DNA of 63,965 nt, the filler included, from Cladosporium halotolerans (Eukaryota), in assembly GCF_011745625.1 (NCBI RefSeq). It is 4 parts of 4 records of this genome, joined end to end, with 100 filler letters (N's around TTAATTAATTAA, not from the genome) between each part and the next. Parts side by side here need not be neighbours in the genome. Positions count along the whole stretch, not along the records: positions 37,978 to 56,429 come from NW_027191552.1; 3 more parts are not named here. One strand, given 5' to 3'. Numbering within the stretch: position 1 is the first letter of the stretch; each line of letters opens with the position of its first letter. Below the pieces are notes generated by a model, which saw only the letters and a program-made list of their open reading frames with translations, had not been told where the DNA came from and did not search any database. Positions 1-63,965 of the stretch are shown in pieces. Made by a program: the position numbers and the translations under genes.

Positions 1-517
1 GCACGAGAAGGGAGTTGAGGGAGCTCGCCCAACAAATGCTTTGCCAAAAGCTGATGCTGCCACAAAAAGCCGGCATCCCAAGCACCATTCAGCAACCTGC
101 TCAGGAGGTTGGCATTCCGAGCTTGGGACAAGGTGAAGGGAATTCCAATTGTAAGCAATGACTAGAGCAAGCACAGCAGCCGAATGGCTCGACTAATACT
201 CACAAGTGAGCCACGATCCATGCGCATTCGAAATGCCACCAACGTACGCACAAGTTCCGTCGGAGACGACAATGCGAGCGCCCGCATGCCACTCATTGAA
301 CCTTTCCTCGCCTTCTTCATGATTCGATCTTGGGATCTTGCCACAAAGAAATTTTTTTCAAAACTCATCTCATTGCCTAGCTGCTGTATGTAAAGTCGAC
401 CCCATTTCCAACGACCATTGTCGATCTATTCTCTGTTTTCAGCAGCTATTGTGGCCCGCGTCTCAGCTCGATCTTCGGAAGTGACTTTGTTCTGAAGCCC
501 CACCAGCAAGTCAACAA

Positions 518-1303
518 TCAATCACGGACATCTCGCTCCGAAGCCAGGAGAGGCATCCACTCTTGCCTGACCACGTCGAATCGATGACCCGCAAAGACAG
601 CCGTTTGTAGTGCTGAAACGCCGTACTCCTGCGCCAGCACAGTCGCAAAGGCGGAGGGAACTTTCGCCGCAACACCTTCAAATGTGGTGTCTGCGAGGGG
701 AAGTATGTTGCTCGTCGAATATCGATGCCCGTCCTTGCACATCACCACTGCCTTTACGCCCTCCTCTCTTTCAGCATGGTCATCGTAGCGAAGCGTGGTG
801 ATGTCGATGTAGAGCCCCGACGACATATCCAACCAACGAGCATCGATCTTGTTATCAACATCGTCGAAGCTAGTACTGGCCCAGTTTGGGTTGATCTCAA
901 GCAGATAGTCTCGAGCAACACCAGATCCGGGGAGTTCGTAACGGTGCACTGTCATGTTGTAATAGCTGGATAGGTGCTGCATGCTTTTCTCTGTAATTTG
1001 AACGTCCAGATCCAGGTCCCAAGGTAAGATCTTGCGGTTCCAGTACCACCCGAGCAAAGAGCCGTGCATGAGCCATGTTTCGGCGCCGATATCGTTCATT
1101 GTGGATAGAAAGAAGGTAATCAGACAAGAGAGACGCGAGCGCCGTTCACCGTTCGACAATGGGCCTCTGTCGAAACGATCGTCGGAATGACTGCGGACGG
1201 GCGACTCGTGGAAGTACTTCTGAGGTACGCCGTCACCGCTTGCATCAGACACGGCTGCAAGCTTGCGGCGAATCAGAACAGAACTGACACCCTTAGACAC
1301 CAT
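518..1303 (-). CDS. LicD-family (MNN4/fukutin-related) phospho-sugar transferase
   Basis: 261-aa ORF with KYFHE, ETWLMHGSLLGWYWNRKILPWDLDLDVQ (DxD), YLLEINP, IDARWLD...GLYIDIT and CKDGHRY motifs typical of fungal LicD proteins. An upstream exon or membrane anchor may be missing from this call. Confidence 0.85.
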   Translation of the reverse strand: MVSKGVSSVLIRRKLAAVSDASGDGVPQKYFHESPVRSHSDDRFDRGPLSNGERRSRLSCLITFFLSTMNDIGAETWLMHGSLLGWYWNRKILPWDLDLDVQITEKSMQHLSSYYNMTVHRYELPGSGVARDYLLEINPNWASTSFDDVDNKIDARWLDMSSGLYIDITTLRYDDHAEREEGVKAVVMCKDGHRYSTSNILPLADTTFEGVAAKVPSAFATVLAQEYGVSALQTAVFAGHRFDVVRQEWMPLLASERDVRD

Positions 1304-4300
1304 ATCGTGCGATGGCCGAGTGGGCGCATTCAGCTCGGCTCGATGTGGTGAGGATATGGTGTCAGCTGTGGGAAAATAGAATCAAAGGCAACACTGCGCG
1401 GTCTAGGGACCAGTTGCGGCGGGAGATCTTGCGGTTCGGTATGGCTGGGGCTGCCGAGAGATATACATGTATGATGGAATAGGGAATTGGACAGGATTGG
1501 CCAACCCTGGAACGTCAAAGCATGCAAAGAAATCCCTGCCAGCAGGCGCTCGGCAGACATGTGCATCAACATTCGCATGCTTTGGGGTGATGATGTACAT
1601 TTCATGGCAGTCCGAAACCTTCTTGGGGCGGAGCGGCGTGCAAGTATGCTTTTCGTGACTTGGCGCAATTTTCATACTTTATGCTCCTACTGCAGCGAGT
1701 TGGCCCGACATCAGCTGTCTAGGCGACCTGACTGATGTAACTCAGCCACAGCACAGGAAAGGGGCTGTTATCATCCACCCGATTGGTGCCGTGTCTGAGA
1801 GTGGGAGACTCCTTGCTGCGCAACACCATCTCGCCAATTTTGTGGGATATCCACGGAAGATTCTGCACGTTGAGTCCAGTGATCAAACTCTTGAATTTAT
1901 GCAATCGAGCCGAATTAACAACAGACAACCGTGTTCTGGTGGTCGCGTAGGATGGTAAGTGCAAGAGCCAAGGCCGCCTTCTAGACAGTCGAGCCCATCG
2001 CGCGCTCGTATAGTATTGACGTGTATTGAAAGTGATCCACCTTCTCTCGCGACCATGTGTATATTCTCTCTTGCCTGAATCCTGCTCACCCGCGATGTCA
2101 ATTTGGGGGCGATTCGCGAGACTGCCGGCGCAATTTGCCTGCTACTATGCAGTGGCGCAGGATTTTCGTGTCGTGCAGCTCTTGAGAAATGGGACGTCGC
2201 AAAGTGGCGGCCGGGCCGCCCGGATGTTGAAATAAAACGATGCGTCGACAAGCCGCGGATCGCAGACCGCTCGGCAGGTTGCATGTTTTTCGACAACCGA
2301 ACCGGTATTGGAAATATGTTCGAGCGTGCTGGTGCTTAGACACGATGGGAGACAACGCGACAACGCGACAACATGCAGACGACATCGGGTGAAAATGTCA
2401 GGCATATGAAGAAGAACGCAAGAGGGTCAATGTGGGTCGCCCAAGCGCGAGCTCCAGCGGCAGAGCGCAAGACGGAAATGCACGCAATCTTGAACAAGGC
2501 CAATAATGTGAACACGCTTTGTGCACCATGTCAGCAGTGGTTGAGTACTGCGCTCAAAGGTTTCTCCAGGAGCATACACCCACCATCTGATCGCTGCGAG
2601 TTCCTTCTGTTCGTCAGAATGCTGCAAAAGCAGAGCGACAGAGCAGCATCCAGCCGTCAACTGCACCAGCAACCATACGGAATGCGACCACATTCGAGCA
2701 TCCTCACCAAAGAGGCGAACGTCCATCAGTACGGGAAAACCCGCAAGAAGTGATGCGTAACACGCCGTTCTTGTCCTGCGAAACTGCCGTTAGTTGTCTT
2801 AAGACGATCGAGATGATGCAGCCAGCGGACAAAGCCCGACTCACAACCCATTCTGTCCGAAACCTCTTAGCCTGCATATGTACCACACGAGCAGCGCCAT
2901 GCAAGAGTAGAGTGCTACAGCTAGGCCGTGCAAGCTGGTGAGAATGAGGTCGACGATGAAAGACATCGTGCCGGGGCGAAATGAAGAGTAATCGGTCAAC
3001 GGCTTCAGAGAGCTTATCGTGTCAAGGAGGTGGAGCGGACATGGGGCCATTGGCGCGTCTCCTTTCTCGTGTGTAAATTTAGAACAAGTCTCGCGCCGAT
3101 GTATTTCGGAAGGGTCAAAACAGAGGACTCGCCTCCGCACGCATGCAGAACGTTTGGACGAGGGATCTACTGTAAGTAGATCTTTCAGCATCCGGCGGAA
3201 TGAATGCAACCAGCCAAGCCTTGAATATTGCCGTGTTGCCATCTTATCGGCAGCACCAAGTGCTGCAGCATGGGCGCGAAGCAGAAGACCGGACTACTAC
3301 TCTAGGGTTGAAGCCGCTCGCTAGGGCACGCTAGGGCACGCCAGGGCGCGCCAGTCAGATGGTCGTTCCCCGGCGGCTCCCCTGGCCGCTGTCCGCTGCG
3401 CTGACGCGAGCTCACCTTGACGGAGATCCAAGGGAGTTAAGGGGAATGATGCAGTGCAGATCAGAAAGTGGACAAGCGGTCATATGTCCACCTTCCGCGC
3501 AAGGATCTGAACATCAATGGCATGGCATTGGTCGATCTTTGGAGCCCAAAGCGGAGCCATCATAAACGCGGGCCGGTGTGGCAGAGGTGGTTTTGTGGCA
3601 TCTGGTAGAGGCGGAGTCGCGTCAAATTGGCAGAACAATGGTGGCGTGGAGCCTGCGCAACGCCGGGATTGGTCGACTCCGAGGCACGTCAATTTCGGGA
3701 CTGGCAGCTCCGATTGGTCGATATCCAAGATGATGTCCCGGCTTTTGAAAGGAGGCTGAACGACGGGCGGCTTGCGTAAGTGACGAGCCTCAATCCTTCC
3801 GCGTTCTTCCACGTTCCAGATTTGGCGGCGCGTCTGCAGAGCGCGGACACACAGATTGCGCGGCAATGCTGCTGCAAGCTTTAAAATTCCATGATTCACG
3901 AATGCCGCAACAGAGGTTGCTCTCGGCTTGTGCGCATACGAAACTTGTACCAGAATCTCGTAGCTTGACTTCACTGTGACGCCAGCGCAGCAGAAATGTT
4001 GAATCAAGTCTAACGTACAGTCACTCAATGTCAGAGCAAGCCATCTTCTGGTATAATTGCCAGCTGCTTCATGACGTGAAAAATAATCCCTTGGTCTTTC
4101 GATCGCTGCAGGCAAAACGAAGTGTGTGGCAGTGAGCTTGAGCATCACTCTCCTCGCAATCAACGACGAACTGCGCCCCTGCCCGGAGGCTTTCTGTTCA
4201 GCGACAGCCCTGTTCGGTGGATTCGTTCTCGCCGCTCCTCTTCATGACGAATTTCAACGCAAGATAGACTTCCCAACATAGGGAAACTGTTCGGGAAGAC

Positions 4301-4381
4301 TGGCACAGCCTACTCACGATAAATCTAGAAGCTATGGACAGTACATTCCGGAAGCTGTATAGCACAGTACAGACTGCACCA

Positions 4382-5113
4382 TCAAAGCGGAGATCGTGAT
4401 CGGGCCCCACGATGTGCAATATGCCTCATTTCAACGGGGTCATGTGAAGCGTATCGACCGCCTCTGGCGGACACCACGAGCCGGCTAAAGACCAAGCTCA
4501 TCACTTCGTCGCCTCTCCCAATGGATACTTCGTGCTCGACAACTCGGTCGCGTCGAGTTTTGGGGCGGCGTTTGTCTACAGCCACGGGAGTCCCGCGCCA
4601 AGCTGATGATGGACCCGCGCATCTAGACCGTGCATGGGAATCGGAGAAATGGTGGGACTGCCTCCTGCTTGGTTCCATTCGACCACGATCAAGTTCTGCA
4701 CGTTGGATCAGGATGCAGCGAGTCCATTCGAAAGACCGGGGTATCTCCACTATTGTAGGGCGGTGCTCCCGCCATGGTTTCTGGACACACTTCCCGAGTC
4801 TGAAATCAAACCGGGTCAAGATGTACGCGGTTACATCATTGCAGAAATCGCAATTTCGAGGCAGCGAAAACTTGCTCGAGTGTCGATAGCAGTCGATGTT
4901 CCTAAGCACATGATCCTCAAAATCTTGCAGCAAGTCATGCTCACGTTGGTGGAGAGGACGCGACAGTGATTGCACAGGGTCCCCGCGAAAGTGCACTCTC
5001 TCCGGCATTGGGCTTGCGGAAACGGTCGCTGTGCGCATACGATGCCCCGGCTCGGAGGCTAGTCCTGAATTTCCGAGGGGCTCAAAATCTGACTTCAACG
5101 CTGTAGAGGCCAA
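4382..5113 (-). CDS. hypothetical protein
   Basis: 243-aa open frame with a small His/Cys-containing segment (FEDH...C...C..C.DV..Y...VEIP); family not identified and start codon uncertain. Confidence 0.3.
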   Translation of the reverse strand: MASTALKSDFEPLGNSGLASEPGHRMRTATVSASPMPERVHFRGDPVQSLSRPLHQREHDLLQDFEDHVLRNIDCYRHSSKFSLPRNCDFCNDVTAYILTRFDFRLGKCVQKPWREHRPTIVEIPRSFEWTRCILIQRAELDRGRMEPSRRQSHHFSDSHARSRCAGPSSAWRGTPVAVDKRRPKTRRDRVVEHEVSIGRGDEVMSLVFSRLVVSARGGRYASHDPVEMRHIAHRGARSRSPL

Positions 5114-5532
5114 TCCAATGTTGCGAGGCTGCTCCTAGCGGGATCATCATCGATTATCCAGAAGCATTTCGCCGGCGCCGCGGCCAACATCATTTCATTC
5201 ATAGTCCATGGAGATGTGACGCGTGACGTTCTACCGCCGCGCTTTCCGCAAAAGCCACACGACGAGGGGGAACACGACGAGGGGGGAGGGGGAACAGGCG
5301 AGGAGGGGCCATTGAGCCTGCCACGTCAACGAGCCATGTCCGCATCCCAAGCGCCGTCATGCTTAATTTAACGTGCGACAAATGCTACTGTACAGTGCAG
5401 TACCCGCAGCTTCTTACGTGGCCAGCGGTCATGCGCAGTCCTCTTGATGTCGTGATTGCCCAAGTCTTGACCGGCTGCAAGTACGGTATCGCCCGTGGCC
5501 CCCAGCTCATTCGTCTTCCCGGGTCACTCCCC

Positions 5533-8500
5533 TCACTCGAGTCCCTCTGGAGTCAACTCAGAAATCCTCGCAATTTTCTCAGCCAGCTCTCCAATGCTTC
5601 TTTCGTTGATTACGTCGAACATACTCACATCGGCTTTCATCGTTTCTCGAACCCAAGTTCGGAATCCCAAAGCACTGAGAGAATCGATGCCGTACGAATG
5701 CAATGGTTCCGATGACTGGATCAAATCAGCGGAGCGACCCAGGCTTTTCGCCAAATGAGCTTTGACAGCATCGACGACACACTTTCGCGCCTCTTCCATC
5801 GAAGTCACCGCTGAAATTTGATGACTGAAATCCTCTGATCGGCGGATGAGCACTTTGTTGTCTTTTCCCGCGGCAGCGGAGACGCCCAAGCCTTTCAGAA
5901 GCGCAAAAAATGGTCGGTCGTAATGTTCCGGCATTTCATGTTGACCCAGTTGCAGCATTCCTCCAGAGGGGAGTCCGGTGCACAGTTGCGGCGGGAAATT
6001 ACAACTGGTAATCTCTCCAATTATGCACATGATCATTATGTCGTGAAGATCAGCTTCCGTCATCCAAGTGGCTTCTGAAGTCGAAAAGCTTGCCGACACA
6101 GTGCCGTCGTTTACCGCACCAACGTCCAACATCGGGCCCAGATCAATGGTGACCGCGGGTAAGCTTAGACTTCGGCGATAGTGCGCGAGCGCGTCTTGGA
6201 ACGTGTTGCCGGCGGCGTATCCAGCTTGACTGACGTGACCCATGAGCCCAGCGACGGATCCCAGCATGACGAAGAAGTCGATGTCTTTGGGGAGGCGTCT
6301 GTGGAGATTCCAGGACCCTTGCACCTTCGCTCTCAGATTGGCTTGCCAATCTTCGAAGGTGAAGTTGTCGAAGATTGCGTCCCGGTAGACCGTCGCTGCC
6401 TGAATGACGCCGCGAATAGGGGGCATCGTGCCATCGCAATCGTGCAGTGCGGCCTTCAAGGAGCCGTCGTCGCCTATGTCGCAAGCGAGCACCTTCACCG
6501 CCACACCAACCTCTGCCATCTCCTTGATGAACGTCTCCGCTGAAGGGGAATTGTGCCCACCTCGTGAGAGAAGCGCGAGGTTGCGGGCTCCATGGTCGAC
6601 GAGTAGTCGGGCGAGGCTTTGACCCAGCCCACCGAGGCCGCCGGCCAATACGTATGTCGCTTGCTCGCAAAGATAAAGCTTGCGATTCACGCTTGGCGCT
6701 ATTGGCACCATGTCCGCGTCGTTGAGCAACAGGATGACGCCTCCTTCAGTGCCCTGCTCTTGTTGACATTTCAGCGCCTCGGAGATGCGGGCCGACTCAA
6801 ACAGGTCGAACGACGCTGCAAGCCCGGAAAGTTGCGGTAAGTAGTTCGCAGCGCGCGAGGCTGACTTTTGTAGCGAGACAGGATCTTCAGGGAGGAGTGG
6901 TCCAACGCCCATGACCGATATGGTGTCTTCGCAGGAGGGCACGTCTTGGCCAGGCTCACTCGCCGCATGCACATCGACCAGGGTACCGTGTTGCGCGACG
7001 CAATGTGAGAGTAGACACGGAGCCGAGCTACTCTTGGAGGTACGCAAGACGACATCCAGTCCACGCTCACCGGCCAAAGTTTTCGCTGCCTGTGGAAGGT
7101 CCATGTCACCTTCTCTGAACACATTTGGCCGTGATACACCCAGAGAGACTATCTTGTCGGTTTCCGCTTTGTCGCGAGCAGTCGCGTATACCACGGCATC
7201 CAACGCCAGAGCCAGCAGCACTGCGGCCCTTCCGATCTTCGTGCCTGCGGTCTGGACGAGTACTGTCTGACCGGGCTTTACGCGCGCCACGTCTGTCAAA
7301 ACACGGAGGGCTGTTGCGAACGTGTTCGGTATGCAGGCCGCCTCCTCCATAATCGCACCTGGAGGCACGACTTGGCAATACACTTCTTTCGCGATCACGC
7401 GAGTCGACAGAGGCCCGACATAGGAGACACAGACTTGGTCAGCAGGGCCGAGGCGAGTGACGCCGCGCCCGACAGCTCTGATCACGCCGCTGCCCTCTCG
7501 GCGAGTACTGTTCCCGGCTGGACTGAGGTCGGAGTCGGTAAGGACGACATACTGCATTTCGATCTCAACCTCATCTGCCGCCAGACGCGAGACGGATGGA
7601 GAGTCGGGCACGAAGCGCGCAGATTCTGCATCCTTTCCGTGCAAGATGCGCAAGGGCATTGACGACTTCGCCACGCCAAGCGGTGCCCTTTCGAGTTGTA
7701 CTGACATTTCCCTTCCTTCCAGCGTCCGAGACAAGCTTTCCTCGTGGTACCATCTGGGGATGTACAAGTTTCCGTCCTCCTCGGCGATTTCTCTCTCCCT
7801 CGTCTGAGTCAGAGCCAGACGTGCGATCGCACAACTGTGGTTTTGAAAAGCTGCTGCCTTCTTCCTGGTCAGCGTCAAATGCTGATAGACTCGGTCCGTG
7901 TTCTCGTTCTGTAGCACACGCAACCAGCCAAGGGCGATCGCCATGTGCGGATCGTCGCCCGAGCAAACCCAGAGCAGCCGTCTGCTTTGCAACGCGACTT
8001 CGCGGAGCACCTCGAAACCTGCAGCGTCGATATTGCTCAAGAAGGATGCCTCGATATCCAAAAGCGAGATCACAAACTTGCCCGTCACCTGCGCGACACT
8101 CGGTGGCCACTCTCCGACGGCGGCTTCCAGTCCGGCATCGTTGAGTATTCCCTCCAGAGCAGAGATGACGTCGACAGTCTCTTCCGTGCAGTGCGGTGGT
8201 TTGAGCACGCAGATGGGTGCGCCGGTGATTTCACGGGAGATAGTCGCGGGCCTTTCCCTGCATAGCGCGGCTGCTTTCCCGCAGTCCGGATCTTCGACGT
8301 TTAGACTCTGCCACGGACGAAGGCGTCCGCTGGAAGATGTTTGGGCCGTCCCGAAGCCGTAAAAGGCCAGGCTGAGGTCGACGTTAGTGCGACGTATAGC
8401 GCGAGATACGTTCGGGGAGGACGCGGGACTCACTTGGCTCGGGTGTTCTGTATAGTGTCCAGCACAATCAGCAACGCGCCGGCCTTCAACAGATTCTGTG

Positions 8501-11500
8501 CTTGAGCAACGAGCACTCTAGTCGCCTTTTCGTCGTTGTGCTCGGGAATGGCGAGTAGCACGGCGTCAAATTTGTCACCTTTCGGTGTGTGCGACACCAG
8601 CGAGCCTGTCCGATTCCAATGTGATGTGGCTACGGAACAACCATCGTACTGCCGTTCCCGGATCCGCCGTATGTTCTCCTCCTCGGAATCGAGGACCAGA
8701 ATCTCCGCTGTCACGGCGGGGACGTTTGTGTCGCTTGCTATCGTGGCGACGAAAGTGTCGGTGAGGCCTTCGCCGAACCCTCCAACCTGCAAAATACTAA
8801 GTTTCGGGGTCTTGAACGCTGCCAAACACAAAACCTGCGAATTTTGTCAGTCCGGGTGCGACGATTACTCCGAACCGCTTCTGACGCGTCACTCTCACCT
8901 GTGCAACCGCACTTTGCAGTCTGGTTGAAAGCGCGGCGACACGACCATCGGTGGCGCTGAGCTGATCTCGCTCGGGGTTCTTCATGATGTAGGCTTTCAG
9001 TCCATCGTTGTCTAAAAGGTCAAGGTCGGGCTGCCATGCGACACTGCCCAGGGGGGCGGACTGTGTCTCGTCGACGTTATGGGCACCCTCCGGTGAAGGC
9101 AGTTCTGTGCACCGCAAGCCCTCTATCTGGAGCAGTCGTCGCGCCCAGTCGTCAGAGGAGACGTATACGTCCGCAGTCACCTCTCGCGTCGTCTCTTTCA
9201 CGTCCGTGACGGTGAAGCCGGATAGGCACGTGCCCGCGTCTGTGGGCATGTCGGCCGAGATCACGACCTTGTCGAATGCTATGGGCAGAGCCGCGCTCGA
9301 AAACGCCGAGCCCTTGTTCATCGCCCCAAACATCGCATGCACGATCGCATCCAGCGTGGTTGGGTGTATGAGATGCTTGCTCTCTGACGCGGGAGCCTTC
9401 CTGTCCAGTAGCTGGACGCGCCACCAGCAGCCACCGTCGCCGCTTCTGGCCACGTCCACAACCCCTTGGAATTGAGACCCGTACGCTACCCCAGCGGCTT
9501 CGCTCGCCTCGTAGAATGCCGCACGGCATAGTCTGTCAGCTGATGAGCCCACAAGCTTACCGTACTTCAGCTTCTGAGCTTGGTGCACCACGTCGCTCGC
9601 CGGCTGCGAAGAGGGTTCCGCCGGGCTGTATTCCAACATGATCTGACCAGAAACGTGGCGCTCGGGCTCCACGTGTGATTTGGTGCATGAAATCGAGAAC
9701 TCCCACCAGCCGGACCAAGTGCCGTCAGACCTGTCGTCCACTCGGTGGAAGCGAGTGACGAGTTCTTGCGCCCCCTCTTCCTCCTGCTCGAGCACCAAGG
9801 CTTTGAATATATGGACACCCCTCATTCTGACATTCGCAAGCTTGCGGTCCTTCTCGGCGAGCTGTAAGGCCGCCTCGATGGCCATTGCAAGAAAGCCCGC
9901 TCCGGGAAACACTATCGACCCGTGCACCACATGCTCCCTGAACCAAGGGCTTTCGCTGAAGCGCAGGAAGTGTCTCCACGCCGGCGCCAGAGCGTCTGAG
10001 CCGGCCAACCTCTTCCCGAGGAGACCGTGATGGGGGAAGGCGCGGTGCAAGACATCGTGCGTGACACGCGAAGTGGCCCAGTACTTGTTCAGTCGATCCC
10101 AAGGGTACGACGGGAGGTCGGCGAGAACGCGGGGCTGCCGTGGGTGGTTGTTGACCGCGGTGACGTCAACCGGACACCCGCGCGACCACAGCTCGCCTGC
10201 GGCGGCCGTCGCGCTTTCGAGCGCGTCGCGGCCACGATTCAACATCGGCACATACGCCACGCTCTCGACCGCCTTAAACTTCAGTATGTCTGCGAGGGGC
10301 CCGCGCAGTGCCGCGTGCGGGCCAATCTCGAGCAGAACATCCACGGCGGGCTCGGCAGTACCCTGCTGGCGTCGAAACGTCTTTTTGGTGCCTTTCAGCA
10401 TCGCGGAGACTGCGTCGGAGAACAGCACCGGAGATACAAGATTCCGCACCCAATACTCTGGATCCAAATCGGAAGAGCTCGTCAATCTCCCCGTGACGCT
10501 CGACAGCAGTGCCACGTCGGAACGCACCACTTCGGTCAGAACGGCGACGTGAGCGATCGAATCCAGGTAGCGGTCCGCCACCAACTTCATGTGATGCGAG
10601 TGGTAGGCGTTCTCCACCCTCAACTCCCGCGCGGAGACTCCGTTCGCGATCAGCTTGGTGAGAAGCTCTTGGATCTCGACAGCGTCTCCGGAGAGAGTCG
10701 TTGAGTTCGGGGAGTTGATGCATGCAATATTGACGCGATCCGGAGCCACGGCGTCCAAATAGGGTCTCACATCCTCCACGCCCAGTCCCACCGCCAACAT
10801 GGCACCTCGGAGGTCGGGCGCGACCTCTTTCAGCCGGGCGCACTCGCGTCCTCGATGGAATGCGATCTCCCACGCGGACTGCCTTGTGATCGCGCCGGTA
10901 CAGTACGCAGCCGCGATTTCTCCACTGGAGTGCCCCGCCACCGCGGTAGGTCGGATGTTCCAACACCGGAGCAAGTCGATCATGGCAACTTGTATGATGG
11001 TGCAGATCGGCTGGGCGAGTTCTGAGGACGCGATGCGGGATTCGTTCTTGGCCTTTTCCAGTTCATCGATCACACTCCAGCCGCAGTCGCACTGTCCGGA
11101 CAAGAATCTGTCCGCCGCTTGAACACTCTCCTGGAAGACGCCGTATCGCATGAGCCCGACACCCATGCGGGGCCACTGTGCGCCCTGCCCGGTAAAGATG
11201 AAACCAATCCTCGGGCTTCTGGCCGCGCGCTTCACTGCCGTTGTGTTCTCCAACAGCTTCTTCCCAAGCTCTTCAAAGTCCGACGCGACGTGGAACACAG
11301 ACCAGTCCATCCTGGATCGGCGACATCCAAGTGTGTAAGACAGGTCATCAAGCTTGCGGTCGACACCGTCGCTATTCTTCGCTTGGTTGATGTACTCCAA
11401 GTATCGCCGCCGCAGCTTTTCGACCGCAGCGGGCTCGTGTCCGCTGAGCACGAAGAGCCGCGGGTGGTTCGGAGTCACGGCTACGACTTCTGATGCATCA

Positions 11501-13110
11501 ACCTGCGCGGCGTGGTCAAGACTCGATATGGACGGCGTGGGGAACGACTCAACTATGGCGTGGGCATTGGTTCCCCCAAACCCGAAAGAATTGATGCTGG
11601 CCCGCCGATCGAGATCCTTCGGCCAAGGCAAAACTTCAGTCGGTACCTTGATTCTGTCCCGCTCGAACGGAATGCGTTTGTTTGGCCTGTCGAAATGGAT
11701 GTTCGGAAGAATGACACCCTTCTCGAGCATCAGGATGCACTTGATCAAGCCCGCAAGTCCGGCGGCACCTTCAGTGTGTCCGATCTGCGTTTCCAGTCAG
11801 CAGTGTTTCCCTTACCCGTACTAAGTGGCGAATGCCAAGCTCACATTGCTCTTGATAGAGCCGACGTAGAGTGGTTCCGAACGCCTCGATTCCACTATCG
11901 CCTGCGCAACTGCGGCAAGTTCGAGAGGGTCTCCCACTGCGGTTCCCGTTCCCTGCTCCCTGCGTGAGTTCGGTCGTCCTAGTGGCACACGTCCTGCAAC
12001 AGTGACTTACGTGCGCTTCAAAGTAGCCGGTGTCTGCAAAGCTCAGCTCTGCGGCAAGGTAAGTGGATCGTATCAGCTCCAATTGGGCCTCGTGGTTGGG
12101 CACCGTGATGCCTTTCGTGTGGCCTATTTTGGAGATTGTCAGCTTCCGGTACGAAAGTGTGAACATTCCCACGATAACAACTGTATCCGCAGCATACCGT
12201 CTTGATTTACCCCCGTGCCTTTGATAACAGCACGAATTGGATCATTATCCCGCAAAGCGTCCGCCAAGGGCTTGAGTATGACCGTGGCGATGCCCTCGCC
12301 GCGGCCGTAGCCTGTCGTGTCGTCCGCGAACGAGCGCGATTTGCCGTCTGCCGAGGACATGTTGAGTCTCGAGAGCCACATGCTTAGATGTGGGCCCAAC
12401 AGGAGTTTCGCGCCGCAGACCATGGCCATGCTCGACTCGCCGGCCGAGAGACTTTGGCATGCGAGGTGCAAGCCGACAAGGGAGGATGAGCATGCCGTAT
12501 CTAAAGACAGGCTCGGCCCCTTCAGGTTGTAGAACCAGGACAGGCGGTTTGAAAGCAGAGAGAATGCGGTGCCTGTCCCCGAGTATTTCGGCGCGCTCTC
12601 AAAGTCACCCATCAGCAGTTGGTGGTAGTCCAGATCGAAGCAACCAACGTAGCAGCCGGTATCGCTTCCGGAGATTGACTCTACTTTGAGTCCCGCATTC
12701 ATGAGAGCGTCATATGAGCACTCCAAAAGCATCCTCGCCTGGGGATCGATCACTTTGGCTTCTTCCGTCGTAATGCCGAAGAATGGCGCGTCGAAAGCGG
12801 AAACGTCCTGCTCCAAGAGGTGCGCCCCGTCAGCGGCGACGTTGTCTGAATGTGTGGCCCCCAGCCGATGGAATGCGTCGATATTGAAGCGATCGACTGG
12901 AATTTTGGAGTGCGCGGCTAACGATTCGCGGCTGTCAGTCACAAATTGTGCCAGCGGCTGGACCAAGCATCAAGGGAGGTACGGACACTTGCATTCGGCG
13001 AGCAGATCCCAGAGCTTCGCATCGCTATCTGCACCGCCAGGAAAACGATAAGCAAGGCCTATCACAGCAATATCGTCCGGCCGCCTCTGGGGGCACGCGA
13101 CTTTCGCCAT
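5533..13110 (-). CDS. highly reducing iterative type I polyketide synthase (KS-AT-DH-pseudoMT-degenerate ER-KR-ACP), 6 introns
   Basis: ATG at 13110 (MAKVACPQRRPDDIAVIG). KS: DTACSSS, EAH|GTGT, KSN|IGHTEGAAG. AT: GQGAQW, GHSSGE, AYHSHHM. DH: EHVVHGSIVFPG and HPTTLD. KR: GGLGGLG and QAGYAAGN. ACP: GIDSL. GT-AG introns at about 12989-12919, 12198-12124, 12010-11953, 11844-11785, 8898-8835 and 8433-8374 join ORFs 12139-12966, 8797-11748, 8430-8831 and 5533-8433. Confidence 0.93.
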
Positions 13111-14052
13111 GATTCAGTCTGCACCGGCGGGAAAGCAGGTAGGGCACGAAAGACGGTGTGAAAGGGGCGAGAAAGAGAGTACAGTGCCGGCGAGCAAAGA
13201 TGGAGCTCGCTGTGCATCGACTGGCAGAGAGCGAGCGGTCAGTCCAAGGCGTACTTATAGCCCACGACTTGCAGATCTGAGGTGGCGAGCCCTAGGTCCG
13301 TTGGGCAATAGTGTTCCAGCGAAGACAGGCACTACTGTTCTGTAGACGAGTGGAAGGGGATGTTGAGGATCTCGTCTGAGGCGATCGCCATCGGTCGCCG
13401 TAGGTCGCCGTCGGTTCCGCCAGGGTTCGTGGTTGGTGACCCGCAGCAGCGGCGATCAGGTCGGTGTCCTCGTTGTCCACCATTGGAGGCCTTTTTTGGT
13501 ATCGGCTCAACGACATCGGCGTAATTGCTGCTTTGATCCATGCTGCCCGTATCGAGTCTTGCTTCCAGGGCTCTTCACACCATCAGCTGCATTTGGAAAG
13601 CATGGGCACCCACTCTACAACTCATTCGATGACAACCCGATCATGCGGATCTCGACCTATCGAGTAAGCTTCCGCCTTGTCTGGATGTTGGGTGGTTATA
13701 CTAATGTAATTGGACTTGGCAAGCTGGACGCGCAAGTAGGCGTACTTCGCTTTCTGTCAGGTAGGCATCAAGATATCGTCGACTCCATGCCAGGTGCCGG
13801 ACGATCGTAGCAGGGCTATGGTGACGACGCACTTATGCAGATGGAACACTACCGATCCTACAGTACTGTAACGTTACATTACATGATGCTCGCCGGCCCA
13901 TTTCTTCATCTCAGGCCAAGGTCCTATCTTCACATGTCGGCGTGAAGAGCAACGCAGTCATGCGCCCCAACAATGGTATGACTCGGACCATCCCTTGCTT
14001 CAGATGCTGCTGTACTGTACTGTACCACCGAGCACTCTTATCATTCCTCCAG

Positions 14053-15037
14053 TCAGCTCTGGTCAAGACTTTCGTACTCAAAGTTCCGAACGGTCTGCAC
14101 GACGCTCCGTTGCCAACGTGCTCCTCCCCCAAAATCATCACCCTGGGAGCTTCTCTCACCAACGTGTTGCAACACAGGTGGTACCAGCGCGCACCGCCTC
14201 AGACGCTCAGCGTCTGCGTCCTCTTCCGTGAGAGAGTCGACAAAGCCAACGCTTCTACGATCCAGGAAGTCGACGAGATTGAGCACTTGTAGACGTGGAA
14301 ATAATAATCTTTGCGAGCGCCAACCGTACTTGTGCATCCGCTGAGTCCCTCGTGAAACCGTAACCCTACCAGCAGCGAAAAACAGTCCTATGCACATTGG
14401 CACGTAGAAAACCACCACCAGGCCGACGGTGACGCCGTCCAATATCCTGGTGGTTGACGCGATGATGCTGCGGATAATAGCCTACGTCAAGGATCATGAC
14501 AAAAGGTGTACCGGTGGAGTGACGGCTGCGTAAAAAGCAGACGTAGTGACGGATGCGCTTCACCTGGTGATCCGAATCGTGTGCTTCTAGCTCTCAGGGC
14601 ATCGCGCGTTCCTCTTCCGACGCTGCTTCGTACGTGAGAACGCGGTTCGTTCCGCGGCAAAGCCAAGCTGGGTTGTAGGCACTGTGCGTACCTGGGGCTG
14701 TAGCCGCAAATAGGGCCTCTAGGTGGACTCCATCGCGCTCCTCGGCAGACAAGCCGTCGAGAAAGGACACACCTGATGAGCGAAGAAAGTCGCCTTCCTT
14801 ATGCATGTCGACGATGCCGACGCAAAGCTCGGGATCAGTGATTGCGGTGCGACCAGGTGCCGGGCCGATTTGTTGGAGAGACTTATTCGCGTGGGCACGT
14901 CTCCTCGCGAAGTATCCGGATCTGAAAGCATCTACTGGATCGAAGAACAAAGATGTCGGGTCGTTGGACGACAAGCGGGCCAGCAAAGAAGGTCCCATGG
15001 CCAGAGATGCCATGGCGATGACTTTGAACCCCATCAT
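14053..15037 (-). pseudogene. degenerate PGAP4/TMEM246-like fungal membrane glycosyltransferase
   Basis: DPTSLFFDP, LCVGI, GLSAEER, H.AY..AWL and C-terminal PPVLQHVGERSSQGDD motifs. In-frame TGA at 14594-14596, a frameshift and an apparent internal deletion near 14450-14490. Confidence 0.55.
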
Positions 15038-15366
15038 GACGTTCTTGCTGGATCTTGTAAAGCATACAGTCGAAAGATTGTGACTTGATGCTGCGCAGAT
15101 ATTTATAGTCGATATGCAATATCTGCAGTCCCCGCGACTCAGTCGACGATGTCGGCATTCTGTGAGCAGTCGCAGTCAAGTACATTCCAGGCGAAAAGAG
15201 ACCGCTGCAGGTAAACAGGGAAGACCCTCTCGATCATGATCGGCAGATCGCAATGTCTTGGCCAAATGTGACCTGGTGGGTATATATTCCCGGCAGCTCC
15301 ACGGCGGGCCTGAGTGGGAGTTTTGAGCTTTCCAGACTGAAGACTTCAGCGAAGCCAACCTCGACC

Positions 15367-16205
15367 ATGACACTTGGGTCCGTTCGACTCCTTTGCCTCC
15401 ACGGCAGGGGAACCAACTCTGACATATTCGAAAGCCAACTGGGTACGACCGCCGGATCTTCGTCCACGGCATGCGTGAAGGTGAAGCTCACTTCGTCTCT
15501 ACAGCTCCCCTCAAGTCACGCCTCCCGACCGAGGTGCAATTTGATTTCATCGATGCTCCGATCATAGGCGCTCCGGCACCCGGAATCGAGGACTACTTCA
15601 AGCCGCCCTACTTCGTCTGGCACCGACAGTGGGCGCCCACCGAGGTTTCCAAAGCGCATGAATACGTCAAAGCAGCGATCGCCCAAAATGGACCCTACGA
15701 CGGGGTCATCGGCTTTTCCGAAGGCGCCGCGCTTGCAGCAGCTCTCCTCCTCGAGGATGCTGCTGGCAGAGGTCCACTTGTTGAGCCGATGTTCGGGTTC
15801 GCCGTGTTCTTCAATGCCGTCAACGTCCTCTCGCCGTCGGAAGAGCTAGGAATAAGGATGCTTGAGAGCGACGTACGAGATTCGTTGAAAAGTTTCGAAG
15901 AGGGAGACATCGATCACGGATGTCCTGCCTTGGACTGTGTGTACGCTCTGTGCTCAGACGCCATACCGGCGCTAATCGCCGTGCCCACGCTGCACGTTGT
16001 CGGGTTGCACGATGTTTTCGCAGCGCGTTCGCACGACTTGATCAAGCTGTGCAAACCCGCAAACGCGACTGTGTTCACCTCGGAAGTCGGACACGAGCTT
16101 CCGAAGGGTCGCGATTGGGACGTCGTCGCCCGGAGGGTGGATAACATGATCATGGCCAGGTCGATCGCCAAGGTTCCGGCCTATTCCGATCTCATATTTA
16201 GCTAG
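15367..16205 (+). CDS. FSH1/LovG-type serine hydrolase (probable polyketide-releasing esterase), 1 intron
   Basis: RLLCLHGRGTNSDIF, intron 15443-15504, GPYDGVIGFSEGA (nucleophile Ser), PTLHVVGLHD (Asp), GHELP (His). Confidence 0.88.
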
Positions 16206-16289
16206 GGCAACGTTACATGCGCTGCAGTACCGGAACGTTCGATCGTCCGACTTGCAGAAGTGTAAGTCTTGACCACCGTGAGTAGTGAC

Positions 16290-16830
16290 TGAAGCTGTAA
16301 GCAAAGGAGCGCTAGGCTCGTCATTGACCTCCCATTTCCCACCTTTAGCCTCACCAACCGCTCGAGCAGCAAGGGCCCTCAAATTTAAACTCAACTCCCT
16401 CACCACCTCGCCCAGCGCCGCAGGCGGCACCCCGACGTCGCGATTCGCCAGTGCCGCAAGCCGCTTGCGGTACGAGCGCAGCGAGCAGGCGATGGACTCC
16501 GTCGAAGTCGCGAGAGAGGTCCCGCTGACGGTGGCGGTGGGCAAGCGTTCGGGGTTTTGGAGGAAGGCGCGAGGGCGTCGCTGCACCGGGCGGCGGGGCC
16601 GCGGAGGGTGGTTGCGAGGGAGGTGCGGCGCTTGGAGAGGTGGGTGGGGGCGTGGTCGCGGGACTTGGTGGTGGTGCTAGCGATGGTGCTGGGGTTCCGG
16701 GGGCTGGGAAGGGGGGGGCGAGCGGTTGCGGAGGGGTGAGTCGGGGAAGACAGAGGAGAAGGCGGGTTCGAGGTGGGGGGCGGTGGCGGTTGAGATGCGG
16801 GAGGGCTTTTTGCGGAGGCGTTGGGAGCGA
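16290..16830 (-). pseudogene. gene fragment resembling the C-terminus of fungal WD40 MAPK-binding protein 1-like proteins
   Basis: STESIACSLRSYRKRL...VRELSLNLRAL resembles the remembered STEQVCRTLRAYRKKL...ELxLT tail. Interrupted by a stop; very G-rich on the + strand. Confidence 0.3.
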
Positions 16831-17172
16831 AGCGATGAACTGAATGTGCAGGATCGCAAGTACTGTACAATGTCACCTCGAACGTTGCAAAACAGTACAA
16901 CCTTATATTGTAGCCTAATGCTCCCCATGAGCGAACGGCCTCCCAAGCAGGCGGGCAGTCTTGTTGAGCTCTGTCACTGGAGATCGTCTTCGACCGGCTC
17001 TTTACGCTCACATCTGCATCGGCTTACCTTGATCAGGATCGAGACTACATGTTGGCATTGCAATAGCAATTTTCAGTTTCCAGGAAAAGAGATATGCGCC
17101 TGAATACAACCTCTACAAAACTCCTGATCAGATCACGAGATCGTTCCTCTTCAAAAGCACCACCGATGTTGT

Positions 17173-19204
17173 CTAGGAATCCCTGCCCTGAATCCATTTG
17201 GTGGCCCAGCTCTGTAGACAGTCACTCCGCAGAGGCTCCAGCGCCCGCATAGACTCGCTGCTAGCCATAGCTCTATCGGTTGCGAACGCACCGAACAGAG
17301 GCTTCTCTGAAACCAAGCTCTCGAAGAAAGGAAGAAGCTTGACAGCAGGGTTCGCAGACATGGTCTGGCTGTCGAGCGGCTCCATTTCAGAAGTAGCTTT
17401 CAACTTCTGGCACCATTTGCCGTAGGTGACGATCTCTAGCGGCTTGCCTCCACGTTCGCTTGCCACTTTGTCGAGTACAGTCTGAACCGCCGGTAGTGGC
17501 TCTGCCCACGGCGTCGGCTTCGGGTGCACCACGTTCAGGGTTTCATTGCCGCCGGTGGCTATGGTCTTCCTCGACATGTCATGCAGAATCCTGGCGGCAG
17601 CGTCCACCGGTATCCATCGCACCTCATTCCCGTCCTCGGCACATCCAAGGCTTTCCGGAAGAACGCCTAGGTGGAGGGAGCTGACGACCAGACTGGGAAG
17701 CCACTCTGGACGGTTCCAGCCTCTTTTCCGTAGAGCATCCCCAGCGACCTGACCGACCCGTACTGACATGCTCCTGATGCCGAGGACTTTCGAGGCATGC
17801 GCCAACATCTTCTCGGCCACGTCCTTCGATTGTCCGTACCCAGTCGACGCCGGCACGCGTGTGCTGTCGAGGACTGCTTCGGGTACGATCTGATCTTGAC
17901 CAGTCCCTCCGGCAGACGCGATGGAAGACACAAATTGGACGGTCACGGGACGGGGGCTGGCGGCCGCGAAGCCGACGAGTCCGACGACGCCATCAAGGCA
18001 ATTGGCGAACGATTGCAGGGACTTGTTGAAGTCCACAGACCAGGCATTGTGGATGATGCGCGTCACAGATCGTTGGAGCTCTGCGAAGTCAGAGTCCTGC
18101 AGTCCAAGCTGTGGTAGGGTAAGATCCGCCGTAAAGAACCTCACACGGTCTTCGGAAAACGCAAGCGGTAAGCCTCTCTTCCTGTTGCTCTCGATCTGAG
18201 CGTTCCTGGAGTCCTTGGACCGGTTCAGGCAGTACACCATCTGCGTTCCCCGCTCCAGCAGGGTGTTGAGCAAATGCGAACCCAGCGCTCCAGTCGAGCC
18301 CGTCAGAAGGACCGCCCCCTCCGACTCCAGCGTCGATGTGCTTTCCTCCGCTTCCTCTGACGGCTTCAGCATCAAGCCATTCGGCTCAAAGAGCGCGTCT
18401 ATTTTCGACCGGTAGACGTGCAAGGTCTCCTCCACATCTACCATCCCGACAACGGAACGGCTTTCTTCGAGAGTGGCCCGCGAAAGTGCGAACGCCAATA
18501 AGTCGACGGTAGGGTTGTCGTAGATCGTGCTCGCTTCCACTGACACCTGAGGCAAATTCGATCTCAAAGCTCGTCCGAACTGGATCGCTTGCAAAGAGTC
18601 CATGCCGCTCTGGAAGAAGTCCGTCGACGGCGACTGAGTCTCGTACCCAACATCGGCCAGTGCCCGCCTGACCACCGCAGCAGCGTCCTCACGCGTCAAC
18701 GCCATATTGGGAGCGTTGAATGTGAGAGGGTGGCTTCTGCCTGCTGCGCCCTCGCCTTCTTCGTACAAGCCATCGATGGCATCTTTGAAAAGTTCTACGG
18801 TGCCACGACGCTGCACCGTGCCTTTGCCGACCCTGATGAACGACTTCGCCGAAGGCACGCCGAGTATCTTGGTCTTGGACACTTTCGCGTGTCGCGGGCA
18901 GAGTTTGTTGCACTTCTCCACCGTCGGCCAGATGGTATCGATCAACTCTTTCTTGGCAATGTCCGAGAGCGGCTGTGCGTCCGTCGGCTCTACGAGAAGC
19001 GCTGCTTCTTGGCGCTGTTGTCCGACGACCAGCGCAGCCTGCACCTGCGGGTGCTCAGCCATCTGGTTCTCGAAGCTTGTCGGGTTCGTCTTTTCTCCGT
19101 TGAGGAAGACGATGATGTCGTCAGTCCTGCCCACGTGGGTGAAGGTGTTCGGTAGAGAAGCATGCTTCACGAAAAGATCTTTCGTAGGGTAAGACTCCAC
19201 GTCG
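17173..19204 (-). CDS. NRPS-like carboxylic acid reductase (A-T-R), 5' part cut by the contig end
   Basis: A-domain end GRTDDIIVFLNGEKTNP and GKGTVQR; T domain DFFQSGMDSL; R domain VLLTGSTGALG, IHNAWSVDFN, GYGQSK (YxxxK), RVGQVAG, WNRPEW. Confidence 0.9.
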
Positions 19205-19304
19205 NNNNNNNNNNNNNNNNNNNNNNNNNNNNNNNNNNNNNNNNNNNNTTAATTAATTAANNNNNNNNNNNNNNNNNNNNNNNNNNNNNNNNNNNNNNNN
19301 NNNN
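19205..19304. other. artificial contig-joining spacer (N44-TTAATTAATTAA-N44)
   Basis: Exactly 100 bp; the core gives stop codons in all six frames; identical to the other two gaps. Confidence 0.97.
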
Positions 19305-19418
19305 CTCGGGTCATGAGTGCAAGGCGACTTTCGTTGTAATGTTAGGTAGCGATTAGGGACGGCTCATACGGTCTCCGTGCATAGCCTGAATGAAAATCAT
19401 CATCATCATCATCATCAT
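19305..19418 (+). mobile_element. 3' end of a LINE-like element with (CAT)7 tail
   Basis: AATGAAAAT followed by (CAT)7, matching the organisation of the LINE terminus at 31959-32006. Confidence 0.5.
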
Positions 19419-19419
19419 G

Positions 19420-19890
19420 ATGCGGCCGCACTTTCACCACCAGATCCGCAACCACAAACGCTCAGATTGATCAGAACGAACTTGTAACCTAGATAGTAGG
19501 CTTTTCTGCTTCGATTTGGCACGTGCGGACATTATGACCTGGCTTTCCGCACCTGCGGCAGCGGCGAATTGTCATCAGCCGTTCACTGTTGCTGCACTGA
19601 TTTTCAACTGCACCTCGCCCTTGCTGCTCGTTGTTCTTCTTCTGAGTCAAGATATCTCTCGCACTCTGTGCAGTAAGCGCGTCTCCGTGGCGGACACGGG
19701 ATTTCTTAGCCCTCCGGCGCCTGCTAAGGGCTTCGTTGGCCTTCTGAAGAGTGCGATTCTCTGCAGTCAAAGGGGTCACCGAGTGGGCCATCGCCCTGAT
19801 TACCTTTGCCATCTGCCTGAGAGCCGAGAAAACAGGCGTCGGAGAACTACCTTGTTGACCACTGATCTGAGACTTCACCAGCTCCGACTG
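19420..19890 (-). mobile_element. Fot1/pogo-family transposase C-terminal remnant
   Basis: SSPTPVFSALRQMAK...ENRTLQKANEALSRRRRAKKSRV...RRCRRCGKPGHNVRTC (terminal zinc knuckle). Confidence 0.78.
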
Positions 19891-20587
19891 TGAGATGGCT
19901 TCAGCGGGGTTGTGTGGTGTCTGAGAGACCCAAGGGTCGGCCTCGGTCGCTGGAGATCTCGCAGGCGTTGGGGGTTAGACCGGTTGTGGTGGAGGAAAGC
20001 GAGAGCTCGCGGCGAACCGCGCTTACTTTTGAGGCGGCCTCGACCGCGGCGCACAGGAAAGAGGCTGAAGACAGCGTCAACGGCAAGCTGGTGGTGATGG
20101 CGGAGACCATTACGCAGCTGATGACCGTCCAAAAGCAGATGGCGGTCGTCCGACGCCACCAAGATCCCAGCACTTCGCAGTGGAACCAGCATGACCGAAA
20201 AAGACGAGAAAGCAACCGCTTTGATGCAGTGCCGTTTCCCCACTTCCCCACTACCCGAGGAGCTTTGGCAGTTATGCACTGCCTACGGCCTCTGGCAAGA
20301 CTGGTGGGACAATGAAGGCATTCTCGAGTCGTAATTGGTGATCTTGAGAAGCCTACGCTGCGCATGAGCGACGCTGGTTACAAGACCGTCGCCGAAGGTG
20401 TTGACCTCATATCCACAACGGCGCTCGCGTGCACCCTTGGCAGGGTGTTCTGTTGTCTTTGGCCGGGGCGCCTTATCTTGTAGCGAGGCGGCCCGTATCT
20501 CGAGTTGTCTCGCCTGGGCAGATACGATGCAGCTTCGAATCGTCGATGCCAGAAATGGAAAGCCAATGCTCGCCGCGAGCACACTAC

Positions 20588-23500
20588 TTAGCCGATGACT
20601 CCTCGCTCGCCAAGCGACATCCACTGCTCAGGCTGTGCATGTTCATATAAACCCTCTCTGGCGGGAGTCTGCGGCGTCTCCGGCTTCAAATCCATCTGGC
20701 TCTTGATATTCAAAATCCACTCGTGCTGCAGCAGTTCGGCGGCAGATGCGCGCTTGCTGGGGTCGCGCCCAAAACACCTGCGCAAGAAGTCTAAGCCGAG
20801 GTTGCTGAGTTGATCCTTGGTAGGCATCTGCGGGCTGTAGCCTCGAGCGATGTTGTACATGATGGCCCACTCGTTGTCGTGCGAGGCCCAAGGGCGGGTG
20901 CCGGTGGCCATCTCGGTGACGACGCAGCCGAGCGACCAAACATCGACGGCGCCGAGGCGGACACGGCGATGCTTGCCACCCTTGATCACTTCGGGGGACA
21001 TGTACATGGGCGTGCCAGTGATAGGTTCCTGACTGGGTTTGCCGGAGGGTCCGTCCATAACCATGGTTTTGCCCTGATTGGCGATGAGTTTGGCGGCGCC
21101 GAAGTCGACGAACTTGATGATGCCGTTGTGGTCGAGAAGAATGTTCTCGGGCTTGATGTCGCGGTGAACGACCTTGGCTTCGTGCAGGTAGCCGAGGCCT
21201 TCGAGCATTTGCAAGGCGTAGACTTGGATGACGGTCTCGTCTTCTACACGGCCCTGTTCGAGCACACCTGCCAGCGAGCCACCCGAGCAGTATTCCATGA
21301 AGATATACACTTTGTCCCTGTGAGGCTCGATGCCGTAGTACTGTACGATATTCGGGTGGTCGAGGACTTGCAAGACGCCCATTTCGTCTCTGATTTGGGA
21401 GACGATGGTTGGGATAAGCTTCGGATCTTGGAGACGGATTTCCTTGACAGCCATCAATTGACCAGAGTCAAGATTGATAGCAGCATAGACGGAACCAAAC
21501 GTGCCGCTGCCGATAGACTGGCCTTGTTGCCAGCGAAGGTGCACATTTCCAGCCGAGGCGGAGAGACGCGTCAATGCGCGGTCTGCCTCGTTCGAGTCCT
21601 CCAGCACGTTTCCCAGCGCCTGCCTCTCCGCCTTACGGTCCTTGTACATCAGATCAATCTTGTTCAATTCATACACCAGTCGCTGTGCGCGAAGAATCTT
21701 ACTGCTCTCCTCGTCGCCCTTGAGCCGGGTGTAGTTGAGTCTCACTTTGCCGACCATCAATTCCAAGCGCTGCTTCTCGGTTTGCGCCGCAACACTGCCT
21801 CTCGCTCCCATGAGATCGAAGTGGCTGACAAGTAGACTCATGCAGCGTGCCACCTTCTCTCCGAGCGTGGCATACTCCGTTTCGCTGATTGACATGATGC
21901 GTCGACCTCTAGTCATCATCACTGCGCACTCCAGCGCAATCACAGCCCATCGGAAAGTCTTGCGATCACTCGCCACGCAGTCGTTGCAGATGAAGCTCAC
22001 CCAGTCCACGGCAATATGCGTCATCTTCAACTGATGCATAGCCCGGCGCCGCCGATCCATGAATATCGCAGATCGCTGTCCGAATTCCGTAGCAAAAGCA
22101 AAGCAAGTCTGAATCAGCTCCTTGCGTTCCAGGCCGACGGTCTGCCGCCGCACAATCTCCACGCTGTCTATAATGGTATTGCTGAGCTTATACGCTGTCT
22201 TGCGGATCATTCGAAGCTCTAAATCGATGCTTTGTAGGTTTGAACGATGCTCCACGAGGATATCCAAATCCACGCCGGTTGCTGCTGCGAAGGCAGCGTT
22301 TGCGTTCGCGAGTCTCTGCAGACTGCCATCCGCCACCACTCGTAACCGTCCAGTTTTGATGCCCAGACGAGGTAGCCGCACAGCGCTGTCCATCCTTCCC
22401 CCTCCCCAGCGCAAGGCATGTTCGCAGCAGAGGATCAACATATATGGATTACTCGGGTCCTCCGGCGTGTCTTCGGCATAACAGCAAGTGCCAAGCATGC
22501 TTTCGATATCTCTGCGTCGATTCTGCAGCGCAGGAGAAGCGATCACATGGATGCTCGCCTTCTCATCGTACCGTGAGGATTCTGCTTCAACCAGAAAATG
22601 TCCAGTGGATGCAAGCGCGTCTAAGAGATCCTGGCAACACTCGTGCGCCATGTTCATATTGTATTCGGTCGCGTTCTCGAACCGCTGGCTCAGAACCTTC
22701 GAGAAACGGAAGATCTTCCTTTGCCGTGCACGGACAGAGTCGAAGATGGATTTGTATCGCTTGTCCGTCTCAGCGCCACCGACGTCTTCTGGCGGCCTCA
22801 CAAGCTCCTTCTCGAAGTAGGTCGTGAGATGGTTTAGGGACCTCGCCGTGAGAAAAGAGAACTGTTCTGCAACCTCGACGTCTCCGCCTTCCAGGTGGCT
22901 ACCGAGCTGGTAGCAGAAGTTCCATTCCTGTTCCAGGATTTCGGCTTCCTTGAACGTATTTCTGTTGGCCATGAGCTTCAAGTCGAGCATCTTAAAATAG
23001 AATCGAAGAGCGTCAATAAGAATGCCGTCGAAGTCTTCGTCGATGCAAGGCGGCAGAGCCCAGCCGGGCTGCGGCCGCGCAATGACAAGGTATGCCTCCT
23101 TGATCTTGACAGCAAGAGTGAGTATTATGCGGAGTTGTAAGTTCATCTGCTCAGCCATCATCACGCCGTGCCGTGCCGGGTCCTTCATGTTTTTTGCATA
23201 AGAGAGCCGCATACGAATGATCTCCTGTATAAGCCGGGTGGGGAAGTTGATCAGGGTCAACAACTCTTCGATGTAGGAAGGTAAATGGCGCTCAGCGAAA
23301 GCCCGGGCGTTCAGAATCAATGTGGCCTTGGCCTTGTTGATGACTGTGTTGATGCCTTCGAGTAGACTGTTTTCTCCTTCGAGTGGTCTGAGGCGGTCTT
23401 CCTTCAAGATGCGATCGATGAATGAGCCCTCGTCAAGGAGATGGCCGTTGTGGTCTTCCAGAGGAAGCGCACGAGATTTCGTAAAGTCGAGCTCTATATT

Positions 23501-24667
23501 GCCAACCCACTGTCGCAGCACTCCGAGTTCGGTGTTGATGAGTTCGGTTACGTTGCGCCAGGATACAACGGCGTCAGAGGTGTCTCGGTATGCAGCAGAC
23601 GCAGCAAGAGGTTGTGCTTGTTGTAAGGCCTGTTGAGTTGGATAGAGCCGTTCAACCTTCTCAATGTGGTTCACCACCTGCTGTACCTGTTCGAGCGGTG
23701 ATTTTCCGACCTCCGCCTCCCCCCTGACCTCAAAAGCGATGATATGCTCGATAGTCTGTTTGACGTTGTTCCGGCCCTCCTCGATCAGCCGTCTCTGCAT
23801 GGTCACACTGCGTCCGCAAGTCTTCGCTCTCACGCCTACCCAGACCTCTGTCTTCAGTGTATCGTCACCTTGCTGTTCCGAACCTCTGATAAGCCGCGTC
23901 TTCTCTTGCTTCACAATATCTCCCGTCAGCACATTGGCAAGCATGGCGTGCCATTCTAGTCTTTCGCGATTGGCGGATACCTTCAGCTGTTCCTGAGAGG
24001 GCCCCTGCTCTTCGTAGTATAGCAGCGCGCCCTGGCCATAGGGATCATTCTCAACAAAGCTTCCTAAGCCCGGCGACTCGTCTACTTCGCTCGATCCGTC
24101 GCTGTAATTCGGACTGGATCTGCGTTGTTCGGCGAAAAAGCCGTTATTCGAGGCGGCCTCCCACCGTATCCTCTGCACGTATGCCTCCTCTTGAGCCCGG
24201 TATTCTGCGTTCGGATCGATCCTGCCTCGGTGTCCAGAGCCTACCCGAAACTTGTCGGGACTGCTGGCATATCGGTGAGACCTTCGCGGCGGTGCGTAGA
24301 CGTTAGAATATTCCCTCGTTGAACCCGGTCGTATTGGTTGCTGCTGGGTAATGCGAAGACCACCCATCGTCGCCTCAGTCGGCATGCTCGAGTACGGCGT
24401 GGCAATAGGTGGCCGCGCGCTCGTGCGCGAGGACACGGATGTGGTAGGGACCCAGCCATACGATGACGAGCTTGTCAAAAGCGGGCCTCCTTCTACGCTG
24501 CTGGTCTGGTCTTGCAGAAAGTGCCTGGCAGTGGCGCGGTCGGAATACATCTCGTGGCCCTCCAGTCCTTCGCCATAGTCCACCTCTTTGCCGGACGTGC
24601 CGGTGCCGGACGAAACAAAACTCTGCAGTACTGGCCTGCTCAGCGCTTCGCCGCCGTCTTCCATCAT
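20588..24667 (-). CDS. ssk2: MAP kinase kinase kinase, Ssk2/Wis4/SskB/OS-4 type (HOG pathway), intronless, about 1359 aa
   Basis: N-terminal NRERLEWHAMLANVLTGDIVKQEK, LPSYIEELLTLINFP, NTFKEAEILEQEW and FAFATEFGQRS; kinase GSGTFGSV, MAVKEIRLQD, HRDIKPEN, DFG, GTPMYMSPE, DNEWAIMYNIA. Probable ATG at 24667 within ORF 20588-24892. Confidence 0.93.
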   Translation of the reverse strand: MMEDGGEALSRPVLQSFVSSGTGTSGKEVDYGEGLEGHEMYSDRATARHFLQDQTSSVEGGPLLTSSSSYGWVPTTSVSSRTSARPPIATPYSSMPTEATMGGLRITQQQPIRPGSTREYSNVYAPPRRSHRYASSPDKFRVGSGHRGRIDPNAEYRAQEEAYVQRIRWEAASNNGFFAEQRRSSPNYSDGSSEVDESPGLGSFVENDPYGQGALLYYEEQGPSQEQLKVSANRERLEWHAMLANVLTGDIVKQEKTRLIRGSEQQGDDTLKTEVWVGVRAKTCGRSVTMQRRLIEEGRNNVKQTIEHIIAFEVRGEAEVGKSPLEQVQQVVNHIEKVERLYPTQQALQQAQPLAASAAYRDTSDAVVSWRNVTELINTELGVLRQWVGNIELDFTKSRALPLEDHNGHLLDEGSFIDRILKEDRLRPLEGENSLLEGINTVINKAKATLILNARAFAERHLPSYIEELLTLINFPTRLIQEIIRMRLSYAKNMKDPARHGVMMAEQMNLQLRIILTLAVKIKEAYLVIARPQPGWALPPCIDEDFDGILIDALRFYFKMLDLKLMANRNTFKEAEILEQEWNFCYQLGSHLEGGDVEVAEQFSFLTARSLNHLTTYFEKELVRPPEDVGGAETDKRYKSIFDSVRARQRKIFRFSKVLSQRFENATEYNMNMAHECCQDLLDALASTGHFLVEAESSRYDEKASIHVIASPALQNRRRDIESMLGTCCYAEDTPEDPSNPYMLILCCEHALRWGGGRMDSAVRLPRLGIKTGRLRVVADGSLQRLANANAAFAAATGVDLDILVEHRSNLQSIDLELRMIRKTAYKLSNTIIDSVEIVRRQTVGLERKELIQTCFAFATEFGQRSAIFMDRRRRAMHQLKMTHIAVDWVSFICNDCVASDRKTFRWAVIALECAVMMTRGRRIMSISETEYATLGEKVARCMSLLVSHFDLMGARGSVAAQTEKQRLELMVGKVRLNYTRLKGDEESSKILRAQRLVYELNKIDLMYKDRKAERQALGNVLEDSNEADRALTRLSASAGNVHLRWQQGQSIGSGTFGSVYAAINLDSGQLMAVKEIRLQDPKLIPTIVSQIRDEMGVLQVLDHPNIVQYYGIEPHRDKVYIFMEYCSGGSLAGVLEQGRVEDETVIQVYALQMLEGLGYLHEAKVVHRDIKPENILLDHNGIIKFVDFGAAKLIANQGKTMVMDGPSGKPSQEPITGTPMYMSPEVIKGGKHRRVRLGAVDVWSLGCVVTEMATGTRPWASHDNEWAIMYNIARGYSPQMPTKDQLSNLGLDFLRRCFGRDPSKRASAAELLQHEWILNIKSQMDLKPETPQTPAREGLYEHAQPEQWMSLGERGVIG

Positions 24668-25869
24668 TGTTTCCGCAGAGGTTGGGTTGGGAACGATCAA
24701 ACCTAAGGCCTTCAGGGAGGAGGGCGGACTATTGCCTCGACATCGCAGGCTTGCTCGTGCTGCAGATCGCACGATCGGCGAAGACTCCGGGCAGTTTGCT
24801 GACACGACTGCACTCCGCACGAACGTCGTTGAAGCGTGGTTAGTGTAAAGTTTATCGCGGCCACTACAACGAGGTACAAGTCTCCGTTGCAATTGCTAGT
24901 GAGCGCAGTCAAGCTGTGTCGTGTGTGCACGCATGCTGCGGTGTGCATGAGCGTCCGTCTCGTCCTATCTTCCCTCCCGTTGAAAGTAATCAACTCGCCA
25001 AGGCCGTCTCTGCCTGCTCACTCCCGCCACGCTTGGAATGCGGATGCCACACATTCCACAGCCATGGCACAGCGGCCCCTCCGCCTTGGGGTGAGCAAAC
25101 AGCTGCGGACTAATGCAGTGCCGTGCCACCCACGCCGCCTAGCCGATGTGGTCCGAAGAAGCCGCTTCTCCGCACTTCATCAAAATCCTTGCGCTGCCAT
25201 GTTAACTCCATAACATCCTCTGCACTTTGGTCAACAGAGGCCTTGCCACCTCTGACTGTGCAGGTGAGATCTTGAAGCCTCCATTTATACTTCTATTGCA
25301 GCGTTTCAAACTACCAGGGGCTTTTTTTCCCGTGATCATGATACATCCAAACTATTCAGCTTATTGCAGGCCCAGCTATCATCTAGGCAAATCTGATGGC
25401 CCTCCATCTGCGCACCCTTCGGGTGTACATTATCCAGGCCAAGGATTCACACTGGGATCCACATCCACTCACACCCATGAAATTTTCTCGCTCCTCATTG
25501 ATTATTTCGCTTTCGCACTGTAGTACCGATCGAAGAGAAATTTCCATAAGTGGGTTACTGAGAGAATGAGAGGACAAGGGCTCAGAGCCATGTGCGCCTA
25601 TAGCGAATACCACTCTTCCAGAGTTGCTTATCGTCTACTCTTGATTGTAGGACTGTGCTTATGAGCTTCATTCAGACTTCTCTACGACGAGGAAATAAGA
25701 TTGCAGAAAATCAAAACACCCGCGCATCGCTATACCTCCCAGCACACAAAGCCGTCACTTCACTAGACATGCTTCGTCAGAGCATTGCTAAGATGATTTC
25801 ATAACGTCCAATTGGGTTTAGACAAGCAGATGAGCTTGATATGAGACCCTGCGTTATTGTTAAGACCTC

Positions 25870-26570
25870 GTTGTGGGTGTTTCAGTGGAACGACCATTGC
25901 GATCTTCCACTACCGCGGCAGGGTGCCTGCGTCGAGCTCCTTTGAAAGAGTTGGCGGACACTTCCTTTCAATGCCGGCCATACTTGCCTCCACACGCCGG
26001 CTGGAAGTCCGTCTTCGCCTGGACCTTTCCACGGCTTAGTTTCCATCAAACAGCTCTCAATCTCTTCTTCGGTTGGCTTCGGCATGGCAACAGCTGCCTT
26101 TTGCAGCATGTCGCCTTCTTCCTCTATTCTTTCGGGAAGTGCCGGGAGAAAGGTGGCAAGAAGCTGCTCGGCCTGCTCGGAATTGCGCTTCGTCAGTGTT
26201 CCATCCGCCTTGGCCACCGAGAGCCCTCATCAGGCTTGAGGTAGCGGATCGCCTTCCAGATAATCGTGTCTTACAAGAAGTCGTCCCAGTGCAGCTTTTG
26301 TTACTCGCATGGCGTCGTGGTACTCCTTGGCCGCTGCCTGAGCTTTTTTGCTCCAGCGCCTGTAGTGCCTCTCCGTCTCGTCGTTGTGCTCGAGCTCTGT
26401 TCCTCCAGTACGTATAGACCCGGTGGAGCTTCGTAAGATCCTGGGTCCACCATCGCTTCGCATACGGGATGGCTTGGCTTTGAGTGTCAGCGTGTTGACC
26501 GCTTCGATGACGAGTTGCGTCAGACGCTGTCTGTGCGCGTGGTGGGGAACGCTTCTACGAAGCTCTTGCC
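25870..26570 (-). mobile_element. degenerate Tad1-like LINE fragment (EN-RT linker and RT start)
   Basis: EQAEQLLATFLPALPERIEEEG...KPWKGPGEDGLPAGVWRQVWP, homologous to 28650-29330 on the opposite strand. Confidence 0.82.
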
Positions 26571-26679
26571 GAAGCCCGTGGGTATAGGACAGGCTTAGAC
26601 TGGAAATCCGGATTGTTGAATTTATTGAAGAAAAAGCTATTCATCACGTAGATATTGTGCCTTCTAGGCGCACTTGTCG

Positions 26680-27990
26680 ATGGCTGCCGCTGTGCGCCCG
26701 CCGTCGCAGCCGGACGAGGGCGCGTCGCCCGCGTTGACGCGTCCAAGCCGACAACGCGTCTCACGCACCGAGGTCGACTATCGGAAACTGCACCGAGGAA
26801 TATTGGCAAAGGAGACAGCTCTCTCTAAAGCATCAGGAAAGAGCAGCGAAACTTTGGAGTCTCGGCTGGACACTGTTATGAAGGCCATTGCCGGCGTGCG
26901 CGAATCTGTTGACGAGCGCTTCGCCCTCGTTCAGGAGGCTATCGAACAAGTACCGGACATCGGACAAGTGAAAGAGACCGTATCGGAAGAAGTAAGGGGC
27001 ATTGTCCAAGAGCGATTGAAGGCCACCGTACAACGCGAGATTGTAGAGGCTATTAGGGACGAGGTCAAGAGCGCCGTGCAACAGCAGGTGAGTGGGGTAG
27101 TTCGTCGGGAGGTCAAGGAGGTGGTGCAGCAAGAGGTCAAAAGTATCGTGAAGCAAGAAGTCCAAAGTATCGTGCAGCGAGAGGTCATGAACATTGTTAC
27201 GGAGAAGGTCACTGCGATCGTTCAACAGCAGGTTACTACCATAGTCCAGCAGCAGGTCACATCTATCGTCCAGGAGCAGGTCACAGCCATCGTCGAAAAG
27301 CAGCTGTCTAGCATTCAACCGTCGAGCACTCAAGCATCTAGCCCAAATCCGTCGTACGCCGACGTCGCGCGCACCCCACCAGGCAGTCACCCCAGTAACC
27401 TGAGGACGCTCTCCAATCAGACAACCCCATCAACTTTGACTGACACGCTGTACTGCACGGTGGATGTGTCCAACGTTGAAGAGGAGGAGAGGGGCAGGGC
27501 GAATGCTAGCACAATCAGACAAGAGGTCGAGAAAGGCATGAGGAAGGGTGACGGGGGAAGCGGGTGGCGATGTGTGGCGGTGACGAGGGACCCTCGCAAT
27601 TCCGGCCGCATTCGCATCACCTGCCGGGACGAAGAGGAGTTGGCTCGGGTCAAGTCTGGCCGAGAGGGCGAAGGCGAGCGGAGCGCGCGTGCTGCGCGAT
27701 CAATGGTACCCCGTCAAGGTGGACAACGCGTGCAGGACGGCGGTGCTGGATGAGAATGGAGAACTGCGGGTAGGTGCGACGGAATTGATGGAGAAAGAGA
27801 ACGAGGTGAAAATTGCCAAACTGTCGTGGCTCAGCCGGAAGGATTCGCCGAAGGCGTACGGGTCTATGGTCGTGTATGTGACGAAGCGCGCCGACGCAGC
27901 GAGGCTCCTAGACGGCCAGTACTTCAACGTGGACGGGGAGTCAGCTTTCACCCGAGCATTTGAGCCCAGACGCGGACCGATGCAGTGCTT
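26680..27990 (+). pseudogene. LINE ORF1 (gag-like)
   Basis: SYADVARTPP, RIRITCRDEEEL, LRDQWYPVKVDN, KAYGSMVVY, GPMQCF; frameshift near 27655; zinc knuckles deleted after QCF. Confidence 0.82.
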
Positions 27991-30900
27991 CCCAGCGAAA
28001 GGCACCACGGGAGGTGGGCGATCCGTAGCATGCTTTGAGTGCGCAGAGACATCGAATGTGAACAAGTCGAGGTGCCGTCAGCGGATCTCACGGTGGCGCT
28101 ACTGCGTCTGCCTGATCGATCAGTACTGGTGGCATCAGTGTATGTCGAGGGCGGCAATGCGTCGGCGCTGTCTCAAACAGTGTATCTTCTCCGTGAGGCA
28201 ATCCGCAGCGCTGGACACCGCGGTGGGCCGCGCCTCGACTTGGTTATTGCCGGGGACTTCAACCGCCATGACCAATTGTGGGGCGGAGACGAGGTGCTGT
28301 CGCAGCGTCAAGGCGAGGCAGACCCGATCATCGACTTCATGGGGGAATGGAGCCTCGAGAGCCTGCTGCCTCGGGTTACCAAGACGTGGCAGAACAAGAT
28401 GCACGCTACGACAATCGATCTGATGCTGGCGTCACAGGAGCTAGCAGCTAGTTTGGTGAAGTGCAAGATCCACGACACAGAGCATGGGTCTGATCACCGT
28501 GCCATCGAGACGACATTCGATGTCGACCTCCCGGAGCACGTGGTCGAGCCACGGCTACTGTACAAGAATGCGCCGTGGAAGGAGATCCGGGAACGGATCG
28601 CTCGAACATTGCAGCAACAACGCCAGGGCGTCACGGTTCAGGAGCAAACGGACCGCCTGATGCATGCTGTTCAAGAAGCAGTCTTCGCGCTGACGCCCAA
28701 GGCGAAGCCTTGCCCGTACGCGAAGCGATGGTGAACGCAGGATCTGACGAAGCTCCGGCGGGTGTACACATACTGGGGGAACAGAGCTCGGGCTCAGCGA
28801 CGCGGTGGACAGGCCTTGCCGACACTTGAGCAGCAGGCTCGAGTGGCGTCTAAAGAGTACCACGATGCTACACACAGACAACAACGGACGCACTGGGATG
28901 ACTTCCTGGCGGATGATGCCAACATCTGGAAGGCAACACGGTATCTGCAGCCAGACCAAGGGTCCAGCTGGTCGAGAATCCCACCCTTACGAAAGGCGGA
29001 TGGATCACTCACGAGGAACACTGCGGAGCAGGCTGAGCAGCTGCTCGCGACCTTCTTTCCGCCACTGCCTGAGAATATAGAGGAGGAAGGTGACAGGCCG
29101 CAGAGGGCTGCTGTTGCCATGCCGCAGCTGACGGAAGAAGAGATTGAGAACTGTCTCATGAAGACCAAACCGTGGAAGGCAGCAGGGGAAGACGGACTCC
29201 CGGCCGGCGTGTGGAGGCAAGTATGGCCGGCCGTGAGTGAGAGTGTCCGCCGCCTGTTTCAAATGTCCCTCGACACAGGAGTGATTCCTCAGTAATGGAA
29301 AGTCGCAAAGATCATGCCGCTCAAGGAGCCTAACAAGGACGACTACACCCTGGCGAAGGCGTGGAGGCCCATCTCACTACTATCGACGCTGGGGAAATTG
29401 CTGGAGGCAGTCTTCGCGGAGAGGATATCATTTGCGGTCGAGACCTACGGCCTGCTGCCGGCCAACCACTTCGGTGCGAGGAAGCAGAGGTCTGCGGAGC
29501 AGGCGCTGTTGCTCCTCCAGGAGTGCATCTACACAGCGTGGAGAAACAAGAGAGTGGTGAGCTTGGTCAGTTTTGATGTGAAAGGCGCCTACAACGGGGT
29601 CTACAAAGACAGACTGCTGCAGCGGCTTCAGGCCAGAGGCATGCCCTCAGACTTAGCGAACTGGATCGACGCCTTCTGCTCCAAACGCACGGCCACGATC
29701 TGTGAATGGCCAGGCATCCGACGTGAGAGCACTCGAACAAGCCGGGCTACCGCAAGGCTCCCCTTTGTCTCCGATTCTGTTTCTCTTCTTCAACGCAGAT
29801 CTTGTTCAGCAACGAATCGACCAAGACAGTGGGGCGATCGCTTTTGTCGATGATTACACTGCGTGGGTGGTGGGCAAGACCGCCGCAGAGAACATGGATC
29901 TTCTTCTGGCCATCGTACAACAAGCGACCGAGTGGGAGAGCAGGAGCGGGGCGTCGTTCGAAGGGGACCAGACCGCCTTCATCTACTTAACGAGGAACAA
30001 CACTCGTCAGTCCGCGGACGAACCGATCACCGTCAAAGGGGGGGAGATCCGGCCCACACCCAGCGTCAAGATTCTAGGCTTGGTGATGGACACACGACTG
30101 CGCTACCAAAAACACGCCGCACGCGCTGCAACGAAGGGTCTCCGGGCAACCATGGCGCTGAAGCGGCTGCGAGGACTCTCGCCGTCAGTGACGCGCAAGC
30201 TGTTCAACGCGACGGTGGCAACGGTGGTCGTTTCCGCATCCTCAGTATGGATGCACGCCAGGAGAGCCAGCGCAGAGAGAGTGCTCAAGCGAGTGCAGAG
30301 GATCGGTGGACAGGCAGTGGTCGGATGCTTCCAGACGGTCGGCACGGCGGTGGCAGAGGCAGAAGCCAACCTGCGAACGATAGAAAAACGACACAGGCAA
30401 AAAGCATTGGAGATGTGGGTTGAGTTGCACAGCATGCCCGCCACGCACCCTCTCGCGCAGATGGCCAGGCGTAGGACCTGCAAAAGGTTCGTGTCATCCA
30501 TGCAGAAAATCGCAGAGTACGCCCGCGGTGCACCTTTGGATGAGCTCGAGGCAACTCTGCCTTACGTCTCGGCGCCGTGGGACGCACGACTCGACATAGT
30601 CGACGACACAGACGACGGCGTGCAGACGGCCGCGCGGGTTCAAGAGACGCAGGGCATACGCATCGCCACTAGCGCGTCGGTCAGGAACCAGCTGGTCGAC
30701 TTCGGAGGCGCCATCGAGAGCGTGGACGGGACAACAAACCACGCTGAGCTACGCGAGTACGACAAGACGTTGGGCACCACCGGGCAGAGTGATGCCTACA
30801 CAGCCGCTCTGGCCTCCATCGAGGCGGGACTTGATTCGGTCGTCGGCGCGGTGTATGCGGGGACTTTGCCGGGCCGAGTACACGGCCAGACCGTCCGCGT

Positions 30901-31816
30901 TTTCACTAACAACCGTACCGTTCTAATTACTTTGAGAGCTCCCGCCAAACGGACCAGACAATGGATCATCGGTGGGATTTTGAAACATGTAAGATTCCTG
31001 GAAGGGTTCGCCATGCGTGTAGTGTTTGCGTGGGCCCCTGTAAGCTCGATTTTCGAGCTCGGGCAAAAGGCAAAACAGCTTGCGCAGCGGTCCACAAATG
31101 AGGGACGAGTGGCCAAAGACGGACCGAGACTGACCAAGAGTACACTGATTAAGAACATGGTGCAGAAGGCACAACAGCGCGTGGCGCGTGAGTCTTCGCA
31201 CGCACCGACGACGTTCGGGGAACTCGTGCGCATAATCGACGCGGCGTGGCCTGGCAGCAACACGCGGCGCGTGTACGACAAGCTCAGGAAGAGACAGGCG
31301 AGTGTCCTCGCGCAGCTTCGTACAGGCATGGCGCCACTGAATGGGTACTTGCACAACATCAAAGCAGTGGAAACGAATCTCTGTGAATGTGGCGAGGCAG
31401 TCGAGTCGAGAGAGCACTTCATCTTTCGTTGTGCTGGGTGGAGCGAGCAGCGGGAGATCTTGGGCGTATGGGCGGGCGAAGACGACCTCTCCCGCCTGCT
31501 TGGAGGCAAGTCCCTCACGGATCCCGGCGATTGGAGCCCGGACAAGGATGCAGTGCGAGCTGTGATCCATTTCACCCTGGCTACCAAACGATTCGAACGA
31601 GACACCAGTACGCGAAGGTGGATGAAGAGGGAGAGAGTGAATGACGACGACGACTGGGAAGCCCGCACCCTACTAACCACTAACACTACTCCACCCCAAG
31701 CACCCTCGTGCACACGGCAGGTGCCCGCTTCATCTGCTGAGGATAGGACGATGAACACTTGGAAACACATCTTCAAGAACACCCGCCGACCAGCAACCAC
31801 GAGCCTTCGAAAGTGA
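27991..31816 (+). pseudogene. LINE ORF2 (APE endonuclease, reverse transcriptase, RNase H-like, zinc finger)
   Basis: GDFNRHDQLWGG, TTIDL, GSDHRAI; WRPISLLSTLGK, FDVKGAY, GLPQGSPLSP, FVDD; QLRTG...CECGEAVESREHFIFRC. Stops at 28036, 28732 and 29293; frameshift near 29700. Confidence 0.9.
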
Positions 31817-31965
31817 GAGAAATACATGTCGATGGCTTGACTTCGATGGTGAAGGACAATGAGCTTGGGAGCTTTGTTTGTTTAAACCCCGCCAAGGTAG
31901 AACGTAAATTTTGAGACATAAATAGTGCATTGCCCTTTAGGTGCTTAGCGCCGGGCGGAATAAAA

Positions 31966-31967
<2 letters not shown>

Positions 31968-32006
<39 letters not shown>
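31968..32006 (+). repeat. (CAT)13 microsatellite, LINE 3' tail
   Basis: 13 perfect CAT units directly after AATAAA at 31959-31964. Confidence 0.95.
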
Positions 32007-32008
<2 letters not shown>

Positions 32009-32297
32009 GTTCAACAGGAGTGAGGGGTCGGTGTCCTAATACAGAACTACGGTGAGGGCAACAGAGTCATATCATAGAGCTAAAGATTTTTGGGTTGCCG
32101 AATATTGCAATGCGAAATTTCTTCCGAAACGTGACTCTTGAAAGTCGTGTTGACAGGCATTCCGCATATGTCTAGACTGTCTTACCAGCAATTTGATAAA
32201 TCATCGAATATTGCTGAAGCGAAATTACGACGGCTATCGACGCAATTCCATACAATGTCTAGCGACATGCAAATTCCGCCTCACCATCCGACGTAAA

Positions 32298-32535
32298 ATG
32301 CCCAGTTGTCGCAAGATCAAATCGCTGGCATTGTGCAAGCAAGTTTTCCGGACCATACACTCGAGAAACTCGAACAACTGGAATCCGGCAAGTCCTTTAA
32401 CAATAAGATTTACTTCCTAAAACTTGTTCCGCGGCGGGATGACAATACAACCCGATTGGAGCTGGTGCTCAAGGTCGGTGGGCATTATCTCGGAGCTCGC
32501 AAAATACAGAATGAAGTTGGCTTTCTTCTACTACA
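32298..32535 (+). pseudogene. N-terminal fragment of a fungal aminoglycoside-phosphotransferase (APH)-like kinase
   Basis: LEQLESGKSFNNKIYFL...LVLKVGG...KIQNEVG then loss of homology; ATG at 32298 is out of frame with the rest. Confidence 0.55.
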
Positions 32536-33691
32536 CCGTGTGATTGCTCTATCAGATCTCGCTGGAGGCTGCAGCCTATGCTCATTACACTGTTCGAGAA
32601 TTAGGCGCTTAGCGAAGGTATTGGCCCTCGTTGCCCCTCAGTCTTTGTCGGTCTTTAGGTTTGATGATCTTGACCAGAAGTTAGCCTTCTCATTGCTCGG
32701 TCTTTCAATTCAGTGATCCTGAACAGGGTCTGGCCTCCCCATTGCTCGGTCTTTGAGTTTGGTGGCGTTGATCAAGGTTTGGCCATCGCGACAGCGGGTA
32801 CACGCACGGGGGGAACGTTTGAAAGGCCCAAAAGCGATCCGTGCGGCTTCACCTATCCCCTCGCAGGTGGCATATCTTGGCACAAAGCTTGCAATCAAAC
32901 GCCGCTCCAGACTGTTGCCTATGCCACCAGACGTTATCTTCACGCTAGCACAGCGGGAGAACACCCTGCTTCAGCGGCGCAGCACCTGTCATTGATTCGT
33001 AAGCTCAAGCATTCCGGATAGATGGTTAGAGCCGTACTCAGCACCTTCCACATCTGCGATTGGACGAACGCAGAGTGATGCCTGATCGGAGAGCCACGTG
33101 CGATGCAGCCTGCTGGCGGCACCGGCGCAGCAGTGGCTGTAGCTAGCTTACCAGACTTCTTTCCGGACGGCCTTGATCTTACTTTTCAGCAACTTTAAGG
33201 GCACACGGCGAATGTTAAGCAGCAACTACTTTTTTTGAGCAAATCTGGTGTCGTTCGAGACAACAAGGACGCTGTGAAATTGATCTTGCGGCCAAGTCAC
33301 CATCCCTCCAAACTTCTTCAGATTTTCCAAACACACACGCGCTTTTCAGCCCTAGTGAGACCTGCAAGGGACGAATTTCCTGTCAATCGTCTTGAGCTGT
33401 GTTTACAGCGCAGTCGCCATTCTTCGACAAATCCGTACCTGACGAGTCATCACCTTTTGACCGAGAATCATGGCTGTCATCAAGTCTAATCATGTGGATG
33501 AACCTCCACCATCATATAGCGTGCATCCTCCCGGTTCACCAGAGACTGGTAGCTTGCCAACAAGTCCGTCCGCAGAAGGTATATTAATGAGACCTCTCCT
33601 GGCACAAGCCACTGACGCCCAAGTAGATGAGTGCGAAGTCGATGGCAAGATTGACGTTGACATGGATAGGATCTTCCGGCGCATATCCAAG

Positions 33692-36600
33692 CAGACTGGT
33701 GCACAATCAAGCGCTGCTTGATGCTTGATCAAGCGCTTGGTCAAGCAGTCAGTCAATCAAGCACCGTGTAGCCAGTCAATCAATCAAGCAGGACTTTATC
33801 AAGCGCTTGACACACTTGAGTGCTTGATTATTCAGGAAATCCTAGGTGCAGAATGCTAAATTCCTTAACCCAAACCCTAACCCCGGCCGCATCGAAAAGG
33901 ATGAACTCCAGATTCCGGATCTCTGGACCCCTGTATCCCCACAAATCACTAGTCTATGGAATACCCCGCGTTAGAACTACTCAAACGGGTACTGCCTACG
34001 CGTTTCGCGTGCAATTCGTGAGGAGATGGAGGAGCTGGCCTTGCATTGGTAGTCGCGAGCGCGCCGGCGATGGCTGAGTTGCAGCGCGCAGTACCTTTGG
34101 ACTATGGCTTTTATCTTGAATTGCTCAGCGAGCATCCTGCTTCTGATCACACTACGCAATGGCGACACAGTCCATCTTCGCCCCGCAATCGCCGCACACC
34201 TTCTCATCAAACCCTTCCAGCGGAATCGCCATGTCCGCTGAACAGCGCACAATCGACGACTTCGAAAGCACCGAGCAGCAGCGTCCTGCGCAGCCAGGTC
34301 CGATTGACTTGCCAGGTTACGAGGGTCTTGTGTGGCGTAACGTTACGAGACAGAGGTTTCGGATCCCTGAAAACGATCGCCCGCGACTGGATTCCTGGGT
34401 GTGGAAGCAGAAGCATGGTTGGAGGGTGTGGGATAGTATCGGTGAAGAGTACTGGCTTTGCAAGACATGCCACTGCCGCCGCAGCTCGAACAAGCACTGG
34501 TTCAAGTCCTTCAAATCAACAACGCGAGCTGGCGATCACATGAAAGCAGAGCATCGGGTCAGTGCCGAGGGGGACATTCCGCAGTCGCCGGAGCACCACA
34601 AGAAGAGGAAGCTCGATCAATACCTCAAGGGCTACGATGCTGCCACTGCTGTGGAAAACTCGGCTCTTGCAGGGTTCAATCTGCTCGAGTTCCGAGCACT
34701 GCTCTTGCAGTGGATCATAGCTGACAACATTGCTTTCAGAAAGGTGGAATCTCCTCATCTGCGACGACTCATAAGCTACGCCAACCCGCGGACTCAGATG
34801 CCGTCGCACACTTCGATATCAAGGTGGGTCGCCAAAGCTTATGAACAACAGCTCGGGGTTGTTACGGAGACGCTGGCTTCGGCTATAACGAAGGTGTCGC
34901 TATCTTTCGACCTGTGGACATCCGGCACTAGTGTTGCGCTGCTTGGTGTTGTAGCTCACTTCATTGATGCTGACGGCAAGCCGACGAGCATACTGCGGAG
35001 TTTACCGAGGCAACAGGGCAGGCACACAGGCACTAACATAGCGGACAATGTTGCTTGTATCATCGCGGAGTACGGCTTGGATCGCTCTCTTGGCTTCTTC
35101 ATCACCGACAACGCTAGCCAACAATGCAACCTGTATATTGACGCTCGCGGAGGAGTTTCAGTTCAGTGCCAGAGCTAGATGGATTCGCTGCTCTGGCCAT
35201 ATCCTCAACCTCGTCGCTCAATCGATCCTCTTCGGCGGAGACGCAGACGCACTGGAACTTGAGCTCCTCGATACTCAAGACGAAGAGTTGCGGCACATGG
35301 ATGTCTGGCGGCGTAAAGGGCCTTGCGGCAAGCTGCATAATGTTGTCAAGTATATCAAGAGGTCACCACAACGCATTGAACAATTCGAAGATATCCAGCG
35401 TCGCCTGATCTCTCCAACACGGCCGGCTGGCAAAGCTGAGGTGTACAAACTGGTGGAAGACAATGACACGAGATGGAACTCGATGGAAGACTGTATTGAG
35501 AGAGCGATTTATCTGCAATCGGCTCTTGATGAGTTTGTCGAGAAGGAAATAGACCATTGGCATGTGGCACGCCGGCGTCGGCAGAAAGCACTGCGACCCT
35601 CGATCGTTGACGACCGTCTTAGCACTGACGACTGGGAGGTCCTCAAGGCTTACCATGAGATCCTAAAACCAATAAAGAAGTCTACAAACATCCTCCAAGG
35701 GCAGATAGGTGGCCGCTTTGGAGCCATCTGGCAAGTCTTGCCTCAATTTGAGGCCTTGCTAACCCATCTTGAGGAGCAACGTCAGCGTTATTTGCCTTTA
35801 CAGAGCCAACGCTTGGCTCCAAGTCCGCCACAGCCTTCGCAGCTGCATGCCAATCTTCATGATTGTAACGAAACTCAACAAGGGCATACGCAGCAAAGCG
35901 ATAAGGCCAGGATTGACGAACCACGAGACGTCGCACGCGGGTGTGTCGACTATATCGCAGCTGAACAGCATTTCAGCATGACCATTAACGCTGGCTGGCA
36001 GAAGCTCGACGAGTACTACAAGCGCCTTGATGACAACGTGGTGTATGTCGCCGCGGTGGTTCTGCATCCGCGGATGAAGTGGCGTTACTTCAAGACCAAG
36101 TGGAGTGATCGGGAGGACTGGTTGAGCACATGGAAGGCGGAGCTGGATAAATACTGGCGTCACAACTATGAAAACAAGGCAGCCTCGTCATCGGCGACCT
36201 CAGCTGGGGTCGACAGCGATTCAGGAGTGAAGAGCGTCAAAGATGCTGCAGACGAGTGGTCTGACGGCGAGGACTCAGGCCTTGATCAGCTCGAGCAGTA
36301 CCTCAGCGAGCAGCCAGATCGCTCGTATAGTTCGGCAGACTCGCCAATTAGGTACTGGTTAGCAAGACGGAAGATTTGGCCGCAGTTGGCTGCAATGGCG
36401 CTTGACATATACGCTGTGCCCGCCATGGCTGATGAGCCAGAGCGCCTCTTCAGTCAGGCAGGCGCCGCTATCTCATCGCGACGACGACGTCTGAGCGACG
36501 ATACGGTTGCGTCCCTTATGTGTCTAAAGAGTTGGCAGAGTTCAGGCATCATTACGATAGACAAAAGTCTCTTTGAGCGTGCCATAGAAGCTGTTGTGGT

Positions 36601-36766
36601 AGCGGAATGATAAATGCTCGGGCCCATTACATAAGCACTCAAGCGTAATCAAGCAATCAATCAAGCGCTTGACTCTTGTCAAGCTCAAGCAATCAAGCAC
36701 ACTAAGCCGATCAATCAATCAAGCACAGCCTCTGCGCTTGAGCTTGATTGATTGTGCACCAGTCTG
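33692..36766 (+). mobile_element. complete hAT DNA transposon (Restless/Tfo1-like)
   Basis: Perfect 19-bp TIR CAGACTGGTGCACAATCAA (33692-33710 and 36748-36766); 8-bp TSD TATCCAAG (33684-33691 and 36767-36774); subterminal TCAAGC arrays. Confidence 0.97.
34159..36610 (+). pseudogene. hAT transposase with a single +1 frameshift near 35119
   Basis: BED-like WLCKTC...H...H; SFDLWTS, ITDNAS, RCSGHILNL, DNDTRWNS, VLHPRMK, AVPAMADEPERLFS. ORFs 34159-35178 and 35048-36610 join if one extra C is removed (possible sequencing error). Confidence 0.88.
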
Positions 36767-37877
36767 TATCCAAGCTCTCTGAGCCTGACCTCCAGAGTTT
36801 GTACGGATGTGTGAGCGACCACTCACTCACGGCTGAGGAGCCTGATCTCGACACTTCTCACCGCGATATCCCTCAGCTTAACATTGTACTTCAAGTCGTG
36901 GGCTCACGAGGGGATGTCCAACCATTTGCGGCGCTTGCCCTTGAGCTCACAAGGTTTGGACACCGAGTGCGTCTCGCAACCCATCCTGTGTTTCGAGACC
37001 TCGTGCAGGATCTGGACATCGAGTTCTTCAATATTGGGGGCGATCCCGCCAAGTTGATGGCATACATGGTCAAAAACCCAGCAATCATTCCCGAAATCAA
37101 GTCGATACGAGCAGGCGAAGCTGAAAAACAAACGCAAGCCATCTCTCAGATGCTCACTGGCTGTTGGCAGTCTTGTTTCAGGCGGTGCGACTGTGTCGTA
37201 AATTCCAACAAGGATACCTGTCAAGACCCATCGTGCGAGGAGAAAAGACATCCATTCATTGCCGATGTAATAGTTGCGAACCCACCATCATTCGCTCATA
37301 TTCACTGTGCGGGGAAATTGGGCATACCTCTGCATATTATGTTCACGTAAGTGAGCCAACAGTCCTTGGTAGCTCGCAACACTAACAACTCCGTCATCCA
37401 GTATGCCTTGATCTCCGACGCGCGCGTTTCCGCACCCACTTGTGAGCCTCCGCCGCAGCAAGACAGAAGCTGGCCTGTCGAACTATCTCTCATACGCCTT
37501 TTTCGAATGGGCCACCTGGCAAGGACTCGGTGGGGCAATCAATAAGTTTAGATCAAGGCAACTTGGTCTGGAACGCCTCAATACTGCATCTGCTATCACA
37601 ATGGTCCGTCGTGCGGGGATTCCCCATACTTATTGCTGGTAAGTGACGTAATCGTTACTTTTTTAGTCAACCTATCTACTAACAGATGCACAGGTCAAAG
37701 ACTTTGATCCAAAAACCGGCCGACTGGGCGTCGAATACATCCGTGGCAGGATTTTTCCGGCTACCGCGGGGTTTGGACTAGAAGATTTGGACAGTCCGTG
37801 CACACGGACAGTCAATGCACGCATTCCGCATTGTATCCAATGCAGGATATTTACTGTTCACGCTGCCAATTCGGCTC

Positions 37878-37977
37878 NNNNNNNNNNNNNNNNNNNNNNN
37901 NNNNNNNNNNNNNNNNNNNNNTTAATTAATTAANNNNNNNNNNNNNNNNNNNNNNNNNNNNNNNNNNNNNNNNNNNN
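37878..37977. other. artificial contig-joining spacer
   Basis: N44-TTAATTAATTAA-N44. Confidence 0.97.
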
Positions 37978-38147
37978 CTGGAATTGATCACATTCAATTC
38001 CAAGAAAAATACAATGTCTGCAGACAGTCTGCAGACAACAAGTAATTGTCTGGTCTGCTTATATAATGACTTTGCCGATGTCTGTTTGTCTGATTACGTG
38101 ATCAGACAGACAGACAGTCTGTCTGTGTCTGTCTGATGAACACCCTG
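37978..38147 (-). mobile_element. 5' end of a hAT element (CAGGGTGTTCATCA TIR, CAGAC-type subterminal repeats)
   Basis: Reverse complement reads CAGGGTGTTCATCAGACAGACAC... and aligns with the left end of the element at 51744; the flank is an intron 3' end (CTAAC branch point). Confidence 0.82.
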
Positions 38148-38163
38148 CCTAACATGATCGAAG

Positions 38164-38510
38164 GCAACTTTCTCATCGGCTTTCTTACTCCCTTTGCGGA
38201 CTCTGGCATCAGCTATGGTTTCGGCTTTGTCTTTTTCGGCACAAATTTGGCCGCTGGAATCATGGTCTATTTCTTGCTGTACGAGACCAAGTCGCTTGCT
38301 CTCGAGCAGGTAGACGTCATGTACAGCCAGAAGAATCTGAAGCCGTGGCACAGCAGTGAGTGGATGCCGGCGGGTTATATTGACCGAAACAAACGCGTCC
38401 CGGAGACCTTCGAGCGTCGATGCTCGCCTATCGGTCAATCCATGGGTTTACAAAACATGCGCAAGAGTAGAGAAGGATCCGAATCGCCGCCTCCATATTT
38501 GCAGGCCTAA
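38164..38510 (+). CDS. last exon of an MFS hexose/sugar transporter (upstream part not in this contig)
   Basis: NFLIGFLTPF...YGFGFVF...VYFLLYETKSLALEQVDVMY...KPW.S..W.P; preceded by CTAAC...AG acceptor. Confidence 0.8.
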
Positions 38511-39184
38511 GCACAGGGACTTGAGGTATTTCAACAAACGAACAGAATAACATCACTCATGGGAAGTGTATCAGATAGGGAGGCGGATCTCTTCAGGGTG
38601 TTTATCTTGTGTTTTCTTTCTTTTTATACACGACATACCTACTCTAGTCCATCTTTTGCCTTCTCAGTCTAAAAATACCTCTAAGACGATTTTCTCTTAT
38701 CTTCATCTTCATAGGTGAGCTGGCTATTCAAGCGAGCTGGCCAACCCACCAAGATCCATCGAAAATCTTACATTAGAACGCAACCGAAACATTTCGGACG
38801 CATCGAACAAAACGTAAACCATCATCAAGACCAAACCACCGAGCCAGCCACTTTTCCTAGCCAATATTATCCGGATAATACTATATACTGATGTCGGAAA
38901 GCGGTATAGCGTGGCATGGCACGTGCCACTTTGGAATATGATTATGAGGTAGGATTATGGGATACTGTAGCGCACTGCAGCAAACTGCATATGTGTCGCA
39001 CGGCGCCGAAATTATGTACAAACTGTTCTTGAAGCCAATGTTAGTTTTCTAAATCGCCAATGAGCGCTTATTCACGTGCTCTGCAATTTTGTTCGAGTAT
39101 CGTGGTAAGGGCCACCGTAAGGCTCTGCAAAGCAGCGATCAGCCGAATTTCTTCGCGCAAATCAGACCGAAGCGGTAGTCCGAA

Positions 39185-40458
39185 ATGGCTACAGCGCGTA
39201 ACGTCGAAGCTAATGACTGTCGAATGCTCGAGACGGGCACAAAATTAACCCTGGACAATTTACACAAGGTTCTAGAGCGGCACGAAGTATACAGCGCCTT
39301 GATTTGTAGCTACCATGGCTATGCGATCCGGAATTTACATGACCACTTGCGACGGTTCACCCTGGCACTACAAGAGAGAAGAATGCGGTCGTGGAGGAAT
39401 GTAAGCCATAAAAACTACTCAGACCAGCCGAGGTTCCATTCCCACCGCCATTAGAAGAGCCAATCGCCACGCTTGGAACACCGGTCAAAACGTTCATCTG
39501 CGAGGAGCCGGAATGCGAATACATCAGTATCAATTGTAACGGTATTCGTATCCATTGTAACAGAGCGCTTGGCTTGAGATCTTCAGCAGAAGAGCGGGAA
39601 CACTGGCATTCGGTCTGGGCGCAGACGTTCTTCAAGTCAGCTGGGCTACAACGGTACTTCACCGTTCAACATGACGATAACGAGAATAACACCGCTAGCG
39701 GAACAATTGGCAGCGCAATCCAGAGAGGTAACACGGCAGAAGAATCCGGCAGTCGGCAGGCATAGCCGAATATCGCAGACTTGACGGATGTTCTGGAAGA
39801 CTGGGACATAGCAGTCAGCAAACACCAAGAAACGTTGGAGGTCGCCGACGCCGAGATCGCGAAAACTGACCTCACGCTGTGGTTCAGAAGAACAGGTTGG
39901 GCAGAGCATCTGTCTGGTAGCCATCTCAAACATTTAAGCCAAGCCAGTCGGCTGCCAGATCGAAGAGAAAGAATGCTCCAGAAGGTGGCGGAGTTGGACA
40001 GCAGTCTCATCGAATGATGCGTTAGCGGGCTGTCGACTCTGGATCATGGAGTTCGACGACGGCTTCGGAGTGCGAAGCAGGCGGAGGCGGATGTGAGGCC
40101 GCTAGCAATGCTCCAGAACAGTGGTAGCCAGCAGAGATACGCAGTGTACATGGCGAGGCTGCTCTGCTACTGTCTTAGGGTGTTGCCGGATGGCGAGAAT
40201 GCGGCAGCTAGCGTTGACGCCCACCCAGATGCGGAGCGTAGCGACGACATCAGCTCCGAAAGTGGTATAGAGTACAACGGTGAAGGAAGCGACGATGGAA
40301 ACGACATCGTCGAAGCCAGACCCGACGCCACATTCCAAGCCGTCGTCAACGACCTCAAAGATGCTCGTAGGTTATATCCGTGGCGAGGCAGGCAGAAAGA
40401 GCTGGCGGTCAGACTGAGACAGGCCGTACAGGATTGCTGGGAGATCGTTGAGGGATAA
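39185..40458 (+). pseudogene. DUF3505 (OrsD-like) N-terminal region of the telomere-linked RecQ-helicase-like family, degenerate and truncated
   Basis: LICSYHGYAI..L.DHL, C...EC.Y....IRIHC, W.SVWAQTFF...RYFTV, WFRRTGWAEHL, LRSAK...RPL..LQ...SQ.RY; frameshift near 39360, stops at 39763 and 40015. Confidence 0.68.
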
Positions 40459-41766
40459 TGCCTGTTCGCCATTATTCGAATGACCCAGCAGCACACCCGC
40501 AAGGCCTATCGCATTAAACCCCGCGGAGAAGCCCGCTTAAGTCCTTCCAGAGTATGTATAAGGATTGCCAGATCACATGCGAGCTTTGCACACGTCCTGT
40601 GCTCGCCTTCATCCTACGCAATGAGACATGCTCGGCCTTGGCGAGACTTCACAAGGGCACGCGAGACGGCTTCGGCTGCGTGACGTAGCACGCAATGACG
40701 GCGACTCTTGACACCGTTTTTTGTTTGGATTGAGGTTGGATTGATCATGTGGCTAAATATTCGCCCTTGTCCCTTGTTTGCCCAAGCAAACAAGGCTAGC
40801 AAAGAGGTTTTTGCTGCGTTGTTTTTGGACCAGTCTTTTTTTACAAGGGGCTTCTTGGAAGGAAGGAACCAGAGTAGTGGGAAAAGAAAACGTTAAAGGC
40901 GTGATGATCAACAGCGAAGAAACCAATGTCTGAGGGTTTTCGCCTCCCCTGAGAAAGCTGTGACAGCAAGCAGTTTGCAGGAGAGGAGAAAAATGAAAAA
41001 CAAAACCGAATCCCAGACCGACATCAACAACTTCAGCTTAGAGTAAGGCGTGAGATAAAAGGCAAGCGTCTGAAAACAGTAGAGTAAGCTCAATAAAACG
41101 ACTCATTCGAATTCCCTCCAGTTGTTCGAAGATAGTCTCAATCATGCAACTCAGCGTCAGTAAGTGCGTGGTGGTCTGGCAAAATCTGTATAAGAATGTA
41201 ATCAAAATTGCTGTGGCTTCAAAGCGTGTATCTGGAGTCTGAGAGGCGGTCGCTAGCGGCGTAACAAACTGTTCTTGCAGAGACAATTCCTCAATCCTTC
41301 GCAGAACCGTAGCAAGCATCAACGTCGGATCTGCCAGTATCTGACAGCAGGCTGGGTTACATGACATTGCCTTTGATACTGCTAAGGCTCGCGACCCGGC
41401 ATAGGCGAGTGGCGGGAAATGTATGACGACACTGATGCTGGTTTCAGCGATTGGGCGTCTCAAGCTGAAGCCTAAGAGGTCATGCTGGGAATGCTGCCTC
41501 TGACACTGCAGAGCGTACCGGATTTAGGGTAGCCGGTACGATTTCAGGCTCGGAGGGCTATTGCTCGGTCAGTTGTAGGTTTGGCGTTTGTTGCCAAATC
41601 CAAACCCATCAATGGACTGAGGTTTCACGCCTTATCGCAGGACACCCGCGGTCCCGACCGAATTGCTGAATCCCCAAACGAGGGCCTGCAGCTGCTCAAG
41701 GAAGCGATCGATGTCTTGAAGTTTACCCTCAAAGCAGGCGTTGGGCAGAGGGAGGAAGTGGCCGCG

Positions 41767-42886
41767 CTAACCCATAGGGCCAAGCGCGTTGGCACCAATT
41801 TTATTGCCGCCGCCAGCACCGCCGCTGGCGCCGTTTACGTTGCTGCCACTGTTTGAAAACGCATGGTTCACGCTAGCCGTATTCAAGCTACCGTTCGAGT
41901 TTGATTGGTTGTTGTAGCCGGTGTTGTATCTGTTACTTGACGCAACGGGGAGAGGCAGAGTGTTGCTCTGCAGCTCTCGGCCAATGTCGTAGTATGTGCT
42001 CGAGTCAATGGCACGGCGCTTGATATAAGCGAGGAAGTCATCAAGGGCTTCAATAGCGCGACGGCAGGTGTCCATGCTTTGGATGTTGTGAACGTGATCA
42101 TTTGGGGTAAAAGCGGAACCGTAGCCATTGTACTGTGCCCCATTTGGCTGGTAACCTAGGTATGGGTTAATTTGATCGTTAAAACCATGGTAGGAAGACG
42201 GTGTGAGCCGCGCAGCCAAGTAAGCGTGTGGGTCAGAGGGCGAGTGCGACGGATAGTGATGCTCCCCTTCCTGTGGACCGAGGCCTCCATTGGCACCATC
42301 AGTGCGCGCGATTGCGCCAGGCTCGAGTAAGTCCATCAAGGTGCTCCTGTCGGCGTGAGTCTTCACATGCTTCTTGAGGTCCTGAGGTCGCTTGAATGCC
42401 CTGCCACAGAAGACACACTTGTGCGGCTTCAACGGCACGTGAATGCGGATGTGCGAGGTCATGTGGTCACGCTTGACGGTTGATGTACGGCAAACGCCCC
42501 ATTGGCAGGTGAGGTTGAGGTTGTTTGTGCTCTTGCGGCCGATATGACGTTCGCAGACGTGATTCTGGGAGGGTATTAGCGGCCGATGTTGCAGTGAGTC
42601 ATGCTTTTGAAATAAGGAACGACTGCCGACACGGTGCCGGCAACGACCCGTGTCCGAGTGTTTTAACTTGACGACTTACGTAGAGGGCATGAGCGCTGTC
42701 GCACCGCTCGTCGCATCCCTGCCACCGGCAGGTCAGCTCGTCAATCGTCGAACTCTGCGTGTTCTGCACCGGCCGCACGGGGGGCGAGGGCTGGCTGACG
42801 AGCTGCTGCACCTGCTTAGCAGAAGCTTGCCGCTTTTGTGGTACAACTGCAACATCTTCGGCGACGGTCTCCTCCAAGTTTCTCAT
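41767..42886 (-). CDS. pacC: PacC/Rim101 pH-response C2H2 transcription factor, C-terminally truncated (about 334 aa)
   Basis: Three zinc fingers TCRWQGC...[21 protein letters not shown]...[40 protein letters not shown]; intron 42679-42565; TAG at 41769-41767 with PacC-like LQDIDRFLEQLQA continuing in frame beyond it. Confidence 0.88.
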
Positions 42887-44482
42887 GATGTCGCGCTGAG
42901 GAGGTATTTTCAAGACGATGCCAAAAGCGTCTTGGCGGCAATAGAACTTTCTCGGGTCGAGGCTCAGCTTGCTGAGCCAAAGAGAGAGAGCTGTCGACGC
43001 TGGAAAACAGCGCAAAGCACGTACAGAGTCAGGCCGTGACGCGTAGTGCTGTACGAGGAGATGGTTTGCAGGCACGGGAGTAGGGCGAGTGTGAAGCAAC
43101 GGGATGATAGGTGTAAGCGTGACGGGCGGAAGAGGGGAACAGGTATATGAGAGCACGCGCACATTCCAAGGCAAACCAGCAGTAAGACAGCGGCTGCGGT
43201 AAACTCCCAGAAGCTACGGCCGATTTGGACTTATACTGCCCTGTTCGTTATGTATGCATGACGAACGATGAAAGGCCGCAGATGATCGCCACCCATCCGG
43301 ACGCCGGGCCAGCTTGGCAGGTATTAGCTAGTGATCACCAGGCTTACTCTCGTTGGCCTGGCTGAGACCGCGTGCGAAACGCCAAGCCCCAATGCGCGCT
43401 GCGAGTTTTGCTTGTACATGGTGACGCATGCCGTCTTCGTGCTGTGAATTGGGTTCTATTGGTCGCGATCATACCGAATCGGGCACACAAGAGGTGTACT
43501 TGATGATTAACCCTGCCGCATCACTTGAATGCAACCGGAATGTATGCCATCTGCCATCACCGAAACCAAGTTTCCAGTCCGGAGAAGGATCTTCAACTTA
43601 AGACTTTTTGGGACCCAAAAGGCCATGACTGACAGTAGGAAAAGGAGCGGTCCTTGGAGCTTTTGCGAGTTTTACCACGTCTTCTGTCTACTTGTAGGGA
43701 TCCTGGTCTAAAATGTCCTCAGTCGTCATTTTCGAATTGTGCAGCACAGCAAGATGGCCGGTGTTCTGATGACCAGACTTCCGATGATCAGGGCCAGCGA
43801 GGTTCAGCAGACTCGGGAGGACGACGCCGGCTTGGACGGCTTGCCCTCTGCCGCTCAAAGTATAGCTTCGCATGCGTCCCAACCTTTGAAGATGCTGTCC
43901 GATAACATTGAGCCCTTTCGAGAACAATGCTGACGCAGAATGATCCGTAGTTGGAGCTACCACTGTATTGAACAACTGACGCTTTTGCTTCGGCCGCATG
44001 CCTTTGAGTCCGCCACTCGAAGGAGCTTTCAATTGGCCGGCGAAAAGCCCTAGAGTCGGGCTTGGAAGGGCGCTCGGGCCAGATAGTGGGAAGCTTATCC
44101 CAAGCGATTTGGTCCTGAAAACCCTGCGCGAATGACGAACTTGTGGTCTGAAGTCTGTCGAGCACGCGGCTTGCCAGCCCGTTGCCTGCTCTTCATCTGT
44201 GCCGCGCTAGAAGCTACCTACAGCTCGACAGCTCCACACCGCATGCTCACCCATCGATTGGTCAGGAGCGAGCCGAATCACTGCTTTGCACCAAGCCGAG
44301 CGGCCAGACGCCACGTAACGCCCCGAGGTCATCAAGACACTGCCCGCTCAATTAAAACTATTCTTCACAAGAGCGTCCCACGAAGAGAAGCCAAATAGCA
44401 AGCAAACACGGCGGTTGTCTCTGCGCCGTCTCCATTCGCCACCAACGCCTGTGGGGGCACAGGTCGCAGCAGCACCGCTAAG

Positions 44483-45829
44483 ATGAGTGCCAGCAGCAAC
44501 GTGGTAGGATTGCACTACCGGGTGGGCAAAAAGATCGGCGAGGGCAGCTTCGGCGCAATCTTCGAGGGCACAAACTTATTCAATAATACGCCAGTCTCCA
44601 TGAAGTTCGAGCCGCGCAAGAGCAATGCCACACAACTTCGTGACGAGTACCGTTCCTACAAGATCCTCGCGGGGAGCCGTGAGTACCTTACTGATCAAAT
44701 CACGTGACCCGTGGCGAGCTAACATGAAGTGAACGTTATGCAGCCGGTCTACCGAACTTATACTACTTCGGCCAGGAAGGCCTGCACAATGTGTTGGTCA
44801 TTGACCTGCTTGGCCCCAGCCTAGAAGAGCTCTTTGACCGTTGCGACCGCCGCTTCTCTATTAAGACCGTCGTCATGGTCGCCAAGCAGATGCTGTCGCG
44901 TGTTCAGACCATTCACGAGAAGAATCTGATCTACCGCGACATCAAGCCTGACAACTTCGTCATCGGCCGCCCCGACACGAAGTCGCAGAACGCTATCCAC
45001 GTTGTTGACTTTGGTATGGCGAAGCACTACCGTGATCCCAAGTCGAAACAGCATTTTCCTTACCGAGAGCGGAAGTCGTTGAGCGGAACGGCGCGTTACA
45101 TGAGTGTCAACACTCATTTCGGCCAAGAGCAGTCGCGACGAGATGATCTGGAGGCGCTAGGCCACGTGTTCATGTACTTTCTACGAGGTGGTCTGCCCTG
45201 GCAAGGCTTGAAGGCGGCGAATAACAAGCAGAAATACTAAAGCATTGGCGAGAAGAAGCAGACGACCGCTATTAAGGATATATGCGATGCCTTCTCAGAA
45301 GAGTTTAGCCAGTACCTATGGTACGTACGGGTCCTAGGCTTTGAAGACACGCCTGATTACGACTACTTGCGTGGCCTCTTGACGAAAAGCCTTCAAACCA
45401 GAAGACGGCGAGTACGACTGGACGAAACACAACAGCGGCAAACGCTTGGACATACCGCAATGCGCATCGCAATCACAATTGCACCATAAGGGCGTCAACC
45501 CTTCCGCAGGAGACCTCAAAGCAGGCGCCGGCGCCGGCCAACGAGCATCACGCGCATCCATTGCCCAAGACCGATTCAACGCTATCCTACCCAGACTAGT
45601 GGCTACCCGAGCAAGCGATTCCAGACTATCTCGGGAGCAACCTGGAACAAGCCACAACAGGGCGGACTTGGTCAAGCGCAGGAGTAACGGCACGCAACTC
45701 GAAGCGTCCGCGAACAGCATTACCGTGCCGCATCCCTCCATTTCAAACCTCGCTGGAGGGCTGAGCCAACCGCAATTTCCGAGTCAACGGCAGGACTCGG
45801 GTGATGTCGCGCGGCAGCAACGACAAGTA

Positions 45830-45860
<31 letters not shown>

Positions 45861-45928
45861 CGCCGGAGCCCAAGGAGACGGAATGCTCTATAGAGCAGCT
45901 GATGCTGAAGGTGCTGTGCTGCGGATAG
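44483..45928 (+). pseudogene. casein kinase I, Yck/CK1-gamma type
   Basis: SSNVVGLHYRVGKKIGEGSFG, intron 44679-44743, [39 protein letters not shown]; premature TAA at 45238-45240, frameshift near 45385; C-terminal LCCG palmitoylation motif. Confidence 0.9.
45836..45859 (+). repeat. (CAG)8 poly-Gln tract
   Basis: Eight perfect CAG units in the CK1 tail. Confidence 0.9.
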
Positions 45929-47069
45929 GATCCTCTGGGCTAGCATAATGACAAAGATACGGGTTGGTCGTGTCATCCTTCGACCTTGCACCGTTTCCAT
46001 GCTCGTGAATCATCATTTCATGTGGACGGCTGAACTCTTTTCTCCAGAGTCCATGACGGGTGAAAGGTGTAGGAGTTGAGGCGGTTTGGCTGGTAGAGGC
46101 GTGCCTCTTATGACTCATCGAATACGCGGCGCTGCTAATCTTGAGCTCCACGACTTGTCACGGCCAGGAAGCTTCGATGATGCATGCCTGTTGCCTGCTG
46201 CATGTGGCATTGAAGCGCTCCTACTCAGATATGCTTCTCCAGAACGCTAGACGCTCCTGCAGGTCACTCATTCGGCCGCATTGTGCCCTTCTGGGATGCA
46301 TCGCCCACCACCACGAAAGCCCTTCCAGCACTGCAGAAGCTTTCGATCACGATTACAAATCATGCGGTATTTTCCGCTCAAGCAGACTTTCAGAGCACAG
46401 AGCCATGCACCTCACTGAATGCTCCTTGCACTGCAAATTGCACAAGCGATAACATCCTTCCCCATTGCAAGGTCTCGTGTATCTTCTCGACTGGCAGGTC
46501 GATGGCCTACTCTGGCGACTTGTAGGAGGCCTACCGAAATGGTTCTTCGGCAGCAGCCTGTACGTATGGGCCGGGTAGGACAGTGTTCGTGCCACTACTG
46601 CCTCGGGGCCCTTGCTGAGTGTCTCCAGTAGGAATATAGGCCTGTAGGGGTTTCTGTTTGAAATTGTCGCTTATGCGGCTTGTGCAAGAGGACGAACTTG
46701 GCCGTGCGCCACCTGTGGGGAACGTACTTTCAGGTCAAGCGACGCCTTATCAGGCGCTACGATCACCTTGCCAGGCACCGGCCACAGTTTGGGCAGAGAC
46801 AACTGTGATCCTGCAGTCCGGGTGCTTGTCTAGGCCTCAACTGGGTTATCGCCGTCTTCACTTCCTCCAACGTCAGTTTCGGCAGTTTTATCTTCAGTAG
46901 TGCCCTCCGATACTCCACAAGTTTTCGGATTCCCCAGATTATCTTAGCTCTCCCCTATTCTGATCCAGGAATGAGACCTAAATTAGTAGAGGCCGCAACG
47001 CAATCTTTCGACAGTTGGTTGAATGCTGATCGAAATCTTGCAACCATTCACTGCGGATAAGGACGAGCA

Positions 47070-48300
47070 GAAACGTCATCCTTGAAGTGATAGCACCCTG
47101 CTGCCATCTTGCACCTCTTTGCTAGCTTTTTGTAGGCCGCTCTACACACCTCTGCTTTCACTGTCTCATCAAGAATTTCCTTTGCCAGGTATGCTTGAGG
47201 AAATCCTTTGCCCTTTGCACAGTCGAAGCCCGCGCATGTCTTACTTCGTTGATAAAGCTTGCAAGCTTTCTTTCAAGCTCACCTTGAAGGCCCTCAATTG
47301 GTGCTAGATTTGGTGAATTGCCAGGACGGTTCACAAAAACAATGCCTTGCTTTTAGAAATCATGCTGTGGAAGCCGGCGAGCCATGAGATGAGGTCCTTG
47401 GTCGTCTTCCTATATAACCATCCTCCTGCATGGATTCTGTCAACCAGATCTCACGTTAGCAGGGGAAAGGAAGCTTCCTGTACACCTCGAATGCATAACA
47501 CACAATATTGAGCTTCTTAGTCCCTTGTTCGGGGGCGCGATGATGATAGGGGAAGAGGCACTCTGAAATGCAGGCTTTTGGGCCACCATTTTCGTCAGCA
47601 TTGGCACGCATGCAAAGGCGTCGGATCTTGGCCTGCGTGTTCGTCCAAGTGAGATAATGATGCTCGGGCGTGCCGTAGATCCTTGCATTTGCACGCTGCT
47701 CTTGGTTGATCTGTTCTCGCCTGTGCATTGCATTCATCAGGTTGACGCTGCGATCCCTCCGAAGTCTGATCTTTGAGCTCTCAGACAGTCCAAGGCCTCT
47801 TCACTGCGCAGCAATCGCCACAGGCAGCAGCTCACTGCTCGAGCTTGAACCGCGTTGCGGCGCAGCGTTGGTACGAGCTGGTGTTGATGGGTAGGGTGAT
47901 ATGTTGGTTGGGAATACCGCAGAAGTGGTAGGCCTTCCCGTAGCAGCAGATGATAGTTGCCGCCGCTTCAACCTCAAATAGACACGCCTGACGCTTTGAG
48001 AAGTTCGTAGCACTAAGTTCGTTACGTCTATATGCGCGGTGAGATGTAAGGGCTCTTTGTTCGTCTGGATTTGCTCTGCATTGCGTTTTGTCTTGCAAGA
48101 TGTTATAGACCTGCTGGGTGCCGAGCGTCTGTATATGACAATATATATCGTCCAGTTTCTGGCGCCCCCTGAGATGACGGTTGGCTGGGTCGTGCATGGC
48201 ATGATAGGGATGTTCTTGAACACCCCTGCGGACAGTAAGGGATATCTCATCGGCGGGAGCGGCTCGTCTTGGTCTGCCGCTCCGTGCTAGAACAGTGATG
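47070..48300 (-). mobile_element. heavily degenerate Tc1/mariner transposase remnant (boundaries approximate)
   Basis: Minus-strand translation around 47420-47280 gives EDDQGPHLMARR...GIVFVNRPGNSPNLAPIE, resembling the ED...H...WPxNSPDLNPIE DDE motif; many stops. Confidence 0.6.
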
Positions 48301-49382
48301 GCCTCTTGTAGATCTGCTAGATCTGGGGTGGCGCTGAGCGTTCTGGCAGTTTGAATAAGGCCATTTACAGTCAGTCGATCTTTTCACATCCAGTCTCTGC
48401 ACGATCTGTTCTGTGGCATATTGAGGTCGAATGCGTATGCGATAACGCAATGGCGCTTTCAGAGAGGAGTTTCAAGACCTCTTCCCATCGTGTATTGAGA
48501 GCACCAGTACGGTGGTTGTGGTGTTGTGACGGCTCAGAATGCTTGAGGATCAAGCTTGCTCATATTGCAGTGACGGGTGGTTCCGATCCTTTGCCGAATT
48601 CGAAAACTTTGGGAGAAGCAGAGGGTAACTGCTTGCGCGCAGTCTTGGGAAGCGCCGTCGAGCCCGCGGACCACTTCGCCTAGAAAAAGCCAAGGAACTA
48701 GTTGTGGCGCCACCAGGAGAGATGCGTCATGAGCGTACCACTGCCTGCGCAGTCTATTCAGCCCATCTTCACCGCGCATGGGGTCGCTTGGCCGACGTGA
48801 TCGCTGTCGGCTCCAGCGCGGAGCCACCCACAACGCCTGCGTGCTTGATCATGTGGGGCGACGACAGGGTGTTGACATGACCCTGGGCAAGATGTCATTC
48901 GTTGTTCTAGCTTGTCGTCGGCGAGGGTTTCATCCCCGTGGAGGGGGCGGCGGCTTATGCCGAGCTCCCTTGAATTCAGATTTTAGCGTGTCTAGCGGCA
49001 TAGATCATCTTCCTCTGGGGCCTCATGTGAGCTCACTAACTGACGTTTGCCCGTTTCTGCTCCTCGCTCCGCTGCACCGCACTTGCTATTTCCCTTGATA
49101 AACTCAAGCATATTGTGGTCGTGTCGTGTATGCAATCTCCACCTAGGTCGCGATTATCCAGCACCACGAACGACACTCGGTTATTTTGTGGAGGTTGTTG
49201 AACGGCGCAACGCCAAACCGGTTGAGCAGAATCTAGCCGGTCTTGAGGATATGCTTGCTGCGCGTAGCCGTCCACCTTTTCTGCTATGTCCACTTCCTGA
49301 CCTGCACCCAGCTCTAGCAAGCTTCGCACACATACACACTTCACAGTAACCGTCGAACCAGGCGTGCGATCGCCTTAGCGCA

Positions 49383-50747
49383 ATGGAGACATACAACGGC
49401 CACGTCCGCACACCCGCGGACGCAATTATTCTTTTTGAGGCATGCCATATCGGCCTGCTTCCCCGTGTGCAGCGACGTCTGTCAGAAAGGGAGAGGCAGT
49501 TAATCAAGTCTGGCTCTGTCTTCGTCTGGGAGGAGAGCGAGGCCGGCATTCGTAGGTGGACAGACGGAAGGTCATGGAGTGCCAGCCGCGTGTCTGGCAG
49601 CTTCCTAACCTACCGCGAAATGGAGGGCAAGCGAGGTGTCAGCACCTTTGAGAATAGCGCTCCTTGCGAGTCGATGCAGAACGGTGCGGAACAGGAGTCG
49701 GACGGCGGTTTCGATGGCTACCGCTATAAGCCTGACGGTCTTGTGAAACAATCCTTTTCGATTACAACCAATGACGGCCGGCACATGCACCTCATCAGCT
49801 ATTACTCGCAACCCTCGCAAGCAGGACAGCGCCCGGTGCAACCCACAAACGACCCTCAACTCCATCACGTTTGGACAGAGAAGGGCATATACTCGGGATC
49901 GACTATCCACGGGCAGAGCACCGTCCCTGCCGTCATTGGCGGCCCTATGGGCTGGCCTGGCTACATTCATGCTGCACACCAGCGTTCCATTTACGGTTGT
50001 TCTTCGTACGACTACGCGCCTCCACACCCGAGTGCCTGGTCTCCTCCTGGCCCCATGCGCAAGCCACCTCCTCACCCTCACTATGGCCCGTATTATCACC
50101 ACCCGGCCTTTGGACACCCAATGCAACATCCACCCCAACCTGCCAAAGGACTTAACTCTTGCGAGAGGCCACAACCTCACGCCATATGCTCTGTTCTTCC
50201 TCTACCTCCTCACTACGACCGTGGTCCGCCGTCGCCGCCACCAGTCGGCGGTTTGCTACGAGACTACCCTTCGCGATACCACGGTCGCGGCTCCTACCAA
50301 TCTCCGCCCATTAGCACTCCAAGTTTCCCTTCGGCCTCCACGGCCGCTCCTCCGCCCTCTTTGACCGCCCGCCCTGCACCTCCTCCGGTCAAGAGGCTTG
50401 AGCGTAAGGAGGACGACCGCCACGACTCGACAGAAACCCAGCTTAAATCGCAGGCCCGGCCAACGCCGGAAACGACCTCGCAGCACTCCACCGCTGCCAC
50501 GGCCTCAACTCCTTCCACCACCAACTCTACCGCCTCCAGTGCCCGCGCTGGACAGAACATCCCCAGCATCAACCTCATGCTCAAAGCGGGTGTTAACGGC
50601 CAGCCAACCGTTCGCTCCAGCAGCTGCAGCCCGAGCGGCTCCGGGCGCATGGCATCCGACATTCCCATGCACAAACTCGGCTTCGAGGCGGACAGAGATA
50701 TGCAGGCGCTCCGCAATCTCGACAAGTCGACATTCAAGGCATACTAA
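49383..50747 (+). CDS. pac2: Gti1/Pac2 (WOPR) family transcription regulator, Pac2 subfamily
   Basis: METYNGHVRTPADAIILFEAC.IGLLPRVQRRLSE, SGSVFVW, RRWTDG.SWSASRVSGSFLTYREMEGKR, YRYKPDGL.KQSFSI...HLISYY; Pro-rich tail ending DMQALRNLDK; intact 454 aa. Confidence 0.92.
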   Translation: METYNGHVRTPADAIILFEACHIGLLPRVQRRLSERERQLIKSGSVFVWEESEAGIRRWTDGRSWSASRVSGSFLTYREMEGKRGVSTFENSAPCESMQNGAEQESDGGFDGYRYKPDGLVKQSFSITTNDGRHMHLISYYSQPSQAGQRPVQPTNDPQLHHVWTEKGIYSGSTIHGQSTVPAVIGGPMGWPGYIHAAHQRSIYGCSSYDYAPPHPSAWSPPGPMRKPPPHPHYGPYYHHPAFGHPMQHPPQPAKGLNSCERPQPHAICSVLPLPPHYDRGPPSPPPVGGLLRDYPSRYHGRGSYQSPPISTPSFPSASTAAPPPSLTARPAPPPVKRLERKEDDRHDSTETQLKSQARPTPETTSQHSTAATASTPSTTNSTASSARAGQNIPSINLMLKAGVNGQPTVRSSSCSPSGSGRMASDIPMHKLGFEADRDMQALRNLDKSTFKAY

Positions 50748-51743
50748 ACGCTTGGAGTCGCGGGGTTGAATTCTTGTTGATAGATGCTGTTTCCTTGCTT
50801 TGCACCATTAGAGAAGGCGTCGCTGCATTTGCTCATTTGCCTCTTGATGTAGCTGTAAAACCGGCCTAGGTCAGTTTCGCCGATGTCCCGTTTTTGCAAT
50901 GATATATTCCATGCGTTTCATGGAATACAATCTTTCATTTCGTAATTCGAGATTTTGAGCTCTACTTTCTCAATCACCCTCTTCATGTCTCAAAGATGAC
51001 AGTTGAGATGGCTTCCGGTCTATCTTCCTCCCTCTACCACTCTATTTATGCACTCCTTTACCTTCCCTCTTCACTGATATGCGCGTCACTGAGTGAATGA
51101 AGAGCCGGTCCCAACATATCTCCAATGGCTGGGTGTCGTAAATGTATGAGATATACATAATTGCCACAAGCCAAACACAACAGCAATCTATATCCAGCAA
51201 AATTCAGTATTTGGAAACAGAAGCGGCTTTCTTTTCTCTAAAATGTAATTGTATAACGTGCACGATAAGCGAGCTAAACATCAAACAGCAACCCGCCGGA
51301 CGGAGAGCACACACCTTCACGTGATGGTGAGAAGCTGTGCAGTGAAGCCAAGTCCGCTACAAGACAGCCTGGAGAGCAATGAGCCCACGTGGCAGTCTCG
51401 CAAAAAGCCATGACTTGACGACTCCTATCCATCGCAACGACCGACTCGGTCGGCATGGCCGCCCACCTTGCCTTCCAGCCGTCGGTAAAACCTCTGCACG
51501 ACACGACAAAGCCTGCACGCACCGCGCGACGGCAGGCAACAAAACCTTACCACCACCCACACCGACAGCGCCGACTCCTGATCGGAAATGCGCAATAGTC
51601 GGAAACGACGCACACGATGTACAAGAGCGCAATGAGCCTACCAGCTGTCGCAGGAAGATCAGTACATCGGCTCATGACAAGAGATGAGTCACATCGGACA
51701 AGACACGCAGCACGAGCGCCTGATGGGCTTGACCAGCTAGCGA

Positions 51744-54481
51744 CAGGGTGTTCATCAAACAGACACAAACAAGCAGCTTGTTTGTTTCATCACGTAATCA
51801 AACAGACAAACAGTACTTCGGCTGTTACGTAAGCAAACTAAACAATATTCCTCTGTTTGTAACTTAGACTGTTTGTAGATTTTTGGTAGAGATCGCGGTT
51901 GACTTGGCACAGAATATCAGCACGCAGAAGTCGAGTCTTCTACCCTAATCCTAACCCTTCCCGGACGCATTCGATGTGGTGCCGCTGCCGGGTGTTGCTA
52001 GCGCTGACGCGCCACGTGCGACGCGCGATGCGCGACGCGGAGATGTCGCGCGGTCTGTCTATTTAGGCAGTCCGGCGGCTTACCACTACCGTCTGACGGA
52101 GCCGTTATCGTCATGGATATCTTCGCAATGTCAGCGGACCTAGAAGACTCAGCAGCTCCGCATACCGCTCTGTTGCCGAATGCCCGGCGGAACGAAGGTG
52201 GTCTACTCCTCGCCGGTGCGAGTTGCAGTGGCTATACACCTGCTCCGCCCTCCAAGAAGCCGCGGGGAAGCTGGATACGGAAACATGGGGAACTTCTGAT
52301 ACGAGACAGTGACCTGAGCCCAGTGTGGCTTTGTACACTATGTCATGGCGACTCTGTACATCACCCTGTCAAAGAATACATTCTGCCTGTCGTCTCTACA
52401 ACACTAGCGCAGCGTCATATGGAGCGACACGGGTTCGACCTTTAGGGTCGGCCTATCCATCGGGGGCAGAAACGTCGGGCTGGCCCTATGCTCGAGAACG
52501 TTGACCGTCAGCATACGGCCGATAATTTGACCTTCAACGACAGTGGCTGGATTGATGCTTTTGTACGCTGAACCGTGATGACCAACCAGTCCTTACGTCA
52601 AGCAAGCTCGCAATCACATTTGCGGTTACTGATGTTCCAAGACCCTCGCGTGGAGAGTTTGGTGCCAAGTAGCGACAACACAGTGCGAGAATGGATTATG
52701 CAAGCAGCGTCCGATGCCAAAAGTACGATCGAGAAGTCACTGAGGCGGGCAGCCAGCAGCATAACGATATTCTTCGACAATTGGACCGCCAACAACGGCC
52801 TTGACTTCCTCGGTGTGATCGCGCACTATCTAGACGCATATCTGCATCCGCGTGCGATACTTCTTGGTCTGCGAGATACCCGTGGATCGCATAGCGGTGA
52901 AAGTATCGCAGAGGAGATTTTACGTCTGATACATGACTACGATATCGGCGAGAGGGTGCAGTATTTCATGTCAGATAATGCATCTGCGAATGACCGAGCG
53001 ATCAAGGTCTTATGCGGGAGTCTGGACATTGATCCGGGATCTCATCACTTGCGCTGCGGGGCCCACATTATCAAAATCGTAGCTAAGGCGGTGCTCTACG
53101 GTATCGACGCTGAAGCGCTCGAGCCGGACGCGCATGAGGAATCCCTCTCAGACAGCCACGATATAGCAGCGTTCGAAGCGATTGTCCGCTCTGTCCCATC
53201 CGAAGAAGCGCTTCAGACATGGCGTCGCAAGGGCCCCGTCGGGAAACTTCATAACCTCGTCAAGCACATCCATAAAACACCCAAACGTCGACGTTTCTTT
53301 GGAATGAAGCAGAACGTCGATGCTCATTCTGACGATGGTCGGATCTATCGGGTGATCGTGAACGGTGGCATCAGATTATATAGCAGCTGCGACTTGATCG
53401 AGCGTGCCTTGGAGCTCCGCAATGCCATCGAGCTTTACCAAACCCATTTCCGATCGCTCGGGACTGCGATCGATTGCCCGCCTTGGATTGTCTGGACGCG
53501 GGTGACTGGTCGCAGCTGCAGCAATTGCTTCAAGTGCTGCTCCCCTTGAAGAGTGCCTCCTTACGCCTCCAGAAAGATATTGATACGAAGCACGCGCTGT
53601 GGGAGCAGCTTGCGACGTTTGACAGCTTACTCATTTAGTTCGAGCAGCTCAAGGAGAGGTGCCGATACGAGCCTAAAGCCACATGAAAATCACGCGTCAG
53701 CCTCGGTTGGAAGGAGCTCGATAAGTACTATAGTCTGTCAGATGAGACCTTCGGGTACGAATGGCAATATTCCTCCATCCCCACCTGAAGATGGCTTGGT
53801 TCGAAAGACATTGGGGATGCCGACCGGCGTGGATCGATGCTGCCAGAGATGCAATCGACAGAGCATGCGCGCTTGCAAAGGCGAGATGGCCACAAGATGC
53901 GCAGAAAGCTGTTTCACTGAATCCGGTAGAGCCGACAATAAAATCTGAGTCGAGGTTCGACGAGTATAATACACTGCCACAAGAAGTCGACTCGATGGAT
54001 GATTTACAGCTCTATAGGCGGGAAGAGCGGACATCGGGACTGTATTCGCCACAGCCGCTCGACTGGTGGCGTCAAAACCATACAAGGTTTCCTCTCTTAC
54101 GCCATCTGGCGTTCGAGTTCTTCGCGATACCAGCGAGTGCCTCAGCGAACGAAAGGACGTTCTCGATTGCTGGTAACTCGGCGGGCAACGATAGGCCACG
54201 GACGCTGTATGAGCTTGCGGAAGCGCAACAATTATTGCGTAGCTGGTATGACGAGGGTACAGCTTGAGGCGTTCGCGACGCCTGCTCACCATGAAGGGAC
54301 TATTCCTCCACCCACCACACCCTGCCTACATATGCCAAGATCGGAATGATGTCTTGGCAAATAACACAAACAGACAAATAAATCGAGGCCATTCCTCAAA
54401 CAAACAGACAAAACGCTCAGGCTTAGGTAATCAAACCAAACATTCTCTGAAATCTTGTTTGTTTGTTTGAAGAACACCCTG
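51744..54481 (+). mobile_element. hAT DNA transposon, degenerate, both ends present (CAAAC-type subterminal repeats)
   Basis: Left end CAGGGTGTTCATCAAACA; right end TGTTTGAAGAACACCCTG (1 mismatch); no matching 8-bp TSD. Confidence 0.9.
52113..54267 (+). pseudogene. hAT transposase pseudogene
   Basis: WLCTLCH...H...H, FDNWTA, MSDNASAND, RCGAHII, WRRKGPVGKLHN, FLHP, AIPASASANERTFS; several stops and frameshifts. Confidence 0.88.
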
Positions 54482-56299
54482 TTCTCAAGGTTGGCGGTGT
54501 CGATATTTTGCTCATGGTCCCTAATGTCGTTCAAGAAACCCCCCTGTCTCTCATACTGCGATGGCACATAGAAGTACAAGTGAATCAGGCCCTGCTTCTT
54601 GCTGACTATCGATTGAATGGTTTTCGAGAATGCCGGTTGCCGTGGGCGGGGAGGCGCGAGCCTGTGGAAGAGCATGCCTCAGCCAATCAGCACCCTCCAG
54701 AAATTTGCTTGTATGCGTAAAATCCATCGTGGCCGCGCCTTGGCGGTATCGTCTAGATTGCAGCCGGGCTGAAATTGGTCGAGAAGCCTCAAAAGGGAGG
54801 AAAAGACGAACGCTTTTTTTCCTTTAGACCGGCCGCGTGCATCATGCTGCCGCGACTCTCAATATCCGCCTACTCCATTCATGAGCTCCCCTGTCGCAGC
54901 AAGCCTCTTCGGCCAACGAACGAAAGCAAGACCTGGAAGCTCGCACGTGATGTCTGTCATCTGCCTCAAGCTAATAGGACATTGGTCGGTCTCATAAAGA
55001 CGAGTGGAGAATGACGTCCAAGACCCCTGTTCTGCTCAAGCAAGTGTTTCACCTATCGGCGAGGCAAGATGCGCTTTGTCGTGTGTTGACTGCAACGCTA
55101 ATACAAGCTACGAACTAGCTAGATTTGATTTTGGTCTACTAACGAACGACAAGAAGTGCAGGCTCGGGACAAGGAAGGACGTTCCGGATCGTGGAAGCTT
55201 GCTGCTTGCGATATCGTGTGTTGACAAGTCAGGGTAGAGTTAACAACTGAAAAGCCAGAGCACGCATCATTGTGAAATGAAATTGTTGGAGATGCAGTCC
55301 CTTCCTGGGTAAGCGTGCGCATCACGCCACTGCTTTAGGGTGCCACATATATACAGGCCTTATCTCAGTAGATGGGGTGAATATACACACCTCACCACGC
55401 ACGTGTCCTCCAACAGAAATGCGCCGCGTGAAATGCTGCCTAAGGATGAGTGGCATGTGAAGGTATGGAGCGACTTGTGCGACGACATAGCCGTGCGTTG
55501 CTAGCCACCCAATGCGACATTTGTGCGGAAGGTCTAGGCGCTTCGGAGTTGCTTGCTGAGAACGTGAGCCATTTCTGGGCCTTTCACCCGAGCGCAAAAG
55601 CCACGAGCGCTATAATCTCGCCTTACGCCGCTGACGAAAGGCCATCTTGCTGAGGTATTTCCGTATCCCCTCGGTTTCGCTGGCGAAAAATGTTGGTACA
55701 AATTCAACACGATCCAGGGCCTTAGAACTATATTGCGCAGAGTGATGTCATCTTTTTTCATGGCTTGAGAATCCAGTATCCACGCTTCCCAATCGATGTT
55801 GCCTGGAGGACCATATCTATGCTTGTATGGGTCCTCGACATAAACTCCACTGTCAGGCTGTACAATTACGATTTTCTTTAGAAAATTTGATAAGTGCGGC
55901 TATTCGCAAATGTCTAGCAGTCAGTCTAAACTTATGAAAGTGAAAAGGTGTGCTCTTGTGCTGAAGTAAGTCTGGAGGAAGGAGTGCTCCGATGCTTGTT
56001 GATGTTGCTTGCTTGCAGATCGGACGGAAAGTAGAGTTCGTCGGTCAAGGAATGTTGCAACATGTGCGTCGAGCTCATTGTCGGGATAAATAGCGGCATT
56101 GAAGGAAGAGGGAGAACCGATTCGACTCCAAGTCGAGACGTGAGATCGCAGCAGTCACATCACTCATCATTCTCGCGCGTTCTCACGATCATAATAGCCT
56201 ACGAGATCCATCTAACCGCAGGGTCCCTGATCTGATCTTTTACCAATCACGGATGTCATGGGAGCAAGCGGAAAAGTGGCACTTTATGTGCAAGAGAAT

Positions 56300-56429
56300 C
56301 CGGCAACATTCGCAATCACAACGCAGCCTCTGGATGTCGGCTGCTTTGCTCCTCTTGCCACATACTATAGCCAGCTTCTTGAGCAGCAAACCAGACTCTC
56401 AGAAGGGCAGACTAGGATGACGAAGAGGG
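56300..56429 (+). mobile_element. pogo/Fot1 DDE_1 transposase fragment
   Basis: TQPLDVGCFAPL..YY motif; cut by the contig end. Confidence 0.6.
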
Positions 56430-56529
56430 NNNNNNNNNNNNNNNNNNNNNNNNNNNNNNNNNNNNNNNNNNNNTTAATTAATTAANNNNNNNNNNNNNNN
56501 NNNNNNNNNNNNNNNNNNNNNNNNNNNNN
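56430..56529. other. artificial contig-joining spacer
   Basis: N44-TTAATTAATTAA-N44. Confidence 0.97.
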
Positions 56530-56857
56530 AATCGTCGCGATTAAGGTACTGTAGAATATACCACTCGCCAAGGAGGAATGCAACGGCCGGGATGAGGTGG
56601 GAATAGATGTTGACCGTCTCGTTGTGGAGTCTCCACCAACTGCGGAGCGAGGTGCGAACCGAGTGTGATATGGGTCGATAACCGTGAAGAACCCATTTAT
56701 TATTGTCGTCTTGAAACCATTGCGGCATCTCATCGAACGAGAGAAGCGCTACACTCCCTGCCTCTTCCGGCCCGGATCCGGAGGCTTCGTCCTCCATTGG
56801 TCGCCTTTTGCACGCCTCTGGCCCCTTGGGCGGAACTCGCAGACGAGCGGACGCCAT
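56530..56857 (-). CDS. PAQR/HlyIII (Izh, adiponectin-receptor-like) membrane protein, 3' part cut by the contig end
   Basis: LLSFDEMPQWFQDDN.WVLHGYRP...SWWRLHNETVNIYSHLIP. Confidence 0.85.
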
Positions 56858-57103
56858 TTACTGTCGCACCTAGTGACCTGTGATATCAGAAGGCCGGAAG
56901 TCGAAAGTGAGTAAGTGATGAGATCGAAGATACGCGCTGCCTCTTTGCTCCGTTGTTGTTTTGTGTCTTGCGCCAAGTTACCACGTGCGACTCTATAGAC
57001 GCGCAGCGGTCAAAGCGGAGCCCCCCGTCGACTAGAGTCCGAGGTGCCTGCTTCCTGCTCCTCTTCCGAATCCGCCTCCCTGCGAGTCCTCTTCACTGCC
57101 CAG

Positions 57104-58240
57104 TTAGCAATATTCAGAGCTTGGAGGCGACGTTGGGGCTTTAGATCTTCCGCGGACCGGTCGGTGGTTCTTGCGTCTGTAGAGCAGATCTCGCAGCTGC
57201 TGTCGTGCACTTGCTAGCTTCCCGGAAGACGAGTGTTTATCATAACCCAACATTTTAGCAGCGCTCGCGGTCTGTGGTGATTCGCCATCATTTGGGATCG
57301 AATTCATTCTTTCATGCGTGACATATTCCGCTAGAGCAGGCGGGTCTGGCAGTAGCAACGTGCATATCCTTGTACCAGGACGTGGATCGTGTCCCCCATG
57401 ACCTTTATTTTCACTTGAATCACACACTGGGTCACGGTTCGTATGCGGCAGATCGGTGCCTGAATGATCCCATGAAGCCTGATCAGAATTCACAGTTGAA
57501 GCTGCTTGCCTTGAGGGGCATGACAAGACTTCATCAGACGTATTCTGTTGATGCAGATGGGCGCAGAACCCACGAATATTCCCATCGCTGGCACTGTGCT
57601 GTTTGGTCGACTGAATGGCTGGAAGAGTTTTTGGTGAGGATCCTCCAAACTCCACTTTGCCATGATATTCAGTTTTTCCCGGGTCTGCCGGCTGAAGAAC
57701 TTCTACACTCTCGTCACTGTCGGTATGCATTTCCACGATGGCGCGCTGACGCTGCTTCCATTCTGCGACAAGAGAAGCATTCGCATAATGTTTCGGCTCC
57801 CACGTTTGCTCACATTCGGACTCGCCGGATACCGGTTCCCAAAGTATGTGATATTCTCTAGAATTTTCCTCAAGAATTGCCCTTGCTGGCCAGGTGTTGG
57901 GAAGCCGGCGCCTAGTCCACCCGTGTCCTTTTCTTCTCTTCCTGCATGTAGACACAACGCTCGGAGACGATGTGCGACCTGGCACGCCGGGAAGAATCAA
58001 ATTTTGCGCGTCTGCGCGCGCGTTGGGCCGAAGTGGTCTTTCGATGCCTGATTGCGTAGCCAAAGGGTCAAGGGCACAGTCAAGGCACGACCTGACGAGC
58101 TGCAGATTGAGCCTATGAATATTCGCTTTGCCTACAGCTTCCCTTGCCCAAGACTGCCCTCCTTCTACCTTCGGCAGGAATATGCTGGCTAGGGGATGCG
58201 TCTCCCAGGCATTCGGCGCGGTGAACGATGAAGTATGCAA
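57104..58240 (-). CDS. chromodomain-like protein (start uncertain)
   Basis: WPARAILEENSREYHILWEP...TWEPKHYANASLVAEWK at about 57750-57900 matches the chromo-fold consensus; the rest is low-complexity. Confidence 0.55.
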   Translation of the reverse strand: MHTSSFTAPNAWETHPLASIFLPKVEGGQSWAREAVGKANIHRLNLQLVRSCLDCALDPLATQSGIERPLRPNARADAQNLILPGVPGRTSSPSVVSTCRKRRKGHGWTRRRLPNTWPARAILEENSREYHILWEPVSGESECEQTWEPKHYANASLVAEWKQRQRAIVEMHTDSDESVEVLQPADPGKTEYHGKVEFGGSSPKTLPAIQSTKQHSASDGNIRGFCAHLHQQNTSDEVLSCPSRQAASTVNSDQASWDHSGTDLPHTNRDPVCDSSENKGHGGHDPRPGTRICTLLLPDPPALAEYVTHERMNSIPNDGESPQTASAAKMLGYDKHSSSGKLASARQQLRDLLYRRKNHRPVRGRSKAPTSPPSSEYC

Positions 58241-58707
58241 GCTTGTCAGGCTTGGTACTTCAGCGGCGACAGGACGCGGTGTCGCAGGCTACAACAAGAC
58301 AAATGCAACGACGACGTGCATCAAATCAGACCTCCGAGCCGGTCGACGAATATGACCATACAATTTGAAGGAAGGAAGAAATATTTTACATAACAATTTT
58401 CACAGAAGTCAACTGACAACTTCACGATAACGCTTGGACCATCCTGCTCCAGGAGCAACCAGGCCTGTGCTCAGCCGCTCCAGAGCTGGACTGCGGGACG
58501 CGCCGCGGCTGTCTAACCGCCCTTCCTATCGGCGATGCAATTAACCGAGATTACTGGCGCTTGTGCTGATGGCAGTCTAAGCCATCCACGTTAAGATCAC
58601 AGAAGTGCTTGCGAACGACTTGTGCCCCTCAAGTTCCTTCTCTTGTAGGAACTCAACAGCATCCAAGTCATCGCGTTGTCCAAACAATTGACCCATCGCA
58701 GGGCGTG

Positions 58708-59462
58708 ATGAACGACGTCAGCACCACCCGTAGTCCGCCTCTAGAGGCACTCATACTCGACAAGCAGTGTATAGCTCCCACGTCTGGCACCTCGTTAGGT
58801 GTTAGTGGAGTAATCCCCACGCTACAGTAAGCACTGCGCAAGCTTCCCACTAAAACCATGCGACCTGGTCAGCATACTGACACCACTGTGAAGAAATGTC
58901 GTTGCTACGGTAAACCTCGACTGTCGCCTCGACCTTAAGACCATCGCTTTGCACGCCCGTAATGCAGAATACAATCCCAAGGTGAGGGTGTTCTCATGGT
59001 AGTGTAGGCTCTTCCTGACTGTTCTCCAAGCGTTTCGCAGCCGCGGTTATGCGCATACGTGAGCCCAAGACGACTGCCCTCATCTTCGCATCTGGCAAGA
59101 TGGTCGTCACGGGCGCGAAGTCTGTAGATGATGTTAAGCTTGCGAGTCGCAAGTACACGCGTGTGCTTAAAAAGCTTGGCTTCAATACGAAGTTTACAGA
59201 GTTCAAGATACAAAACATCGTTGCTTCTTGCGACATCAAATTCCCGGTCCTGCTCGAGGGGCTGGCCACCGGCATCACATGTTCAGCTCCTACGAACCTG
59301 AGCTCTTCTCGGGTCTGATATATCGCATGATGATTGCCAAAAGTCGTTTTGTTGATCTTCGTTTCTGGAAAACTTGTCTTGACCGGGGCCAAGGTACGGG
59401 AAGAACTGTACCAGGCCTTCGAGCTCATATACCCAGTGCTGTCTGACTTTCGCAAGACTTGA
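58708..59462 (+). pseudogene. tbp: TATA-binding protein (TBP/SPT15) copy, diverged, two frameshifts
   Basis: [68 protein letters not shown]...[14 protein letters not shown]...[20 protein letters not shown]; introns 58827-58893 and 58982-59030; -1 near 59270 and +1 near 59331. Confidence 0.9.
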
Positions 59463-60293
59463 GCTGTCTTGTCTTGTCGGATCCCACCCGTGAACGATGT
59501 TTCACCCTTCTTGCTGGGCATGCAGTCTTTCGAAGAACATGATGTGGACGATCCTTGTGATGTGAACGGGTTTGTGTCTTTATTGATCTCAATAGCAAGT
59601 AGCAGTCTCTTTTCGGCACCCGAATGCTGATTACTGCAATCTGTCACAAGCAACTGATTTCGGGTCTCATCTGTGCCGTCCCGTGCACAAAGCATTTTAC
59701 GTTAGAGACGATTTGCTTCTCATCATACAGATTGTCACTCTGTTCAGAGTTGGAGACGGTCATACCGCCGCTATTGCGATCTTACAGCACGAGGCGCGAG
59801 ACCAGCCTTGGGCAGAATACCGAGGGCCCTGCGCGTACCATGGCTACCGATGAACACCTCCGCGGGAAAGTGAAGATCCTTGAAAGTTCGTCGACTTTCA
59901 TGGTCCGCCCAATCCTGTGAGAAGAAATTGCGGAGGACGCCGTGCACGTGGTACAGATAGTTGGAATCTGGCCTTAAGCAGGACTAAATGCTTGAGTGTC
60001 TGTGCAGGCGCGGTCTTCACAAAGGTACGGTAAGGTAACCCTTTGCTTTTTCATCATTCAGTTTCCCCGCTCTTCTTTCATCATTAACTTGCAGACCTTT
60101 CTGCCGTATACGGAAATTGCCAGGGAAGCTACACGCATCGTGCAAGCGTTGGCGAAACCAGGCGATAGACCCATATTGACGATGAGTAACAACATCCGGT
60201 CGGAAATTTGGCAATTCATCTGCTAGATGGCCATCCAAAGACAGCAAAGCTAATCCACAGAATTTGCTGTAACTGTGGTTGACCTTTTCGTTT

Positions 60294-62528
60294 TCAGACG
60301 CCCAAACGCGGTCGCGGTCGTCTTACATGGGCGCTGCCAACCGTGGCGCCCTTTCTTTTGAGCATTGTGGTCTGCTTGTTGATCAACTCGGATTTGTGAA
60401 AGTCAATGATAAGGACGCGCTTCAACTCCGTATTCCACAAGACGTTTTCGCGCCTCAAATCACCGTGACGGACCCCCAGCCGGTATATCCTGTGAGCTGA
60501 CTTCATCGCGGCTTTCCTGGTACTAGAAGTCTCTTGCCACTGTGACTGTGTGAGCGGCTCTCCGCCCCAGCCCATCAAAAGCATATGTCGAATGTCGCCG
60601 GCCCCATGGAGATGATATGTCTGTGCCATGTCAATGGATCCAAGGAAAACAGGAACAGCAGAACCTTGCACGCCGCGGAGGATCTCGTAGAAACCCGCTT
60701 CGCGAGAAACCCTACTCCATAGCTCTGCGGTGGTCCCTTTCCCGACAACGGTATACCCGTACAAGGAACAACGAAGTTTAAAAGGGGCACCTGCCCGTCC
60801 GCACACTCCAAAAGGCTCACAGGAGTCCACGTCTTCATCAAGCTGCCTCTGGAGGGCGCAAACCATTTCCGCGAGAGTTATTTCGTGCCTCTCCGTCTCT
60901 TCGCCCCTGCGGTGGTCTGAGACATTCGGACATCTGAAATCCAGTGCGGCCCCATCTCGAAGGCCGAGCAAACATCGTTGAGTGCAGTAACGTGATGACA
61001 TGCGTCGCGTATGGCCGCCTCCGCCTGGCTGTGATGTCGTACGACGTTGCGCTGAAGGCTGTGGAGGCGACGAAGCGACTTGGCTGTGGTTACGCTTCCG
61101 GTGATGTGCGGTGGCGTTTGAGTCTGATTCTGATGAGGTCGACGCTTCGTCTGGGGCCGTTGAATCACCCGGTGAAGGCGTACATACGGGGTGTGACCGC
61201 GTGCTGCGTCGCCGTATTGCTCCATCAGGTGATCCAATGGGTGATGAAGGCACGTATTCCGAGCCTGGTGGAGTCTGATTTAGTTGCTCTTCCGGTATTT
61301 GCGATCGTGCATGCTCAAAGTCTGTCGCCCAGACGCGTATTGTTTTCTTTGCCTCGTTCCTCCACGCGTTGCTTCGAAGTGATGTCGCGCAGCACATAAG
61401 AGTGAAGCACAACAGCCGAGCAACAGCGGTGAGAGGGTAGTGATGGCTTTCATCGCCTGCAGACGGCACGTCTTTGTTCGGCACGCAAAGATGGTAGTAG
61501 AGCCTACTTGGCTCATCCTCCGGCACGTAAAGGAACACCAGCGCTATTCCTGTCGATATGTAGGAATACGCTAGGCCTTCTTGTATCATGACATGGTATT
61601 CTTGGACCAGTGCCGCGCCAGTCAGCCGCATTGCGTTGTACGTCAGCTTTTCTGCTGTTTCTGTGGGAACAGTCTCTGAATTGACGACTTCATCCCAGAA
61701 ATCCATCGGTCGCAGGCCCGCGCAGAGATTTTCTACAGATAATTTGTGTGGCGGCTTGTACTCGACTGTCATCAAGAGAGTGCTCCTGGAATCGTCCAAG
61801 CGATTGACGCAAAATTGGTCGGGTTGCATCCTGCCTGAATTTACGTCGGTCTCGCGAGCTTCGGCCGCCTCATCGTCAAGCGCGTTCGCATGGTTGTCGA
61901 AACGCAGGCCATGGCCAAGTCGAAGCTCTCTGCATGCTGCCGGGATCGAGCAAAGGGCAGACACAACATCCTGGACATGGCGATCCTTACCGGATTGTTC
62001 GATGAATTCGAGATCTTTTTCGCTACTGATGGGATTCCTGCGAAGCGAACGTCCGAGATCGTCCAACGCAATGACAGGCGAGAACAAGCGTGGCGCGTCC
62101 GCTCCAGCCGGTTGCAAGTAGCGAAGGACGATCTCGTACATTTCGGCTTGCTGCACGGCGAAGTCACCCCAGTGCTCGAGTCTGCTTGGGCAGTATTTTC
62201 CATGAGGAGTTGGAATACTGCCTTTCGTTGAACGAGACGCCCTCGCAACTGTCAAAGGCATTGATAAATGCGTATGGCAAGCTTCGAGGTACTCAGCAAG
62301 CGTCGTGTTCCGTATGCGCTGTTCTGCCTGACGCTGTTGCTCTTCTGCCTGACGCTGTTGCTCTTCTGCCTGACGCTGTTGCTCTTCTGCCTGACGCTGT
62401 TGCTCTTCTGCCTGACGCTGTTGCACTTCTGCCTGACGCTGTTGCTCTTCTGCACGTCTTTGCCCCTCCAGGGCCCTTGCAAGTTGTTCGCGCAAGTCGC
62501 CGTAGTCCGATACATTGTTGTTGGCCAT
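60294..62528 (-). CDS. Spok-family (Podospora spore-killer-like) protein: coiled coil, PD-(D/E)xK nuclease, Cys cluster, kinase-like domain; about 744 aa, intronless
   Basis: (EEQQRQA)n; TTLAEYLEACH; QPDQFCV...VEYKPPHKL; VQEYHVMIQEGLAYSYISTG; YCTQRCLLGL...LD..CPNV..H; GAPFKL...YGYTVVGKGT; QGSAVPVFLG; HMLLMGWGG; HGDLRRENVLWN...IIDF. Confidence 0.85.
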   Translation of the reverse strand: MANNNVSDYGDLREQLARALEGQRRAEEQQRQAEVQQRQAEEQQRQAEEQQRQAEEQQRQAEEQQRQAEQRIRNTTLAEYLEACHTHLSMPLTVARASRSTKGSIPTPHGKYCPSRLEHWGDFAVQQAEMYEIVLRYLQPAGADAPRLFSPVIALDDLGRSLRRNPISSEKDLEFIEQSGKDRHVQDVVSALCSIPAACRELRLGHGLRFDNHANALDDEAAEARETDVNSGRMQPDQFCVNRLDDSRSTLLMTVEYKPPHKLSVENLCAGLRPMDFWDEVVNSETVPTETAEKLTYNAMRLTGAALVQEYHVMIQEGLAYSYISTGIALVFLYVPEDEPSRLYYHLCVPNKDVPSAGDESHHYPLTAVARLLCFTLMCCATSLRSNAWRNEAKKTIRVWATDFEHARSQIPEEQLNQTPPGSEYVPSSPIGSPDGAIRRRSTRSHPVCTPSPGDSTAPDEASTSSESDSNATAHHRKRNHSQVASSPPQPSAQRRTTSQPGGGGHTRRMSSRYCTQRCLLGLRDGAALDFRCPNVSDHRRGEETERHEITLAEMVCALQRQLDEDVDSCEPFGVCGRAGAPFKLRCSLYGYTVVGKGTTAELWSRVSREAGFYEILRGVQGSAVPVFLGSIDMAQTYHLHGAGDIRHMLLMGWGGEPLTQSQWQETSSTRKAAMKSAHRIYRLGVRHGDLRRENVLWNTELKRVLIIDFHKSELINKQTTMLKRKGATVGSAHVRRPRPRLGV
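62322..62453 (-). repeat. 21-bp tandem repeat, about 6.3 copies, encoding the Spok heptad coiled coil
   Basis: Unit TTCTGCCTGACGCTGTTGCTC on the + strand; one copy has a single substitution. Confidence 0.95.
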
Positions 62529-63651
62529 TATGTTCGATTCTTTAGGAGAACCAGCGGTAGGACGGTTCGGTCGAGTCAAACCACTGGCCGAAGTGGCACA
62601 GGAAACAAGTTGGTTGTCGAACACCGTTTGATGGGTGAGAACAGGCCCAAAGAGCGGTACCTGCCATATTGACTACTGTTTGATACCAAGTCTTTAGGCT
62701 GCAGCCTTAACTTACTAACGCGTCGTGATGGCCCCTCTTTCAGCCGGGCCGGGCCGTTTCCCCGCACGCGGTCGGCACGTGTGCACATGCACCAAGCAAT
62801 CCTGACTTCTTTCATTTTAGGGTCATGAGGACCATATCGCACTCTCAAGGTTCGCACTTCCCAGCCACCAGACCACGCGTTGCTTGCACAAAGTAGCTCA
62901 GAGGCAGGTCTAGCGATACGCTGCGGCCTTCCGCTCCATCTCCTAGCTTCTGCATCTGCTCCTTGTTCTAACATCCATGCAGCACTGGGAAATGCAGTCG
63001 TCGCTTGTTGGCCCTCTGATGCGATGCAATGGCCCCTGAAACAGGCTTCATCGACCCGCGGGTCGCCTTTAATCGGGAAGCGCGCCAGAGCCGACATTGC
63101 TCCATCCAAGGCGCGACCTTGACACAACATCTTGCTTCCTCCAATGCACCACGACCGTGCACCCATGAAGTCAACCGCACTGTAGCAATGTTCGCTCAGC
63201 GCACATTTACGACGCACGCGTGCCTGTTACCCAAAACCTATATTCCGAAGCCTGATCGTTCAGCCCACCGCTCGATGGGCTCTTTTCCCGCCCAACCTAC
63301 AGCGGTCCCTTTCTCTGAAAAGGGGCATACATCTAGGCCTCGAACCAGCCACGGCAAGACTCTCGAGCAACAATGCACTGCCACCACAACTCCTTCGCTG
63401 ATGGTACGCCTTGCTATTCGTCACGGAAAGGCTCACGTCAAGGTCGACCGGGTTGCACACAAAGCTTGGAAGAGAAGGCTCGTCGCGAGATTGGGCGTCG
63501 GCGGTTACAACAACAATGTGGCTTGAGGCACGACTTGGCCCCTTTGCAGCCTCTATGGTTGCTAGGGTAGGTCGACAGATTATGAGAGCGCCGATAAAAG
63601 CGCGGGCTGCAAATTCTCCACCAGACTTCCTGGTTCACGTCTTGTCATGTC

Positions 63652-63965
63652 CAGGGTGTTCATCAGACAGACAGACAAGATTTTCGGGAATGTCTGGTCT
63701 GCTTACCTAAGGAGCGGTGGCTTGTCTGTCTGTCTGAGGAATGGCAATGATTTGTCTGTCTGTCTGCATCACCTGCCAAGACATTCATCAGTCTTGGCAC
63801 GAACGACAGGCACTGTCGTACACACGAGAGAATGTGCTCATATGGTACAGTACCAAAGTGTCTATATACTTCAGATTATGTCCTCGTCGTACCAGCTGCG
63901 CAGAAGTTGCTGCGCCTCCGCGAGCTTGTACAGAGTCCGTGGCCTATCATTCCCGACCGAGTTTC
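63652..63965 (-). mobile_element. 3' end of a hAT element (CAGAC-type) including the transposase C-terminus; continues beyond the window
   Basis: TIR CAGGGTGTTCATCAGACAGAC at 63652; minus-strand NSVGNDRPRTLYKLAEAQQLLRSWYDEDII* (stop 63871-63873) is nearly identical to the C-terminus at 54175-54267. Confidence 0.88.

What the first reader, a model, noticed from the sequence alone, without database searches (positions are those of the whole stretch)
41540..50747. Cassette of diverged extra copies of core regulators (pacC, CK1, pac2) within 10 kb, echoed by ssk2 and TBP on neighbouring contigs
Seen: pacC, a Yck-type CK1 and pac2 lie on one contig between DUF3505, Tc1 and hAT remnants. ssk2 (contig B) and TBP (contig D) have similar TE-rich surroundings. 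pacC, CK1 and TBP keep introns, which points to DNA-level capture rather than retroposition. All five carry substitutions at positions I recall as near-invariant. Known: these genes are usually single-copy core genes in Pezizomycotina. Inference: an accessory chromosome or giant transposon has accumulated a signalling and transcription toolkit (pH, osmotic stress, morphology switching, basal transcription), partly decaying and partly intact. Only the three-gene linkage is supported; cross-contig linkage is not.
Basis: partly seen in the sequence, partly recalled or inferred. Interest (0 to 1): 0.75.

Follow-up and report, generated by a model that had tools for sequence, protein, structure and literature searches.

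The report
Extra, decaying copies of core regulators
A transposon-flanked stretch of a Cladosporium genome holds old, fast-evolving spare copies of three master regulator genes: a shortened but still open and transcribed pH regulator, a broken kinase and an intact morphology regulator, much like the spare pH-regulator genes already known from Fusarium.

Summary
Contig C (window 37978-56429) carries three genes between hAT transposon copies: a PacC gene, a Yck-type casein kinase 1 gene and a pac2 (WOPR) gene.

All three are extra copies.
- A full-length PacC of the same named species lies on a 1.39-Mb contig.
- The genome's own sequencing run holds second CK1-, pacC- and pac2-like contigs at single-copy depth.

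The pacC copy is a 1.55-kb gene-sized DNA duplicate.
- It keeps its intron and is about 72-75% identical in DNA to the normal genes.
- A TAG after codon 334 cuts it short. The next 149 homologous codons carry 5 more stops and 2 frameshifts, and the last 195 codons are absent.
- The 334-codon frame is open, is spliced in RNA-like contigs, and ends at the same stop in variant strains.

The CK1 copy is a pseudogene with an in-frame TAA and a frameshift, both seen in a second sample.

The pac2 copy is intact. It has an 80%-identical partner in another assembly.

TBP on contig D has two frameshifts. Whether Ssk2 on contig B is an extra copy is unresolved.

No Starship captain gene and no linkage between contigs was found. 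Trees hint weakly (AU p 0.02-0.045) that the pacC copy came from another Cladosporium lineage.

The closest precedent is the set of truncated, TE-flanked pacC homologues of Fusarium oxysporum. I file this as a new member of a known kind, of moderate interest.

The parts
37978..38147 (-). End of a hAT transposon copy. Its terminus CAGGGTGTTCATCA at 38134-38147 faces the cassette, and the body runs off the contig start.
   Evidence: Inverted repeat with 51744-51812. Alignment and TIR search. Depth 873 against a baseline of 32-35 in X1.
38163..38324 (+). 3' fragment of a sugar transporter gene, abutting the hAT end.
   Evidence: Pfam Sugar_tr, E 3.5e-09, profile positions 398-452 of 452. Contigs about 99% identical in X4 and X5.
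39412..39762 (+). Weak OrsD/DUF3505-like ORF, next to a roughly 7x repeated stretch (39826-40441).
   Evidence: Pfam PF12013, E 5.4e-4, 20.8 bits, below the 26.6 cut-off. Depth 258 in X1.
41309..41766 (-). Decayed continuation of the pacC copy: 149 homologous codons with 5 stops and 2 frame changes. Homology ends at residue 501 of 695 of the normal protein.
   Evidence: tblastn of normal PacC P0128 against the window. blastn and tblastx against normal loci.
41767..42564 (-). pacC copy, exon 2 (265 codons plus TAG at 41767-41769). It holds zinc fingers 2 and 3 and the region matching the processed active form.
   Evidence: Pfam zf-C2H2. 69-73% identity to normal Cladosporium PacC. Identical to the 334-aa NCBI model P0362.
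42565..42679 (-). pacC copy intron (GT..AG on the minus strand), at the conserved position.
   Evidence: Joint 42564->42680 in X3 (no other letters), X4 and X5, and absent in X1. Same exon boundary in L001, L004, L008, L011 and L014.
42680..42886 (-). pacC copy, exon 1 (69 codons, first half of zinc finger 1).
   Evidence: tblastn, 71% identity to P0128 residues 1-66. DNA homology ends at 42876.
44483..44678 (+). CK1 copy, exon 1 (ATG, glycine loop, catalytic lysine).
   Evidence: Sequence read directly. Frame is continuous with exon 2 after a GT..AG intron at 44679-44743.
44744..45928 (+). CK1 copy, exon 2. It has an in-frame TAA at 45238-45240, a frame change between 45385 and 45402, and ends ...LKVLCCG before the stop at 45926-45928. 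It is a pseudogene.
   Evidence: PDB alignments to S. pombe Cki1 on both sides of the TAA. X1 record 1 and X3 record 10 reproduce the stretch with no differences.
45986..49065 (.). Repeated DNA (about 3-5 copies by depth) between CK1 and pac2.
   Evidence: Depth 96-156 against 32-35 in X1. No Pfam family at E up to 10 in the ORFs tried.
49383..50747 (+). pac2 (WOPR, Gti1/Pac2) copy: an intact single-exon ORF of 454 codons.
   Evidence: Pfam, E 9.3e-45. 57-61% identity to normal Cladosporium Pac2 and 80% to P0242. Trees and alignment. X3 record 13 and X4 record 20.
51744..54481 (+). Complete hAT transposon copy (2738 nt) with terminal inverted repeats. The transposase frames are broken.
   Evidence: TIRs at 51744 and 54468-54481. 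Pfam Dimer_Tnp_hAT. Depth 290-535 in X1.
20591..24895 (-). Ssk2-type MAPKKK on contig B, an open 1435-codon frame. Whether it is an extra copy is not resolved.
   Evidence: Pfam Pkinase plus MEKK4_N. Best representative 65% identical. No organism names available.
58892..59462 (+). TBP copy on contig D. It has two predicted introns and two frame changes in the second repeat (near 59270 and 59332). It is a pseudogene.
   Evidence: Pfam TBP hits in three different frames. Sequence. PDB alignment.

Best explanation
WHAT IT IS. Contig C is a transposon-rich island in a Cladosporium genome. A cluster-mate identical to the window's PacC protein is named C. halotolerans and lies on a contig of the same length as contig C. 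The island has collected gene-sized, DNA-level duplicates of three core regulators, all of which also exist as normal copies elsewhere in the genome. The copies are old and evolve about ten times faster than the normal genes. Each has met a different fate.

(1) THE pacC COPY encodes a 334-residue protein.
- It keeps all three zinc fingers and the part matching the processed, active PacC.
- Its regulatory C-terminal half is cut off by a stop codon and then decays.
- The open frame has been kept free of lesions, is transcribed and spliced, and ends at the same stop in variant strains.
- Inferred, not shown: it works like the truncated pacC(c) alleles of Aspergillus and the truncated pacC_a/b/c of Fusarium oxysporum. 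That is, as a PacC form that needs no Pal/Rim pH signal to reach GCCARG sites, acting as a constitutive activator/repressor or as a competitor of the normal protein.

(2) THE CK1 COPY is a transcribed pseudogene.

(3) THE pac2 COPY is an intact, fast-evolving WOPR transcription factor. It is kept open in at least two lineages, so it is probably functional.

LINKAGE. The clustering of the three most likely reflects repeated insertion and survival of duplicates in a permissive, hAT-rich region. It does not look like the copying of one ancestral block.
For: EXTRA COPIES.
- Normal PacC P0131 (645 aa, named C. halotolerans) lies on a 1.39-Mb contig.
- The window's 334-aa protein equals P0362 of the same species, on an 18,452-nt contig, which is the length of contig C.
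- In X1, a 50,317-nt contig at depth 32.4 matches CK1 with 31 differences in 214 nt and 32 in 170 nt, almost all at third codon positions.
- Further X1 contigs at depth 33.2 and 34.1 match pacC and pac2.

GENE-SIZED COPY.
- Homology to normal pacC loci covers only 41309-42876, at 71-75% DNA identity.
- No CK1 or pac2 lies beside normal pacC in L008, L011 or L014.

AGE AND RATE.
- dS to 15 normal loci is 0.82-1.48 and dN is 0.14-0.17.
- Omega is 0.11-0.17, against 0.004-0.057 between normal genes. My three-taxon arithmetic on those numbers gives omega of about 0.19 on the copy's own branch.
- The end branch is 0.47-0.65, against 0.02-0.06 for normal PacC.

OPEN FRAME KEPT.
- All 8 disabling lesions lie in the last 149 of 483 homologous codons.
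- If lesions fell uniformly, the chance that none hits the first 334 codons is (149/483)^8, about 8e-5 (my calculation).
- Logan variants P0364 and P0365 (2 and 4 residue differences) end at the same ...ALGPMG.

TRANSCRIPTION.
- Spliced contigs occur in X3 (0 differences), X4 and X5, but not in X1.

DNA-BINDING PART.
- The zinc ligands are kept, and the recognition helices are unchanged apart from one I-to-M change in finger 2.
- The ORF ends at about residue 326 of a 668-residue Aspergillus PacC.

CK1.
- TAA stands at residue 230 in Cki1 numbering, and homology goes on in frame to residue 283.
- Both lesions are reproduced in X3 record 10.

pac2.
- The frame is intact.
- P0241 and P0242 share derived residues and form a clade (support 100) beside 9 normal Cladosporium Pac2.

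PRECEDENT.
- Passages of PMC6994591 state that truncated PacC acts as a pH-independent dominant activator. They also describe TE-flanked truncated pacC homologues, 60-74% identical in DNA to the core gene, that are expressed and nuclear.
Against: - No protein, binding or phenotype data exist. The activity of the 334-residue product is inferred only.
- Omega behind the stop (0.15-0.23 over 45-69 codons) is hardly higher than before it. Most of the divergence therefore predates the truncation, and present-day constraint on the open part is not shown by dN/dS.
- 15% of sites that never vary in normal pacC are changed, including 7 residues in the zinc-finger stretch.
- The kinds of runs X3-X5 are guesses by the tool (X4 is labelled 'DNA?'). 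A spliced contig there is the basis for calling them RNA-like.
- pac2 constraint rests on open frames alone, with no DNA of the partner copy.
- GCCARG sites in the pacC/CK1 intergenic region (4 in 1.6 kb) are not above the window's background of 1.7 per kb.
- The lesion-position test assumes uniform lesion risk along the gene.
Confidence: 0.6

Rival explanations
1. Pure debris. All three copies, and TBP, are dying duplicates without function. The open 334-codon pacC frame and the open pac2 frame are leftovers that have not yet been hit, and their transcripts are noise.
For: - CK1 and TBP are plainly broken.
- The pacC copy has changed 113 of 748 otherwise invariant sites and lost its 3' third.
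- Omega before and after the stop is similar.
- The pac2 copy is only 73-75% identical in a domain that is 96% conserved among normal genes.
Against: - The lesion distribution in pacC is unlikely by chance: about 8e-5 under uniform risk (my calculation).
- The same stop and an open frame occur in variant strains.
- pac2 is open over 454 and 453 codons in two lineages that differ at 20% of residues.
- Omega is about 0.15-0.19 over a long branch.
Confidence: 0.2
2. Mobile island. The cassette is cargo of a Starship, another giant element or an accessory chromosome. It entered this genome from a different Cladosporium lineage. This can be true together with the best explanation.
For: - In a 20-row PacC tree the copy sits on the side of the non-sphaerospermum Cladosporium lineages (support 96), away from its own genome's normal PacC.
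- AU tests: copy plus own normal PacC, p 0.045. Copy plus the C. fusiforme/C. halotolerans group, p 0.028. All normal genes as one clade, p 0.018.
- dS is lowest to the L003-L008 group (0.82-0.96) and higher to the others (1.05-1.48).
- The island is bounded by inverted hAT copies, and the short contigs end in the same hAT family.
Against: - The hypotheses were named after the tree was seen, and the p values are marginal on a very long branch in 'quick' trees.
- The pac2 copy falls outside all 9 normal Cladosporium Pac2 rather than inside them.
- No DUF3435 family appeared in any Pfam scan of the window.
- No target-site duplication flanks the complete hAT copy at 51744-54481.
- Depth equals core depth.
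- Presence or absence among isolates was not testable.
- No DNA of the own-genome normal pacC was in hand.
Confidence: 0.25
3. Relics of one large event. A segmental, chromosomal or whole-genome duplication, or a hybridisation, was followed by massive loss. These five genes are survivors.
For: - Silent divergence is similar for CK1 against the own-genome normal copy and for pacC against normal loci. For CK1 about 16% of all sites differ, mostly at third positions. For pacC pS is 0.50-0.65.
- Five regulator copies lie on small repeat-bounded contigs.
Against: - pacC homology stops at the gene's edges and no neighbour genes were co-copied.
- Normal pacC has no CK1 or pac2 nearby.
- X1 holds about 30 Mb of contigs, which I recall as an ordinary size for the genus.
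- PMC13672802 (passages) argues against whole-genome duplication in a related species.
Confidence: 0.1
4. These are the only copies, or the contigs come from a contaminant, or the lesions are assembly errors.
For: Nothing beyond the short length of the contigs.
Against: - A normal PacC of the same named species lies on a 1.39-Mb contig.
- Second copies appear in X1 at depth 32-34, equal to the island's unique parts.
- The CK1 TAA and frameshift are reproduced with 0 differences in X1 record 1 and in X3 record 10, from another sample.
- The copies are far from any normal gene (72% and 59% identity), so they are not a contaminant's normal genes.
Confidence: 0.02

Closest known systems
[quoted passage not shown]
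   Same: - An extra pacC stands beside a full-length core gene.
- The copy is truncated behind a conserved zinc-finger domain.
- It is surrounded by transposons.
- DNA identity to the core gene is about 60-74% there and 71-75% here.
- It is expressed.
- The same functional idea applies: a pH-independent PacC form.
   Different: - The origin is independent. The Fusarium, Dactylonectria and Zarea short forms make their own clade far from the Cladosporium ones.
- The frame here ends about 70 residues later than in FOYG_17356, FOYG_15914 and the A. fumigatus 276-aa form.
- A decayed continuation of the gene is still visible behind the stop.
- Location on an accessory chromosome is shown in Fusarium and not here.
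- Here the copy is linked to extra CK1 and pac2 copies.
pacC(c) truncation alleles of Aspergillus nidulans and the processed PacC27 form (recalled from the classic PacC literature; the general statement is also in PMC6994591)
   Same: Loss of the C-terminal half, while the zinc fingers and the first 250-330 residues or so are kept. In Aspergillus this makes PacC active without the Pal signal.
   Different: - Those are laboratory alleles of the single gene. This is a natural second gene with many further substitutions.
- Its activity is untested.
- Residue numbers for Aspergillus come from an A. ambiguus sequence used as a stand-in.
Expanded transcription factors and kinases on Fusarium oxysporum accessory chromosomes (PMC9934661; PMC6001611)
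   Same: Regulators are duplicated into TE-rich compartments. The copies are less expressed and diverged.
   Different: That work reports the CK1 and STE (MAPKKK) families as constant, with a single copy per subfamily in all filamentous fungi examined, and TBP as one of the most conserved families. Extra CK1 and TBP copies, even dead ones, are therefore not part of the known pattern.
Starship giant transposons (PMC12134995 and PMC13004909, search listing only)
   Same: They carry mixed cargo, hitch-hiking transposons and possible transfer between species.
   Different: The defining captain gene (DUF3435 tyrosine recombinase) and the element ends were not found in the 64 kb in hand.

Membership tests
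PacC/Rim101 transcription factors | Three C2H2 zinc fingers with the conserved PacC recognition helices | tested here: met
   Pfam zf-C2H2. The finger region aligns without gaps to normal PacC. All Cys and His ligands are kept, with 7 conservative changes.
PacC/Rim101 transcription factors | Branches inside the PacC clade | tested here: met
   Nested in the Cladosporium PacC clade (support 99-100) in trees of 50, 17 and 20 rows.
PacC/Rim101 transcription factors | C-terminal regulatory half: two YPxL/I motifs, the signalling-protease region and the inhibitory C-terminus (roles of these features recalled) | tested here: not met
   There is a TAG after codon 334. The first YPNL is destroyed (its Tyr codon is a stop). 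Homology ends at residue 501 of 695, so the rest is absent.
Accessory-region truncated pacC homologues (F. oxysporum type) | Truncated copy beside a full-length core gene, flanked by transposons, with DNA identity well below that of orthologues | tested here: met
   compared with passages of PMC6994591.
Accessory-region truncated pacC homologues (F. oxysporum type) | Common descent with the Fusarium copies | tested here: not met
   Separate clade. The Hypocreales short forms group apart on a branch of 1.79. The resemblance is convergent.
Accessory-region truncated pacC homologues (F. oxysporum type) | Location on a dispensable or lineage-specific chromosome | not testable with these tools
   No whole genome is held and the contig is 18 kb long.
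Casein kinase 1, Yck/Cki1 (plasma-membrane) type | CK1 catalytic motifs, and closest to Yck/Cki1 rather than Hrr25 | tested here: met
   Best PDB matches are S. pombe Cki1 (E 2.5e-91) and Yck2, ahead of Hrr25 (E 1.6e-65).
Casein kinase 1, Yck/Cki1 (plasma-membrane) type | Uninterrupted kinase domain | tested here: not met
   TAA at 45238-45240 stands in place of Cki1 residue 230, and the frame changes between 45385 and 45402. Both lesions are reproduced in two runs.
Gti1/Pac2 (WOPR) regulators, Pac2 branch | WOPR domain, and grouping with proteins that sources name pac2 | tested here: met
   Pfam PF09729, E 9.3e-45. Hits are named pac2. The copy is sister to 9 normal Cladosporium Pac2.
Starship giant transposon | Captain gene (DUF3435 tyrosine recombinase) at one end, with defined element ends | tested here: inconclusive
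   No such Pfam family was found among 175 ORFs of 110 aa or more over the whole window or in the shorter ORFs of contigs C and D. An element could extend beyond these short contigs.
Retroposed (processed) gene copies | Loss of introns | tested here: not met
   The pacC intron is kept at the conserved site. Introns are predicted in CK1 and TBP.

The most novel reading that the evidence does not exclude
The island is an old regulatory cassette that moves between Cladosporium species complexes. In a salt- and alkali-tolerant mould it supplies a signal-independent PacC and a rewired WOPR regulator. Extra Ssk2 (osmotic stress) and formerly CK1 (proton-pump and pH control) copies lie on sister contigs. 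On this reading, stress responses of the pH/salt axis are partly uncoupled from their sensors, giving an accessory 'stress-signalling toolkit' that contributes to extremotolerance.
Probability: 0.1. Interest if true: 0.75.

Novelty: new member of a known kind. Interest (0 to 1): 0.45.

Why it matters
Truncated PacC acts without its pH signal. A natural, long-kept truncated second pacC gene would be a simple way to shift a fungus's set-point for alkaline and salt responses.

So far this has been described for clinical Fusarium oxysporum. Here the same solution arose independently in Cladosporium. The searches also returned short PacC-like proteins in Aspergillus fumigatus, Penicillium, Dactylonectria and F. 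solani. That suggests a recurrent evolutionary route that could be tested.

The case also shows that CK1 and TBP can be duplicated in TE-rich regions, although here they are dying. Fusarium kinome and transcription-factor surveys report these families as constant.

For genome annotation, the 334-aa model is a truncated paralogue, and the CK1 and TBP copies are pseudogenes.

Tried and rejected
- Whole-genome search: no genome is held for this window. Normal copies had to be inferred from sequencing runs and protein databases.
- Earlier notes of this scan: none on this genome. The word search gave only unrelated phage and bacterial cases.
- RNA evidence: no RNA holder is listed among the 23 runs. 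The kinds of runs X3-X5 are guesses. Depth was not used to rank expression.
- Cassette in other genomes: the metagenome scan returned 20 loci. The 15 used and L016-L020 all read as normal full-length-type pacC without stops. No orthologue of the truncated copy turned up, so conservation of the three-gene linkage elsewhere could not be tested.
- RIP as the cause of divergence: 47 of the 113 copy-specific changes are C>T or G>A, spread over all dinucleotide contexts, and GC3 is 0.63 against 0.67-0.70. I rejected RIP as the main cause.
- Tc1 remnant: no Pfam hit at E up to 10.
- Composite hAT transposon: two inverted hAT copies flank the cassette. There is no target-site duplication around the complete copy, and the left copy is cut by the contig end. 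Left open.
- PacC-site enrichment upstream of the pacC copy: 3 GCCARG within 74 nt (43313-43386). The window as a whole has 111 sites, so this is not significant.
- Ssk2 as an extra copy: the best representative is 65% identical, and cluster members carry no organism names. No verdict.
- The 'careful' tree did not finish in the time limit. All trees and AU tests are 'quick' trees.
- The C-terminal tail of CK1 has no PDB match. Its reading frame rests on the long open frame and on a recalled EDGEYDW-type motif.
- A. nidulans residue numbers for processing sites are recalled. No A. nidulans sequence was in hand.
- Print search: searches returned no paper on PacC, CK1 or pac2 paralogues in Cladosporium, and PMC13672802 has no occurrence of 'pacC', 'accessory' or 'Starship'. 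Supplements of the cited papers were not opened. The gene-family tables of PMC13672802 could bear on copy numbers.

Full report
WHAT THE WINDOW IS

The 63,965 bases are four contigs separated by N spacers: A 1-19204, B 19305-37877, C 37978-56429 and D 56530-63965. No whole genome is held for the window.

The window's PacC-like protein is letter-for-letter the 334-aa NCBI model P0362. That model is named as a Cladosporium halotolerans protein and lies on a contig of 18,452 nt, which is exactly the length of contig C. The nearest full-length relatives of all genes examined are Cladosporium proteins. I therefore treat the organism as that species.

CHECK OF THE OBSERVATION

Pfam scans of all stop-to-stop ORFs of 110 aa or more (175 ORFs), plus shorter ORFs of contigs C and D, gave the following.

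- Contig A: a polyketide synthase cluster.
- Contig B: an Ssk2/MEKK4-like MAPKKK as one open 1435-codon frame (20591-24895, minus strand), a LINE, a hAT transposase and a GT28 fragment.
- Contig C: a sugar-transporter tail, a sub-threshold OrsD/DUF3505 hit, the PacC zinc fingers, a protein kinase, a Gti1/Pac2 domain (E 9.3e-45) and a hAT dimerisation domain.
- Contig D: TBP pieces in three reading frames.

The kinase is of the Yck/Cki1 type. Its best solved relatives are S. pombe Cki1 (E 2.5e-91) and Yck2, ahead of Hrr25.

The Tc1 remnant got no Pfam support even at E 10. That stretch is only a 3-5-fold repeat by depth.

ARE THEY EXTRA COPIES?

Yes for the three genes of the cassette.

(i) pacC
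- A full-length PacC named for the same species (P0131, 645 aa) lies on a 1.39-Mb contig.

(ii) Sequencing runs
- I laid four public runs on contig C at 80% likeness or more.
- Run X1 holds 99% of the sampled words and about 30 Mb of contigs. It is probably the source of the assembly, so it is not independent of it.
- X1 record 1 reproduces 38119-45817 without a single difference.
- X1 also contains a 50,317-nt contig at depth 32.4 that matches the CK1 copy with 31 differences in 214 nt and 32 in 170 nt. The listed differences fall almost all at third codon positions.
- X1 has one more contig at depth 33.2 on pacC and one at depth 34.1 on three conserved pieces of pac2.
- The unique parts of the island have depth 32-39. 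So the island and the second copies are all at single-copy depth in one genome of ordinary size. That argues against a contaminant.

(iii) Lesions are real
- X3, from another sample of the same coded organism, covers 44744-45528 with no difference. The CK1 lesions are therefore not an artefact of one assembly.

ANATOMY OF THE pacC COPY

Gene model
- Exon 1 (42680-42886) and exon 2 (41770-42564) give 334 codons. The intron (42565-42679) sits at the same codon as in five genomic loci of normal pacC.

What lies behind the stop
- tblastn with normal C. fusiforme PacC (P0128, 695 aa) shows that homology does not stop at the TAG (41767-41769). It runs on for 149 codons to 41309, which is residue 501 of the normal protein.
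- Those 149 codons hold five further stops and two frame changes. The last 195 residues have no counterpart.
- The first YPNL motif is destroyed.
- The region that I recall as the signalling-protease box, and the C-terminal YPTL, are gone.

Extent of the duplicate
- DNA homology to normal loci from metagenomes (L001-L014) covers only 41309-42876, at 71-75% identity.
- tblastx finds nothing of the neighbours.
- Normal pacC in L008, L011 and L014 has no CK1 or pac2 within the 8-10 kb held on each side.
- The copy is therefore a gene-sized DNA duplicate, not part of a copied block.

AGE AND SELECTION

- Nei-Gojobori estimates against 15 normal loci give dS 0.82-1.48, dN 0.14-0.17 and omega 0.11-0.17 before the stop. 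Between normal genes omega is 0.004-0.057.
- My three-taxon arithmetic on these numbers (copy, L003, L014) gives dN of about 0.14, dS of about 0.70 and omega of about 0.19 on the copy's own branch.
- Species of one Cladosporium complex differ by Ks of about 0.3 (PMC13672802, passages). The copy is therefore old.
- It was under purifying selection for most of its life, but much relaxed. 113 of 748 sites that never vary among the 15 normal loci are changed. There is no clear RIP signature.
- Behind the stop omega is 0.15-0.23. So dN/dS does not by itself show present constraint on the open part.

What does speak for constraint is the position of the lesions.
- All eight lesions (six stops, two frame changes) lie in the last 149 of 483 homologous codons.
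- Under uniform risk the chance of that is (149/483)^8, about 8e-5 (my calculation).
- Two slightly different Logan variants (P0364 and P0365, with 2 and 4 residue changes) end at the same ...ALGPMG.

Transcription
- Contigs with the intron precisely removed occur in X3 (no differences), X4 and X5 (about 99% identical, with one 27-nt gap), and not in X1.
- This is best explained if those runs are RNA-derived. The tool's labels for them are guesses.

WHERE THE pacC COPY CAME FROM

- In a 50-row tree the copy nests in the Cladosporium PacC clade on an end branch of 0.47, against 0.02-0.04 for its neighbours.
- The short PacC proteins of F. oxysporum NRRL 32931, F. solani, Dactylonectria and Zarea form a separate clade. 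An A. fumigatus 276-aa form groups with Aspergillus. Truncated, fast-evolving PacC copies have therefore arisen several times.
- Three other diverged short PacC-like proteins from JGI data (P0003, P0366, P0004) also fall inside Cladosporium. A single clade of all four is not rejected (AU p 0.25).
- The copy does not group with its own genome's normal PacC (AU p 0.045).
- It does not group with the C. fusiforme/C. halotolerans group (p 0.028). I recall both species as members of the sphaerospermum complex.
- Putting all normal genes in one clade, with the copies outside, is also disfavoured (p 0.018).
- These hypotheses were framed after seeing the tree, the trees are 'quick' ones, and the branch is very long. 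I read this as a weak hint of origin in another Cladosporium lineage, no more.
- Rows left out of the 17- and 20-row sets were redundant normal sequences and distant outgroups. The three JGI short forms were left out and included.

THE CK1 COPY

- Exon 1 is 44483-44678. A 65-nt GT..AG intron follows, then exon 2 from 44744.
- Alignment to S. pombe Cki1 is continuous on both sides of the TAA at 45238-45240, which stands in place of residue 230. It runs on in frame to residue 283.
- The only long open frame to the ...LKVLCCG end is then in another frame. The change lies between 45385 and 45402. The tail has no solved relative.
- The product up to the TAA would lack the last helices of the kinase fold and the C-terminal cysteines.
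- I call it a pseudogene. It is still represented in X3 contigs.

THE pac2 COPY

- It is an intact 454-codon single exon.
- It is 57-61% identical to normal Cladosporium Pac2 proteins of 464-506 aa, and 80% identical to one Logan protein of 453 aa (P0242).
- The two share derived residues at positions that are invariant in nine normal Cladosporium proteins and in other families.
- In the WOPR part they are 83% identical to each other and 73-77% identical to normal proteins, which are 96% alike among themselves.
- In the tree they form a clade (support 100) beside the nine normal Cladosporium proteins (support 93 for that group).
- Two open frames after that much change suggest a functional, rapidly evolving paralogue lineage. 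Without the partner's DNA I could not compute dN/dS.

THE ECHOES ON OTHER CONTIGS

TBP on contig D
- It keeps two predicted introns.
- Its second repeat needs three reading frames: Pfam positions up to about 26, then 27-47, then 48-85 fall in different frames.
- In the first repeat it differs from Chaetomium TBP at 14 of 81 residues, where yeast differs at 4.
- It is a pseudogene, which implies a working TBP elsewhere.

Ssk2 on contig B
- The frame is open and the kinase motifs are intact.
Whether it is an extra copy stays open.

SURROUNDINGS

- A hAT family with the terminus CAGGGTGTTCATCA has a complete 2738-nt copy at 51744-54481.
- A second copy has its terminus at 38147, faces the cassette from the left and runs off the contig.
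- A third copy starts at 63652, at the end of contig D.
- Their depth in X1 is 290-1006 against a baseline of 32-35, which explains why the assembly breaks here.
- The 13.6-kb cassette thus lies between two inverted hAT copies.
- I saw no target-site duplication around the complete copy at 51744-54481, and no DUF3435 gene in any Pfam scan.

HOW IT MOST LIKELY WORKS

Shown
- Extra copies.
- Gene-sized DNA duplication.
- Great age and fast evolution.
- One frame truncated yet kept open and spliced, one dead kinase, and one intact WOPR gene.

Inferred
- The 334-residue PacC keeps the DNA-binding fingers. The recognition helices are unchanged apart from one I-to-M change in finger 2.
- It ends at about residue 326 of a 668-residue Aspergillus PacC. 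That is beyond the processed active form of about 250 residues and before the parts that hold PacC closed until the Pal signal arrives.
- PMC6994591 (passages) states that truncated PacC copies act as pH-independent dominant activators in Aspergillus and Fusarium. It also reports that the Fusarium truncated homologues are TE-flanked, 60-74% identical in DNA to the core gene, expressed and nuclear.
- I therefore expect a signal-independent PacC form, or a competitor at PacC sites.

The link between PacC and a Yck-type CK1 is biologically suggestive. Plasma-membrane CK1 restrains the Rim/Pal pathway through Rim8 (PMC4472021, abstract in the listing) and controls Pma1 in Fusarium (PMC9786551, abstract in the listing). 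With the kinase dead I do not build on it.

COMPARISON AND NOVELTY

- This works like, and looks like, the Fusarium accessory pacC homologues, but it is not of the same descent.
- Fusarium surveys report the CK1 and STE kinase families as constant and single-copy per subfamily, and TBP as among the most conserved families (PMC6001611; PMC9934661). The dead CK1 and TBP copies fall outside that pattern.
- My literature searches found no account of such copies in Cladosporium.
- I rate it a new member of a known kind.

VERDICT

Interest is 0.45.

Noticed in passing
window 51744-54481; 37978-38147; 63652-63965: A high-copy hAT family (TIR CAGGGTGTTCATCA) with two distinct subterminal ends. Contig C starts and contig D ends inside copies of it. 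The orientation would allow the right end of D and the left end of C to be the two ends of one copy. With 10-30 copies by depth, this is not evidence of linkage.
   Followed up: partly
window 5536-12969 (-), 15423-16202 (+), 17176-19203 (-): Contig A holds a highly reducing polyketide synthase (KS, AT, DH, ER-like, KR, ACP), an FSH1 serine hydrolase and an NRPS-like reductase cut by the contig end. This looks like a secondary-metabolite cluster.
   Followed up: no
window 58892-59462 (+): The TBP copy on contig D needs three reading frames in its second repeat (two frameshifts) and is much diverged. It is a pseudogene of an essential, normally single-copy gene. Its lesions were not checked against reads.
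   Followed up: partly
proteins P0003, P0366, P0004 (JGI); P0030, P0052, P0053, P0072, P0065, P0069, P0079, P0110: Short (271-330 aa), diverged PacC-like proteins turn up in Aspergillus fumigatus, several Penicillium species, Dactylonectria, Fusarium solani and unnamed Cladosporium-like metagenome contigs. Truncated PacC paralogues may be a recurrent phenomenon well beyond F. oxysporum.
   Followed up: partly
window 43313-43386: Three GCCARG (PacC-site) matches lie within 74 nt, about 430-500 nt upstream of the pacC copy's start codon. This is not significant against the window's background.
   Followed up: partly
protein P0131 (normal PacC of the named species): The annotated normal PacC lacks two internal stretches that are present in C. 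fusiforme PacC and in the metagenome loci. These are probably over-called introns in the public model. They lower its apparent identity to everything.
   Followed up: no
window 45818-45874: A CAG repeat (poly-Q) in the CK1 tail breaks the Logan contigs of run X1.
   Followed up: no
window 60297-62672 (-) and 57107-58288 (-): Open frames of 792 and 394 codons on contig D have no credible Pfam family (only a Pinin hit below threshold).
   Followed up: no
window 27584-31813 (+), 35042-36607 (+): Contig B carries a LINE (endonuclease and reverse transcriptase in several frames) and a second hAT family with an open 522-codon transposase frame. It lacks the TIR of the contig C family.
   Followed up: no

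Follow-up and report, generated by a model that had tools for sequence, protein, structure and literature searches.

An uninterrupted minus-strand ORF at 60294..62528 of the window (the whole 63,965-nucleotide stretch of Cladosporium halotolerans DNA that was analysed, filler included) encodes a protein, P0001, and the best overall explanation for it is an intact, constrained, single-exon Spok gene whose product, by analogy with studied relatives, would on balance be a toxin-antidote protein. P0001 is a new Spok member in a capnodialean Dothideomycete.

The Spok-family CDS is a single exon of 744 codons plus a stop codon, and its translation, begun at the first ATG (62528), runs for 744 residues up to that stop. 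When started at an upstream GTG, the same ORF is listed as 60294..62624 (−), and from stop to stop the frame occupies 60294..62672 (−); it is open throughout and does not require an intron. The initial methionine of P0001 matches the first Met of all aligned homologues in two alignments (16/16 and 50/50), and the chance of 744 stop-free codons is about 1e-13 to 1e-16 by hand arithmetic. The ORF listing, the translation and the alignment of M1 with homologues thus establish as real the intact 744-residue ORF of the preliminary description. The promoter and 5′ UTR are presumed to lie within 62529..63651 (−), a region that extends from the start codon to the boundary of the repeat at 63651/63652, and the ORFs lying there match no protein family. 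The GC3 value of the Spok ORF is 0.554, as against 0.661 in the window's MAPKKK gene, and this low value is compatible with weak expression or with a foreign origin.

Judged from its sequence, P0001 almost certainly belongs to the Spok family. It has 450 homologues at E ≤ 0.001, the best with 91% identity (P0002) and the next with 66%. The family PF27653.1, named SPOK2_N in the protein atlas, is present on 120/120 of the homologues listed (the best 120 of 450; identity 47–91%, query cover 74–100%), and P0001 is assigned to PF27653 via these listed homologues. SPOK2_N is also found on 95–99% of the members of the three nearest atlas clusters (feature scores 0.97–0.99). The homologues, the atlas clusters and the conserved motifs described below together bear out the earlier naming of this gene as a Spok. 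The family comprises 2560 representative clusters, and the reading frame is uninterrupted at 57 of 64 related metagenome loci, so that intact Spok homologues are very common; Spok-type genes are a large, common fungal family, a few members of which are selfish killer and antidote genes. In the tree, P0001 lies in a Dothideomycete clade that is sister to a Eurotiomycete-rich clade, and the Acidomyces copy clusters with Penicillium and Paecilomyces copies. The only Fusarium relative among the matches listed, P0108, is 47% identical to P0001 and belongs to a different clade. Podospora proteins did not appear among the matches listed in two homologue searches (120 + 120, seeded with P0001 and with the Fusarium protein P0108), nor among ten representatives picked by motif positions; lichen-fungus proteins were among those found.

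Each part of the four-part Spok architecture claimed at the outset (coiled coil, here a helical repeat; PD...VEYK; Cys/His cluster; and HGD...DF) was found, and the order of the parts is shared with Podospora SPOK1–4 (Spok1 of P. comata; Spok2, Spok3 and Spok4 of P. anserina), as described in PMC6660238. The shared elements are the repeat or coiled coil, domain 1, PD-(D/E)XK, the Cys/His cluster and the kinase-like domain, in which a catalytic Asp and DF are present, all carried on a single ORF whose coding part lacks an intron. The N-terminal charged helical repeat region (residues 11–73; 62310..62498, −) contains 6.5 tandem copies of a 21-bp unit (62318–62453) that encodes polar heptads of the QAEEQQR type (residues 25–73), and it varies in length across the 16 aligned homologues of alignment A1; a variable N-terminal repeat or coiled coil is likewise described for the Podospora Spoks (PMC6660238). 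The conserved domain 1 (residues ~76–205; 61914..62303, −), whose borders were read by eye from the alignment, has invariant positions that include H85, F149, E177 and D187 in 50 sequences, and is 94% identical between P0001 and P0002.

The putative PD-(D/E)XK nuclease domain (residues ~206–410; 61299..61913, −) is placed by motif conservation and by the assignment in PMC6660238. Its motif reads PD237QFC...TVE256YK258PPHKLS, with the D237 codon at 61818–61820 and the K258 codon at 61755–61757 (−), and the spacing of 21 residues from D237 to K258 is that of SPOK3 219–240 (PMC6660238). Among 107 aligned representatives, which are those retained by length from 151 rows, D237 is conserved in 96, E256 in 102 and K258 in 102 sequences; the nuclease triad is complete in 94/107, the kinase triad in 103/107 and both in 92/107, and P0001 has both. 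The nuclease is the best-conserved domain in comparisons with four of five homologues (P0002, 99%; P0004, 75%; P0010, 72%; P0021, 61%), the kinase domain being ahead in the comparison with P0017 (71%, against 67% for the nuclease). Q309 is conserved in 105/107 representatives, and the Tyr of QxxxY is replaced in P0001 by Val313, position +4 being occupied by Tyr in 81/107 and by Val in 13/107. This Tyr, in a motif at 294–298 of SPOK3, is reported in PMC6660238 to be important for HsdR-type nuclease activity. Since Val is the consensus at this position in the alignment of the 50 closest homologues, it is not a recent lesion. Pfam nuclease families gave no match in any of 50 members, and a profile search of PDB with the whole protein returned kinases only. 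When Spok nuclease sub-alignments (43/50 rows, then 107) were compared by hhalign with E. coli K-12 HsdR, Mrr and McrC, the probability was below 1%, a result that is weak and uninformative with single sequences as templates.

Next in order lies a poorly conserved Ser/Pro-rich linker (residues ~411–510; 60999..61298, −) with indels in A1, and the published architecture has an unstructured region there (PMC6660238). The Cys/His cluster, C515-x3-C519-x13-C533-x5-H539-x8-H548 (60885..60986, −), has each of its residues conserved in 106/107 representatives. Its last spacer is x8 in 16/16 A1 sequences and x7 in 32 of 271 proteins collected, the published form being C-x3-C-x13-C-x5-H-x7-H (PMC6660238). 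The kinase-like domain (residues ~551–715; 60384..60878, −) carries K597, E610, H688-x-D690, N695 and D709-F-H, with the motif H688-G-D690-L-R-R-E-N695 ... D709-F-H and the D690 codon at 60459–60461; its catalytic residues are conserved in 104–106 of the 107 representatives (D690 in 104, N695 in 106, D709 in 105). A 50-sequence profile aligns to the catalytic loop and DFG region of Cdc7 kinase (HRD...N...DFG) with an E value of 9.3e-5, and the Pfam matches in these 50 members are APH (45), Pkinase (35) and Kdo (28).

The Spok sequence is held under constraint. None of the 12 indels listed (12 of 28 rows; four runs) lies in the CDS, which makes up 30% of the stretch, and five of the eight in-CDS substitutions among those listed are synonymous; the CDS has fewer disruptive changes than its flanks. 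All 30 bins of the linked piece of 7.4 kb are covered in three DNA runs, and presence/absence polymorphism was not seen in them. Run X1 contains a second variant that is ~92% alike, at a depth of 31–48 versus 108–175, and its Logan contigs on the linked piece are many and short (93 at 99% or above, 45 at 95–99% and 27 at 90–95%). Contigs of the RNA library X19 cover 59717–62297 at ~94% (1627 nt), 98.4% (797 nt) and 100% (156 nt), a cover that does not by itself prove transcription. X19 has no cover on 56530–59257, where the DNA runs do, and this is a contig gap and no sign of a silent flank. Near-identical copies are found under several different organism labels, and environmental sequencing runs contain them as well. 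The runs with a sharing of 0.16–0.40 come from air, dust, urban, soil, sediment and marine samples (X5 and X19 among them), and no habitat is read from them.

The window is made of four unlinked contigs joined by N44-TTAATTAATTAA-N44 spacers at 19205–19304, 37878–37977 and 56430–56529, and the recording of the window's MAPKKK protein on an 18573-nt contig corroborates these joins. Only 56530–63965 is physically linked to the Spok ORF. This piece contains a TBP paralogue (58804..59459, plus strand) that lies tail to tail with the Spok gene (Pfam TBP, E 3e-25; PDB TBP, E 4e-45 over 79 residues). It has introns at 58828–58891 and 58982–59030 and frame changes at 59267/59268 and ~59333–59336; in runs X4 and X5, a +1 change after 59267 and a −1 change at 59334/59335 put its three pieces into one frame. 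At the other end, a hAT-like multi-copy transposon end (63652..63965, no strand assigned) is cut by the end of the window and is marked by a jump in depth and by loose ends. The depth in X1 rises up to 863–1175 over 63474–63965, and loose ends lie at 63651/63652 in runs X1, X4 and X5. The hAT-like end is 70% identical to 54481–54175, which adjoins a hAT dimerisation ORF, and it is the only transposon sequence on the linked piece. The preliminary description had set the intact Spok gene against broken TBP and transposon neighbours; this stands for the TBP paralogue, which is linked and has two frame changes, but not for the reverse-transcriptase and hAT ORFs that it probably meant (29657–31816, 34147–36610 and 52572–54267), which lie on other contigs, as does the PKS. 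A 394-residue ORF at 57104–58288 matches nothing in Pfam, the atlas or PDB, and a chromodomain-like motif suspected in it was not confirmed. In 56530–63965, scans for Rfam families and tRNAs were negative, and no RIP-like dinucleotide bias was seen across the window. The DUF3435 recombinase was not found in ORFs of at least 200 aa in the window or in ORFs of at least 90 aa in 43.2–64 kb. With the contigs unlinked and no DUF3435 seen in the linked 7.4 kb, the earlier placing of the gene in accessory DNA or a Starship is not supported.

Related loci were also sought in metagenomes. A scan with the single protein as query gave zero confirmed relatives, and one with alignment A1 gave 80 loci. None of these 80 has the TBP paralogue, the 394-residue ORF or the flanking DNA of the Spok piece, and none of the 82 large flank ORFs around them matches DUF3435, although introns could hide it. 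Genes of NLR-like NACHT/WD40/TPR type adjoin several homologues, and transposon fragments adjoin the closest metagenome relative, as they do at P0001.

By analogy with Podospora SPOK1–4 and Fusarium FuSpok1/2, P0001 would combine two activities in one protein. The toxin would be the PD-(D/E)XK nuclease domain (D237/E256/K258), which would damage DNA, and the antidote would be the C-terminal kinase-like domain (D690, D709), which would neutralise the damage wherever production of the protein continues. The N-terminal repeat helix may pair the protein, and cells or spores that inherited the protein without the gene would be harmed. This assignment of the toxin to the nuclease and of the antidote to the kinase, taken from the literature, is the most likely one: SPOK3 loses killing upon K240A and becomes toxic upon D667A (PMC6660238), and SPOK1 D680A causes DNA damage both in E. 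coli and in yeast (PMC9972908). The catalytic Lys of VEYK and the catalytic Asp of HGD, singled out for checking beforehand, are both in place by motif context, and K258 probably corresponds to SPOK3 K240, and D690 to SPOK3 D667, by motif context only. That P0001 is active as a toxin-antidote is plausible, and we hold it tentatively; that it is a meiotic driver in the source species appears unlikely. Drive would not be visible if the gene were fixed in the population, and the gene is covered in 3/3 DNA runs.

Compared by description, P0001 differs from SPOK1–4 in several respects. It belongs to a Dothideomycete clade, whereas the Podospora relatives form the 'clade II' of PMC6660238 (Sordariomycetes and Polytolypa); its last Cys/His spacer is x8 and not x7, it has Val in place of the QxxxY Tyr, and the Enterprise/Starship context is not seen on its linked 7.4 kb. 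FuSpok1 and FuSpok2 of Fusarium poae and the Fol4287 spok of a Fusarium oxysporum Starship are, like P0001, Spok homologues from outside Podospora with conserved catalytic residues, and they work vegetatively, or have been proposed to do so, as toxin-antidotes that retain dispensable DNA (PMC12693581; preprint 10.64898/2026.10.04.756499). These Fusarium genes have been assayed in yeast or in the fungus and lie on accessory chromosomes or on a Starship with a Captain gene, whereas P0001 is known from sequence. A wider parallel exists with restriction enzymes, as the SPOK3 nuclease domain resembles HsdR of type I enzymes by HHpred (PMC6660238), and selfish restriction-modification systems have been compared with Spoks as addiction modules (PMC9972908). 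Restriction-modification relies on a separate methylase, whereas P0001 would carry its putative antidote, the kinase-like domain, within the same polypeptide. The wtf genes of Schizosaccharomyces pombe are single-gene spore killers as well, one locus supplying both poison and antidote; they form an unrelated protein family, with two transcripts per gene, and are not known to have a nuclease or kinase domain.

An intact Spok that does not kill is a serious though rather unlikely alternative. Its toxin may have lost strength, or it may be only a resistance or suppressor allele against other Spok copies, with no killing or drive of its own. Such inert relatives were seen in a published yeast screen, where, of six intact Fusarium homologues whose catalytic residues are conserved, two (FuSpok1/2) were toxic and four gave no effect (PMC12693581). 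NECHADRAFT_82228 was without resistance in Podospora (PMC4022471), and InterPro IPR052396 bears the name 'meiotic drive suppressor kinase', as quoted in PMC12693581. The Val at QxxxY fits this alternative too, as does the second variant in X1, since more than one copy or haplotype may interact. However, the D/E/K triad of P0001 is intact, the Val is the consensus of the closest homologues, and the top conservation of the nuclease region against four of five homologues (99% in P0002) would not be expected if the kinase alone were important. A gene that died recently and kept its frame open by luck is extremely improbable: the adjoining TBP paralogue is frameshifted, but here 744 codons are open, all catalytic residues are retained, no CDS indels are listed in four runs and the listed variants show a synonymous excess.

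The remaining alternatives concern the setting and role of the gene. An addiction module carried by a giant Starship or accessory chromosome, killing cells that lose the element, has been published for Fusarium oxysporum (preprint 10.64898/2026.10.04.756499) and proposed in PMC12693581, so the addiction module suggested in the preliminary description was no new idea, and the accessory-DNA setting on which it drew is not supported, the contigs being unlinked. The decaying TBP duplicate and transposon end on the linked piece, together with the short Logan contigs and several variants of X1, which are as expected in a repeated or variable region, speak for such a module; the lack of a DUF3435 match in the window ORFs and the metagenome flanks (with the same reservation about introns), the location of the PKS, retroelement and hAT genes on other contigs and the complete cover of the piece in three DNA runs speak against it, and we consider it improbable. 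A related proposal, of similarly low probability, is that Spok and the decaying TBP duplicate belong to a multi-copy or variable mobile segment in a mainly clonal capnodialean mould, where the gene would not be a spore killer but would punish loss during vegetative (mitotic or parasexual) growth; if true, this would be the first working Spok in Dothideomycetes, and one without the QxxxY tyrosine. Still less probable is a host-domesticated nuclease-kinase with an ordinary, non-selfish cellular role, for example in DNA-damage signalling, defence or non-self recognition. The size and mostly intact state of the family and the NLR-like genes beside several homologues would suit such a role, and a native function with later co-option is named as an alternative in PMC12693581, whose authors nevertheless judge domestication unlikely. 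Against it stand the patchy distribution of the family and the conflict of its gene tree with the species tree (PMC4022471, PMC6660238), the grouping of the Acidomyces copy with Penicillium and Paecilomyces, and the transposon fragments beside both P0001 and its closest metagenome relative.

As it stands, the gene adds one more intact copy to a very common family, and the general ideas of a single-gene killer and of an addiction module for dispensable DNA have already been published for Podospora and Fusarium. In the literature searched, no functional test of a Dothideomycete Spok was found among the matches listed. If the intact Spok gene described here is active as a toxin-antidote, it would reveal whether killing can do without the QxxxY tyrosine, and it would extend the tested Spok toxin-antidotes from Sordariomycetes to Dothideomycetes, a class with many plant-associated and extremotolerant fungi.

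The frame under study lies on the minus strand, running from an upstream GTG in the ORF listing (60294..62624) within stop-to-stop limits of 60294..62672. Translation from the first ATG, at 62528, gives the 744 residues plus stop of protein P0001, and this methionine matches the homologue start in 16 of the 16 sequences of alignment A1 and in all 50 of a second alignment of the closest homologues. Homologue full length is reached without an intron, the 91% relative P0002 having a query cover of 100% and the closest metagenome relative 740 aligned positions. The uninterrupted 744-residue ORF of the preliminary description (60294-62528, minus strand) is borne out, P0001 translating through to its stop, and so is the four-part architecture, with repeat heptads, nuclease motif, Cys/His cluster and kinase motifs all visible. 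The QAEEQQR-type heptads at residues 25-73 correspond to a 21-bp tandem repeat of 6.5 copies (62318-62453, minus strand), while translation and A1 place the nuclease motif at PD237...E256-Y-K258, the cluster at C515-x3-C519-x13-C533-x5-H539-x8-H548 and the kinase motifs at H688-G-D690...N695 and D709-F-H.

In the available part of PMC6660238, the coiled coil of Podospora SPOK3 corresponds to a variable repeat, killing requires K240 of a PD-(D/E)XK motif at 219-240, a QxxxY motif stands at 294-298, the cluster reads C-x3-C-x13-C-x5-H-x7-H and resistance requires D667 of the kinase-like domain. The Asp-to-Lys distance is 21 residues in P0001, as in SPOK3; the last Cys/His spacer is 8 residues in 16/16 A1 sequences as against 7 in SPOK3. 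When P0001 was aligned with cluster representatives (107 of 151 rows retained by length), D237 was kept in 96 of the 107, E256 and K258 in 102 each, each of the five Cys/His residues in 106, K597 in 104, E610 in 106, D690 in 104, N695 in 106 and D709 in 105. The full nuclease triad occurs in 94/107 rows, the full kinase triad in 103/107 and the two together in 92/107, P0001 among them. Among 50 members, the models matched were APH (45/50), Pkinase (35/50) and Kdo (28/50). At the QxxxY site, Q309 is kept in 105/107 and the position four residues on is Val313 in P0001; the representatives carry Tyr here in 81 and Val in 13 of 107 cases, and Val is the consensus among the 50 closest homologues. 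Nuclease sub-alignments gave no hhalign match to E. coli HsdR, Mrr or McrC, a weak test with single-sequence templates, and the putative nuclease assignment is taken from the same portion of PMC6660238 (HHpred to HsdR) and from the strand-like motif context as read from the sequence.

P0001 is almost certainly a member of the Spok family. Homologues at E<=0.001 numbered 450 (8000 candidates scored), and PF27653.1 was present on 120/120 of the best 120 of these 450. PF27653 is SPOK2_N in the protein atlas, where the features of P0001 scored 0.99-0.97 to three clusters with PF27653 on 95-99% of their members. P0001 alone gave a sub-threshold Pkinase match only against Pfam, in a collection used without the PF27653 model. 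An exhaustive search matched 2560 cluster representatives at E<=0.001, a number that falls to 1650 at 1e-10 and to 724 at 1e-30. Among the matches listed, the top one is 91% identical to P0001 and the next group 60-66%; Hortaea werneckii proteins (62% and 54%) come next, ahead of numerous Eurotiomycete proteins at about 50%. Seeding a search with the sole listed Fusarium relative returned, among the matches listed, Eurotiomycete-type rows and a few Sordariomycetes. No Podospora SPOK sequence was found among the homologue rows listed, nor among ten representatives picked for SPOK3-like motif spacing, which included lichen-fungus proteins. The probable link to the Podospora SPOKs draws on the curated family name, the published architecture description and the motifs, in place of a pairwise alignment. 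The identification is correct and its object ordinary: one more intact, newly found member of a very large family that was already known.

The source is a capnodialean Dothideomycete. The Ssk2-type MAPKKK of the second contig (20588-24895, minus strand) is at most 78% identical to the rest of the protein collection, the named best matches being Cladosporium allicinum (77%), Cryoendolithus antarcticus (75%) and Neohortaea acidophila (74%). This MAPKKK has its own row in the collection, and a row for the Spok protein itself was not seen among the matches listed; the Spok gene may be uncalled or differently called there. A quick maximum-likelihood tree was built from 55 hand-picked proteins and rooted only at the midpoint; P0001 and its 91% relative belong there to a clade of 12 rows (SH-aLRT 100) that also contains three H. 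werneckii proteins and other sequences and is sister to a 26-row Eurotiomycete-rich clade. The copy from Acidomyces, also capnodialean, groups among those of Penicillium and Paecilomyces. Among the literature matches listed, no functional test of a Dothideomycete Spok was found.

The window joins end to end draft contigs of 19204, 18573, 18452 and no fewer than 7436 bases; in agreement, the protein collection gives the contig of the MAPKKK a length of exactly 18573 bases. Gene neighbourhoods across the spacers (each of 44 N, TTAATTAATTAA and 44 N; 19205-19304, 37878-37977 and 56430-56529) are not real. The Spok ORF is linked only to 56530-63965. Adjacency to it is not demonstrated for the polyketide synthase cluster, the reverse-transcriptase ORF, the hAT transposase ORFs, the MAPKKK or the Gti1/Pac2 gene, which are on other contigs. 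The first contig carries a secondary-metabolite cluster spanning 518-19248, with a LicD-family ORF (518-1381), a highly reducing polyketide synthase divided among three ORFs (5533-8517, 8797-11796 and 12139-12969), an FSH1 serine hydrolase (15423-16205) and an NRPS-like reductase (17173-19248). On the plus strand, the second contig has a reverse-transcriptase ORF (29657-31816) that matches RVT_1 weakly and a hAT transposase split across two overlapping frames (34147-36610), and the third a protein-kinase fragment (44728-45240), a Gti1/Pac2 (Wor1-like) regulator (49350-50747) and a second hAT-like element (52572-54267).

The statement that neighbouring TBP and transposable-element sequences are broken stands for the TBP copy, which is linked and frameshifted, and falls for the reverse-transcriptase and hAT transposase ORFs, which lie on other contigs. 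The TBP copy (58804-59459, plus strand; Pfam TBP E 3e-25) is downstream of the Spok ORF, tail to tail with it, and has two ordinary-looking introns and a 79-residue match to solved TBPs (E 4e-45). In this copy the reading frame shifts twice, at 59267/59268 and about 59333-59336, leaving the conserved SSYEPELF segment in the wrong frame. The DNA runs X4 and X5 have one added base after 59267 and one fewer at 59334/59335, bringing the three TBP pieces into one frame, a contig of X4 omits 58842-59345, and both forms of the second site occur in run X1; the TBP copy is thus broken here and variable elsewhere. Upstream of the Spok gene, 63652-63965 forms one end of a hAT-like transposon present in multiple copies, as judged from a depth rise in X1 at 63651/63652 (from about 200 to 863-1175) and from 70% identity to 54481-54175, which adjoins a hAT dimerisation ORF on another contig. 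Loose ends occur at 63651/63652 in three DNA runs, and some runs go on beyond 63651 with different sequence, so the insertion is absent from some copies. The Spok contig also holds a 394-codon open frame (57104-58288, minus strand) that matched nothing in Pfam, the protein atlas or PDB; 56530-63965 gave no RNA families or tRNAs, and the window as a whole shows no RIP-like dinucleotide bias.

The proposal that the gene travels on accessory DNA, such as a Starship element, is unlikely though conceivable and finds no support in the linked sequence. A family-alignment scan gave 80 metagenome loci, 64 of which cover at least 600 query residues; DUF3435, the Starship Captain recombinase, was seen in 0 of 82 large flank ORFs, and neither the TBP copy nor the window's flanking DNA in any of the 80. 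Their flanks are varied, with NLR-like NACHT/WD40/TPR genes, DDE transposases, metal-transporting ATPases and housekeeping genes, and a retroelement fragment adjoins the closest relative. Some of these homologues adjoin heavy-metal P-type ATPases, others NACHT/WD40 NLR-like genes or a SesB/PNP_UDP ORF (contigs L026:1-2640, L026:19617-21626, L040-L048 and L019:5183-6298). At 57 of the 64 loci the match is single, uninterrupted and free of stops, so an intact Spok copy is not very unusual.

Parts of 59900-63000 were found, at shares of 0.16-0.87, in at least 24 runs of 15 studies with several organism labels and air, dust, urban, soil, sediment and marine samples; of these, only X1, X4, X5 and the RNA run X19 were aligned to 56530-63965. 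Over this piece, X1 (31 Mb) contains a main variant, at least 99% alike and with contigs at depths of about 108-175, and a minor variant, about 92% alike at depths of 31-48; more than one copy, haplotype or strain is thus present, and the minor variant may correspond to P0002. Several signs point to constraint on the gene. The nuclease region has the highest domain identity against four of five homologues (P0002 99%, P0004 75%, P0010 72%, P0021 61%), and against P0017 the kinase region exceeds it (71% vs 67%). Over 56530-63965, 0 of 12 indels fell in the coding sequence (best 12 of 28 rows, four runs), which makes up 30% of the stretch, a chance by our own arithmetic of 0.7^12, about 0.014. 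Among the rows listed (486 further rows exist), 5 of 8 in-gene substitutions are synonymous, and the others are V696I, C557R and R96K. Contigs of the metatranscriptome X19 span 59717-62297 in three pieces, the longest (1627 nt) about 94% alike, the next (797 nt) 98.4% alike and the shortest (156 nt) identical; this coverage does not show transcription.

In the published model, as given in the available parts of PMC6660238, PMC9972908, PMC12693581 and the preprint 10.64898/2026.10.04.756499, a nuclease-domain toxin damages DNA, a kinase-domain antidote sits on the same chain, and the pair acts in spores and vegetative cells. P0001 has all that this model needs at the motif level except the QxxxY tyrosine. 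The sole base rate found, in the accessible portion of PMC12693581, is that 2 of 6 intact Fusarium homologues were toxic in yeast, an assay that weak toxins may escape according to its authors. We consider that P0001 could well have toxin-antidote activity, a prospect falling just short of even. Meiotic drive by the gene in Cladosporium halotolerans would be unlikely: no sexual cycle is known, and presence polymorphism, needed for drive to show, was not observed, the gene being present in 3/3 DNA runs compared. P0001 stands as an intact Spok member in a class that, by the literature matches listed, is without a functionally tested Spok.
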